Shown here piece after piece: positions 1 to 38,815 of a stretch of 38,815 nucleotides of DNA. The position numbers were made by a program, and so were the translations under genes. Every line of letters starts with the position of its first letter. Position 1 is the stretch's first letter. The notes under the pieces are model-generated. The model worked only from the letters and a program-made list of their open reading frames with translations. It made no database searches and had not been told where the DNA came from. This DNA is from an uncultured Bacteroidales bacterium. GTDB taxonomy: Bacteria > Bacteroidota > Bacteroidia > Bacteroidales > Muribaculaceae. Location: the NCBI GenBank assembly GCA_902795825.1, contig CADBML010000087.1:1-38815 (forward strand). Reading direction: 5' to 3'.

Positions 1-150
1 CTTTGTAGCTAACTCGTTCATATATTTGTATTTGTCTAATTGTTTATGTCGTTTAGGTGTCGGCTAAAAAAGCCGCAATTATTCAAACTACAAAAGTAAT
101 CAAAATTCGTCAAACGGCAAAGCGGAATCGGGAGGAATGGGTGTTTTTCC

Positions 151-753
151 TTAAAGGTTTTGGCGGAGATATTTTTCGCAGGCGAGGGCGAGTTCGTCGT
201 ACCATTCTTGACCGAAGCGGCGGATAAGTGGCTCGCGGAGGAATTTATAAAGTCGAATGCCGTTTTTGCGGCCGAGGGCTTCGGCGCAACGGCAGATTTT
301 CCAGCGGTGGTAGTTTACGGCTGTGAACGAGGGGTATTCGGTGATGCGTAGCGGGTAGAGGTGACAGGAAACGGGTTTCATGAAGTCAACACGCCCTTCG
401 CGGAAGGCCTTTTCGATGGCACATTGGCACATTCCTCCTTCGGCGAAAGTAGTGAAAACGCAGTTCTGCCCGCCGACAATAGACGTGACCAAGTCGCCTT
501 CCTCGTCGATGTAACTCACTCCCTGTTCGTTGATTACCTCTTTGGCCTGCGGTAGGAGGTCGTTCCAGATTTCGGGTAGTATTTTTTCGATGATGTCGCG
601 CTCCTCTTCGGTGATTGGCGCTCCGGCGTCGCCGTCGATGCAGCATTGTCCGAGGCATTTGTCAAGGTCGCAACAGAACATCCGTTCGGCGATGTCGAGG
701 CTGACGAGGGCGTTTCCAATTTGCAGCATATATTCTTCGGTTTCTTCGGTCAT
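151..753 (-). CDS. DUF3109-like cysteine-rich protein (function unknown)
   Basis: 200-aa ORF with several Cys clusters (FCCDLDKCLGQCC, MCQC, SCHLYP, CRC) typical of the Bacteroidota DUF3109 family as I remember it. It has a 4-nt ATGA overlap with the upstream ORF. The antisense ORFs are low-complexity mirrors. Confidence 0.65.
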   Translation of the reverse strand: MTEETEEYMLQIGNALVSLDIAERMFCCDLDKCLGQCCIDGDAGAPITEEERDIIEKILPEIWNDLLPQAKEVINEQGVSYIDEEGDLVTSIVGGQNCVFTTFAEGGMCQCAIEKAFREGRVDFMKPVSCHLYPLRITEYPSFTAVNYHRWKICRCAEALGRKNGIRLYKFLREPLIRRFGQEWYDELALACEKYLRQNL

Positions 754-2009
754 TTTCCTGAATAGAATGTGGCGGTGGCCGTCAGACGGTCGTAGCGCTC
801 GCCCGACTGCCGGTGATAGACGGCGATGACGTATTCGTTGACAGTCTGATACTTGTCGCCCTCGATAATGTCGGTGCGCCCGACAGTGGTGCCTTCCGGC
901 ACGGCGAGAATCTGGTAGTTGTAAGCTCCCTGCTTGAGGAGGATGCTCGCCTCGTAAGCGCCGGTGGCGCGGTTATACACGAGCCGCGAGTCGGGGTTGA
1001 AGCGCCGGAGGGTGAAGTCGCCGTCGAGGAAGAGGTCGTAGCCTTCGATTTCGTCGCAAGGGAGCGAGAAATGCACCACTACGTAGTCGGCCTCGATTTC
1101 ACTCTGCGAGGAATTGTACTCGCGCACGAGGAAACGTCCGTGCTGTGTCTGGTCGTAGGCGTAGGGCTGGTAAGAGCGCACTTCGTCGGGAATGAGTGTG
1201 ACATGATAAAAAGGCTCGAAATAGTCGGTGCGCTCCACGCCTTTGAGCGGGATGTTGACGGCGGTGAATTCCACGCGCCGGTATTCGTTGCCAGCGGGGA
1301 AAATCAGCGGGCGAAGGTGCTCGTAATAAGCGATTTTGCCGGCAAAACGCGAGGGGCGGCTGACGAGGACGGCGTTGTCGAGGCGTCCGTTTTGAGTGAC
1401 GCTGACAGTCAGGTCGCCCATGATGTTCTGAACGGGCGTTCGGTCGGCATCGACGACAATGGAGATCTGCTGGTGGGCTTCGTTGTAATCGACGTCGGTG
1501 CGCGAGGTGATTTCGGCGTTGATTTTCATCGAATACTCGCTCACCATGAATCGCGTCTGAAGCAGGGTGCGCTCGGGGTCGTTTTCGTCATAGATGCGGA
1601 GAAGGTAGTTGCCCGACTTGGTTGGGCGGATGTCGTCGTTGGGGATGAACAGCGAATAATGGGTGTAGTGGGTTTTGGTGAGTTGGGAGTATTCGTAATT
1701 CTCAATCCTGCCTTCGTTGAAGCCGTCGATGTATTCAGCCTCGACGAGGGCTGAAGGTTGCCAGTCGGCATTGCAGTGGACGAGCGAGTAGCGGAGATAA
1801 GAGCGGTCTTCGCCGATTTCGTCGAATGAGATGGCTATGAGGTCCTCGCCGTTGAGCGGAATCACCGCAGGGGCGTAGAAGTTGCCTTCGAGCCGAGTCT
1901 CAAGGGTGTGGAAACGGGAGTCGAAAATGCCTGGAGTGGTATCGACTTCGGCGTATGCGTAAGCCGTTGGAAAAAGGCAAAGTAGCGATATTAATTTAAA
2001 GCGTTGCAT
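750..2009 (-). CDS. DUF5103 / type IX secretion system plug-like protein
   Basis: 419-aa ORF with an N-terminal signal peptide (MQRFKLISLLCLFPTAYAYA). The block LRYSLVHCNADWQPS...SGNYLLRIYD matches my recollection of the DUF5103 (T9SS_plug) family. It is translationally coupled to both neighbours. Confidence 0.65.
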   Translation of the reverse strand: MQRFKLISLLCLFPTAYAYAEVDTTPGIFDSRFHTLETRLEGNFYAPAVIPLNGEDLIAISFDEIGEDRSYLRYSLVHCNADWQPSALVEAEYIDGFNEGRIENYEYSQLTKTHYTHYSLFIPNDDIRPTKSGNYLLRIYDENDPERTLLQTRFMVSEYSMKINAEITSRTDVDYNEAHQQISIVVDADRTPVQNIMGDLTVSVTQNGRLDNAVLVSRPSRFAGKIAYYEHLRPLIFPAGNEYRRVEFTAVNIPLKGVERTDYFEPFYHVTLIPDEVRSYQPYAYDQTQHGRFLVREYNSSQSEIEADYVVVHFSLPCDEIEGYDLFLDGDFTLRRFNPDSRLVYNRATGAYEASILLKQGAYNYQILAVPEGTTVGRTDIIEGDKYQTVNEYVIAVYHRQSGERYDRLTATATFYSGK

Positions 2010-2419
2010 TAGCTGTTTCTGAGGTGGTTATCGATGATTGTAATCGCGTCTTCGATATATTGCATACAGGGTTTGCGGTCGGGGCGCGTGAGGAGTTCGC
2101 CGCAAACAATCGAACCGTTTTTCGCCTTGAATTGGTCGAAAAGCGCGCAGGTGGAGCGATAGACTGCGGGCTTGTCTTTGGGCGATTTGAACGAAGCGAT
2201 GCCGTTGACGATGGCGGTTCCCGACAGCGTGCCGCAAATTTGTCGTTGTCCGGCCATTCCGGCCCCCATGGCGGCGGTGATTTCGGCGGCTTTCGTCGCG
2301 TCGAGGCCGGTGACGTCGTCAAACGCCATAACCACGCATTGGGCGCAGTTGTAGCCCTCGCGGTGGAGCAGGCGAGCGCGTTCGATGCGCTGTTCGAGAG
2401 ATAAAGTCATATTAAACAA
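2009..2419 (-). CDS. C_GCAxxG_C_C family redox-like protein
   Basis: 136-aa ORF containing GYNCAQCV (the C-GCAxxG-C-C signature) plus later Cys residues. Its stop overlaps the downstream start by 1 nt (TAATG on the minus strand). Confidence 0.8.
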   Translation of the reverse strand: MFNMTLSLEQRIERARLLHREGYNCAQCVVMAFDDVTGLDATKAAEITAAMGAGMAGQRQICGTLSGTAIVNGIASFKSPKDKPAVYRSTCALFDQFKAKNGSIVCGELLTRPDRKPCMQYIEDAITIIDNHLRNS

Positions 2420-2450
2420 TTTCTTTAATTATTCTATCTTAATTTTGTGA

Positions 2451-3113
2451 TTACCATTGAATAGGCGTAATGCCATTTCTGACTAAATACTCGTTTGCCT
2501 GCGAGAAGTGATGGTTTCCGAAGAAGCCTCGGTAGGCGCTGAGCGGCGAGGGGTGGGGCGATGTCAGTACGAGGTGGCGCGACTGGTCGATGAGCTGACG
2601 TTTGCTGATGGCGAAACTTCCCCAAAGGAGGAATACGAGGTTGTTGCGGAATCCCGACAGACGCTGGATAATTGCGTCGGTGAAAGTTTCCCATCCTTGA
2701 CCGCGGTGAGAGGCGGCGCGGTGGGCTTCGACGGTGAGGGTGGCGTTGAGGAGCAGCACTCCCTGACGCGCCCATCGTTCGAGGTTGCCCGAAGTGGGAA
2801 TCGGCAGTCCGAGGTCGTCGTGGATTTCCTTGTAGATATTGACGAGCGAGGGAGGTATCTGCACTCCGTCGTTTACCGAGAAGCAGAGTCCGTGGGCCTG
2901 ACCAGGCTCATGGTAGGGGTCTTGGCCGATAATCACCACCTTAACCTTGTCGAAGGGGCAAATGTCCATGGCGGCGAAAATTTTGCCGGCGGGTGGATAT
3001 ATGGTGCGGGTGGAGTATTGTTGACGCACGAACTGAGTGAGTTTGACGAAGTAGGGTTTGTCCCATTCGTCGGCAAGAGCGCGTTTCCACGATTCCTCGA
3101 TTCTTACATCCAT
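2451..3113 (-). CDS. ung: uracil-DNA glycosylase
   Basis: 220 aa with family-1 UDG motifs GQDPYH, GVLLLN and HPSPLS. Confidence 0.95.
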
Positions 3114-3174
3114 AGGGGGTATTGTTAAAAGAGTATAATTGAGAGAGAAAAGTTGAAAGATGATATATTAAGGG

Positions 3175-5316
3175 TTATTTATTACCGAAACCTTTCATTG
3201 ACAGGGCGACACGGTGGCGTTCCAGATCGACGCTTTTGACGCGCACTTTCACGTGTTGGTTGATTTTCACCACTTCTGCGGGCGAATCCACACGCCGGTT
3301 GGCAATTTCCGACACATGGACGAGGCCGTCTTCCTTAATGCCTATGTTGACAAATGCGCCGAAAGCGGTAATATTTGTGACAATGCCGTTCAGTTCCATC
3401 CCGACAACGAGGTCCTCAATATCGTTAACATCGTCGTCAAACTCGACGGTGTCGGCAGTTTCGCGCGGGTCGCGGCCCGGTTTTTCGAGTTCTTCGACGA
3501 TGTCGGTGAGGGTGGGAATGCCTACTTCTTCGTCAACGTAGTTCGACAGGTCGATTGAAGCAAGCAGGTCGTGGCTACGCACGAGGCTGTCGAGGCCGAC
3601 GCTGAGGTCGCGTGCCATTTTGGCGACGATATGGTAGCTTTCGGGGTGGACGGCGGTGTTGTCGAGGACGTTTTCGGCATCGGGAATGCGGAGAAAACCG
3701 GCGCATTGGGCGAAAGTTTTTTCGCCGAGGCGCGGCACTTTCATCAGTTCGTCGCGGGAATGGAAATCGCCGTTTTGGGAGCGGAATTCCACAATTTTGC
3801 GGGCGAGTTGCGGACCGATTCCGGCCACATATGCGAGCAGATGAGGCGAAGCGGTGTTTAGGTTGACGCCCACCGAGTTAACGCAACTTTCTACGGTGAA
3901 GTCGAGTGCCGCTTTTAGCCTCGACTGGTCGACGTCGTGTTGGTATTGCCCGACGCCGATTGACTTGGGGTCGATTTTCACCAATTCGGCGAGCGGGTCG
4001 ATAAGGCGTCGGCCGATAGAAACCGCGCCCCGAACGGTTACGTCCTCGTCAGGAAACTCCTCCCGCGCCACCTCCGAAGCCGAATAAATCGAAGCGCCCT
4101 GTTCGCTGACGACGAATATTTCCACGTTGCGGTCGAAGTTGAGCGAACGAAGGAAACGCTCAGTCTCGCGGCTTGCCGTGCCGTTGCCGAGGGCTATGGC
4201 GTCGATTTCGAAGCGTTTGACATAGCGGACTACGGTACGAGAGGCTCCCGCATAGTCGTTGGCAGGCGCGGTGGGGAAGATGACGTTGTGGTGGAGGAGG
4301 TTGCCTTGAGCGTCAAGCACCACGAGTTTGCATCCTGTGCGGAATCCCGGGTCGATGGCCATCACACGTTTGCCGTGGAGGGGCGATGCGAAAAGGAGTT
4401 GGCGCAGGTTGTCGGCGAACATTTCTATTGCCGTGGCGTCGGCTTTGGATTTGGCGAGTGCCACCACTTCCGTTTCAATCGAAGGGCGGATAAGTCGCTT
4501 GTAGCCGTCGGCAATCGCATCGGCGACTATCTGTGCCGATTGGCGTTGGCCGCCTGCCTTGACAAAACGGCGGCATATCGACTCAACGGCGCGTTTGTCG
4601 TCGATGTCGAGGCTCATTTTCAGGATTCCCTCGGCTTCTCCGCGTCGGATGGCGAGAAACTGGTGGGAGCTGCATCTCGACAGTGGTTGGCGGTAATTGA
4701 AATAGTTGCGGAATTTGGCTCCTTCCTGCTCTTTGCCCTTCACGACAGTAGCGCTCACCAAAGCATGGCGCAGGAATCGCGAGCGGATACCGCTTCTGAC
4801 CCATTCTGTTTCACTGACCCATTCGGCAATGATGTCCGACGCGCCCGCCAGGGCGTCATCGGCTGTCGGCACCTCTTCGGTGACGTATTTTTCGGCGATA
4901 CGTGCCACGTCGGCGGCGTTTTGTGCCATAATCTGTTTTGCCAACGGTTCAAGGCCGCGTTGGCGTGCCACTTGGGCGCGGGTGTTGCGCTTGGGCTTGA
5001 AAGGCAGGTAGATGTCTTCGAGAACAGACGGGTCGGTGGTGGCTTCGATGGCGGCGGCGATTTCGTCGGTCATGTTGCCTTGGTCGCTTATCGTCTTGAA
5101 AATAAATTCTTTGCGATGGAGAAGTTCCTTAAGGTCGTCGTAGAGTTGCGAGATGTTGAAAACTTCCACTTCGTTGAGTGCGCCGGTGGCTTCCTTTCGG
5201 TAGCGGCTGATGAAAGGAATCGTGGCGCCTTCGTCGAGAAGTTTGATGGTGGCTTCCACCGAGTGTTCCGACAGGGAAAGAGTGTCGGAAATGAGTTTTA
5301 CGAAGTCGAGAGTCAT
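3175..5316 (-). CDS. tex: Tex-like RNA-binding transcriptional accessory protein (C-terminal S1 domain)
   Basis: 713 aa. N-terminus has IPFISRYRKE, a central YqgF/RuvC-like region and HhH follow, and the C-terminal S1 domain has GIVTNITAFGAFVNIG. Confidence 0.9.
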   Translation of the reverse strand: MTLDFVKLISDTLSLSEHSVEATIKLLDEGATIPFISRYRKEATGALNEVEVFNISQLYDDLKELLHRKEFIFKTISDQGNMTDEIAAAIEATTDPSVLEDIYLPFKPKRNTRAQVARQRGLEPLAKQIMAQNAADVARIAEKYVTEEVPTADDALAGASDIIAEWVSETEWVRSGIRSRFLRHALVSATVVKGKEQEGAKFRNYFNYRQPLSRCSSHQFLAIRRGEAEGILKMSLDIDDKRAVESICRRFVKAGGQRQSAQIVADAIADGYKRLIRPSIETEVVALAKSKADATAIEMFADNLRQLLFASPLHGKRVMAIDPGFRTGCKLVVLDAQGNLLHHNVIFPTAPANDYAGASRTVVRYVKRFEIDAIALGNGTASRETERFLRSLNFDRNVEIFVVSEQGASIYSASEVAREEFPDEDVTVRGAVSIGRRLIDPLAELVKIDPKSIGVGQYQHDVDQSRLKAALDFTVESCVNSVGVNLNTASPHLLAYVAGIGPQLARKIVEFRSQNGDFHSRDELMKVPRLGEKTFAQCAGFLRIPDAENVLDNTAVHPESYHIVAKMARDLSVGLDSLVRSHDLLASIDLSNYVDEEVGIPTLTDIVEELEKPGRDPRETADTVEFDDDVNDIEDLVVGMELNGIVTNITAFGAFVNIGIKEDGLVHVSEIANRRVDSPAEVVKINQHVKVRVKSVDLERHRVALSMKGFGNK

Positions 5317-5340
5317 TGTGCCGGATGTCGGGGGTAGGGG

Positions 5341-6534
5341 TTATTGATTCTTTCTGCGGAGGGTGACAAGGGTGATTTCGGGAGTGGCGCCCACTCTCAT
5401 CGGAAGCCCGACGGTGCCGATGCCGATGTTGACGTAGAGCGTGCGGCCGGTTCCGTCGTCGTAGCGTCCGCCCCAGTTCGGGTAGCGCAAAGCCGCAGGC
5501 GAGTAACGTTTCCCACCGATAGTTGTGGATACTTGCATGGCGTGGGTGTGACCGGAGAATGTGAGGTCGATCCTAATGGTGTCGTGTAAACACACTTCGC
5601 GCGCCCAGTGGGCGGGGTTGTGGGTGAGTAGAATCTTGAAACGGTCGTCGTTGAAACTGCCGTCGTACGACTTGCGGAGCGAACCATAGACCGAAAATGG
5701 CGGGTCGCCGCAATTCTCCACGCCGATGATGGCAATAGAGTCGGAGTCGCGGGTGATATATCGCGTCTGGTTGCGGAGGAGCTGCCATCCCATTTTTTCG
5801 TTCAGTAGGTAAAGTTCCTCGTTGTTGGCTTTGCGGTCGGCGGGCGAGGGCCAGTCGCGATAGTCGCCGTAGTCGTGGTTGCCGAGAATGGAAATCACTC
5901 CGTCGGGGGCGCGGAGCCGGCTCAAGGGGCGCACGAACGGCCTGAGTTCGTCGGTCTGCCGGTTTACGATGTCGCCGAGGAAGAAAATGGCATCGGCGTT
6001 GAGGCTGTTGATTTTATCGACGGCTTTGCTGACGAAAGCTGTGTCGGTGCCGTAAGTGCCGACATGGAAGTCGGAAAACAGGGCTATTTTGTAGCCGTCG
6101 AACGACGGCGGCAGTCTTTCAAACTCGAAGGTCTGCTCGACGACGTCGATGTTGTAGCGGTTGACGAGTGCGCCCCACCACGTTGCCACAAACGTGACAA
6201 CGCCCACCACAACTCCGGCGGCGGTCATCGCTTTCCAGCGACGCTTCCTCCAGAGGCGTGGCAATTCGCCAATAAGGGCTACGATGACGCAGAGGATTTT
6301 GGGAATATAAATCGACAGATAAACGAATAGCAGCCACATCACTGATTGTAGTTGCTGGTCGCTGCCGTTGCGCCGCGGAATGGAAATGGACACGATGAGA
6401 TAGACGGCAAGCAGCACTGAGACAATGACGTGGACGCGCTTCCACCTCTTCGACTTGATAAGCCGATAAATATAGAAATCCACGAGTCCACTGACAAAGA
6501 GCAGAATCAGCATCAAAAAGATGGGCAGTCGCAT
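5341..6534 (-). CDS. membrane-anchored metallophosphoesterase
   Basis: 397 aa. Several N-terminal TM helices are followed by calcineurin-like motifs DFHVG, GDIVN, GNHD and GHTH. Confidence 0.85.
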   Translation of the reverse strand: MRLPIFLMLILLFVSGLVDFYIYRLIKSKRWKRVHVIVSVLLAVYLIVSISIPRRNGSDQQLQSVMWLLFVYLSIYIPKILCVIVALIGELPRLWRKRRWKAMTAAGVVVGVVTFVATWWGALVNRYNIDVVEQTFEFERLPPSFDGYKIALFSDFHVGTYGTDTAFVSKAVDKINSLNADAIFFLGDIVNRQTDELRPFVRPLSRLRAPDGVISILGNHDYGDYRDWPSPADRKANNEELYLLNEKMGWQLLRNQTRYITRDSDSIAIIGVENCGDPPFSVYGSLRKSYDGSFNDDRFKILLTHNPAHWAREVCLHDTIRIDLTFSGHTHAMQVSTTIGGKRYSPAALRYPNWGGRYDDGTGRTLYVNIGIGTVGLPMRVGATPEITLVTLRRKNQ

Positions 6535-6556
6535 TGTTCGAGTCGGTGTGGGTGGA

Positions 6557-7732
6557 TTATTCTTCGCTGTCCTCGCCAGTGGCTATGAGTTTGTTGGCCA
6601 ACGGGTTGGCGTACATCTGCAGCATCATTTCGCGCATAAAGATTTCTTCCTCGCCGGTGATGCCGTCAACCTCCACTTTGTCGAGTTGGGCGGAGATGTA
6701 TTCGTCGAAATCGACAATGTCGTCGAAGTCGTATTGGTCGGCAAAGCGGTCGGTGTCGTTAAGCTGGTCGTAAGCGATATAGTTGATTTTGAACATCTCA
6801 TATCCGGCATGGATTGCGCGGTCGATGGCCTCACGGACTCCGTGGAGCACTTCTGCGCGGTCGGTGATGCCCGAAAGGCGTTCGATTTCCGAATTAATGC
6901 AGTCGTTGAATGTGTAGTGGACACGTCCTTTATAGCCGAGCAGGCCGGTTTCCATCGAGAGGAGGTCGTCGCGCTGCGATTTGTGGAATTCGGGGTCGCG
7001 GCGGCGGAGGAGAAATTCGCGTGCCTTGAGATAGTCGTTCGGGTCGTATTCGTAAGTGATCGACAGGGGGGCGATGTTAAGTGCCATAATATTCTCAAGC
7101 AGGCTACCGTCGCCCGAAAGCTGGCCGAGCATCTTAAGCAGGCTCTCCTGCGTGACGTCGTTGGAGTCCTTCGCGCGGCCTTCGCGCTGCGCTATCCAAA
7201 TCGACTGCCGCTTTTCGGTAATTGTGTAACGGATGTAGGCTGAAAGATGCTTCGACGCTTCAAGCGCTTGGGTCATCTTCAGTCCGCGGCGCACGATGAA
7301 GCTTTTGTTGAGCCGGACAAGACGTTCAATCCAGTCGAAAACGAGGAGGTTGTCGCCGATGGCTATTTCCGTGGTGGGCAAGTCGCGGGTGGCAAGCAGG
7401 TAGTTGAGGAATGCCGCGTCGAGCACGATGTCGCGGTGGTTGGAGATGTAGGTGAATGCTTTCCCCGCCTCAACCTTGTCAAGCCCCGACACAGTGATGC
7501 CGTCGGTGGAGCGGGCGAGCACACCGTCGAGGAACGGCACGGCCGCGGCTTTCTGGAACTCATATTTCGTGCGGAGTTGAAGCAGTCGTGTGCAGAATTT
7601 GTCGTAATCGACATCGGGCATGACGTAGCGCACAGCATGCTCGAAGCCAGGCTCTTTGACGAGCGTGCTCATCACTTGTTGCACTTCGTTGTCGTCGAAG
7701 GGCGCAATATCTTTGAATTCTTCTTTTGTCAT
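6557..7732 (-). CDS. PlsC-family (lysophospholipid) acyltransferase
   Basis: 391 aa with the HX4D acyltransferase motif (NHRDIVLD) in a PlsC-like context. Confidence 0.75.
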   Translation of the reverse strand: MTKEEFKDIAPFDDNEVQQVMSTLVKEPGFEHAVRYVMPDVDYDKFCTRLLQLRTKYEFQKAAAVPFLDGVLARSTDGITVSGLDKVEAGKAFTYISNHRDIVLDAAFLNYLLATRDLPTTEIAIGDNLLVFDWIERLVRLNKSFIVRRGLKMTQALEASKHLSAYIRYTITEKRQSIWIAQREGRAKDSNDVTQESLLKMLGQLSGDGSLLENIMALNIAPLSITYEYDPNDYLKAREFLLRRRDPEFHKSQRDDLLSMETGLLGYKGRVHYTFNDCINSEIERLSGITDRAEVLHGVREAIDRAIHAGYEMFKINYIAYDQLNDTDRFADQYDFDDIVDFDEYISAQLDKVEVDGITGEEEIFMREMMLQMYANPLANKLIATGEDSEE

Positions 7733-7765
7733 ATTGTGTAGAGAGTTAGTTCTTGAATTATTTCA

Positions 7766-7773
7766 CAAAGATA
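7766..7773 (-). promoter_or_regulatory. Bacteroidota -7 box (TATCTTTG on the minus strand) for the acyltransferase gene
   Basis: Exact match to TAnnTTTG, about 34 nt upstream of the ATG at 7732. Confidence 0.45.
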
Positions 7774-7865
7774 GTCAAAAATCGCCAAATTTTCACGAAA
7801 AGGGGTTGCTATTTAGAAATAAGGAGTAAATTCGCAGAAATATTAACTAATAAAATCAGAGAATA

Positions 7866-8426
7866 ATGAAGAAGATTAAGTTTTTTGTTGCGCTTTTGGC
7901 TGTCGCTGTCTGCGCTGGTGTCGTGTCGTCGTGCGGCGATGACGATAAATCTAAAGATGCAATCACAAAGAATCAATTAACCAAGGGAGCGGAAACTGTC
8001 GATTTGCTTTATGCAGGCATTTATAAGGCTACTTGGGGCTACTCCATTTTTATCACAAACGACGCTTCGGTGGATTTGACCAAAGCAATCGGAACGGAAT
8101 CAAACCCCGTGCCCGACGATTTTGCCACTATCGACATTCCTTTCGACAAACTCGGAAAGAGATTTAAAAAGGTGAAAGACATCGTGGACGATGAGGACTA
8201 CTATTTCGGGGCAAGCATCGACGGCGACTTTAAATGGTTTGATAGCGATGCGTTAGTGAGTTTTAACGGTTATGTCGATTACGACTCCGAAGGCACGTTG
8301 ACTGTCGACATTACAGCTCAAAACGACTACACTAAAACTACCTTGGCCAAAAAGCTTGCAAAAGAATCGGTCAAGGTAACATTCAAGGGCATCCCGGTCA
8401 TCGCCACTGATTATCTTTACGAATAA
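7866..8426 (+). CDS. hypothetical lipoprotein, possibly surface-exposed
   Basis: 186 aa. The signal peptide ends in a lipobox (VVSSC), and the acidic stretch after Cys (CGDDDKSKD) resembles the Bacteroidota lipoprotein export signal. The region is visibly AT-richer than its flanks. Confidence 0.7.
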   Translation: MKKIKFFVALLAVAVCAGVVSSCGDDDKSKDAITKNQLTKGAETVDLLYAGIYKATWGYSIFITNDASVDLTKAIGTESNPVPDDFATIDIPFDKLGKRFKKVKDIVDDEDYYFGASIDGDFKWFDSDALVSFNGYVDYDSEGTLTVDITAQNDYTKTTLAKKLAKESVKVTFKGIPVIATDYLYE

Positions 8427-8468
8427 TTAGTGATTCCGGTTAAACGGTAAAAACGATAACGAAAAAAT

Positions 8469-8502
8469 CACTCCCTGCAAATCGACCGATTTGCAGGGAG
8501 TG
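8469..8502 (-). terminator. intrinsic terminator between convergent genes, best fit to the S8 peptidase transcript
   Basis: Perfect 16-nt inverted repeat CACTCCCTGCAAATCG/CGATTTGCAGGGAGTG. On the minus strand it is followed by ATTTTTTCG. Confidence 0.7.
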
Positions 8503-8529
8503 CTGTATGGTGTCGTTGTGGCGCGGTTG

Positions 8530-10725
8530 TTATCTAACCACGATTTTCTGCGAGTGGGCGACTTTTCCGCCGTTGACGGTGACGATGTAAACGCCTTTTT
8601 GCAGGCCGTCGGTGGCGATTGTGGCCCGCCCGTCAGTGCCGGTCACCGTCTTGACGATAGCGCCTGAGGGCGAAACTACCGACGCACGGAACGAATCGGC
8701 CTCTGCGGCGGCAATCGAAAGCGAGCCGTCGGCGTTGGTGGCGATGAGCACCGTGGGCAACTTCCGGGCGATGTTCTGTTCGACGCCGGTGCGTTCCATC
8801 AGTTCGAGCAGACCGGCGTAAGCGTCGATTTTGCCTGCGCCTGCCTGGACGGTGCCGGTGTATTGGTCGTTGCGTGCGGTGGTTTGAGCCACTTGGACGG
8901 CATCCTCGGGAGTAAGCTCAGGCACGAGCTGCTTCCAAAGGGCCATGATTCCGCAGGTGTGGGGCGTTGCCATCGAGGTGCCCTGCATGATAGCCCAATG
9001 GTTGTCGCGGCCGTTGAGGTTGTCAACTCGTACGATATAAGCCTCTTCGTAGGCCTTGCCGCCGGTGGAGTTGATGTTGTAGGTGCTGACCGACGAAACA
9101 TTGCCGCAGCCGGGAGCGACAATGTGGGGCATTTCGCGTCTGTCCCAGAGTGTTCCCCAACTTGAGAAGGGCGATATCTTGTCGGCTTCATAATCGGCAT
9201 CGCCGTAGCTGTATTCGTATCCGTCAATAGAAGTCCATGAGTAGCGGGTGTTGTAAGCGCCGACGGCAACGATTCGCCGTCCGCAAGCCATGGAGTTGAA
9301 TGTGCCGTCGCCGTTGCCGGTGATGAACGCGGAATTATTGACGTCGGAAAATTCTGTGCCATAGTCGCCGCCGTGATAGCAGTAGATTTTATGCCCGGGA
9401 GAGCCTTCAACTAGGAAGCCCAAATGATAACGGGTGTTTGTTGCGATTGCATAGCAGTCGTAAATCACGCTGAAGCGGTTGCTGCCGTTGGTGAGCTGGG
9501 CGGTCACTTCGAATGGCGTGCCGTAGTCTCTGAAATAGTCGGAGATATCGAGACTGGAAAAACTAGGTGAAAGCGTTCCGCTGAAAGTGTCGCTCACTGT
9601 AAGTGATGTCAATGTCTTTTGGATTCCACCTGAGGAGTTACAAATGAATGGCGTCACTGTAAACGGTGTTTCATCATCGCCATAAAATTCCACTTTTCCT
9701 ATAACATAGGGATAACCATAAGGATATCCGATGGCTGTCCTGAATTGTCGAGATGCGTTGGTAAATTCGCGTACGATTGAAATCTCGGAATCGCCCTCGT
9801 TGCCGGCGGCGATGCACACTATTGGCGGAATCTCGTAGCCGCTGACGATTTGGTCGATGTATTGGCACATCTGGTCGTATTCGTCGTGTTGGCCGTCGTT
9901 TCCTCCGAGCGATAAGTTGACGACCGCAGGTTTGCCGACGGATTCGGCATAGTCGCAGACGTCGATGATTCCGAGCAGGATGTTGTAGTTGTAGAGGTCG
10001 CCGCAGGTGACGTAGATGTCGCTTCCGCTTGCCACTCCCGAGAAGTCGGTGTCGCCTCCGGTGTAAGAGCCTGCCATCATTCCGAGCACGTGGGTGCCGT
10101 GGGTCTCGTCCTCATTTTCGGTGGTGAAAGAGGCGATTTCGGATTCTGTGGCGTAGCGGGTGACGGAGCCGCTGGAGCCGGAAAACACCGATATCCCTTT
10201 CACGCGGCTGTTGCCGGCGGCATCGTGGAATGCGACGTGGTTAGGGTCGAGGCCGGTGTCCATCAAGCCGACCACCACTCCCGTCCCGTCGAAGTAAAGC
10301 GTTTCTTCGGGCTTTTCAGGGTTGGTAATGCCGTTGCGTATCGCGTCAACGTTGGAGGCGGCTCGGGCGAGGTCGTTTTTGACTTTGACTTTTTTTGCCG
10401 TCGAAATGTATTTCACCTTCTTGAGCTTTGAAATTTGCTCCATCTCGGCAACCGGCATTTCCACGATGGCGAGGCCATTGCGGCGGTCGCGGATGGTGGC
10501 ACCGAGCGATTCTATTTCATCGAGCACGGCCGCGTCGGAGAAACTGACGATTGTCAGCGTTGACGCTGGCGGAGTGACGGCGTGGCCCTTGATAGCGACG
10601 CGGTCGGAAGCTGCCTTCAGTTCGCGCACCATTTTTTGCCCTTGTGGGTCGAGTTTGGCTTGGGCAAAAGCCCCGCCGAACATTAGCGCGGCGGTGGTTA
10701 TGACAATGAGTAATCGTTTCATCAT
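8530..10725 (-). CDS. S8 (subtilisin-family) serine peptidase with a T9SS C-terminal sorting domain
   Basis: 731 aa with a signal peptide and D/H/S triad motifs GLMDTGLD, HGTHVLG and GTSMATPH. The C-terminus (KGVYIVTVNGGKVAHSQKIVVR) is typical of Por_Secre_tail. Confidence 0.9.
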   Translation of the reverse strand: MMKRLLIVITTAALMFGGAFAQAKLDPQGQKMVRELKAASDRVAIKGHAVTPPASTLTIVSFSDAAVLDEIESLGATIRDRRNGLAIVEMPVAEMEQISKLKKVKYISTAKKVKVKNDLARAASNVDAIRNGITNPEKPEETLYFDGTGVVVGLMDTGLDPNHVAFHDAAGNSRVKGISVFSGSSGSVTRYATESEIASFTTENEDETHGTHVLGMMAGSYTGGDTDFSGVASGSDIYVTCGDLYNYNILLGIIDVCDYAESVGKPAVVNLSLGGNDGQHDEYDQMCQYIDQIVSGYEIPPIVCIAAGNEGDSEISIVREFTNASRQFRTAIGYPYGYPYVIGKVEFYGDDETPFTVTPFICNSSGGIQKTLTSLTVSDTFSGTLSPSFSSLDISDYFRDYGTPFEVTAQLTNGSNRFSVIYDCYAIATNTRYHLGFLVEGSPGHKIYCYHGGDYGTEFSDVNNSAFITGNGDGTFNSMACGRRIVAVGAYNTRYSWTSIDGYEYSYGDADYEADKISPFSSWGTLWDRREMPHIVAPGCGNVSSVSTYNINSTGGKAYEEAYIVRVDNLNGRDNHWAIMQGTSMATPHTCGIMALWKQLVPELTPEDAVQVAQTTARNDQYTGTVQAGAGKIDAYAGLLELMERTGVEQNIARKLPTVLIATNADGSLSIAAAEADSFRASVVSPSGAIVKTVTGTDGRATIATDGLQKGVYIVTVNGGKVAHSQKIVVR

Positions 10726-10765
10726 AAGTGTATAGTTATTTGTGAAAAAATTGTATTATCGTCGG

Positions 10766-10773
10766 CAAAACTA
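10766..10773 (-). promoter_or_regulatory. -7 box (TAGTTTTG on the minus strand) for the S8 peptidase
   Basis: Exact TAnnTTTG match about 40 nt upstream of the start codon. Confidence 0.45.
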
Positions 10774-10800
10774 CGAAAAATCAGAGCAATATGCAACAAT

Positions 10801-10830
10801 TTGGCTGAAAAAACTTACTTTTTCAGCCAA
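10801..10830 (-). terminator. hairpin terminator downstream of uraA
   Basis: 12-bp stem TTGGCTGAAAAA/TTTTTCAGCCAA with a 6-nt loop, 30 nt after the uraA stop codon. Confidence 0.6.
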
Positions 10831-10859
10831 ACAGTATTCGGAAAATGGGGTGATGTCGA

Positions 10860-12065
10860 TTATTTCTTCGCCTTCTTATCGCGGGGAAGAATCAAGTTGA
10901 GAATCACGCCGACGAGAGCCGACAGACCGATGCCCTGAAGCGAGAACGAACCTATCGACCACACCGCGCCGCCGATTCCGAGCGTCAGCACCACCGAGAT
11001 GATGATGATGTTGCGGGTGATGTTAATGTCCACTTTGTTACGGAGCATATTCTGCACGCCTACGGAAGCGATTGAGCCGAAGAGCAGGAGCATAATGCCG
11101 CCGAGAACAGCCTGGGGAATAGTCGATAGGAAGGCGGAGAGTTTGCCGCAAATTGAGAACACTATCGCTGTGGCTGCGGCTACGCGGATGACTGCCGGGC
11201 TTGTCACGCGGGTGATTTGCATCGCGCCGGTCACTTCGGAATAGGTGGTTACCGGAGGTCCGCCGATAAACGACGCCACGAGGCATGCAAGTCCGTCGCC
11301 AGCCATCGTGCGGTGGAGTCCTGGGTCTTTGGTGAAGTCTTTGTTCGCGACGGCGCTAACCACATAGATGTCGCCTATGTGCTCAACCACGGGCGCTATA
11401 GCCACTGGAATCATGAAGACGAAGGGCTCCCAAGCAAATTCGGGCCAATGGAAATCGGTCAGCGAAGATGGCAGCGACAACCATTGGGCTTCGGCGATGG
11501 GAGTGTAGTCGATTAGCCCGGCGATGGCTGCGGCAATGTAACCCACAATTATTCCGCAAATCACGGGAATGATTTTCAGAGGTCCGCGTCCCGCGGCCAT
11601 AGCGAGAATCGACGCTCCAAGCGACACAATAGCAAGCCACCAACATTCTTTCGCCATATTGACGGCGCTCGGCGAGAGCGACAGACCGATGAGGATAATC
11701 ACCGGACCGATTACGGCGGGAGGGAAGATGCGGTCGAGAAACAGTTTGCCTTGCCACTTGATTAGAATACTGACAATGAAATAAACTAAAGCCACTCCGC
11801 TAAGTCCGGCGAAAGTGGCAGGCAATCCCCACTGGGCAGTGGCCGCGATGATGGGGGCGATGAAAGCGAAACTGCTTCCGAGGAAGACGGGAACTTTACC
11901 TTTTGTTACAAGGTGGAACAGAAATGTGCCGATTCCGGCGGAGAAAAGGGCTGTCGCGGGGTCGATTCCAATCAGCAGTGGGACGAGCACTGTCGCTCCG
12001 AACGCCACAAACAAAAACTGAACGCCGACGATGCCTTTTCTGACAGGACTTAATTCATTTTTCAT
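10860..12065 (-). CDS. uraA: uracil permease (NCS2 family)
   Basis: 401 aa, polytopic. The block FGATVLVPLL...GKVPVFLGSSFAFIAPI closely resembles the E. coli UraA N-terminus. Confidence 0.85.
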   Translation of the reverse strand: MKNELSPVRKGIVGVQFLFVAFGATVLVPLLIGIDPATALFSAGIGTFLFHLVTKGKVPVFLGSSFAFIAPIIAATAQWGLPATFAGLSGVALVYFIVSILIKWQGKLFLDRIFPPAVIGPVIILIGLSLSPSAVNMAKECWWLAIVSLGASILAMAAGRGPLKIIPVICGIIVGYIAAAIAGLIDYTPIAEAQWLSLPSSLTDFHWPEFAWEPFVFMIPVAIAPVVEHIGDIYVVSAVANKDFTKDPGLHRTMAGDGLACLVASFIGGPPVTTYSEVTGAMQITRVTSPAVIRVAAATAIVFSICGKLSAFLSTIPQAVLGGIMLLLFGSIASVGVQNMLRNKVDINITRNIIIISVVLTLGIGGAVWSIGSFSLQGIGLSALVGVILNLILPRDKKAKK

Positions 12066-12081
12066 AAATGGAATTTCTTTG

Positions 12082-12089
12082 CAAAGTTA
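12082..12089 (-). promoter_or_regulatory. -7 box (TAACTTTG on the minus strand) for uraA
   Basis: Exact TAnnTTTG match 17 nt upstream of the ATG. It overlaps the first unit of the tandem repeat. Confidence 0.4.
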
Positions 12090-12339
12090 GTGCAAGCCGA
12101 GCGAAATGTCAAGAAAAAACGAAAATTTTTTTCTTGCATTTCCGAGGCGCAGCCTAACTTCGAGGCCGCCCCGCCCTCAACGTTAGTGCAAGCCGAGCGC
12201 AAAACAAAATAAAAGACAAAGTTTTTTTATTTTTTTTGCCGAGGCGCCGCCTAACTTCGAGGTCTTCACGACCTCAACGTTAGTAAAGCCGAGCGAAATG
12301 TCAAGAAAAAACGAAAATTTTTTTCTTGCATTTCCGAGG
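12086..12339. repeat. 2.6 tandem copies of a 96-97 bp hairpin-bearing intergenic repeat
   Basis: Units start with GTTAGTGCAAGCCGAGCG at 12086, 12182 and 12279. Each carries an A/T-rich bulged hairpin followed by CCGAGGCGC.GCCTAACTTCGAGG. Confidence 0.85.
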
Positions 12340-12432
12340 AGTCAAAAAAACACATGGGGTGTGTAACAAACTTGCGCCTTTTTACGTCATATAAACAAAA
12401 AGACATTAAATCCCGATAAATCGTAAAATGTT

Positions 12433-13362
12433 ATGAAACGTGTGATTCTTTCCCTGACACTGATAATCGCTTTGACGGCAGCGTTTGAGTCGTCGGCAAT
12501 TAACAAGGTCCTTCCTTCGGAATGGACAGAATTTTTCCAAAAAGGTAGCTCCACGACGGTTAAAGCGTCGAAGAAAAAAGCGACGATCCGCAACACAGTT
12601 GGGGCATTCAGCAAAATAGAGAATGTGTGTTCGGCCGACGTGTCAGTGGTCCGCGGCAACGCCAATGAGGTCGAAATCAGCGGGCCCGACAATGTTGTCG
12701 GACTTCTTTCCTGCGATGTTGGCGGCTCGACGCTGAAAATACGCTTTAAGAAAAATGTGTCAGTATCGATTGGCGAGGGTTGTCCCGATTTGAAAATCAA
12801 GGTCACGATGCGCTCGGCTTTAAGCTCGGTAAGAAATGCCGGTTCGGGCGACTTCGAATGTGACAAGACCGTCGATTGGAGCAACGATGCCAAAATCATG
12901 TCGTCAGGTTCGGGCGACATCTCCATAAAGTCGATTCGCTCAGAGAGTTTGAAGGTGCAAATGGCCGGCTCTGCCGACATGAAGATTGACGAAATGCGGT
13001 CGACGTCGGTGTCGGTAATGATGTCGGGTTCGGGCGACTTCGAGTCGCATTTGACTGATTGCGATGTCCTCAACTTCATGATGAGCGGTTCGGGCGACGC
13101 AAAAAACGTCAAGATGAAATGCCGCATAGCAAATTTTATGCTTAGCGGGAGCGGCGACGCTGTTGTCAAGGACTTGGATTGCTCCACGCTCAACGTCATG
13201 TCGTCGGGTTCGGGCTCATCGCGACTGGCCGGACAGTGCGTGTCGGCAAATTACACAGTCAGCGGCACAGGCGACATCAACGCCAAGGAGATGACGGCCA
13301 AAAGCGTCAACGTGCGCGCCACCGGCCCCGGCGACGTCCTCTACAGCAAGCCGAAACGATGA
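12433..13362 (+). CDS. DUF2807 / GIN-domain (putative adhesin head) secreted protein
   Basis: 309 aa with a signal peptide and a roughly 20-aa periodic beta-solenoid-like repeat carrying SGSGD/AGSGD motifs. The long antisense ORF 12387-13199 is a mirror artefact. Confidence 0.8.
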   Translation: MKRVILSLTLIIALTAAFESSAINKVLPSEWTEFFQKGSSTTVKASKKKATIRNTVGAFSKIENVCSADVSVVRGNANEVEISGPDNVVGLLSCDVGGSTLKIRFKKNVSVSIGEGCPDLKIKVTMRSALSSVRNAGSGDFECDKTVDWSNDAKIMSSGSGDISIKSIRSESLKVQMAGSADMKIDEMRSTSVSVMMSGSGDFESHLTDCDVLNFMMSGSGDAKNVKMKCRIANFMLSGSGDAVVKDLDCSTLNVMSSGSGSSRLAGQCVSANYTVSGTGDINAKEMTAKSVNVRATGPGDVLYSKPKR

Positions 13363-13430
13363 ACTGGGGCTGATTTGCGGCAAAATAATGACAAAATGCG
13401 ACGAACATGGCTGTTTTTCTTAAAAAATGC

Positions 13431-13460
13431 TTTGTCATTCAAGGAATTTTTGTAAATTTG
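13431..13460 (+). promoter_or_regulatory. promoter of the aromatic amino-acid operon (-33 TTTG, -7 TAAATTTG)
   Basis: TTTG at 13431-13434 and TAAATTTG at 13453-13460 with an 18-nt spacer. This lies about 22 nt upstream of the leader-peptide ATG. Confidence 0.55.
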
Positions 13461-13481
13461 TGCCGTAAATAACCCGATTAT

Positions 13482-13535
13482 ATGTTCGCTTTTGACGCAT
13501 ACGCATTTTTTTACTTTTATTTCGTCGAGAAGTAA
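13482..13535 (+). CDS. Phe/Tyr-rich leader peptide MFAFDAYAFFYFYFVEK
   Basis: 17 codons, 6 Phe and 3 Tyr. The stop codon is 2-3 nt before the antiterminator arm. It is below the ORF-track size cut-off. Confidence 0.6.
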   Translation: MFAFDAYAFFYFYFVEK

Positions 13536-13537
13536 GA

Positions 13538-13616
13538 GCGGGATTTTGCGTTGGCCGATAGTGAATTAAAATCGACAAATAGCGAATAAAATCCCGCTGA
13601 GATGCGGGATTTTTTG
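13538..13616 (+). promoter_or_regulatory. transcription attenuator (antiterminator/terminator switch)
   Basis: GCGGGATTTT occurs twice (13538-13547 and 13604-13613). Both copies are perfectly complementary to AAAATCCCGC (13588-13597). The second pairing is followed by a T-run and so forms an intrinsic terminator. Confidence 0.7.
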
Positions 13617-13628
13617 GTAAATAGACGA

Positions 13629-14492
13629 ATGAACGAAATAAAGAAAATCAGAGTTGCCATTCAGGGCATTGCCGGCTGCTTCCACGATGTGGCGGCGCGG
13701 GAATATTTTGAGGGTCGCGACATTGAGCCTGTGCCATGCACGACATTCGAGGAAATGTTTGAGACTCTCGACTACGACGCCTCGCTGATTGGCATCGTGG
13801 CCATCGAGAACACGATAGCCGGCAGCCTGCTCTACAATCATGAATTGCTCCGCCGCTCGACGGTGACGATTGTGGGGGAGGTGAAGCGGAGGATTTCCCA
13901 TGTGCTGTGCGCTCTCGACGGCCAGGAAATGGCCGACTTGGATTCGGCCATGTCGCATCCTATGGCGCTCCGCCAATGCGAGGCTTTCCTCCGCCAGCAT
14001 CCCAATCTCAACAAGGTGGAGCATTTCGATACTGCCGGAAGCGCGCGCGAAATAGCCGAGAAAAAGTTGCGCGGCAAGGCCGCTGTGTGTAGCGAGCTTG
14101 CGGCCAACCTTTACGGGCTGAACATCCTCGAGCGCGGCATCGAAACCAACAAGCGCAATTTCACCCGCTTTGTGGTCGTTGCCGACCCGCTTGTGGCGTC
14201 GGAGCTTCGCCCCGCTGAGGCCGACATCAACAAGTCGTCGATAGTGTTCACGCTGCCCCACACTCAAGGCGCTTTGTCGAAAGTGCTGACGATTTTCTCG
14301 TTCTACGACATGAACCTGTCGAAAATCCAGTCGGTGCCCATCATCGGCCGCGAATGGGAATATCGCTTCTATGTCAACCTTACATTCGACAGCTTCGCGC
14401 GCTATCGTCAGGCAATCGACGCTGTGCGCCCGCTTATCAACGATTTAAAAATTCTGGGAGAATATGTCAGTTGCGATGATGAACAGCGGTGA
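13629..14492 (+). CDS. pheA: prephenate dehydratase (with ACT domain)
   Basis: MNEIKKIRVAIQGIAGCFHD... has PDT-domain signatures and a C-terminal ACT region. I moved the start from the track's 13602, which lies inside the terminator stem, to the ATG at 13629. Confidence 0.9.
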   Translation: MNEIKKIRVAIQGIAGCFHDVAAREYFEGRDIEPVPCTTFEEMFETLDYDASLIGIVAIENTIAGSLLYNHELLRRSTVTIVGEVKRRISHVLCALDGQEMADLDSAMSHPMALRQCEAFLRQHPNLNKVEHFDTAGSAREIAEKKLRGKAAVCSELAANLYGLNILERGIETNKRNFTRFVVVADPLVASELRPAEADINKSSIVFTLPHTQGALSKVLTIFSFYDMNLSKIQSVPIIGREWEYRFYVNLTFDSFARYRQAIDAVRPLINDLKILGEYVSCDDEQR

Positions 14493-15687
14493 CGAAAAAG
14501 CCATACGGCCTGCCGACAGGGTTTCGACTGTCGAGGAGTACTATTTCTCGCGCAAGCTGCGTGAGGTGGCGGCTATGAACGCCGCTGGAGCCGACGTGAT
14601 TTCGCTCGGCGTCGGCGGTCCCGACCGGCCTCCTCACGACTCTGTGATAGATGTGTTGAAGCGTGAGGCCTCACGTCCCGACACCCACGGCTACCAACCT
14701 TACGTAGGGTTGCCCGAGCTCCGCCAAGCGTTCGCCGACTGGTATGGCCGCATCTACGGCGTTATGCTCGACCCGAAGAACGAAATCCAACCGCTCATCG
14801 GTTCGAAGGAGGGTATTCTCCACATTTCCATGGCATTTGTCAACCCGGGCGACGTGGTGCTTCTCCCTAACCCGGGATATCCCACTTACACTTCGGTGAG
14901 CCGGCTTGTGGGAGCCGACATCCGCTATTACGATCTCACCGAAGCTAACGGCTGGATGCCCGACTTCGATGCTCTCGAGCGCTTGCCCCTCGACCGCGCG
15001 AAAATTATGTGGGTCAATTACCCCCACATGCCCACAGGGGCTCGAGCCTCGATGGCTTTGTTTGAGCGTCTTGTCGATTTCGGCCGCCGTCACGGCATTC
15101 TTATTGTCAACGACAACCCTTACAGTTTCATACTGAACGACAAGCCGTTGAGTATTCTTGCCGTCGATGGCGCAAAGGATGTGTGTATCGAAATGAACTC
15201 GCTTTCGAAGTCGCACAATATGGCGGGTTGGCGCATTGCCATGCTCGCATCGAACGACAGATTTGTCAACTGGGTGCTTCGGGTGAAGTCGAATGTCGAT
15301 AGCGGACAGTTCCGCCCGATGATGTCGGCTGCCGTCGAGGCGCTTTCGGCCGGCGACGACTGGTTTGAGGAGCTTAACGGCGAATATGCCCGACGTCGGA
15401 AAGTGGCGGAGCGGATAATGACTGCCCTCGACTGCACGTTCGACCCTCGTCAGAGCGGACTGTTTCTTTGGGGACGAATCCCCGAAGGCTACCCCGACGT
15501 GGAATCGCTTACCGAACCGGTGCTCCACGATGCCCGCGTGTTCATTACTCCGGGGTTTATTTTCGGTTCGAACGGCGCCCGCTACATCCGCATTTCGCTC
15601 TGCGCCACTCTCCCGCGCATGGAAGAAGCCCTTCAGCGAATCGTTGATTGGCAAAAAAAGGTTTCAGTCGATTCCCCGAAACAATGA
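14464..15687 (+). CDS. class I/II PLP-dependent aminotransferase (likely aromatic/prephenate aminotransferase)
   Basis: 407 aa with the PLP-lysine motif SLSKSHNMAGWR. It overlaps the pheA 3' end. The start could instead be 14476 or 14479. Confidence 0.85.
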   Translation: MSVAMMNSGDEKAIRPADRVSTVEEYYFSRKLREVAAMNAAGADVISLGVGGPDRPPHDSVIDVLKREASRPDTHGYQPYVGLPELRQAFADWYGRIYGVMLDPKNEIQPLIGSKEGILHISMAFVNPGDVVLLPNPGYPTYTSVSRLVGADIRYYDLTEANGWMPDFDALERLPLDRAKIMWVNYPHMPTGARASMALFERLVDFGRRHGILIVNDNPYSFILNDKPLSILAVDGAKDVCIEMNSLSKSHNMAGWRIAMLASNDRFVNWVLRVKSNVDSGQFRPMMSAAVEALSAGDDWFEELNGEYARRRKVAERIMTALDCTFDPRQSGLFLWGRIPEGYPDVESLTEPVLHDARVFITPGFIFGSNGARYIRISLCATLPRMEEALQRIVDWQKKVSVDSPKQ

Positions 15688-15741
15688 CGAATAGTGATAA
15701 ACAATTTAAGTTCCCGAAGTAAATGAAACTCGTTAAACGCA

Positions 15742-15864
15742 CTACCCCTCAGTCACTTGCACTTCGTGCTGCGTGACAGCTCCCCTGCTAGGGGAGCATC
15801 TTGCAAGCGTCTTGCGAAAATCCTCCCCTAGCAGGGGAGGTGGCTCGAAGAGCCGGAGGGGTAG
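15742..15864 (+). repeat. GC-rich REP-like element, copy A (inside the operon)
   Basis: Bounded by CTACCCCTC...GAGGGGTAG and contains hairpins GCTCCCCTGCTAGGGGAGC, CCTCCCCTAGCAGGGGAGG and GGCTCGAAGAGCC. Homologous to 18064-18183, 20720-20965 and 26710-26906. Confidence 0.85.
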
Positions 15865-15974
15865 AACTGTCCGAAAATTTACTATGCCAAAATATGGCAT
15901 TTTGCGCGCAATATAATGATAATAACTTAGTTAAAAACAGAAACTTGAGTAAACAACAAACAACACAATGATAT

Positions 15975-17051
15975 ATGGAAAAACTTGAAAGCATATACAT
16001 CAACGGACTCGACCCGAGTCGCCCGCTTATTATCGCCGGTCCGTGCAGTGCCGAAAGCCGCGAACAGGTGCTTGAAACTGCACGTCTGCTTGCCGGAGGT
16101 GGCATAAAAGTGTTCAGAGCCGGCATTTGGAAACCCCGCACCCGCCCGGGAGGCTTTGAAGGAGTGGGGGAGAAGGGCCTCGAATGGCTCCGTGAAGTCA
16201 AAGAGCGCACCGGCATGCTCGTCACTACCGAGGTGGCTACCCGTCATCATGTCGAGGCGGCATTGTCGGCGGGGGTCGATTTGCTTTGGATTGGCGCACG
16301 CACGTCGGCAAATCCGTTTGCCATGCAGGAGATTGCCGATGCCATCGCCGATATTAACACCGACATCCCCGTGCTTGTCAAAAATCCCGTAAATCCCGAC
16401 ATCGAACTCTGGATTGGCGCACTTCAACGCCTTTACAACGCCGGAATACATCGGTTGGGGGCTATACATCGTGGATTCTCCACCTACGGCCGACATCTCT
16501 ACCGCAACCTCCCGCAATGGCACATCCCCATCGAACTCCGCCGCCGTATTCCCGGGCTGCCCGTAATTGTCGATCCCAGCCACATGGGCGGCCGCCGTGA
16601 ACTGGTGGCTCCTCTCGCCCAACAGGCTTTCGATATGAGTTTCAGTGGTCTAATCATCGAAAGCCACTGCGACCCCGACAGCGCTTTGTCGGACAAAAAT
16701 CAGCAAATCACCCCCGAAGTCTTAAATTTCATATTAAATACTCTTGTCGTGAGAAATTCTAACGAATCTACTGAAAGTCTGACGCTTCTACGCCAGAAAA
16801 TCGATCAAATCGACAACGAACTCGTCGAATTGTTCAACCGCCGGATGGAAGTCAGCCGCGAAATCGGCCAATACAAAAAAGAGCATCGGATGTCGGCGGT
16901 GCAACCCGGACGCTACGGCGACCTTATGGTGAGCCGAATCCGAATGGCCCAAGAAATGGGAATGAGCGAGGAGTTTATGCGTTCCGTGCTCACGGCAATC
17001 CACGATGAGTCGGTGCGTCAGCAAATCGAAGTTATTAACGACCGCAGATAA
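15975..17051 (+). CDS. bifunctional 3-deoxy-7-phosphoheptulonate (DAHP) synthase / chorismate mutase
   Basis: 358 aa. The N-terminal AroA(G)-type DAHP synthase has GPCS.ES, and the C-terminal type II chorismate mutase helix has LRQKIDQIDNELVELFNRRMEVSREIG. Confidence 0.9.
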   Translation: MEKLESIYINGLDPSRPLIIAGPCSAESREQVLETARLLAGGGIKVFRAGIWKPRTRPGGFEGVGEKGLEWLREVKERTGMLVTTEVATRHHVEAALSAGVDLLWIGARTSANPFAMQEIADAIADINTDIPVLVKNPVNPDIELWIGALQRLYNAGIHRLGAIHRGFSTYGRHLYRNLPQWHIPIELRRRIPGLPVIVDPSHMGGRRELVAPLAQQAFDMSFSGLIIESHCDPDSALSDKNQQITPEVLNFILNTLVVRNSNESTESLTLLRQKIDQIDNELVELFNRRMEVSREIGQYKKEHRMSAVQPGRYGDLMVSRIRMAQEMGMSEEFMRSVLTAIHDESVRQQIEVINDRR

Positions 17052-17061
17052 TCCTTTCGCC

Positions 17062-17835
17062 ATGAAGATTTTGATTTTAGGAGCCGGCAAGATGGGCTCG
17101 TTCTTTTGCGACATCCTTTCGTTCACCCACGACGTGGCCGTTTATGACCCTGACCCTCAACGCTTGCGCTTCACGTTCAACTGCCAACGGTTTTCGTCGC
17201 TCGACGAGGTTGATGCCTTCGACCCTGACATGGTCATCAACGCCGCCACGGTGAAATTCACTATTCCGGCTTTCGAGGATGTCATGCCCCACGTCAGGCA
17301 AACGTGCATTCTTTCCGACATCGCTTCGGTGAAAACCGGTCTGCCGGAGTTTTACGCTTCGTGCGGACATCCTTTCGTCAGCACCCACCCCATGTTCGGA
17401 CCGACATTCGCCTCGTTGTCGAACCTCAGTTCGGAGAACGCCATCATCATCAGCGAAAGCGACCATCTAGGCAAAGTGTTTTTCAAGGACCTTTACAACT
17501 CGCTTCATCTTCATATCGAGGAGTACTCATTCGAGCAGCACGACCTCACGATTGCCTATTCGTTGTCGATTCCGTTCGCATCCACGCTCGTTTTCGCTTC
17601 AGTCATGAAGCATCAGGATGCGCCTGGCACGACTTTCAAGCGACACATGGCCATAGCCCGCGGACTGATGGGCGAGGACGACTATCTGCTCAGCGAAATC
17701 CTTTTCAATCCCAATTCGCTCGACCAGTTGTCGCACATTCAGGAGAAACTCACCGAACTTGAAGGCATCATCGCCCGCCGTGACTCCGACGAAATGCGCC
17801 AGTTCCTCTCCCGCGTCCGCGACAATCTAAAGTAA
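17062..17835 (+). CDS. tyrA: prephenate dehydrogenase
   Basis: The start was moved to MKILILGAGKMG (Rossmann GxGxxG). The track's upstream start at 17005 overlaps the previous gene. The protein has THPMFGP-type motifs. Confidence 0.85.
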   Translation: MKILILGAGKMGSFFCDILSFTHDVAVYDPDPQRLRFTFNCQRFSSLDEVDAFDPDMVINAATVKFTIPAFEDVMPHVRQTCILSDIASVKTGLPEFYASCGHPFVSTHPMFGPTFASLSNLSSENAIIISESDHLGKVFFKDLYNSLHLHIEEYSFEQHDLTIAYSLSIPFASTLVFASVMKHQDAPGTTFKRHMAIARGLMGEDDYLLSEILFNPNSLDQLSHIQEKLTELEGIIARRDSDEMRQFLSRVRDNLK

Positions 17836-17860
17836 GCGTCAACTTTTCAAGACGCATAAC

Positions 17861-17897
17861 AATAAAGCGGCTCGAAATTTAGAGCCGCTTTATTGTG
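17861..17897 (+). terminator. intrinsic terminator of the aromatic operon
   Basis: 13-bp stem AATAAAGCGGCTC/GAGCCGCTTTATT followed by a T-rich tail. Confidence 0.75.
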
Positions 17898-17928
17898 GTT
17901 TGTATGCGTTTATAACTGTTTGCGTCGA

Positions 17929-18048
17929 TTATTCTACGACGATTTTCTTGGCAGTGCCGTCGGTGTAGCGGACGATTACGGCTTGGCCGCGTACGGGTTC
18001 AATGAGGCGGACGCCCCTAAGGTCGTAGTAGCAATCGACTTCCTTAGT
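17929..18048 (-). pseudogene. orphan C-terminal fragment of a T9SS-sorted protein
   Basis: The minus strand translates to TKEVDCYYDLRGVRLIEPVRGQAVIVRYTDGTAKKIVVE*, a typical Por_Secre_tail ending. It has no start codon. The frame is closed upstream by the TAG of the repeat terminus at 18064-18066. Confidence 0.45.
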
Positions 18049-18183
18049 CGCCTCGGCAGGATTCTACCCCTCAGTCATCTCGCTGCGCTCGCTGACAGCT
18101 CCCCTAGCAGGGGAGCATTTTCTCAAGCGAACTCCAAAAATCCTCCCCTAGCAGGGGAGGCACCCGATCGGGCGGAGGGGTAG
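18049..18183 (+). repeat. GC-rich REP-like element, copy B
   Basis: Same architecture as copy A (CTACCCCTC at 18064, GAGGGGTAG at 18175). It has an extended left terminus TCGCCTCGGCAGGATT, and the third hairpin is replaced by CCCGATCGGG. Confidence 0.85.
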
Positions 18184-18307
18184 ATTAGACCGAAATTATT
18201 TCACATGTAATAAGCTTTTTGCGCTGCAATAATTTGAAAATCATCTTGTTATAAAACCGAAACTTAAATGCAATTATTAAAAGACTTGTAATTTTTGTTA
18301 AGGAGTC

Positions 18308-18767
18308 ACAAAAACAAAAAAAACACTTTTACTGATTTCAATCTTTTCAAGATAATCGGTTAGTGTTAGTGGCAAATGACGTAAACTTGTTTACGGGCAT
18401 ACGCCACCAACACCAACCGACGCATTATATGCTTTGAAATCAGTAAAAGCAAAAACATAAAAAACGCGTGGGTTATTTTATGGGAAACAATAAAGGCAAT
18501 TTATGAAAATCCCCGATAGGGATATTATACAACTTCGCATCAGTTCATGACCGGAGTGAACGTTATTATTTGGATAGGGAACGGGGAAAATTTATGTTCC
18601 GTCGTCGCGGCTTTTTTTTGTTTTTGCTTGGAAGTGCGTTAGCCAAAGGCAGTTCTGCGACATTCGGGCAAGGACTGTTATGCCCCAGCATAAACAGAAC
18701 TTGAACGAATGGCTCAGAATGGGCTCATAGAGCCAGCGGCACTTCCAAGTGTTTTTATTGTTTTTGT
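18308..18767. mobile_element. TIR-bounded non-coding structured element (MITE-like), copy 1
   Basis: Termini ACAAAAACAAAAAAAACACT / AGTGTTTTTATTGTTTTTGT are 19/20 complementary. It holds a 124-nt compound hairpin (18326-18449) and a right-hand domain closed by CTTGGAAGTGC/GCACTTCCAAG (18627-18637 / 18739-18749). Homologous to 27081-27555. Confidence 0.7.
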
Positions 18768-18859
18768 TTCTTCGGCGACGCGGGTTTATGCGCAAGTGAT
18801 CAAAAAATTATTGAAATTTATGTTTATTTCCTCGATGATGTGGGGCTTGGGGGAGGGAT

Positions 18860-18890
18860 AAGAAAAAGCCTTCCTTGAGGGGAAGGCTTA
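18860..18890 (-). terminator. rpsO intrinsic terminator
   Basis: Stem AAGCCTTCC/GGAAGGCTT with a 6-nt loop, followed on the minus strand by TTTTTCT. Confidence 0.7.
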
Positions 18891-18917
18891 TCTGTAATCG
18901 TTAAGCAAAGCGGACGC

Positions 18918-19193
18918 TTACTTGCGGATACCGAGCTCTTTTTGGGCAATGATGGCGCGGTAGCGGTTGATATCGACTTTGATGAGATAGTCGAGCAAAC
19001 GGCGACGCTTACCAACAAGCTGCTTCAGAGCTCTCGCTGTGCTATAATCTTTGTGATTTGACTTCAAATGCTGAGTCAAATGAGCGATACGGATGGAGAA
19101 AAGTGCTATCTGCGCTTCAGGTGAGCCAGTATCAGTTTTGCTTTTACCGTATTTCTCGAAGATTTTCTCTTTGTCTTCAGAAGTGAGATACAT
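18918..19193 (-). CDS. rpsO: 30S ribosomal protein S15
   Basis: 91 aa, MYLTSEDKEKIFEKYGKSKTDTGSPEAQIALFSIRIAHLTQHLK... The start was trimmed from the track's 19241 to the conserved MYLT start. Confidence 0.95.
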   Translation of the reverse strand: MYLTSEDKEKIFEKYGKSKTDTGSPEAQIALFSIRIAHLTQHLKSNHKDYSTARALKQLVGKRRRLLDYLIKVDINRYRAIIAQKELGIRK

Positions 19194-19238
19194 TCTAAAT
19201 AGCGTTAATTGGTTAGTAATATTTTGGATTTGCGGGTG

Positions 19239-19246
19239 CAAAGGTA
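19239..19246 (-). promoter_or_regulatory. -7 box (TACCTTTG on the minus strand) for rpsO
   Basis: Exact TAnnTTTG match about 45 nt upstream of the rpsO ATG. Confidence 0.5.
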
Positions 19247-19340
19247 GTGCTTTTCGGCGAAACGCACAACTTTTTGCCCTGTTTTTTGTCTGTCAATGAA
19301 AAAAACGCGAATTGAAAGCCTTGGTCGGCGATGTCGAGAA

Positions 19341-19673
19341 TCATGCGAAGTCGTCGTCAGAGCTGGGGATGCTGTATTCGAGGCGTCCGTTGAGGTATTC
19401 TTCGGTGGCGATGAGAGTGGGCTTCGGGAGCTTCTCGTAATATTTAGAAATTTCGATTTGCTCGCGGTTTTCCGACACTTCTTCAAGGTTGTCGGTGGTG
19501 GTGGCGAAGTCCTGGAGTTTTTTCTCGAGGTCGCGCTTCATCTCCTGGGCGATTTGGTTGGCGCGCTTGGAGATAATGGCGACGGTTTCGTAGATGTTGC
19601 CCGTCTCGCTTGCCATTTTGACGGTGTCGCGAGTGATGGTGTTTGTGGGGGCGTTGCTTCTCTTGTAGTCCAT
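19341..19673 (-). CDS. rpoZ: Bacteroidota-type RNA polymerase omega subunit
   Basis: 110 aa. The block NIYETVAIISKRANQI resembles the omega core helix, and the gene has the conserved position directly downstream of bamD. Confidence 0.7.
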   Translation of the reverse strand: MDYKRSNAPTNTITRDTVKMASETGNIYETVAIISKRANQIAQEMKRDLEKKLQDFATTTDNLEEVSENREQIEISKYYEKLPKPTLIATEEYLNGRLEYSIPSSDDDFA

Positions 19674-19681
19674 TTCTTTAT

Positions 19682-20482
19682 TTATTCTTTAACGTATTTG
19701 CTTGCTATTTTGTAGATGTTGTCGGCCTCGCGGCGATTTTCGCCGTCGGGGTAGTTGTTGATGAACGAGTAGTATTCATCGACCACTTCGCGGAATCGGT
19801 CGGCTTTTTTCTCTTCCACGCTCTGGACGGCTTCCTGATAGCGTGATTTGAGCACAATCATTTCGAGTTCTTCCTTATATTTGGAGTAGGGGTAATCTTT
19901 GATGGCGTTTTGCGCCACGATGATTGCCGACTGGTAGTTGTTGCCCATATATGTGCCGAGGTTGTAGTAGAGCTGGGCGTTTTGCAATTCTTTGAGTGTC
20001 AGCTTATCCTGCATCTCAAAAATCGCCGCTTGGGCAATTGCCACCTTGTCGCTCGTCGGGAAGTATTCGATAAACGACTGCAGCTCCTTGATGGCTTTAA
20101 GCGTGACTGACTGGTCGAGCTGCGCTTCAGGGGAGTCGATGAAGTAGCTGTAGCCGCAGTAGTAGCGTGCCAGCTCGGCGTATTTGCCTTTGGGATAGCG
20201 GGTGTAATAGTTATGGAAATAAGCTGCCGAGTTGACGTAGTCCTTATTCTCGTAGTAGCTTAGCGCGAGCAGATAGAGAGTCTCTTCGGCCTTGTCGTTG
20301 GTTTTGAAAATGTTGACGAGGTCGGCGAGAATGGTGGAAGCTTGAGCATACTGACGGCGATCGAAAGCCTTCTTGGCATATTCGAATTTGTAGTTGTTGT
20401 CGCTGCTTTTGAGCACTTTCTGGTACTCTCCGCAAGAGGCCAACAAAAGCCCTGCCAATATGAATAAAAGATACCTGCGCAT
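19682..20482 (-). CDS. bamD: outer membrane protein assembly factor BamD (TPR lipoprotein)
   Basis: 266 aa with a lipobox LLASC and TPR-like YfiO repeats. Confidence 0.85.
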   Translation of the reverse strand: MRRYLLFILAGLLLASCGEYQKVLKSSDNNYKFEYAKKAFDRRQYAQASTILADLVNIFKTNDKAEETLYLLALSYYENKDYVNSAAYFHNYYTRYPKGKYAELARYYCGYSYFIDSPEAQLDQSVTLKAIKELQSFIEYFPTSDKVAIAQAAIFEMQDKLTLKELQNAQLYYNLGTYMGNNYQSAIIVAQNAIKDYPYSKYKEELEMIVLKSRYQEAVQSVEEKKADRFREVVDEYYSFINNYPDGENRREADNIYKIASKYVKE

Positions 20483-20506
20483 ATATGGTCGGATTATTTC
20501 AGACTA

Positions 20507-20514
20507 CAAAGGTA
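20507..20514 (-). promoter_or_regulatory. -7 box (TACCTTTG on the minus strand) for bamD-rpoZ
   Basis: Exact TAnnTTTG match about 25 nt upstream of the bamD ATG. Confidence 0.5.
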
Positions 20515-20719
20515 GTAATTATTTGCCAAATGGCGATGCTTTCCGCAATTTTTTACCATAAATTAACGAAAAAACAGCCTTTTCGTTTTGCCGACTGCCG
20601 AATAAATAGTATTTTTGACATCGGATTCCGACCGTTTTAGCATGGCGTTTGGCGATGCCGGTCGTAGATGACAGGTTTATTACTCTAGTTTTTAATGTAA
20701 AAATGTCACAGCCAAAGTT

Positions 20720-20965
20720 CCACCCCTCAGTCACTTGCCCTTCGTGCTGCGTGACAGCTCTCACGCTAAGGGAGCATTTCTCGTTGGCGACTTGCGAAAA
20801 TCCTCCCCTAGCAGGGGTGAATCATGCGAGCCGAGAGCAGAATGTCAAGCCTGCGAAAATCCTCCCCTAGCAGGGGAGGTGTCGGCGAAGCCGACGGAGG
20901 GGTAGAACCCTGCCGAGGCGATGACGATGTGAAGCAAGACGTGGCTCGTAGAGCCGGAGGGGTAG
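20720..20965 (+). repeat. GC-rich REP-like element, copy C (composite, about two units)
   Basis: Begins CCACCCCTCAGTCACTTGC and contains two CCTCCCCTAGCAGGGG modules. It has two right ends GAGGGGTAGAAC (20897 and 20957), with hairpins GTCGGCGAAGCCGAC and GGCTCGTAGAGCC. Confidence 0.85.
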
Positions 20966-21069
20966 AACAATTCGGAAAATTCATGACTAAATTCACCATA
21001 TTATTTCGCATCATATTGCATATTAATTGATTATAAAACAGAAACTTAAATTTATATTCCGTTCGAACT

Positions 21070-21774
21070 ATGGCAGTAATTCTGAATATCGACACATCCA
21101 CGACTGTCTGTTCGGTGGCTTTGACTGCCGACGGGCTGGTGTTGTTTCACCTTGAGGACACTCGCGGGCGCAACCATGCGGCTCTGCTCAGCGGCTTTGT
21201 GAAGCAGTGTCTCGACTATTTGGCCGGCAAAGAGTTGCGACTTGATGCCGTGGCTGTGGGAATAGGTCCGGGAAGCTACACGGGTCTTCGCATAGGTCTG
21301 TCGGAGGCGAAAGGGCTCGCCTATGCCCTCGATGTGCCATTGATAGGGGTCTCCACGTTGATGACCATGGCTGTGTCGGTGATGTTTTCCCGCGAGGTTG
21401 ACGAGACGGCTTTGCTCGTTCCGATGATCGACGCGCGCCGCATGGAGGTGTATGCCGCGGTTTACGACTATGCCCTAAACGAAGTTATGCCCCCCACGCC
21501 GGTCATTCTCGACGCCGACTCCTTCGGCGGCTATGCCGGCCGGCGGCTTCTGCTTTTCGGCGACGGCAGCGTCAAGGCCAAGGATGTGATTTTGCATGAA
21601 AACGTGGAGTTTGTCGATGGCGTTGCCCCGATGGCGGTGGATATGCTGGCGTTGTCGGAACGCGCCTACCGTAATGGCGATTTTCTCGACTTGGCATATT
21701 CCATGCCGGCTTATTTGAAAGATTATCAGGCGGTGAAGCCGCGCAATCCGCTCGACTCGCTTCTCGAAGGATAA
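21070..21774 (+). CDS. tsaB: tRNA t6A37 threonylcarbamoyltransferase complex subunit TsaB
   Basis: 234 aa. ILNIDTSTTVCSVAL...GPGSYTGLRIG is the typical YeaZ/TsaB pattern. Confidence 0.9.
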   Translation: MAVILNIDTSTTVCSVALTADGLVLFHLEDTRGRNHAALLSGFVKQCLDYLAGKELRLDAVAVGIGPGSYTGLRIGLSEAKGLAYALDVPLIGVSTLMTMAVSVMFSREVDETALLVPMIDARRMEVYAAVYDYALNEVMPPTPVILDADSFGGYAGRRLLLFGDGSVKAKDVILHENVEFVDGVAPMAVDMLALSERAYRNGDFLDLAYSMPAYLKDYQAVKPRNPLDSLLEG

Positions 21775-21775
21775 A

Positions 21776-21811
21776 CAAAGGGGCGGCTCAACAAGAGCCG
21801 CCCCTTTGTTT
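21776..21811. terminator. bidirectional intrinsic terminator (tsaB / trxA)
   Basis: Perfect 14-bp stem CAAAGGGGCGGCTC/GAGCCGCCCCTTTG with a 5-nt loop, flanked by an A-run and a T-run. Confidence 0.8.
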
Positions 21812-21830
21812 GCCCGAGGCAAATAGGGCT

Positions 21831-22157
21831 TTAGCGGGCGAGAAGAGCGTCGATGCGTGCGGCTACTTCAGCTTTTGGGAGCAGACCGGCTGTGCGCAGG
21901 TCGCGTTGCATTTCGCCGTTTTTAAAGAAGAGAAGGGTGGGAATCGACATGACGCGGAACTCGCTTGCGAGGTCGGTTTCGTCATCGACGTTGTATTTTC
22001 CGATTTCCACGCGGCCGGCATATTCTTCTGCCAGCTCTTCGATTGCCGGACCGAGGCGGAGGCATGGACCGCACCACGGTGCCCAAAAATCGACAACTAC
22101 CGGACCGCCGGCGGCGATGATTTCGCGGATGTTGTCGTCAGTAAATTGTTTAGCCAT
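21831..22157 (-). CDS. trxA: thioredoxin
   Basis: 108 aa with the WAPWCGPC active site. Confidence 0.95.
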   Translation of the reverse strand: MAKQFTDDNIREIIAAGGPVVVDFWAPWCGPCLRLGPAIEELAEEYAGRVEIGKYNVDDETDLASEFRVMSIPTLLFFKNGEMQRDLRTAGLLPKAEVAARIDALLAR

Positions 22158-22230
22158 AATGATAATTGCTTTGACGGTTATTTATTATTGTTGAATGATT
22201 TCTGCGAGGGAGGGGATGCAATTAGTGTGC

Positions 22231-25200
22231 CTAATTGCTGATGGGAATGATGGTGTATTCCAAATCGTTGGCATTGAGCACTTGGAGCAGTTTTTTCGAT
22301 TTTTTCAGTCGTCGGGATGAGCGCATTTTCAGCGAGCGTTGAAGCTGGGGATGCCAGATGTCGAAGGTGAGAGGCATAGCGTCGGCTTCATCGTCGGCTG
22401 AGATTAGCGGCGAGATCTGGTCGGTGATGACGTTGTCAACCTTTTCGATGGGCACACGAATGTCGATGGCGAAATGCCCTGCGCACTCTTCGAGGAGCGA
22501 CACCCGCGTGACATCAAGGCGTGGGGTGGAGGTGGCGAAGCGCCGTCGGTAGCTCATTTCCACCTTTACGGGCGTACCTTTCACACCGAATTTGCCGTAG
22601 TCGTAGAATTGCTTGTCGAAAAGCCTCACATCGAAGCTTCCCTCGAAATCCTCGACTTTCAACACACCGAAGTTGTTGCCCTTCGACGTTTGTTTGACGA
22701 TGTAGTCGGTGACGATACCTGCGAAGGTGAACGTCGAGCCTTCGGCCACGATGCTCTCGGCCGGAAGGGCTTTCATCTGTTGTGTGGAGCTGTTGCACCC
22801 GTAGGTGATATCGAAGTAGAATTTGTCGAGCGGGTGGGCCGAGAGGTACATCCCGACGAGTTCGCGTTCACGGTCGAGGCGTTCGAGGTCGGTCCACATT
22901 TTTGCCGGCGCAATGGCGGGTCGGGCGGCGGTGTTGATGAAGTCGTCGTCGTCGCCGAAGAGCGACATTTCTTGCGAACTTTTATGATTTTGGAACTGTT
23001 GCCCGTAGCGGATAAGCTGCTCTGAGAGAGTCTCGCCGCGATGGTTTTGCTCGAAGAAGTCCTCGCGCTTAATAGCGGGCGCGAAACTGTCGAATGCTCC
23101 CGAAAGGGCGAGCGCTTCGATAAGACGGCGGTTTAGCACCGAACTTGGCACCCGCTCGAAGAAGTTGAAAATGTCGGTGAACGGACCTTCGGCATCGCGT
23201 GTGCCGATGATGTTGTTGATGACGTTGACCCCGACGCCTTTGATGGCAGCCAGTCCGAAACGGATATCGCCGTGGGCGTTGACGCCGAAGCGGGTGAAAC
23301 TTTCGTTGATGTCGGGACCGAGCACGTTGATGTTCATCGTCTTGCACTCGTCCATAAAGAGCGACAGTTTATCGGTGTTGTCGAGGTTACGGCTCAGAAC
23401 GGCTGCCATATATTCGGCAGGATAGTTGGCTTTCAGGTAGGCTGTCTGGAATGCCACCCAGCTGTAGCAAGTGGCGTGGCTCTTGTTGAAAGCGTAGGAA
23501 GCGAATTTCTCCCATTCGCCCCAAATTTTTTCAAGGGCCTTTGCGTCGTGGCCGCGTGCTATTCCACCTTCGAGGAATTTTGCTTTTAAGGCCTGCATTT
23601 TGTCGTGGAGTTTCTTGCCCATGGCCTTGCGGAGGTTGTCGCTTTCGCCGCGAGTGAAACCTGCGAGGAGACGAGAGAGGAGCATCACTTGCTCTTGATA
23701 GACGGTGATGCCGTAAGTGTCCTTGAGATACGACTCCATGATGGGGATGTCGTATTCGATTTTTTCGCGGCCCTGTTTGCGGTCGATGAAGTCGGGAATT
23801 TTGTCCATCGGCCCCGGGCGGTAGAGGGCATTCATGGCAATGAGGTCCTCGAATGTCTGTGGGTGGAGGTTGCGGAGGTGGGTCTGCATTCCGGCCGACT
23901 CGAATTGGAATGTGCCTGTCGTGCGGCCTTCGCAGTAGAGCTGATAAGTTTTCTTGTCGTCGAGCGGTATATTGTCGATGTCAACGTCAATACCCCTTGA
24001 CTTTTTGATGTTCGCGATAGCCTCTTTGATTATCGACAGCGTTTTCAGCCCGAGAAAGTCCATTTTGATGAGACCGGTCTGCTCAATGACGGAGCCTTCG
24101 TATTGGGTGACGAGCATTTTCTCGCCGTCCTTGTCGGTGGCGGTCGAAACGGGCACTTGGTCGGTGATGGGGTAGCGGCCGATGATCACTCCGCAGGCAT
24201 GGACGCCGGTGCTTCTCACGTTGCCTTCGAGCTGACCGGCATATTTGAGCGTTGACCTGACGAGGGGGTCCTTGCTCTCAAGCTCGGCCTGGAACTGAGG
24301 CAGGTACTTGTAGCAGTTGGCGAGAGTCTGCTTGAGCTCTTTTCCCTTGTTGTTAGGGTCTTCCGGCATATGGGCGGGAATGAGTTTGGTGAGCCTGTTG
24401 CTTTCCGCCAGCGATAGTTGCTCCACGCGCGCCACGTCCTTGATGGCCATTTTCGATGCCATGGTGCCGTAGGTGATGATGTGTGCCACTTTGTCGGCAC
24501 CGTATTTGTCGGTGACATACTTGAGCACATCGGCGCGGCCGTCGTCGTCGAAGTCGATATCGATATCGGGCAGGGAGATACGGTCGGGGTTGAGGAAGCG
24601 CTCGAAAAGGAGATCGTATTTTATGGGGTCGATTTGGGTGATGCCGAGGCAGTAAGCCACAGCCGAGCCGGCAGCCGAACCGCGGCCCGGGCCCACCGAT
24701 ACGCCAAGCCTGCGCGCGGCGGCGATAAAGTCCTGCACAATTAGGAAGTAACCGGGGAAACCCATGTTCTTGATGGTTTCCAACTCGAAGTCGAGCCGTT
24801 CGCGCTGCTCGTCGCTAAGCTCCGGCCATCGTTTTTTTGCGCCCTCGTAGGTGAGGTAACGAAGGTAGTCGTCGTTGTCGATGAAGCCTTCGGGCAGGGG
24901 GAAGTTGGGGAGGATGGGATCGTGGTCGATGGAGTAAATTTCAGTCTTGTCGAGAATCTCAAGGGTGTTCGACAAGGCTTCGGGAATGTCGGCAAACACG
25001 CGGTTCATCTCTTCCTGGGTTTTAAACCATTCCTGCTTGGTGTAGAGCATACGGTTTTCGTCGGTCACGAATTTGTTGGTCGATACGCAGATAAGCCGGT
25101 CGTGAGCCTCAGCGTCGTCCTCGTTGACGAAGTGGACGTCGTTGGTACAGATGAGTTTGATGCCGTGTTTGCGTGCCATCTCAATGAGCACGGGGTTCAC

Positions 25201-25899
25201 CTGCTGCTGGCGTTCGTAGGTGTCGTGGGCGGCTCGCTCGACGGTGGCCTTGTGGCGTTGTAGCTCAAGGTAGTAGTCATCGCCGAAAGTATCCTTCCAC
25301 CATAGTATTTGCTTCTCGGCTTCCTGAATTTGCCCATCGGCAATGAGGCGCGGAATTTCACCACCCAGACAAGCCGAACAGACAATCAGTCCCTCGCGAT
25401 GTGCGGCAAGGGCGGCCTTGTCGGTGCGCGGGTGGGAGTAGAAGCCTTCTGTCCACGCTTGCGACACGACTTTTATGAGGTTGTGGTAGCCTGTCTCGTT
25501 TTTTGCCAGCACGATGAGGTGGCGTCCGGTGTCGCGTTTATCGACATGCTCGTGGAGCGACTTGTCGGCCACATACATCTCGCACCCGAATATGGGCTTG
25601 AAGATTTTCGTCTCAAGCTCGGCAATCTCCGCGGCGGCGGCTTCGGCTCCGGCGGTGTCGCCAGATTTCTCGGCTTCTTCTTTGCGCTTTTTCGCATCTT
25701 TGATGGCCGCTAAGGTGCCGCCGTTTTTCTTGTTGACATAGTCGTGGAGTTCCTTGATACCGAACATATTGCCGTGGTCGGTCAGGGCCATTCCGCGCAT
25801 GCCGTCGGCGATGGCTTTATCGACCAACCCGCTAATCGACGCCTGTCCGTCGAGAATGGAATATTGCGAGTGTACGTGTAGATGAACGAATGGTGTCAT
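22231..25899 (-). CDS. dnaE: DNA polymerase III alpha subunit
   Basis: The PHP domain starts at MTPFVHLHVHSQYSILDG, and the polymerase core and OB-fold tail follow. I trimmed the start from the track's 25998 to the ATG at 25899. Confidence 0.95.
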   Translation of the reverse strand: MTPFVHLHVHSQYSILDGQASISGLVDKAIADGMRGMALTDHGNMFGIKELHDYVNKKNGGTLAAIKDAKKRKEEAEKSGDTAGAEAAAAEIAELETKIFKPIFGCEMYVADKSLHEHVDKRDTGRHLIVLAKNETGYHNLIKVVSQAWTEGFYSHPRTDKAALAAHREGLIVCSACLGGEIPRLIADGQIQEAEKQILWWKDTFGDDYYLELQRHKATVERAAHDTYERQQQVNPVLIEMARKHGIKLICTNDVHFVNEDDAEAHDRLICVSTNKFVTDENRMLYTKQEWFKTQEEMNRVFADIPEALSNTLEILDKTEIYSIDHDPILPNFPLPEGFIDNDDYLRYLTYEGAKKRWPELSDEQRERLDFELETIKNMGFPGYFLIVQDFIAAARRLGVSVGPGRGSAAGSAVAYCLGITQIDPIKYDLLFERFLNPDRISLPDIDIDFDDDGRADVLKYVTDKYGADKVAHIITYGTMASKMAIKDVARVEQLSLAESNRLTKLIPAHMPEDPNNKGKELKQTLANCYKYLPQFQAELESKDPLVRSTLKYAGQLEGNVRSTGVHACGVIIGRYPITDQVPVSTATDKDGEKMLVTQYEGSVIEQTGLIKMDFLGLKTLSIIKEAIANIKKSRGIDVDIDNIPLDDKKTYQLYCEGRTTGTFQFESAGMQTHLRNLHPQTFEDLIAMNALYRPGPMDKIPDFIDRKQGREKIEYDIPIMESYLKDTYGITVYQEQVMLLSRLLAGFTRGESDNLRKAMGKKLHDKMQALKAKFLEGGIARGHDAKALEKIWGEWEKFASYAFNKSHATCYSWVAFQTAYLKANYPAEYMAAVLSRNLDNTDKLSLFMDECKTMNINVLGPDINESFTRFGVNAHGDIRFGLAAIKGVGVNVINNIIGTRDAEGPFTDIFNFFERVPSSVLNRRLIEALALSGAFDSFAPAIKREDFFEQNHRGETLSEQLIRYGQQFQNHKSSQEMSLFGDDDDFINTAARPAIAPAKMWTDLERLDRERELVGMYLSAHPLDKFYFDITYGCNSSTQQMKALPAESIVAEGSTFTFAGIVTDYIVKQTSKGNNFGVLKVEDFEGSFDVRLFDKQFYDYGKFGVKGTPVKVEMSYRRRFATSTPRLDVTRVSLLEECAGHFAIDIRVPIEKVDNVITDQISPLISADDEADAMPLTFDIWHPQLQRSLKMRSSRRLKKSKKLLQVLNANDLEYTIIPISN

Positions 25900-25965
25900 A
25901 TCGTTGTTTCCGTCGGATTGTTTTAGGTGAAAAATGGGTGGCGCGAACGGGCGCTTCCCGAATTG

Positions 25966-25973
25966 CAAAGTTA
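25966..25973 (-). promoter_or_regulatory. -7 box (TAACTTTG on the minus strand) for dnaE-trxA
   Basis: Exact TAnnTTTG match about 67 nt upstream of the dnaE ATG. Confidence 0.5.
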
Positions 25974-26196
25974 CGAAAACTCCCAAACTTTTCCTCACAC
26001 TTTCCCAAAATAGTTATTAACATTCCACCACCCTTTGCCAGTTGAATCTGCAGACGAAACTCAATATCTGAAGATTTCTGAAATTTTGACGTTGTTGCGA
26101 TAAAAAACGCTTTTGTTTTGTATATTTTCCAATAATGTTTATTTTTTGTGAGAATAAATTGGAAATCCGGATAATATCATTCAATACAAATTGATT

Positions 26197-26669
26197 ATGA
26201 AACGTATATTCTCGTTTATTGTGCTCGTGCTTGTCGGAGGTTTCGCTTTTATGTCGTTTGCCGATGATAATCAAATTTAAGAATTAAAAGTGGCGGCAGA
26301 ACGCGGTGACGATGTTGCCCAAACTAATTTGGGATTGTACTACGAGATGGGCTACGGAGTCAAGAAAAATCCCGACAAAGCTATATATTGGTGGAAAAAG
26401 CCGCCGAGCAGGGCAATGTGGTTGCACAGTTCAATTTAGGCAATTGCTACTACAGCGGCAAGGGCGTGAAAAAGAATCTAAAAAAAACTGTGTATTGGTG
26501 GGAAAAAGCCGCCAATGGGGGATATGTTATGTCTCAGTATTATTTAGCCTCGTGTTATGAAAATGGAGAGGGTGTTGAACGAGATATATCGAAGGCAAAA
26601 TACTGGTATAAAAAAGCGGCGGAAAAGGGGGATTCTGAAGCGAAAAAAGCGCTTGAGAAATTGGAATAG
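26197..26669 (+). pseudogene. Sel1-repeat (SLR) secreted protein, disrupted by a nonsense codon and a frameshift
   Basis: The signal peptide MKRIFSFIVLVLVGGFAFMSFADDNQI is followed by an in-frame TAA (26278-26280). The same frame then continues as Sel1 repeats (AAERGDDVAQTNLGLYYEMGYGVKKNPDKAIYWWKK). A 1-nt shift at about 26393-26400 leads into the frame of ORF 26388-26669 (AAEQGNVVAQFNLGNCYY...). Confidence 0.65.
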
Positions 26670-26709
26670 TAACGCAAGTTTCTAAAGTGAATGAAACTTG
26701 TTCAATTCA

Positions 26710-26906
26710 CTACCCCTCAGTTGTTTTGTGACATGTTCATGTTTCCGCCAAATCGGTATCGCCTCGGCAGGATTCTACCCATCCGGCTCTTTGAGCCACG
26801 GTTTGCTTCGCACCCAATAGGCATCGCCTCGGCTGGGTTCTACCCCTCCGTCGGCTTCGCCGACATCTCCCCTGCTAGGGGAGGATTTTCGCAAGCTTGA
26901 CATTCT
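26710..26906 (-). repeat. GC-rich REP-like element, copy D (inverted orientation)
   Basis: Its reverse complement is AGAATGTCAAGCTTGCGAAAATCCTCCCCTAGCAGGGGAG..GTCGGCGAAGCCGACGGAGGGGTAGAACC.AGCCGAGGCGATG...GGCTCAAAGAGCCGGATGGGTAGAAT... This is colinear with 20838-20965. Confidence 0.85.
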
Positions 26907-26955
26907 ACACTAAGCTCGCACGATTCTTCCCACTATTATAAATTCATGTCAACTC

Positions 26956-26995
26956 AGGTGCGGAAACAACTACTTTTTATGCACTTTCCGCACCT
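26956..26995 (+). other. isolated 11-bp-stem hairpin
   Basis: AGGTGCGGAAA (26956-26966) pairs with TTTCCGCACCT (26985-26995) around an 18-nt loop, followed by AAGTTTGTTATTT. It may be a weak terminator or a further repeat fragment. Confidence 0.35.
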
Positions 26996-27080
26996 AAGTT
27001 TGTTATTTCACATAAATTATTTTTGAATTAAATTATATGGATGATTTGGTTCATTGGTTAATTCCTGTGTTTTCATTTTG

Positions 27081-27555
27081 ACAAAAACAATAAAAACACT
27101 TTTACTGATTTCAATCTTTTCAAGACAATCGGTTAGTGTTGATGGCGGATGCCCGTAAACAAGTTTACGTCATTTACCACCAACACCAACCGACGCATTA
27201 TATGCGTTGAAATCAGTAAAAGCAAAAACCAAAAAAACGGTTTGGGTTGTGTTATGGGATACAGTAAAAGCGCAGGTCTGATGACTATTTCCATACCGAC
27301 AATGATGATTTGGTGAAGTGTAAAGCTGTTCCTAATCTGTGTGAACGTTATTATTATGGACAAGGGAACAGAGAATATGTATATGTTGCGACGTCGCGGC
27401 TTTTTTTTGTTTTTGCTTGGAAGTGCTGCCAGCCAAAGACTGTTCTGCGACATTCGGGCAAGGGCTGTTATGCTCGCATAAACAGAACTTGAGCGAATGG
27501 CTCAGAATGGGCTCATAGAGCCAGCTGCACTTCCAAGTGTTTTTATTGTTTTTGT
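27081..27555. mobile_element. TIR-bounded non-coding structured element (MITE-like), copy 2
   Basis: Termini 27081-27101 and 27535-27555 are 21/21 complementary. It has the same compound hairpin (27099-27222) and right-hand domain (27416-27426 / 27527-27537) as copy 1, and lies in direct orientation relative to copy 1. Confidence 0.7.
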
Positions 27556-27580
27556 TTCTTTAGCGCGGTGTTTGTCGCTG

Positions 27581-28699
27581 TTATTTCTCTTTTTCGATTT
27601 GCTTGATGAGGGCGACGTTGAACCGCTCGATGTCGGTCAGAACGACAGCCTTGCCCGACTGTTTATACCACGGCTGGGCATTGAAGTAGTCTTGGACTTC
27701 GGATTCGGCGAAATTGTCGCCATGGCGTGCATAGATTTCACAACGCATCATCTTGAGAACCTCCTTCGGCAAAAGGCGAAGGATGGAGTGGGTGAGCGGC
27801 ATGGCTGACGCTACTCCGTAGATGCCGGGGATTTCGTCATACGGCGTTTCGACGATTTTGAGCATGGCGTTTTCTCCAAAACGCGGGTTGTGGTCAACAA
27901 ACTTTTGATCGCGAATTGTTTTCACGTCAAGACCGCCCAAGATAGGGGTGACGCGGATGGTCATCGGACCCATAAGCGCTCCGGCTCCGCCGCCACCGGG
28001 CATTTTGCCGTATTTGGGACTGCTGGGGTCGCCGTGGCTGACACGACCTTCGCCATATTCGATGTCGAACGATTTGTGGTCGTCGTTGATGGTTAAGCGG
28101 TAATGCGCACCGGGGTCGCCTGCCCACTTCATGTCGGAATAGTGCTCCATTTTCGGCCCGAACAGTGCATGTTCACCATTTTCGAGGACGTAGTTGCCGG
28201 CGAGAACTCTGCGAAGGAACACATAGCGCCAGTCGGATTGGATATCATTTTGGCCGATTTTGTAGAATGCTTTAATGGGTGTGCCGGCAGCGTTTCGTTC
28301 TACGAGCATTATGTAGTTCCCAAGCCGTTCAACTGAATATTTCGCGCCTTTGATGCTTTTCGAAACCACTTGTCGGCCGACCACTTTGTTGTCAGCAATG
28401 GGGTTGCCCAATTTTCCGTCGTACTCACCGTATATGTTAAGCGCGAGTCGGTGGTCAATCTCATCGTAAACAGTTTGGAATGCCTGAACTCCGCAAGTCC
28501 ATGTTATGACGGAATCCAAAAGATGTTTCTTGGTGGAAAGGATTGCGCGCTTCGTGTTGCGGACGGCTTGGTCGGATTTGACCGATTCGATGAACGCCTC
28601 ATTCGTTTCGTCGGTATTGTATCGGCTGCGTGAATTGGCGTCGGGAGCGATTGCCGAGGCCGCTATTAACACTGCAATTGAAAAAATTAGTCGGTTCAT
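27581..28699 (-). CDS. secreted YARHG-domain protein
   Basis: 372 aa with a signal peptide. The C-terminal motif MMRCEIYARHGDNF...YF is the YARHG domain signature. Confidence 0.8.
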   Translation of the reverse strand: MNRLIFSIAVLIAASAIAPDANSRSRYNTDETNEAFIESVKSDQAVRNTKRAILSTKKHLLDSVITWTCGVQAFQTVYDEIDHRLALNIYGEYDGKLGNPIADNKVVGRQVVSKSIKGAKYSVERLGNYIMLVERNAAGTPIKAFYKIGQNDIQSDWRYVFLRRVLAGNYVLENGEHALFGPKMEHYSDMKWAGDPGAHYRLTINDDHKSFDIEYGEGRVSHGDPSSPKYGKMPGGGGAGALMGPMTIRVTPILGGLDVKTIRDQKFVDHNPRFGENAMLKIVETPYDEIPGIYGVASAMPLTHSILRLLPKEVLKMMRCEIYARHGDNFAESEVQDYFNAQPWYKQSGKAVVLTDIERFNVALIKQIEKEK

Positions 28700-28795
28700 G
28701 ATATTGTCGGAAATAAATAGTTGTTCTTTGTGACTAAGGTAGGATATTATTTCGGCATATTCAAATTTTTGTGAGAAAACCGCCGAAAAATAGTG

Positions 28796-28828
28796 GACAA
28801 AAAAGCCCTGCCGGATAGGGCAGGGCTT
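28796..28828 (-). terminator. intrinsic terminator of the AT3/SGNH-GH13 unit
   Basis: Stem AAGCCCTGCC/GGCAGGGCTT (28803-28812 / 28819-28828), followed on the minus strand by TTTTTTG. Confidence 0.8.
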
Positions 28829-28867
28829 TGATATAAGGGCGGTTGAAAACCGATTCGAGCAAAATCG

Positions 28868-31303
28868 TTATTTCACGAAGACTTTGTATTCGCCGGGTTT
28901 GAGGCTCGTGGGAAGCGCTTTGGCACGTTTGCCGGCGAAGTAGTCGGTCATGCCCTTAACATCGGGTGCGTTTGCTTTACACTTGACCGCTTGTTTGTCC
29001 TTGCCGAGATTGACTACTGTGACCACTTCGTTGCCGTCGAGACGACGCGAGAAGAGGAAAATGTCGGGGCTTTCGGTAGGATAGACGGTGACTTCCGTTT
29101 CGCCACGTCCTGCACGCAGGGCCTTGTTGGCGTGCTTGAGGGCGTTAAGTCGTTGGTAGAATTTGAAGTATTCATTTCGGGCATCGATTCCTTTGACTGG
29201 GTCGTGCTGGAAGAATTCAATGGCCTTGTTATAGCCGATTTCCTGGCCGGTGTAGATGAGCGGCATGCCGGGGAGAGTGTAGGTGAGCACGGCAAAGGCG
29301 TTAGCGAGGTTGCCGAGGCGGTCGAATTCTGTTCCTTCCCACGATGAGAGGTCGTGGTTGGTAATCATTTCCATCGTGTAGGAGTCGGCGGGGAAGGCGA
29401 GGCGCTGCTTATGGAGCAGGTCGCCGATGGCTGAGGCATGGGTCTCGGGGAACGTGCGCATTGGTTCGCCTTCTTTTATAAAGGTGTATTGGCCTGAAGT
29501 GTAGGCGATTGCCGAGAAGAGATCCTTCATAGGCCAGTTGTAGTTCATGTCGAATGCCTGTTCGAGCAGGTCGGTTTTTTCGCCGTCTTCGGCGAGCATA
29601 AACATAGGCTTGACCTTGTTGAGGCGTTCACGTGCATAGTTCCAAAATTCGGTGGGCACAAGGCCTGCCACGTCGCAGCGGAAGCCATCGACATCGTATT
29701 TGGTTACCCAGAATTTCATTGATGCGAGCATTCCTGCCCAGATGTCGCGGTTGGAATAGTCGAGTTGATAGACGTCGGTCCAGTCGTAAGGTCCGTACAT
29801 TTCGCCTTTGTCGTTGCGGGCGTACCACGACGGATGTTCCTTCACCCACGGGTTGTCGCAACCGGTGTGGTTTGGCACCCAGTCGAGGATGACTTTCATG
29901 CCGAGACGGTGGGCTTCGTCGATTACCTTCTTAAACTCTTCGATAGTGCCGAATTCGGGGTTGAATTGGCAGTAGTTTTTGACGGCGTAATAGCTTCCGA
30001 GTTCGCCCTTGCGGTTAAGTTGCGATATGGGAAACACTGGCATGAACCAAAGGATATCGACGCCGAGTTCTTTCAGACGTGGCAGATGGCGACCGAAGTC
30101 GGTCACCGACGATGTGGAAGTGTATTGGCGGAGATTGACCTCGTAGATTGAGGCGTTTCGGCTCCATTCGGGGTGGTCTATGCGGGAGAGAAGGCGACTG
30201 AGCACGGGTGTGACCTTTTCGGCGTAGTATTTGAAGCCGAGGTCGGTGAGGTGGATTCCATCGACAGTGCCATCGTCTTCAACTCCGTCGAGGTTCTCGC
30301 AGTCGATGTAGTAGAGGTTGTCGGGGTTCTCGGCTTTCAGCCTCTCGTAGTTGCGGCGATAAGCGTTGTTCTTGCGCTCGAGATAATAATGTGACGAATA
30401 GCTCTTAGGCGAAGCGTCGTAGCGCGAATAGGGGTAAATCGGGCCTTCAACCATCACGATTGGCACTTCCGGGCGGGCTTTGCGCAGGATGTTGACGAAG
30501 TCGTAGGTGAGCGTGTCGCACATCATTTCGGTGCAGTTCGGGATGGGGTCGAGCAGGAAGATGTCGGCATCTTCGATTTCGGCCATGGCGCGTGCCATGC
30601 AGAAGTCCATTTTGCCTTCGCCGGAGATTCCGATGTTCACCACTTCGCAGTCGAGAGCGCGTTGGATGATATTGGTTGCCGCCATTCCCGAGCGCGAAGC
30701 GCAGCCGCCCTGAAGGATGCTCGTGCCGTAGGCGACGATTTTCTTTCCGCGTCGTGGCGAATTGACTGTGCCGGAGCTGATTGTGGCATCGTCGTCAATG
30801 CCGACGTAGAGTTCTTCCACTCCGTCGTAGAGTGGCAAATAGATGATGAAATCGTGCATCCGGCCGTCGAGGTTTTCGACGTAGGTTTTTTCGCACCAGC
30901 GGAGGCTGTCGGCGTTCGGGCGGTTGGTGTTGACGTGTCGCCATTCGCCGTCGTCAAGGATGTAGAGGTCGGTGCCATTTGATCCGGTGGGCGCCATGTG
31001 GAGCATGTGGGTGTTCCAAAGGAGACGGTAGCGCACAGCCACGCGCTTAGAATCGGTGGCGAAGCGTACGCCGATTCCCGATGAGCATTGGGAGCGCGAC
31101 CATAGGTCGGGGCGTACGGAATCTTTCAGATAGGCGGGGATGCGGGTGTAGTCACGGAGGGTGTTGTTCCACCCTTTGTTGATGATGCGCAGTTCTTGCG
31201 CGTTGACATACTTCAGCGGGGCGGCTTTCTCTTCAGCTTGCAGATAACCTGCGAAAAGGGCAATCGCCGCTGCCGCAACAAATAATTTCTTTAAGAGTTT
31301 CAT
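28868..31303 (-). CDS. fusion protein: N-terminal GxDLY/SGNH-type esterase domain plus C-terminal GH13 alpha-amylase-family domain
   Basis: 811 aa with a signal peptide. The N-terminal half has GTDLY, GTSILQGG (nucleophile Ser) and DGIHLTD (Asp/His). The C-terminal half has GH13 regions VILDWVPNH, DGFRCDVAG, MLAED and ITNHD. Confidence 0.85.
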   Translation of the reverse strand: MKLLKKLFVAAAAIALFAGYLQAEEKAAPLKYVNAQELRIINKGWNNTLRDYTRIPAYLKDSVRPDLWSRSQCSSGIGVRFATDSKRVAVRYRLLWNTHMLHMAPTGSNGTDLYILDDGEWRHVNTNRPNADSLRWCEKTYVENLDGRMHDFIIYLPLYDGVEELYVGIDDDATISSGTVNSPRRGKKIVAYGTSILQGGCASRSGMAATNIIQRALDCEVVNIGISGEGKMDFCMARAMAEIEDADIFLLDPIPNCTEMMCDTLTYDFVNILRKARPEVPIVMVEGPIYPYSRYDASPKSYSSHYYLERKNNAYRRNYERLKAENPDNLYYIDCENLDGVEDDGTVDGIHLTDLGFKYYAEKVTPVLSRLLSRIDHPEWSRNASIYEVNLRQYTSTSSVTDFGRHLPRLKELGVDILWFMPVFPISQLNRKGELGSYYAVKNYCQFNPEFGTIEEFKKVIDEAHRLGMKVILDWVPNHTGCDNPWVKEHPSWYARNDKGEMYGPYDWTDVYQLDYSNRDIWAGMLASMKFWVTKYDVDGFRCDVAGLVPTEFWNYARERLNKVKPMFMLAEDGEKTDLLEQAFDMNYNWPMKDLFSAIAYTSGQYTFIKEGEPMRTFPETHASAIGDLLHKQRLAFPADSYTMEMITNHDLSSWEGTEFDRLGNLANAFAVLTYTLPGMPLIYTGQEIGYNKAIEFFQHDPVKGIDARNEYFKFYQRLNALKHANKALRAGRGETEVTVYPTESPDIFLFSRRLDGNEVVTVVNLGKDKQAVKCKANAPDVKGMTDYFAGKRAKALPTSLKPGEYKVFVK

Positions 31304-31319
31304 TATCGTAGATTTAAAG

Positions 31320-32405
31320 TTAATTGCTGTGATTCTTTTTTTGTGAGTATATCGAGCAAAGATTGTCGGAAATAATCAGAATGAGCTTCCACACGGATAT
31401 GCGAATTTTGTCGATGATTATGGCGGCTGAAAATATAGCCAACACGAAAACTAACGCGTATGCGAGGAAGGACGAATAGGAGAGTTGTGTGTAGGCTCCC
31501 CTAATTACAGGCTGAAACACACCATCCATAAACGCCGGATTGCAGTGAAGAAGGAATGCGGCAAAGCAAGAGATGGCAATCCAATTGACGATAGCGCTTT
31601 TGAAATGTAGTCTATTGAACGCCAAAAATAAGAATACCGTGGCTGCAATTACAAGTGGGGAGTTGTAGTCGAAGTAAGGCCGAATGTCGCCTTGGGGAAT
31701 GCTTTGCGTAAGATGAAATGTGATGGCTGTGGTGGCAAGTGTCATTGCCAGCCACAGGGCGATGTTGATCCAGAATGGCAGTCGGATAAGTCTGGTGGAA
31801 TGCTGCTTGATATAGCTTGCTAAAAGATACAGACCAATGAACGACATTGTGGAGTATCCGTGGCTGAACCATTTTACACCGTCGAAGTACCAACCATAGA
31901 AAAATTGAAAACAGAAAAAGGCGATGACGAGCCATCGAAACGAGTTTCTTGAGGCTGATTTGACATATTTGTTGATTACGGGGGATAGCAAATAGAGAAA
32001 AATATATGCTTTAATAAACCAATTGGCGTCTTCAATGAAAAGCATGTATTTAACAATGGTTTTGCCTGTCCATTTGTCGGGGTCTATAACGTGGAAGATT
32101 GCGAAAATAATCGCATAGAAGAAAACGATTTGGAAAATAAATTCCACAAATCGCTTCATCTTGGGCCTTATTCCATACCATCCTGAAATGAAAACGAAAA
32201 GGTTGACGCTGATTATGGCTATCGACTGAACGAGAAATCTGATTGAGCTTTTCGCGGGCTCGGCGATTGTTTCGGCATGTGTCGGGACGCCGATGGTGAA
32301 GAAGGATGTGTGAACAATCAGCACTAGGAGCATAGCTATGATTCTCAAAAGCTCAATGTTAGAGTCGCGGGTCTTTTGGGCTGATATAGCAGGTTTGGTA
32401 TTCAT
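31320..32405 (-). CDS. acyltransferase family 3 (AT3) integral membrane O-acyltransferase
   Basis: 361 aa with about 10 TM helices. The N-terminal motif SNIELLRIIAMLLVLIVH is typical of AT3. It ends 16 nt upstream of the SGNH-GH13 ORF and is noticeably AT-rich. Confidence 0.85.
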   Translation of the reverse strand: MNTKPAISAQKTRDSNIELLRIIAMLLVLIVHTSFFTIGVPTHAETIAEPAKSSIRFLVQSIAIISVNLFVFISGWYGIRPKMKRFVEFIFQIVFFYAIIFAIFHVIDPDKWTGKTIVKYMLFIEDANWFIKAYIFLYLLSPVINKYVKSASRNSFRWLVIAFFCFQFFYGWYFDGVKWFSHGYSTMSFIGLYLLASYIKQHSTRLIRLPFWINIALWLAMTLATTAITFHLTQSIPQGDIRPYFDYNSPLVIAATVFLFLAFNRLHFKSAIVNWIAISCFAAFLLHCNPAFMDGVFQPVIRGAYTQLSYSSFLAYALVFVLAIFSAAIIIDKIRISVWKLILIISDNLCSIYSQKKNHSN

Positions 32406-32443
32406 CGTTTAAGTAGAAAAGTTTTCGAAATATTAATGACACG

Positions 32444-32451
32444 CAAAACTA
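32444..32451 (-). promoter_or_regulatory. -7 box (TAGTTTTG on the minus strand) for the AT3 gene
   Basis: Exact TAnnTTTG match about 39 nt upstream of the AT3 ATG and downstream of the hpf terminator. Confidence 0.5.
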
Positions 32452-32483
32452 ACAAAAAAACTCCAAAATTCGGCAATAAAAAT

Positions 32484-32523
32484 GCAAAAAATGAAGCCCC
32501 GAGGCGTGGTGTGCTGCGGGGCT
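32484..32523 (-). terminator. hpf intrinsic terminator
   Basis: Stem AGCCCCG/CGGGGCT (32495-32501 / 32517-32523), followed on the minus strand by TCATTTTTTGCATTTTT. A second hairpin CTCCGA/TCGGAG lies just upstream. Confidence 0.7.
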
Positions 32524-32598
32524 CCGAAGGTCAGTCGGAGTTAGAATCGTCGTCGTTTGTCATTTGACGCAATCGTGCCGACTAAATTTCAAACGGTT

Positions 32599-32892
32599 TT
32601 ATTTCTTTTCTTTTTTCTTTTTGAGTTGGCGGTCGATGGCATCGAAGCAAAGATCGACGGCTTCTTCGAAGGTGTCGGCGGTTTTCTCGGCGAGGATGTC
32701 TTCGTGTTGTGGCACACTGACGCGGATGAGTGCGTTTTTGTTGAGTGCCGTTTCGGGTTTGACAACTTTCAGGGTTACATCGACATCGGTGATGTCGGCG
32801 TTGTGACGCGCGATGCGTTCTGCCTTTTTCTGGATGAACGATTCAAGCTTTTCTGCTGCGTCGAAGTGAATGGCTTTAATCTTAATGTCCAT
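32599..32892 (-). CDS. hpf: ribosome hibernation promoting factor / RaiA family
   Basis: 97 aa, MDIKIKAIHFDAAEKLESFIQKKAERI... This is a short HPF of the sigma-54-modulation-protein family. Confidence 0.9.
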   Translation of the reverse strand: MDIKIKAIHFDAAEKLESFIQKKAERIARHNADITDVDVTLKVVKPETALNKNALIRVSVPQHEDILAEKTADTFEEAVDLCFDAIDRQLKKKKEKK

Positions 32893-33796
32893 TATGTTCT
32901 CCTTTCTTTAATGCGCGTGGATGCGCTTGTTGATAATTATGTTGAAGATCACTAAAAGTCACGTGGGTGTAGATTTGCGTCGAGGAGAGCGAGGCGTGGC
33001 CGAGCAGCGACTTGACGGCGTTGAGGTCGGCGCCGTTGTTGAGCATGTCGGTGGCGAACGAGTGGCGAAGCACATGGGGACTTTTCCGCTCCGAATGTAC
33101 TCCGTTTCTGACCATGGCGTCGTGGACGATGTTGTACACCATCTTTCTGTAAAGAGGACGGCCATCGTGGCGCACGAATAGTCTGTCGCTTTCGTTGCCC
33201 ACGTCGGCTGTCCGACGTCGGCGGTAGTCGTCAATCTGCTGCGCTAATTCGTCGCCAAAAGGAATCACTCGCTCTTTGTTGCGCTTTCCGATCACTCTGA
33301 GCTGGCGTTTTCGGGTATCGACATCACGGTCGAGGAGACCTATCGCTTCGGAAGTCCGCATTCCGGTCGTGTAAAGGGTCAGGATGAGCAGGTGGTCGCG
33401 CACTGTGTCGAAGTCGTCGTCGGCGAAGTCGCTGTCGAGCATTGCGGCTGTTTCGGCCTGAGGCACAAACACGGGGATGTCTTTCGGCGGACGAGCAAGA
33501 GAGAAACCTATGGCAGGGTTGGATGTGCATTGTCCCGTCAGCATCAGATAGCGGTAGAGCGCCCTGACTGACTGAACTTTGCGGCGTATCGAACGGGCCG
33601 ACAGCCCTTCGCTCGACAATTGGGCGGCCCAATAGCGCACGTCGGCGGATGTCGCTGCCGAAGGGTCGAATGTCATGTCGCTTCCGCTTGTCAGGCTACC
33701 GATCCACTGCCTTACGTCGGCGGCGTAGGCTGCGGCGGTCAGCTCGGATCGGTTGAGCTCGTTGAGCAAGTATCGCTTGAAGTCGTTGACTATCAT
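32882..33796 (-). CDS. tyrosine site-specific recombinase, XerC/XerD-like
   Basis: 304 aa from MIVNDFKRYL; the track's start at 34021 reads through a terminator and promoter. Catalytic motifs are TGMRTSE, HVLRHSFAT and LGHASLSSTQIYTHV. It sits in the conserved rpsU-xer-hpf context. Confidence 0.85.
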   Translation of the reverse strand: MIVNDFKRYLLNELNRSELTAAAYAADVRQWIGSLTSGSDMTFDPSAATSADVRYWAAQLSSEGLSARSIRRKVQSVRALYRYLMLTGQCTSNPAIGFSLARPPKDIPVFVPQAETAAMLDSDFADDDFDTVRDHLLILTLYTTGMRTSEAIGLLDRDVDTRKRQLRVIGKRNKERVIPFGDELAQQIDDYRRRRTADVGNESDRLFVRHDGRPLYRKMVYNIVHDAMVRNGVHSERKSPHVLRHSFATDMLNNGADLNAVKSLLGHASLSSTQIYTHVTFSDLQHNYQQAHPRALKKGEHNGH

Positions 33797-33849
33797 GATA
33801 GTAGCATTTAAGCTGGAAGTCGGCCTGCCGACACTTCGTTTTCTTTTTT

Positions 33850-33857
33850 CAAAATTA
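33850..33857 (-). promoter_or_regulatory. -7 box (TAATTTTG on the minus strand) for xer-hpf
   Basis: Exact TAnnTTTG match. A second identical box lies at 33878-33885. Confidence 0.4.
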
Positions 33858-33987
33858 CTCAAGTTTTTCGGTAAATACAAAATTATTCCGAAAAAATTCG
33901 CCTTATTTTTTTGAAAAAAATGAAAAAAATGATTGGTGACGCGTCGCTGCGGTGAACCGACCTTAAGAGGCGGCTCTTTTTCCGGCG

Positions 33988-34030
33988 GAAAAAAACTGAT
34001 GCGGATTGTGGCAGAGCACAACCCGCATCA
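33988..34030 (-). terminator. rpsU intrinsic terminator
   Basis: Imperfect 14-bp stem TGATGCGGATTGTG/CACAACCCGCATCA, followed on the minus strand by GTTTTTTT. Confidence 0.8.
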
Positions 34031-34053
34031 AGCGTTGTCAAGATGTGGCGGTA

Positions 34054-34245
34054 TTATTCTTCCGCGTTGCGAAGCTTCTGAACGTAAACGGCCTTCATCA
34101 TTTTCTTGCGGTTTGTTACTGAAGGCTTTTCGAATGCTTGACGACGGCGGAGTTCTTTTGTGATGCCGGTGCGTTCGAATTTACGTTTGAATTTCTTGAG
34201 GGCGCGTTCGATGTTTTCGCCATCTTTTAATTGTACGATAATCAT
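34054..34245 (-). CDS. rpsU: 30S ribosomal protein S21
   Basis: 63 aa, MIIVQLKDGENIERALKKFKRKFERTG... Confidence 0.95.
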   Translation of the reverse strand: MIIVQLKDGENIERALKKFKRKFERTGITKELRRRQAFEKPSVTNRKKMMKAVYVQKLRNAEE

Positions 34246-34296
34246 TCTTCTATAAAATATTTATTGTTGTTATTGTTATTATTCAAAATTGCGGGG

Positions 34297-34304
34297 CAAA
34301 ATTA
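34297..34304 (-). promoter_or_regulatory. -7 box (TAATTTTG on the minus strand) for rpsU
   Basis: Exact TAnnTTTG match about 52 nt upstream of the ATG. Confidence 0.5.
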
Positions 34305-34793
34305 CATTTTATTTTGCAAATCGACAAACATTCCGCCCCAAAAATGCATCATCGACGGGCTTGTCGTATGACATGCCGCCTTTCGTGTCGCATTGATGAA
34401 CGTCGATTTATTTTGTTAATTGTCTGTTGGTCTGAATGATATCTAACTTGCCTCCTTTCGGATTAATCTTTGTGTGGCCGCGGCCACGAAGTTTTGCGGT
34501 TGCAAAGTTACGCCAAATTTTCCGAACCGCCAATTATTCTGCCTCTAAATCTTCATTGACGCTTTCAATGACCGCCCTCCATCATCTCTCTCCATCAGTG
34601 CACTCCATCACGATTCGCCCTATTCGATTCGTGGGTACGAATGGTAATTGGAAAAATAACAATGTCGGTAGCAGGGGGCAAAAGCTCGGTCGATGCGGTG
34701 TTGCTCAATATCTTTTCGACTACCAATAAAGTCAAATATCGCCCCTCCGATTAAAAAATTTGCGAACTTAGTGGTAGTTTGGAAAAAATGTTG

Positions 34794-34801
34794 TAACTTT
34801 G
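34794..34801 (+). promoter_or_regulatory. -7 box (TAACTTTG) for the ferredoxin gene
   Basis: Exact TAnnTTTG match about 52 nt upstream of the ATG at 34854. Confidence 0.5.
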
Positions 34802-34853
34802 CCCTCGCTTTCGAGCACGAACTAATTATTTACCAAACCAATCAAATCAAAAA

Positions 34854-35024
34854 ATGGCTTACGTAATCACAGATTCTTGCGTTGCTTGTGGCACATGCGC
34901 CGCTGCTTGCCCCGTTGAGGCTATCTCGGAGGGCGAAATCTATTCTATCGACCCCGAAACCTGCATCGAGTGCGGCACCTGCGCTGAAAATTGCCCGACA
35001 GAAGCAATCGTTCTTCCTGACTGA
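34854..35024 (+). CDS. 2x[4Fe-4S] ferredoxin (56 aa)
   Basis: Hand translation gives MAYVITDSCVACGTCAAACPVEAISEGEIYSIDPETCIECGTCAENCPTEAIVLPD*. It has two CxxCxxCxxxCP motifs. It is absent from the ORF track because it is under 60 aa. Confidence 0.85.
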   Translation: MAYVITDSCVACGTCAAACPVEAISEGEIYSIDPETCIECGTCAENCPTEAIVLPD

Positions 35025-35271
35025 TTTCCGAATGTCGAAAGTCAAACAACAAGTTTCCGCCATGTGCCTCTCAAGGCCGTCGCGGGGACTTTTTTGTTTT
35101 TGACGTTCGACAGCCCATTCAAGTCCCGTTAATCATTCGTGACCGGCTGTTTCTTCGCCGCTGCCGATTGAAATCGGGTTTTCGTGGCGCTCGTAATCCT
35201 CAATCCTTGGTGATGTGACCTTCATTTAATCTTTTTAACATCTTTATTGGACGTTCTGAAAGTAATTATTC

Positions 35272-35279
35272 GTATATTT
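35272..35279 (+). promoter_or_regulatory. -7 box (TATATTTG) for fba
   Basis: Exact TAnnTTTG match about 41 nt upstream of the ATG. Confidence 0.55.
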
Positions 35280-35320
35280 GTGGCCGCTAATTAAAACTAA
35301 TTCACATTAATTAATATATT

Positions 35321-36319
35321 ATGGTAAGTTATAAAGAACTCGGCCTTGTAAACACCCGCGAAATGTTTGCCAAGGCTATCAAAGGCGGATATGCTATCCC
35401 CGCATTCAATTTCAACAACATGGAGCAGCTTCAGGCTATCATCAAAGCCGCTGCCGAAACTAAGTCGCCCGTTATCCTTCAGGTATCGAAAGGCGCCCGC
35501 AACTATGCTAATGCCACTCTCCTCCGCTACATGGCCCAGGGCGCGGTGGAATATGCCAAAGAGCTCGGTTGGGAAAAGCCCCAAATCGTCCTTCACCTCG
35601 ACCACGGCGACTCTTTCGAACTTTGCAAGTCGTGCGTCGATAGCGGTTTCTCCTCTGTCATGATCGACGGTTCCCATCTCCCTTATGAAGAAAACGTCGC
35701 TCTCACAAAGCAGGTGGTTGACTATGCCCATCTCCACGATGTCACCGTCGAAGGCGAACTCGGTGTGCTTGCCGGCGTTGAGGACGAAGTCTCGTCGGAC
35801 CACCACACCTATACCGACCCTGAAGAGGTAATCGACTTTGCCACCCGCACCGGTTGTGACAGCCTCGCAATTTCTATCGGCACTTCCCACGGCGCTTACA
35901 AGTTCACTCCCGAACAGTGCACCCGCGACGAAAACGGCCGCCTCGTTCCCCCGCCGTTGGCTTTCAATGTGCTCGACGCCGTTATGGAGAAGCTCCCCGG
36001 CTTCCCGATAGTTCTCCACGGATCTTCTTCCGTGCCGCAAGATGAGGTCGATACAATCAACAAATACGGAGGCAAACTCCCCAATGCCATCGGTATTCCC
36101 GAAGAGCAGCTCCGTAAGGCCGCCAAGAGCGCCGTCTGCAAAATTAACATCGACTCCGACAGCCGCTTGGCTATGACTGCCGCCATCCGCAAGGTATTCG
36201 CAGAGAAGCCAGCCGAGTTCGACCCCCGTAAATATCTCGGCCCGGCACGCGACAATATGGAAAAACTCTACAAGCACAAGATTATCAACGTGCTTGGCTC
36301 CGACGGAAAGGCTGAATAA
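35321..36319 (+). CDS. fba: class II fructose-1,6-bisphosphate aldolase
   Basis: 332 aa with AIPAFNFNN, LHLDHG and GELG motifs. The antisense ORF 35297-36277 is a mirror artefact. Confidence 0.95.
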   Translation: MVSYKELGLVNTREMFAKAIKGGYAIPAFNFNNMEQLQAIIKAAAETKSPVILQVSKGARNYANATLLRYMAQGAVEYAKELGWEKPQIVLHLDHGDSFELCKSCVDSGFSSVMIDGSHLPYEENVALTKQVVDYAHLHDVTVEGELGVLAGVEDEVSSDHHTYTDPEEVIDFATRTGCDSLAISIGTSHGAYKFTPEQCTRDENGRLVPPPLAFNVLDAVMEKLPGFPIVLHGSSSVPQDEVDTINKYGGKLPNAIGIPEEQLRKAAKSAVCKINIDSDSRLAMTAAIRKVFAEKPAEFDPRKYLGPARDNMEKLYKHKIINVLGSDGKAE

Positions 36320-36341
36320 TCACGGCTGACCGAACAAATCG

Positions 36342-36386
36342 ACAGGCTCCGACAAGAGAAATCTACGTTTGAGCCTGTTTTTTTTG
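36342..36386 (+). terminator. fba intrinsic terminator
   Basis: Stem ACAGGCTC/GAGCCTGT with a 21-nt loop, followed by TTTTTTTT. Confidence 0.65.
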
Positions 36387-36406
36387 TGTCCCTCGCCAAG
36401 ATTGAT

Positions 36407-36414
36407 TAAATTTG
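36407..36414 (+). promoter_or_regulatory. -7 box (TAAATTTG) for ychF
   Basis: Exact TAnnTTTG match about 29 nt upstream of the ATG. Confidence 0.55.
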
Positions 36415-36443
36415 CACCGTAAAAATCAATTGACATCTCATAT

Positions 36444-37547
36444 ATGGCTCTTAAATGCGGCATCGTCGGCTTGCCTAATGTCGGCAAATCCACTCTCTTC
36501 AACTGCTTGTCGAATGCCAAAGCGCAGTCGGCAAATTTCCCATTTTGTACTATCGAACCGAACGTGGGCGTTATCACCGTCCCCGATGAGCGCCTCAACC
36601 GTCTCGTCGAAATGTGCAGCCCCAAAAGTGTGGTGCCGGCAACGGTGGAAATCGTTGACATCGCCGGCCTTGTCAAAGGAGCGTCGAAAGGCGAGGGCCT
36701 CGGCAACAAGTTCCTTGCCAATATTCGCGAGTGTGATGCCATCCTCCACGTGCTCCGCTGCTTCGACGATGACAATATCACCCACGTTGACGGTACAATC
36801 GATCCCGTCCGCGACAAAGAAATCATCGATGCCGAGCTTCAAATTAAGGACTTGGAAACGGTGGAGTCGCGCATAGCGAAAACCTACAAGCAGGCCCAAA
36901 CAGGGGGCGACAAGGTGGCCCGTATGCAATATGAGGTGCTTTGCCGTTTCAAAGAAGCGCTTGACAAAGGTTTGCCGGCACGCACCGTTGTTCTCGACAC
37001 CCCCGACGAACAACGCTATGCCCGCGAACTGTTTCTGCTGACCAACAAGCCGGTGCTGTATGTCTGTAATGTTGACGATGCTTCGGCTGTTGACGGCAAT
37101 GCTTATGTCGACGCCGTCCGCAAGGCCACTGCCGATGAGGATGCCGACATTCTCATCGTGGCCGCACAGACTGAAGCCGACATTGCCGAACTCGACACTT
37201 GGGAGGAGCGCCAGGAGTTTCTCGCCGAAATAGGTTTGTCGGAGTCGGGAGTAAGCCGGCTGATTCGTGCCGCCTATGCTCTTCTTAATCTTCAGACTTT
37301 CTTTACCGCCGGCGCCGACGAGTGCCGTGCATGGACTTTCATCCGTGGCAGCAAAGCCCCGCAGTGCGCAGGAATCATCCACACCGACTTTGAGAAGGGC
37401 TTCATCCGTGCCGAGGTCATCAAATACGACGATTATGTCAATCTCGGCGGCGAAATGGCTGTCAAAGAGGCCGGAAAATTGAGCGTGGAAGGCAAAGAGT
37501 ACGTTGTCCAGGACGGCGACATCATGCACTTCCGTTTCAACGTTTGA
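36444..37547 (+). CDS. ychF: redox-regulated ribosome-binding ATPase YchF
   Basis: 367 aa with the P-loop [15 protein letters not shown] and a C-terminal TGS-like domain ending [10 protein letters not shown]. Confidence 0.95.
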
Positions 37548-37569
37548 TGCCGGCGTGAAACAACAATTT

Positions 37570-37611
37570 CGGCTGCGCTGATTTTTTTCGTCAGCGTGGC
37601 CGTTTCAGTTT
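37570..37611 (+). terminator. probable ychF terminator
   Basis: 12-bp stem CGGCTGCGCTGA/TCAGCGTGGCCG with two G-U pairs on the plus strand and a 9-nt loop, followed by a TTTCAGTTT tail. Confidence 0.45.
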
Positions 37612-38474
37612 GCGAGCCTGACTATTCGCAGTCCCGTCAGCGAACGGCTTTTTTTGAAGTAGTCGTAGATGGGCAGAGGGTCAATTATCACTTTTTTCTT
37701 GACCGACGAAGCGTGCATCAGGTGGAATTTCCCGTCCACTTTCACGAGGATGCCGAGGTGGCTCACGTCGAGGTCCTTCGTCGAAGTCGTCAACGCCACA
37801 GCGTCGCCTTCGCGGAGGGCGCCGAGTGTGGCCTTGTTGTTGAGCTTGGTCCATTTGACGTAGGGGTAGCGGTGAGAACGGTAGCCGATTTCCACATTCT
37901 TTATACGTTCGTATTCCGCGGAGTCGGCGAGGGCGGGGTAGAGGTCGCGATGGCGAGTCATGAAGTCGATGGTTTTGATAATGTGGTCGCTTCCGGGGAT
38001 GGAAGCCGACGCTTCTTCGATGTTACCGCGATGGCTGTTGTCAACAATCCAGTCGCTGATATAGTGAAGACGCGAAGCATACCCGTTTGCATGGCCGCCG
38101 CGATAGCGCATCCGTTCAAGATTGTGCGCGAAGTCGCGCCACGAGGTGCGGTCTTCGCCGACGGTGTAGGCGAGGGCGAGGACGGTCTCGACAAAAGTGG
38201 TGCAGTCGAGTTCGTCGAGGTTGATAGTGATCATTTCCGTTTCCCCTTCGAGGGTGTGGGCCACGTAAGGTGTGCCGAGGAATTTCTTGCCAAGCCATGC
38301 CACGCGGGCTTCCGGCGTGGGCAGATTCGCCTCCCGACATTCGATGAGCAGAGAGGTGATTCTTGTTGTGTCAGTTTCCTCGTTGTGGAAACGCAACTTT
38401 TCTAAAGTTGCCCCGTTTGTTGCGCCCAAAGTTGTAAGCAAAATGAGGGCCAATACTATTCTTTTTATTGTCAT
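37605..38474 (-). CDS. DUF1460 domain protein (amidase-like, secreted)
   Basis: 289 aa with a signal peptide. FLGTPYVAHTLE...ELDCTTFVETVLAL matches my recollection of DUF1460. Confidence 0.75.
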   Translation of the reverse strand: MTIKRIVLALILLTTLGATNGATLEKLRFHNEETDTTRITSLLIECREANLPTPEARVAWLGKKFLGTPYVAHTLEGETEMITINLDELDCTTFVETVLALAYTVGEDRTSWRDFAHNLERMRYRGGHANGYASRLHYISDWIVDNSHRGNIEEASASIPGSDHIIKTIDFMTRHRDLYPALADSAEYERIKNVEIGYRSHRYPYVKWTKLNNKATLGALREGDAVALTTSTKDLDVSHLGILVKVDGKFHLMHASSVKKKVIIDPLPIYDYFKKSRSLTGLRIVRLAN

Positions 38475-38502
38475 TGTCGTGTTCGTTATGCTTTTATCAC
38501 TG

Positions 38503-38510
38503 CAAATTTA
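38503..38510 (-). promoter_or_regulatory. -7 box (TAAATTTG on the minus strand) for the DUF1460 gene
   Basis: Exact TAnnTTTG match about 29 nt upstream of the ATG. Confidence 0.5.
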
Positions 38511-38789
38511 CGTCAAAAAAGCCGTATTCCCAACAATAATGTCCGTCGGTTTCGGTTTTTTCGTCTTTTAACCATTGTGGTGTGGCATTAGTCAGATGCT
38601 CCATTTTACACATTATTACAGTCGCATATTGTAAATTTATCGTTATCTGGTGGAGTGTTCGCCGAGTGTATGGCATTTTTTTTATGAAAGGAAGGCGCGT
38701 TTGGTGGCTTGTGGGGGCGTTTTTGCGGAAAAGTAAAAATTTTTTTGAATTTTTTTGTCGAAAAATTTTGTCAGTTTCGGGGAAAGCAG

Positions 38790-38797
38790 TAATTTTG
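38790..38797 (+). promoter_or_regulatory. -7 box (TAATTTTG) reading out of the right edge of the window
   Basis: Exact TAnnTTTG match 18 nt from the window end. The target lies outside the window. Confidence 0.35.
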
Positions 38798-38815
38798 CAA
38801 CCGCTTTCGGCTCAA

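What the first reader, a model, noticed from the sequence alone, without database searches (positions are those of the whole stretch)
18308..18767. Two direct copies of a ~460-475 bp non-coding element bounded by 20-21 bp terminal inverted repeats
18308-18767 and 27081-27555 are the same element in the same orientation, 8.8 kb apart. Both are bounded by ACAAAAACAATAAAAACACT(T)...(A)AGTGTTTTTATTGTTTTTGT, which is 21/21 complementary in copy 2 and 19/20 in copy 1. By eye, the left ~140 nt and right ~210 nt are about 90-95% identical between copies. A central ~70-80 nt (18486-18555 vs 27260-27340) does not align. Nothing coding is conserved. A 1-nt length difference (GCGTTAGCCAAAGGCAG vs GCTGCCAGCCAAAGACTG) throws the only shared ORF-like stretch out of frame on both strands. 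I see no transposase in the window and no obvious target-site duplication. Both right flanks continue TTCTT, so the true end may lie slightly further out. This fits either a MITE-like non-autonomous element or a large structured RNA gene family. I cannot match it to any family I know.
Basis: seen in the sequence. Interest (0 to 1): 0.7.

Follow-up and report, generated by a model that had tools for sequence, protein, structure and literature searches.

The report
Decayed nuclease-gene cassettes, MITE-like relics
The two repeats are real: they are gutted copies of an ~840-bp hairpin-rich cassette, repeated in gut and rumen Bacteroidales, that in intact form carries a small nuclease gene of unknown function, so they are mobile-element relics rather than RNA genes.

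Summary
Copies at 18308-18767 and 27081-27555 are homologous, direct, and bounded by a 20/21 and a 21/21 inverted repeat. Their flanks are unrelated.

The interpretation needs correcting in three ways.
- The "TIR" is an A-rich motif (M, ACAAAAACAAWAAAAACAC) that occurs four times per element: M+ / ~123-nt hairpin arm / M+ / centre / M- / ~123-nt branched arm / M-.
- The non-aligning centre is debris of a 147-aa GxxExxY (PF13366, PD-(D/E)XK) nuclease gene. That gene is intact in an 836-bp relative (L038). The two window copies lost it by different internal deletions.
- Homology between independent copies runs ~35 nt beyond the left repeat and ~40 nt beyond the right one.

The same architecture surrounds several diverged 147-aa GxxExxY genes at unrelated housekeeping loci. 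The arm sequences are unrelated but M is nearly the same. A gene-less sister subfamily has outer 23-bp TIRs and 8-bp target duplications in 5 of 5 complete copies, so the family does transpose.

Both window copies are present in every strain contig that reaches their sites and absent from a sister species. There is no Rfam hit, no transposase partner was found, and I found no prior description. Verdict: non-autonomous relics of an undescribed cassette family. The structured-RNA-gene reading is not supported.

The parts
18308..18326 (+).
18327..18449 (+). Copy 1, arm 1: 123-nt imperfect hairpin (TTTTACTGATTTC...GAAATCAGTAAAAG). Its inner 63 nt (18357-18419) is found in both orientations among strains.
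18450..18465 (+). Copy 1, M2: inner left copy of motif M (CAAAAACATAAAAAAC)
18466..18610 (+). Copy 1, centre: what is left after a ~390-nt deletion of the GxxExxY gene. 18507-18599 encodes the last ~31 residues (69% identical to the L038 protein); the stop codon is lost.
18611..18626 (-). Copy 1, M3: inner right copy of M in inverted orientation; pairs with M2
18627..18749 (+). Copy 1, arm 3: 123-nt branched hairpin (CTTGGAAGTG...CACTTCCAAG)
18749..18767 (-).
18768..18804 (+). Copy 1, right extension (TTCTTCGGCGACGCGGGTTTATGCGCAAGTGATC...). It is shared with independent copies L032, L099 and L038. Its reverse complement resembles the outer TIR of subfamily 2.
27046..27080 (+). Copy 2, left extension (GGTTCATTGGTTAATTCCTGTGTTTTCATTTTG). 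It is shared with L032, L053 and L038. It looks like a degenerate arm-3 end plus an M4-like motif.
27081..27099 (+). Copy 2, M1
27100..27222 (+). Copy 2, arm 1 hairpin (inner hairpin 27130-27192)
27223..27238 (+). Copy 2, M2
27239..27399 (+). Copy 2, centre: GxxExxY gene debris left by two deletions. 27287-27327 is the catalytic-motif fragment (DDLVKCKAV). 27328-27391 is the C-terminal fragment. A small terminator-like hairpin at 27385-27400 follows.
27400..27415 (-). Copy 2, M3
27416..27537 (+). Copy 2, arm 3 branched hairpin
27537..27555 (-). Copy 2, M4
27556..27578 (+). Copy 2, weakly conserved and probably truncated right extension. It abuts the stop codon of the YARHG-domain gene (27581-28699, minus strand).

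Best explanation
The two elements are immobile, gene-less relics of a Bacteroidales family of small transposable cassettes.

Architecture (shown). The intact unit is about 0.8 kb. It consists of an A-rich 16-19-nt motif M, a ~120-nt hairpin, M again, a 147-aa GxxExxY (PD-(D/E)XK, Cas4/lambda-exonuclease-like) nuclease gene, then inverted M, a second ~120-nt hairpin and inverted M. In a single strand, M1 pairs with M4 and M2 pairs with M3. This closes a four-way junction with the gene in the loop.

Origin of the window copies (shown). Each lost the gene by its own internal deletions and kept the repeats and hairpins. They sit in spacers that a sister species lacks, and they are present in every strain contig of this species that reaches their sites.

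Mobility (partly shown, partly inferred). Gene-less relatives carry outer 23-bp TIRs and 8-bp target duplications, which shows transposition. From that signature I infer a DDE transposase supplied in trans. From memory, a GG-start TIR plus an 8-bp AT-rich duplication is the ISL3-type signature.

Role of M and the nuclease (inferred). M keeps its sequence while the arms keep only their shape, so M is probably a protein-binding site. The nuclease is either cargo or an accessory factor; this is unresolved.

Present-day effect (inferred). The window copies probably do nothing beyond acting as strong hairpins with U-tracts, that is terminators or insulators, at the 3' ends of rpsO/tyrA and the YARHG gene.
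For: Four-fold M motif with constant 138-142-nt spacing in every subfamily.

Parent gene:
- The full-length relative L038 (836 bp) carries an ORF that hits TIGR04256 GxxExxY (E 2.9e-28) and PF13366 (E 5e-28).
- Window remnants and their different deletion maps.
- L103 is a frameshifted full-length copy and L099 keeps a longer remnant.

Same architecture with unrelated arms around diverged 147-157-aa homologues, at recG|coaD, Fic|?, hyp|surE, upxY-like|epimerase and gyrB|parA.

Evidence of copying to new sites:
- An identical protein (P0006) occurs at two different loci.
- The same deletion derivative (~403 bp) occurs at two loci in one MAG.
- Several copies per MAG, often at contig ends.
- Most homologues sit on ~0.9-1.2-kb contigs, consistent with collapsed repeats.

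Subfamily 2 matches the window copies only over M. It has 23-bp outer TIRs and 8-bp TSDs in 5 of 5 complete copies, 4 perfect and one 7/8.

Insertion status:
- A sister species with 84-90% identical flanking genes has 66 nt where the window has 1037 nt, and holds no copy.
- Copies are 40% G+C against 52% for the window.

Protein:
- Catalytic E...D...ExK residues are invariant across homologues.
- AlphaFold model pLDDT 93; best structural neighbours are Cas4 SSO0001 and lambda-exonuclease-type nucleases.

No Rfam match.
Against: - No target-site duplication and no sharp termini could be defined for the window's own subfamily. Candidate direct repeats are no better than chance.
- No transposase with matching ends was found in any locus held. 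The only transposase seen, an IS4-family element in some strains, has unrelated ends.
- No presence/absence polymorphism exists among strains of the window's species, so there is no sign of recent movement here.
- The four-M layout is not universal. One lineage (L120) has a variant motif and lacks the inverted 3' module.
- More distant GxxExxY genes (31-32% identity) in Prevotella nigrescens and Bacteroidota (Bernardetia) lack room for the modules.
- Arm 3 shows compensatory changes and an excess of sense-strand G-U over A-C pairs. This hints at some RNA-level or single-strand constraint that a purely DNA-level model does not predict.
Confidence: 0.75

Rival explanations
1. A family of large structured non-coding RNA genes. 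The four-way junction (M1:M4, arm 1, M2:M3, arm 3) would be the functional RNA, and the copies would be paralogous RNA genes.
For: - Fold z-scores are -9 to -12.
- In arm 3, 13 of 49 pairs show compensatory changes across 9 sequences. Sense-strand G-U cells outnumber A-C cells 31:5 (union of pairs) or 16:4 (pairs predicted on both strands).
- The alignment folds better on the + strand (-55.8 vs -43.3 kcal/mol).
Against: - The centre is nuclease-gene debris that differs between the copies.
- Arms share no sequence between subfamilies, whereas the unstructured-looking A-rich M motif is what is conserved.
- Arm 1 and subfamily 2 show no strand bias, and whole-element energies favour neither strand consistently.
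- Arm 1 is deleted in strain L058 and the element is IS-interrupted in four strain contigs.
- The arm-1 core is inverted between strains, which swaps its G-U pairs to the other strand.
- No Rfam hit, even at E up to 10.
- No Bacteroidetes-type promoter (TTTG / TAnnTTTG) was evident by eye.
Confidence: 0.07
2. A self-mobilising nuclease cassette of a new kind. The GxxExxY nuclease would itself recognise the junction or hairpins formed by its own flanks and drive copying. The window copies would be its non-autonomous derivatives.
For: - In the loci examined, the 147-157-aa subfamily sits inside structured flanks, even when the arm sequences are completely different.
- Catalytic residues are invariant.
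- The fold is that of Cas4/lambda-exonuclease-type nucleases that act on DNA ends and single strands.
- No transposase partner was found.
Against: - 8-bp target duplications with GG-start TIRs in the gene-less subfamily are the signature of a DDE transposase, not of a lone PD-(D/E)XK nuclease.
- Gene-less copies outnumber gene-bearing ones in the MAGs scanned.
- GxxExxY genes elsewhere lack these flanks.
- There is no biochemical evidence.
Confidence: 0.12
3. A plain segmental duplication of an intergenic stretch within this genome.
For: There are only two copies in the 38.8-kb window, and they are in direct orientation.
Against: - The flanks are unrelated, at 55-58% identity, the level of the non-homologous centre.
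- Related copies lie at other loci in other Bacteroidales MAGs and metagenomes.
- The two copies carry different deletions of the parental gene.
Confidence: 0.02
4. An invertible DNA switch (inverton) of the kind common in Bacteroidales: a promoter-bearing segment flipped between its inverted repeats by a recombinase.
For: - 20-21-bp inverted repeats bound a 460-475-bp segment.
- A tyrosine recombinase gene lies in the window at 32882-34021.
- A small internal segment does occur in both orientations.
Against: - The whole element has the same orientation relative to its flanking genes in all strain contigs at both loci.
- The recombinase gene is 5 kb away and is absent next to related copies.
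- The segment that flips is only 63 nt. It is itself a hairpin, which is more typical of template switching at a quasi-palindrome (inference).
- There is no downstream gene in the right position to be switched.
Confidence: 0.02

Closest known systems
Bacterial MITEs (for example Correia/NEMIS elements of Neisseria, and the MITEs catalogued in bulk for Bacteroidota in PMC11602168)
   Same: - Short, non-coding, AT-rich, inverted-repeat-bounded and strongly folding.
- Multi-copy in intergenic DNA and non-autonomous.
- The sister subfamily has TIRs plus a fixed-length target duplication.
   Different: - The conspicuous repeat is present four times in a nested arrangement.
- It flanks two ~120-nt hairpin arms with constant spacing.
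- The parental full-length form carries a PD-(D/E)XK nuclease gene, not a transposase gene.
- No TSD is visible for the window's own copies.
- No matching autonomous IS was found.
REPIN/RAYT systems (palindromic repeat doublets associated with a single-copy domesticated transposase). Comparison made from memory.
   Same: Hairpin-forming repeats are dispersed in intergenic DNA and are associated with one small nuclease-type gene that is itself flanked by the repeats.
   Different: - RAYTs are HUH/Y1 enzymes, whereas this protein is PD-(D/E)XK.
- Here the gene itself is multi-copy and decays.
- The elements are about ten times larger.
- An 8-bp TSD occurs in relatives.
GxxExxY protein family (TIGR04256 / Pfam PF13366 PDDEXK_3)
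   Same: - The parental ORF is a clear member.
- The family's function is listed as unknown, with a mixed phylogeny suggesting many transfers (PMC3424549).
   Different: - This is one 147-aa subfamily: 13 of 4056 50%-identity clusters reach E <= 1e-30.
- The structured M-arm-M flanks were not seen around two distant family members.
ISL3-family insertion sequences (TIRs starting GG, 8-bp AT-rich target duplication). Recalled from memory as a lead only.
   Same: Subfamily 2 ends with GGCACTTATTTACC.../...GGTATATAGTTTCC and makes 8-bp AT-rich duplications.
   Different: - No ISL3 transposase, or any transposase with these ends, was found.
- ISfinder was not available.
Transposon ends with several subterminal transposase sites (Tn7, Mu, Tn402-type). 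Analogy from memory.
   Same: A conserved ~19-nt motif is repeated in direct orientation within each half and inverted between halves.
   Different: - Those elements end in TG...CA and carry their own transposition genes.
- Here the sites are 140 nt apart and separated by hairpins.
Cas4 / lambda exonuclease / RecB-type nucleases
   Same: The predicted fold of the encoded protein is closest to these: Foldseek E 5e-4 to Cas4 SSO0001 and 5e-3 to LHK-Exo. It has an E-D-ExK active site.
   Different: - TM-score is only ~0.5 and sequence identity 16-23%.
- The protein is much smaller, at 147 aa.
- The Cas4 iron-sulfur cluster cysteines were not checked.
- There is no CRISPR context.

Membership tests
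MITE (miniature inverted-repeat transposable element) | Small (roughly <600 bp) and without a complete coding sequence | tested here: met
   The copies are 460 and 475 bp. Only gene fragments remain.
MITE | Terminal inverted repeats | tested here: met
   M1/M4 are 20/21 and 21/21 complementary. However, homology to other copies extends beyond them, so they may be subterminal.
MITE | Target-site duplication of fixed length | tested here: inconclusive
   None could be found for the window's subfamily. Sister subfamily 2 has an 8-bp TSD in 5 of 5 complete copies.
MITE | Several copies at unrelated sites, with insertion polymorphism between genomes | tested here: met
   Copies lie at different loci in the window, in Muribaculaceae MAG RGIG7968 and in metagenome Ga0129307. 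The rpsO-tyrA spacer of a sister species holds no copy. There is no polymorphism among strains of the window's own species.
MITE | A related autonomous IS with the same ends and a transposase | tested here: not met
   The full-length relative encodes a GxxExxY nuclease, not a transposase. No larger element with the outer TIRs exists in any held locus. Whole genomes and ISfinder could not be searched.
Any Rfam RNA family | Covariance-model score at or above the gathering threshold | tested here: not met
   There is no hit over either copy at gathering threshold. The best sub-threshold hits are generic long-hairpin miRNA models at 22 bits against thresholds of 144-245.
GxxExxY protein (TIGR04256 / PF13366), for the parental gene | Profile match above the curated cut-off | tested here: met
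   The L038 ORF scores 98.6 bits against a cut-off of 35 and 98.2 against 22. The window itself holds only fragments: tblastn E 1e-8 for 18507-18599.
PD-(D/E)XK nuclease superfamily | Conserved acidic residues plus the (D/E)xK motif on an alpha-beta-beta-beta-alpha-beta core | tested here: met
   E43, D83, E93 and K95 are invariant in 30 homologues. The model has pLDDT 93 and nuclease-fold neighbours. In copy 2 the motif has decayed to VKCK.
Bacteroidales inverton (invertible promoter) | The whole IR-bounded segment is found in both orientations, with a nearby recombinase | tested here: not met
   Orientation is the same in all strain contigs. Only a 63-nt inner hairpin flips.
Segmental duplication | Homology continues into flanking sequence, and copies are confined to one genome | tested here: not met
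   Flank identity is 55-58%. Copies exist elsewhere.
ISL3-mobilised element | A DDE_Tnp_ISL3 transposase recognising the same TIR | not testable with these tools
   Only the TIR/TSD signature is seen.

The most novel reading that the evidence does not exclude
The 147-aa GxxExxY nuclease and its four-M, two-hairpin flanks form a self-contained new class of selfish element. In this reading a Cas4-like structure-specific nuclease recognises the four-way junction (or the M sites) formed by its own ends in single-stranded DNA or RNA, and this drives copying or maintenance. The element would then shed MITE-like derivatives such as the two in this window. That would give the large, uncharacterised PF13366 family its first function.
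Probability: 0.13. Interest if true: 0.85.

Novelty: new variant of a known kind. Interest (0 to 1): 0.55.

Why it matters
GxxExxY/PDDEXK_3 proteins form a large family: 4056 clusters at 50% identity match at E <= 0.001. The PD-(D/E)XK survey lists their function as unknown (PMC3424549).

This result ties one abundant gut and rumen Bacteroidales subfamily to a defined DNA architecture and to transposition. That yields concrete substrates to test: the M motif, the hairpins and the four-way junction.

There are also practical consequences. These cassettes break metagenome assemblies: many copies lie at contig ends or on ~1-kb contigs. They expand spacers between core genes. They also place strong hairpins with U-tracts at gene ends, which may affect termination and annotation in Bacteroidales MAGs.

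For this window specifically, the finding is explained as relics with probably little function.

Tried and rejected
- **Rfam.** I scanned at gathering threshold and at E <= 10 over both copies. Only generic hairpin and miRNA noise appeared, plus a weak RT-3 hit at E 0.19.
- **Strand-of-function test.**
  - A-C mismatches in arm 1 first suggested a minus-strand RNA. I dropped this when another strain showed the same hairpin inverted at the same locus.
  - Energies for 16 elements favoured neither strand consistently.
- **Small ORF next to the element.** A possible minus-strand ORF (MKTKEF...) lies in the left extension. I rejected it because the start codon is absent in L032 (read by eye).
- **GxxExxY ORF next to subfamily 2 in L030.** I first took it for a cassette gene. 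Its last ~20 residues are read-through into the element's right end.
- **IS4 element inside copy 1 in some strains.** I tested it as a possible partner. Its TIR is unrelated.
- **TSD search for the window's subfamily.**
  - The candidates are AAATTATT (18193/18805), TGTTATTTC (27001/27579) and AAAATATA (L032).
  - They are not adjacent to consistent termini, are no better than chance, and are absent in L038 and L099.
- **Empty site.** An exact empty site could not be aligned because the spacer has diverged between species. Only a size contrast of 66 vs 1037 nt could be shown.
- **Database searches that found nothing useful.**
  - Viral contigs, plasmids and phages gave no related DNA.
  - PHROGs gave nothing and PADLOC only a marginal generic PD-DExK hit.
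  - PDB sequence searches gave nothing.
- **Literature.** Searches for GxxExxY, PDDEXK_3, the motif strings and Bacteroidales MITEs found no description of this cassette.
Full report
**1. The observation**

The window is chromosomal DNA of a Bacteroidales bacterium and carries housekeeping genes:
- pheA, an aminotransferase gene, DAHP synthase/chorismate mutase
- tyrA at 17005-17835 (+)
- rpsO at 18918-19241 (-)
- bamD, tsaB
- dnaE at 22231-25998 (-)
- a YARHG-domain gene at 27581-28699 (-)

The closest named S15 protein (98% identity) is from a Muribaculaceae MAG.

Identity is 96% over the first 48 nt, 88% over the left 178 nt and 93% over the last 175 nt. The centre (55%) and the flanks (55-58%) are unrelated.

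The terminal repeat ACAAAAACAA[A/T]AAAAACACTT is 21/21 complementary in copy 2 and 20/21 in copy 1. It has four exact matches in the window against 0.00 expected from shuffles. Both copies are 40% G+C in a 52% window.

**2. Anatomy**

The terminal repeat is not only terminal. Its core (CAAAAACAAWAAAAAC, called M here) occurs four times per element: twice in the left half in one orientation, and twice in the right half inverted.

| | M1 | M2 | M3 | M4 |
|---|---|---|---|---|
| Copy 1 | 18309 | 18450 | 18611 | 18751 |
| Copy 2 | 27082 | 27223 | 27400 | 27539 |

- M1 and M2 enclose a 123-nt imperfect hairpin, arm 1 (18327-18449; 27100-27222).
- M3 and M4 enclose a ~123-nt branched hairpin, arm 3 (18627-18749; 27416-27537).
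- Start-to-start spacing M1->M2 and M3->M4 is 138-142 nt in every relative examined.

Folded as a single strand, M1 pairs with M4 and M2 pairs with M3. This gives a four-way junction with the variable centre in the loop of the M2:M3 stem. Energies are 9-12 standard deviations below shuffles on both strands.

**3. What the centre is**

A scan of one genome per species with the 21-mer returned 52 loci. About half were chance hits in unrelated phyla. The rest were Bacteroidales MAGs.

In Muribaculaceae MAG RGIG7968, one copy (L038:2415-3250) is 836 bp long. Its extra 370 bp is an intact 147-codon ORF in the element's + orientation. The ORF hits TIGR04256 'GxxExxY protein' (E 2.9e-28, 98.6 bits against a cut-off of 35) and Pfam PF13366 PDDEXK_3 (E 5e-28).

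Aligning the window copies to this full-length element gives two different deletion maps:
- Copy 1 keeps positions 1-190 and 583-836. This is one ~390-nt deletion.
- Copy 2 keeps 1-192, a 41-nt island (476-516) and 610-836. These are two deletions.

Accordingly:
- 18507-18599 reads GILYNFASVHDRSERYYLDRERGKFMF, the C-terminus. tblastn gives 69% identity and E 1e-8.
- One frame of copy 2 reads ...YFHTDNDDLVKCKAV|PNLCERYY..., the catalytic ExK region (now KCK) joined to the C-terminus.

This explains why the central 70-80 nt do not align: each copy retains a different piece of the same dead gene. Other decay states exist:
- L103, full length but frameshifted
- L099, with a 75-residue remnant
- a ~403-bp form that keeps only the first 17 nt of the ORF

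**4. The family**

A protein search with the ORF found 803 proteins at E <= 1e-10.
- Almost all are 147 aa.
- Those with names are labelled Bacteroidaceae or Prevotella.
- Most lie on 0.8-1.3-kb contigs, as expected for a repeat that assemblers collapse.

An exhaustive search of 1.84 billion cluster representatives found 4056 family members at E <= 0.001. Only 13 reached E <= 1e-30. The 147-aa type is therefore one tight subfamily, and many of its top hits are truncated ORFs.

Genomic contexts of diverged members show the gene in spacers between unrelated core genes:

| Member | Left neighbour | Right neighbour |
|---|---|---|
| P0006 | recG | coaD |
| P0006, second site | Fic | not seen |
| P0024 | hypothetical | surE |
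| P0010 | upxY-like NusG | epimerase |
| P0098 | gyrB | parA |
| P0117 | response regulator | not seen |

In most of these the flanks repeat the plan M - ~120-nt hairpin - M - ORF - inverted M - ~120-nt hairpin - inverted M. The arm sequences share nothing with the window's arms.
- In L090 the M2:M3 stem has acquired the same small palindrome on both sides, so pairing is preserved.
- In L127 arm 3 is the reverse complement of arm 1, so the two modules form one long inverted repeat.
- One lineage (L120) departs from the plan. It has a variant motif and a second 5' module in direct orientation instead of the 3' module.
- Distant GxxExxY genes (31-32% identity) in Prevotella nigrescens and Bernardetia have too little flanking DNA for such modules.

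The architecture therefore belongs to this subfamily, not to GxxExxY genes in general. M keeps its sequence across lineages whose arms are unrelated. That argues M is read by sequence, most simply as a protein-binding site, while the arms are kept only as hairpins (inference).

**5. Evidence for mobility**

- **Several copies per genome.** This holds even when counting only copies with an exact 21-mer: five contigs in MAG CALGBV01, four in CALBNP01 and three each in JAKSMU01 and JAFZPB01. Many sit at contig ends.
- **Recent duplication to new sites.** The identical protein P0006 is found at two different loci. The same ~403-bp deletion derivative is found at two loci of one MAG.
- **A gene-less sister subfamily ('S2') that clearly transposes.**
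  - S2 copies are about 335-470 bp. Members include L004, L026, L030, L039 and L054.
  - S2 shares with the window copies only the M motif and the layout.
  - S2 has an outer inverted repeat, GGCACTTATTTACCTGTTGGCAC ... GTGCCATCAGGTATATAGTTTCC. It lies 2 nt outside M1 and ~50 nt outside M4.
  - All five complete S2 copies are flanked by an 8-bp direct repeat: AAAAAATT, TTTTTTTT, ATAATTAA, TTTTGAAA and TAAAATAA/GAAAATAA.
  - This is the footprint of transposase-mediated insertion. From memory, GG-start TIRs with 8-bp AT-rich duplications are typical of the ISL3 family. That is a lead, not a test.
- **The window's subfamily also extends beyond M.**
  - Independent copies share ~35 nt to the left of M1. 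This stretch looks like a degenerate arm-3 end plus an M4-like motif.
  - They share ~40 nt to the right of M4 (TTCTTCGGCGACACAGGTTTATGCAAGTGATCC). Its reverse complement resembles the S2 outer TIR.
  - I could not define the termini or a TSD. The candidate direct repeats are no better than chance.
- **No partner transposase.** None with matching ends is present in any locus held.

**6. History at the two window sites**

Look-ups of the exact S15 protein returned contigs from many strains of the same species.

Copy 1 is present, whole or cut off by a contig end, in all ten. Copy 2 is present at 98.7-100% identity in all six contigs that reach its site. Both always have the same orientation relative to the flanking genes. 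There is therefore no insertion polymorphism within the species, and no whole-element inversion.

The copies do tolerate damage:
- In L058, arm 1 and one M have been lost by recombination between M1 and M2.
- In four contigs an IS4-family element with unrelated TIRs interrupts copy 1 near position 170.
- In L063 the sequence at the copy-1 locus is closer to copy 2.

A sister species has flanking genes 84-90% identical at the nucleotide level and S15 98% identical. It has 66 nt where the window has 1037 nt (17826-18862), and it contains no copy. Copy 1 and the neighbouring repeats were therefore inserted after the two species split.

**7. RNA or DNA?**

I looked for strand asymmetry. G-U pairs are tolerated only on the strand that folds.

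- Arm 3 of the window's subfamily (9 sequences, including the diverged L011 and L006):
  - 13 of 49 pairs show compensatory changes.
  - Sense-strand G-U cells outnumber A-C cells 31:5, or 16:4 for pairs predicted on both strands.
  - Many of these cells share ancestry, so the counts overstate independent events.
- Arm 1 shows no bias: 20:33 over the union of pairs and 7:6 over the intersection.
- S2 shows no bias either.
- Whole-element energies for 16 elements favour the sense strand 12 times and the antisense strand 4 times, by small margins.

The inner 63 nt of arm 1, mismatches included, is present in opposite orientations at the same locus in different strains (window, L056 and L082 versus L059, L088 and L089). 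This swaps its wobble pairs to the other strand.

I conclude that hairpin potential is maintained, but the data do not show that an RNA is the selected product.

On the sense strand, M3 and M4 supply U-tracts after hairpins. A small terminator-like hairpin plus M3 follows the ORF remnant at 27385-27400. The 3' module therefore probably terminates the cassette's own transcript. The 5' module would do the same for antisense read-through (inference).

**8. The protein**

- E43, D83, E93 and K95 are invariant in 30 homologues. Together they form a PD-(D/E)XK active site.
- An AlphaFold2 model has mean pLDDT 93.4.
- Its nearest solved structures are:
  - Cas4 SSO0001 (E 5e-4, TM 0.50)
  - the lambda-exonuclease-type LHK-Exo (E 5e-3)
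  - a putative restriction-endonuclease-domain protein
- No PDB sequence relative was found. PHROGs gave no hit and PADLOC only a marginal generic PD-DExK hit.
- The published survey of the superfamily lists PDDEXK_3 as 'unknown', with mixed clades suggesting multiple transfers (PMC3424549).

**9. Comparison with what is known, and novelty**

The window copies behave like MITEs. They are small, AT-rich, bounded by inverted repeats, strongly folding, intergenic and non-autonomous. They differ from described MITEs in three ways:
- a four-fold nested motif with constant spacing around two large hairpins
- descent from a cassette whose gene is a PD-(D/E)XK nuclease rather than a transposase
- for this subfamily, no visible TSD

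No Rfam family matches. Full-text searches for GxxExxY, PDDEXK_3, the motif strings and Bacteroidales MITEs found no description.

A bulk catalogue of 81,380 Bacteroidota MITEs exists (PMC11602168). It may contain members of this family without describing them. ISfinder could not be queried.

I rate the finding a new variant of a known kind. The more radical reading is that the nuclease and its junction-forming flanks are a self-contained new type of element. The data do not exclude it, but the DDE-like footprint of the sister subfamily disfavours it.

**10. Verdict**

- The MITE-like interpretation is supported with corrections.
- The RNA-gene alternative is not supported.
- The window copies are relics of modest biological consequence.
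- The family they belong to links a large nuclease family of unknown function to a defined, testable DNA architecture.

Noticed in passing
window 15708-15946, 18011-18265, 20722-21047 (+) and 26676-26931 (inverted): A second intergenic repeat family of ~240-330 nt, built around CTCCCCTAGCAGGGGAG palindromes (D2, D5, D6, D10, D13, D14, D19, I1-I10). Two of its four copies lie next to the two elements studied here. The right end of the 18011-18265 copy forms an inverted repeat with the right extension of copy 1.
   Followed up: partly
window 18357-18419 (and 27130-27192); L059, L088, L089: The inner 63-nt hairpin of arm 1 occurs in opposite orientations at the same locus in different strains of one species, mismatched stem positions included. 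This is probably template switching or recombination at a quasi-palindrome rather than a recombinase-driven switch.
   Followed up: partly
L055/L057/L083/L084 (same site as window ~18478); L058: In some strains an IS4-family element (504-aa DDE_Tnp_1, TIR CCCATCAAATCCCACAGATTCACGTAA) interrupts copy 1 near element position 170. In another strain, arm 1 plus one M repeat has been deleted between M1 and M2.
   Followed up: yes
window 12094-12339: Three tandem 96-nt units, the first and third sharing an identical 54-nt core, lie next to the start of the xanthine/uracil permease gene at 10860-12065 (-) (D3/D7). One unit holds a weak 3-mismatch match to motif M.
   Followed up: no
window 21730-21814 (+): The only Rfam hit at gathering threshold is STnc250, an enterobacterial Hfq-binding sRNA (43.9 bits against 42). 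It sits on the 3' end and terminator of tsaB, and most of the score comes from a terminator hairpin. It is probably a false positive in a Bacteroidales genome.
   Followed up: no
window 32882-34021 (-): A tyrosine recombinase gene (Phage_integrase plus an N-terminal SAM-like domain) lies 5 kb from copy 2. No link to the elements was seen.
   Followed up: no
L031:3493-3960 and L039 (reverse strand, ~6290-6757): These variants of the gene-less subfamily keep the outer TIR, M1 and M4. Their interior is replaced by copies of another Bacteroidales repeat (CGTCATTGCGAGCGCAGCGAAGCAA...), so the same chassis carries different cargo.
   Followed up: partly
L090-L094 (P0010 copies): One gene-bearing cassette sits between an upxY-like NusG-family antiterminator gene and the first sugar-epimerase gene of what looks like a capsule locus. 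It is therefore inside a long leader that must be transcribed through.
   Followed up: no

Follow-up and report, generated by a model that had tools for sequence, protein, structure and literature searches.

Inversion of a hairpin apex downstream of rpsO in a rumen Bacteroidales chromosome and the GxxExxY cassette around it

Two copies of a hairpin-bounded cassette

The window, i.e., the whole stretch of 38,815 nucleotides that was analyzed, belongs to the chromosome of a Prevotella-like Bacteroidales bacterium of the rumen. It carries two copies of a composite repeat, delimited with the help of repeat families (D4, D8, D12, D16, and D20, together with I17/I18, for copy 1) and an alignment of the copies. 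Copy 1 (18308 to 18777, 470 bp) ends in 21-bp terminal inverted repeats, ACAAAAACAAWAAAAACACTT, and copy 2 is found at 27081 to 27565. Judged from its sequence, the composite repeat is a decayed multicopy cassette consisting of a hairpin (A), a pseudogene for a GxxExxY/PDDEXK_3 nuclease, and another hairpin (B).

Hairpin A is 124 nt long in copy 1 (18326 to 18449, minus strand), where it sits between rpsO and aromatic amino-acid genes; its counterpart in copy 2 occupies 27099 to 27222, also on the minus strand. A 16-nt direct repeat stands on either side of copy 1, CAAAAACAAAAAAAAC at 18309 to 18324 on the left and CAAAAACATAAAAAAC at 18450 to 18465 on the right. T-rich direct repeats of 8 to 16 bp flank every copy of hairpin A, and the 3' repeat is also the conserved tail of the element. 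In many assemblies, hairpin A was found in conserved chromosomal synteny with aromatic amino-acid genes, rpsO, an rpoZ-like gene, tsaD, trx, and dnaE. No genes that consistently neighbored the other copies of hairpin A were seen.

The C-terminal remnant of the nuclease gene (KSPIGILYNFASVHDRSERYYLDRERG; 18507 to 18587, plus strand) was recognized by tblastn, with 70% identity over 27 aa and an E value of 3e-9. Its family assignment is based on longer ORFs at the same position in loci L027 and L090, which match TIGR04256 and PF13366. Forty-one close GxxExxY homologs were found, most of them truncated variants on short contigs; going by the consensus of P0002, P0038, and P0025, an intact GxxExxY protein has about 146 aa. 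Hairpin A lies about 85 to 90 bp upstream of the GxxExxY genes. Hairpin B (18626 to 18750 in copy 1 and 27415 to 27538 in copy 2, both on the plus strand and both identified by RNA folding) is unrelated to hairpin A in sequence but has the same four-arm design, in which an outer stem is followed by one long arm between two small ones. Its RNA fold in copy 1 scores -62.2 for the plus strand versus -53.9 for the minus strand (z = -6.4). The polarity of hairpin B is opposite to that of hairpin A, so both hairpins face outward, and the same T-rich 16-mer is present on both sides.

Hairpin A has an outer stem of 15 bp (CTTTTACTGATTTCA/TGAAATCAGTAAAAG), perfectly paired and nearly invariant across copies, two small and unlike side hairpins, an inner stem of 17 to 20 bp, and an apical mini-hairpin of the form GTAAAC-NN-GTTTAC with asymmetric bulges. 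The tip is conserved in sequence more strongly than any other part of the family. As DNA, copy 1 folds with a z score of -9 to -11. As RNA, the fold reaches -60.0 kcal/mol on the minus strand versus -49.5 kcal/mol on the plus strand, and this difference of about 10 kcal/mol arises because A-C mismatches in the inner stem of the plus strand become G-T or G-U pairs on the minus strand. In an alignment of 16 copies, 96.5% of the cells were paired. Double changes affected eight inner-stem pairs, compared with 2.9 ± 1.3 in shuffled alignments, and none of 500 shuffles reached eight. On the window-minus strand of the 14 copies outside the disputed locus, G-U pairs outnumbered A-C mismatches by 20 to 3. 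The conserved pairing and the excess of G-U therefore indicate that hairpin A is constrained as a single strand, either RNA or single-stranded DNA, of window-minus polarity.

Rfam searches at gathering and permissive thresholds, with both window copies and three canonical copies from other species, returned only sub-threshold noise resembling miRNA hairpins, and a tRNA/tmRNA scan gave no match to hairpin A. No element-like match was obtained in viral contigs or in phage and plasmid collections, where the viral 16-mer matches were chance hits to a single arm.

Orientation and extent of the inverted block

The tip of hairpin A in copy 1 (18374 to 18402, AAATGACGTAAACTTGTTTACGGGCATAC) had been reported in the preliminary description as the inverted form of the tip in copy 2 (27147 to 27175, GGATGCCCGTAAACAAGTTTACGTCATTT). 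The coordinates, the letters, and the match of the two tips as reverse complements at 28 of 29 positions were all confirmed. The identity in direct alignment, given there as 13/29, came to 12/29 on recount. In the two-copy alignment (families D8 and D12), the arms and outer stem that flank the tip are collinear and 92 to 95% identical. Inversion is the only reasonable reading of the copy-1 tip because substitutions alone would need 17 changes within 29 nt, while the repeat on either side stays about 95% identical; on this comparison, chance substitution can be ruled out.

We collected further copies of hairpin A by an outer-stem pattern scan of species-representative genomes and JGI metagenomes. 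Loci were added by searching for exact matches to proteins encoded near rpsO, near the prephenate dehydrogenase gene, and near thioredoxin; the same kind of search with the 372-aa YARHG protein of the window gave no match. The survey yielded 33 instances, representing about 17 distinct sequences and at least 10 loci, all from assemblies of ruminant-gut Prevotella/Bacteroidales. At least 3 hairpin A loci are present in the species of the window and at least 10 in other rumen Bacteroidales. Many metagenome contigs break inside or beside these hairpins. Each copy was oriented by its two unlike side hairpins. The canonical tip, which reads GAATGRCGTAAACTYGTTTACAGRCAG on the window-minus strand and has the orientation of window copy 2, was found in 28 of the 33 instances (about 16 distinct sequences), covering all other loci. 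A third paralog of the same species (L226 to L228) is canonical, and the copy-2 locus is canonical and identical in eight assemblies, namely, the window and seven others. The five instances with the flipped tip are all identical and constitute one allele of one locus, that of window copy 1. The tip of copy 1 is inverted, then, relative to copy 2 and to every other member of the family. Scoring the tip across all copies, as the preliminary description had proposed, left its suggestion of a recurrent or active flip/flop without support: every locus but one showed a single orientation. Point changes alone separate the strain alleles at about seven further loci with hairpins of this class; no inversion was seen there.

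The preliminary description had also proposed a comparison of orthologous loci in sister strains. Among strains about 99% identical to one another, the rpsO locus turned out to be polymorphic, with flipped, unflipped, deleted, and IS-disrupted alleles; since such closely related strains differ, the inversion must be recent. The flipped allele (F), which lies downstream of rpsO, is present in the window, L094, L097 (plus five similar places), L213, and L217. The window's allele is matched base for base in these four further assemblies, which come from different studies and pipelines; the samples with the flipped allele are ERZ27298115, ERZ28634119, ERZ27280517, and ERZ28612974, and the unflipped allele is present in ERZ27298066, ERZ12203356, and GCA_017413965.1. 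The canonical allele (C) was found at the same locus in L220, L221, and L010, and its two mismatched inner-stem pairs have the opposite polarity. The allele of L002/L093 is without exactly hairpin A and one copy of the 16-nt direct repeat (equivalent to window positions 18326 to 18465), a loss that looks like slippage between repeats flanking a palindrome. For the "empty" state of L002, deletion is the simpler account, as the hairpin is common to both paralogous units. One further locus, L007, has a unit of the copy-2 type downstream of rpsO.

In L001/L212, L003/L214, L004, and L005, a DDE_Tnp_1 insertion sequence lies next to hairpin A, about 25 bp from where window 18466 would be; in L001/L212 and L003/L214, a rearrangement accompanies it. 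Beyond this insertion sequence, a different locus begins, with a gene for a TonB-dependent receptor-like protein, and the rpsO intergenic region is therefore a rearrangement hot spot. The idea that hairpin A could be a MITE of this neighboring element was ruled out, as the ends of the insertion sequence are unrelated to it.

The orthologous alleles revealed a larger inverted segment than the 29 bp first described. Relative to them, the whole inner stem-loop of copy 1 (63 nt, 18357 to 18419) is inverted: it matches the reverse complements of L220, L221, and L010 at 62/63, 62/63, and 61/63 positions, respectively, and the same three alleles read directly at just 41 to 43 of 63. The flanks of these alleles are about 99% identical to those of the window. 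The inverted block, which includes the inner arms and the tip, measures at least 53 bp (18362 to 18414, the informative minimum) and at most 65 bp (18356 to 18420). Its boundaries fall inside the complementary arms TCGGTT/AACCGA, which form a perfect inverted repeat of 5 to 6 bp (6 bp at the limits of the 63-nt stem-loop), and the block is centered exactly on the hairpin. The inversion spared the G-T pair just outside the block as well as the two side hairpins and the outer stem, and the latter three are unchanged in both alleles. The side hairpins, GCAT-NNN-ATGC on the left and TCTT-GAAA-AGA on the right, keep their position and orientation. A locus-specific marker in the tip (CATAC instead of CATCC) was carried through the inversion. 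A discrete DNA inversion of the hairpin apex is thus borne out, by 28/29 positions against the paralog and by 62/63 against orthologous alleles. The collinearity of the surrounding arms, also claimed in the preliminary description, holds for the outer stem and flanks but not for the inner arms, which are part of the inverted block when orthologous alleles are compared.

The inversion of the inner arms is invisible in a comparison with copy 2 because Watson-Crick pairs look alike before and after inversion. Polarity was therefore read from mismatched or wobble pairs only, the palindromic Watson-Crick pairs being uninformative. The tip alone had been noticed at first because the Watson-Crick pairs were unaltered and the one polarity marker shared with copy 2 agrees. 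As a result of the inversion, two A-C mismatches became G-U wobbles, on the strand that normally carries the wobbles of the family, and the tip was reversed as well.

Some positions differ between the alleles in other ways. At pair L13-u, the flipped allele has G-C where L221, L010, and copy 2 have G-T, which fits an asymmetric switch or, equally, one substitution. The side loop of the flipped allele has the state ATA, as in copy 2, whereas the unflipped orthologs keep GAA. In L010 (1560 to 1640, alignment columns 300 to 375), the center of the cassette is sharply unlike that of all other rpsO-locus alleles, and its flanks are identical to theirs; this patch looks like gene conversion from an unseen paralog.

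Mechanism of the inversion and competing explanations

We consider it probable that the inner stem-loop of hairpin A in copy 1 was inverted once, or at most in two nested events, through replication template switching in a quasi-palindrome, and that the result is a fixed, strain-polymorphic mutation rather than a programmed or often reversing switch. The nascent strand would use the 6-bp complementary sequences TCGGTT/AACCGA to switch sides at the foot of the stem, copy the opposite strand, and then return. Recombination between the same 6-bp inverted repeats would give the same product. We infer template switching from the small size of the block, the 6-bp repeat at its boundary, its exact centering on the hairpin, and the precise deletion between direct repeats in a sister strain. 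That deletion (L002), which removed the hairpin between the 16-bp direct repeats, is the second classic replication instability of a palindrome at the rpsO locus. Hairpin-templated strand switching had been the first candidate of the preliminary description and, on the evidence of the block, the boundary repeat, and the sister-strain deletion, is the best-fitting mechanism. A symmetric inversion, as such, could equally well have come from ectopic conversion or from reciprocal exchange within the 6-bp repeat. The inversion is probably neutral, because copy 1 lies in a pseudogenized cassette.

The number of events depends on how a conflict between the two comparisons is settled: relative to copy 2, only the tip is inverted, and relative to the orthologous alleles, the arms are inverted too. 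For the event count, the family-ancestral state of the two marker pairs was taken as G-C, the state of the third paralog and of most of the family. A single inversion from a C-type ancestor to F, with parallel C-to-T changes at the same base pair, takes about six events, and an inversion of the tip followed by one of the whole stem takes about seven, with a required reversion in a side loop. We favor one inversion over two nested ones, although the difference between six and seven events is weak. Two nested events would mean a locally high rate of inversion, since both would have to fall at a single locus in strains that diverge by no more than about 1%. All mismatch or wobble sites of the inner stem (18362/18368, 18408/18414, and 27187) are on the second C of CAC[C]AA motifs on either strand, which suggests that these positions are a C-to-T hot spot and complicates the count. 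We had taken the arms of L010 as proof of a second inversion; this was dropped when L220, L221, and the third paralog showed that the family-ancestral pairs are G-C, a state with which one inversion plus parallel C-to-T changes is at least equally parsimonious. An apparent symmetrization of the tip in the third paralog was likewise dropped as a footprint of template switching, since its halves are not exact complements.

Other explanations were weighed against the same observations. Copies of the hairpin do exchange sequence, as the conversion-like central patch of L010 illustrates, and their palindromic arms make an antiparallel register possible, so the block might have come from another copy by ectopic gene conversion or recombination instead of an in situ template switch. 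The ATA side loop that the flipped allele shares with copy 2, against GAA in the unflipped orthologs, and the copy-2-type unit downstream of rpsO in L007 point in this direction. However, the inverse of the flipped inner region matches its own orthologs at 62/63 positions and copy 2 at only 57/63, the locus-specific CATAC marker survived the inversion, and among the copies seen no paralog gives a better inverse match than the orthologous allele. The donor would therefore have to be the same locus, for instance on a sister chromatid, which effectively restores the template-switch model, and we regard conversion from another copy as unlikely. Lower still is our estimate for an active, reversible flip of the apex that resembles phase variation, the driving enzyme being either a site-specific recombinase or a nuclease that processes hairpins (for example, an intact GxxExxY paralog encoded elsewhere in the genome). 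Both orientations do occur at the rpsO locus among strains about 99% identical, the pattern could reflect two nested inversions, and hairpins of this class are found beside genes of a PD-(D/E)XK nuclease family. Nevertheless, only 1 of about 10 hairpin A loci has an inversion and the roughly 7 other hairpin loci have none, each allele is fixed, with the same sequence in several samples, and copy 2 is invariant in its eight assemblies. The nuclease genes beside both window copies are pseudogene remnants, and the sole recombinase in the window, of the XerC/XerD type (32882 to 34021), lies 5.7 kb from copy 2. A block of 53 to 65 bp with a perfect boundary repeat of 6 bp is too small for the synapsis of known invertases. 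We agree with the earlier judgment that a conventional invertase is implausible, given these dimensions, the lack of an invertase nearby, and a single variable locus. Such a reversible switch is accordingly improbable.

An artifact of assembly or sequencing at the palindrome might be suspected, as many metagenome contigs end in or near these hairpins. We consider this very improbable, because the flipped allele is identical in the window and four assemblies from other studies and assemblers, the unflipped allele is found in three others, and the perfect inverted repeats at the boundary (5 to 6 bp) are far below any k-mer size. Hardly credible at all is the possibility that a linear, hairpin-primed replicon ends, or once ended, in this hairpin and undergoes flip/flop of the rolling-hairpin kind, as in the inverted terminal repeats (ITRs) of parvoviruses such as AAV. 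The likeness is superficial: the small cassette is closed on each side by an outward-facing hairpin of several arms and about 125 nt, and, as in the viral ITR, an internal part occurs in two orientations. But terminal resolution inverts everything within the outer stem, and here only the central arm is inverted: the AAV-type analogy of the preliminary description is contradicted because the side hairpins keep their order and orientation in both alleles, and also by the chromosomal context. Rather than forming a replicon terminus, hairpin A lies inside a chromosome, between rpsO and the aromatic amino-acid genes in conserved synteny. Its orientations across copies are far from the equimolar ratio of about 1:1, no gene of the Rep/HUH type was seen among the ORFs scanned, and the viral-contig, phage, and plasmid searches gave no match.

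Known cases of small inversions resemble that of hairpin A to different degrees. In plastid genomes, short spacers between short inverted repeats, such as in the trnH-psbA spacer, flip recurrently without a recombinase. The window case likewise is a small flip between close relatives, probably without a recombinase, although the genome and replication system differ, and here one locus of many is affected. Template-switch mutations that give hairpin loop inversions were reportedly described by Loytynoja and Goldman in 2017, and Ripley and Lovett are said to have worked on quasipalindrome hot spots in E. coli. As in quasipalindrome mutagenesis, a block was replaced by its own reverse complement, mimicking a cluster of substitutions. 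The hairpin-centered block, the switch points in complementary arms, the untouched flanks, and the preserved secondary structure are also shared with template-switch mutations. Loop inversions through template switching have been documented in RNA-coding hairpins, including those of bacterial rRNA, where the published cases mostly concern 4-nt loops and reach 7 to 8 nt (Monttinen and Loytynoja 2022; PMC8794818). Compared with these, the block of hairpin A is 53 to 65 bp long, has a nested mini-hairpin with asymmetric bulges, and is part of a repeated intergenic element; its dependence on replication is an interpretation from the features listed above. The invertible promoters of Bacteroidales, driven by recombinases, share the host order and the inverted repeats around a segment with two orientations. 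They differ from hairpin A in that the latter has a segment of only 53 to 65 bp, a perfect repeat of 6 bp, no dedicated invertase, invariant copies elsewhere, and no evidence of a promoter. A related proposal, in which the 21-bp inverted repeats of the 470-bp unit define an inverton, was rejected: all assemblies agree in the orientation of the unit, and what terminates it on either side is simply the T-rich tail of an outward-facing hairpin.

The inversion is real, recent, and of an ordinary kind, probably an unusually large and well-resolved member of the class of template-switch hairpin inversions. It provides a clean bacterial case of a large (53 to 65 bp) hairpin inversion in place that is polymorphic between strains about 99% identical. 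One such inversion can mimic about 20 substitutions and can trade A-C mismatches for G-U wobbles. Comparison with a paralog can understate its size because paired arms are blind to inversion. SNP calling at the strain level and phylogenetic work on metagenomes both have to reckon with such inversions.

Hairpin-flanked GxxExxY cassettes and other features of the window

The cassettes themselves, outlined here only, are a more novel feature than the inversion. At loci L022, L027, L090, and L222 to L240, GxxExxY/PDDEXK_3 genes, mostly truncated or pseudogenized, lie between outward-facing four-arm hairpins of 124 to 136 nt. The gene family also occurs in other species, where the hairpins on its flanks (126 to 136 nt; L022, L229, L233, and L235) are unrelated in sequence yet likewise built of four arms and facing outward. 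The T-rich direct repeats at the cassette hairpins have the form TGTTTTTG ... NGTTTTTNNTGTTTTTG. Between L233 and L235, which represent one locus in two strains (alignment columns 648 to 880), the gene and its flanks are identical and the downstream hairpin modules are completely different. Between L235 and L238, the same cassette and hairpin stand beside different downstream genes, with a right boundary near ACACAGRATATTACCAGTTACCC. The module swap in the first pair and the presence of one cassette at two loci in the second suggest modular exchange or mobility, and the hairpin-flanked GxxExxY cassettes may represent an undescribed family of cassettes or mobile elements.

Hairpin A can be compared with REP/BIME-RAYT systems ("REPtrons"), ERIC, and Correia or MITE elements. 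It is likewise a dispersed, multicopy palindrome with terminal inverted repeats of 15 bp and short direct repeats, and some of its copies flank a small gene of a nuclease superfamily in outward-facing inverted pairs, with others being solitary. Unlike in REPtrons, the associated gene encodes a GxxExxY PD-(D/E)XK protein and not a Y1 transposase. The two flanking hairpins are, in contrast to REP-like repeats, unrelated in sequence and alike in their four-arm architecture, and mobility is only suggested by the comparisons of loci. On a bolder reading, the four-arm hairpins of about 125 to 135 nt, with their T-rich direct repeats and outward polarity on either side of a GxxExxY gene, would be the functional ends of an undescribed family of small selfish or mobile cassettes in rumen Bacteroidales, the nuclease would recognize or cut extruded hairpins, and the inversion, deletion, and swaps would be by-products of this processing instead of ordinary errors of replication. 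This reading likens a PD-(D/E)XK nuclease acting on hairpins to RAYT acting on REPs, and we regard it as a long shot. For the GxxExxY/PDDEXK_3 family, the literature searched holds almost nothing beyond "unknown" on function. The occurrence of this large family of unknown function in hairpin-bounded, often decayed multicopy cassettes offers a testable lead to its function, and the hairpins that bound these cassettes show covariation and strand polarity.

The window contains several further repeats. Clusters of another repeat family, in both orientations and in several intergenic regions, are located at 15744 to 15880, 18048 to 18199, 20722 to 20981, and 26676 to 26931. This family is REP/BIME-like and is built on the palindrome CTCCCCTGCTAGGGGAG and on GGATTCTACCCCTC motifs. 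Three units of about 96 bp follow one another in tandem at 12094 to 12339, each with a hairpin formed by an A-run and a T-run (AAGAAAAAACGAAAATTTTTTTCTT); the first unit is identical to the third. At the 3' end of the tsaD-like gene (21730 to 21814, plus strand), Rfam reported a match to the enterobacterial sRNA STnc250, with a score of 43.9 against a gathering threshold of 42. The match consists mainly of a terminator hairpin and is probably a false positive in a Bacteroidales genome. Between dnaE and copy 2, a Sel1-repeat ORF (26190 to 26669) has an in-frame stop after the signal-peptide region; its gene calls vary between strains from 98 to 157 aa, and it is probably a pseudogene.
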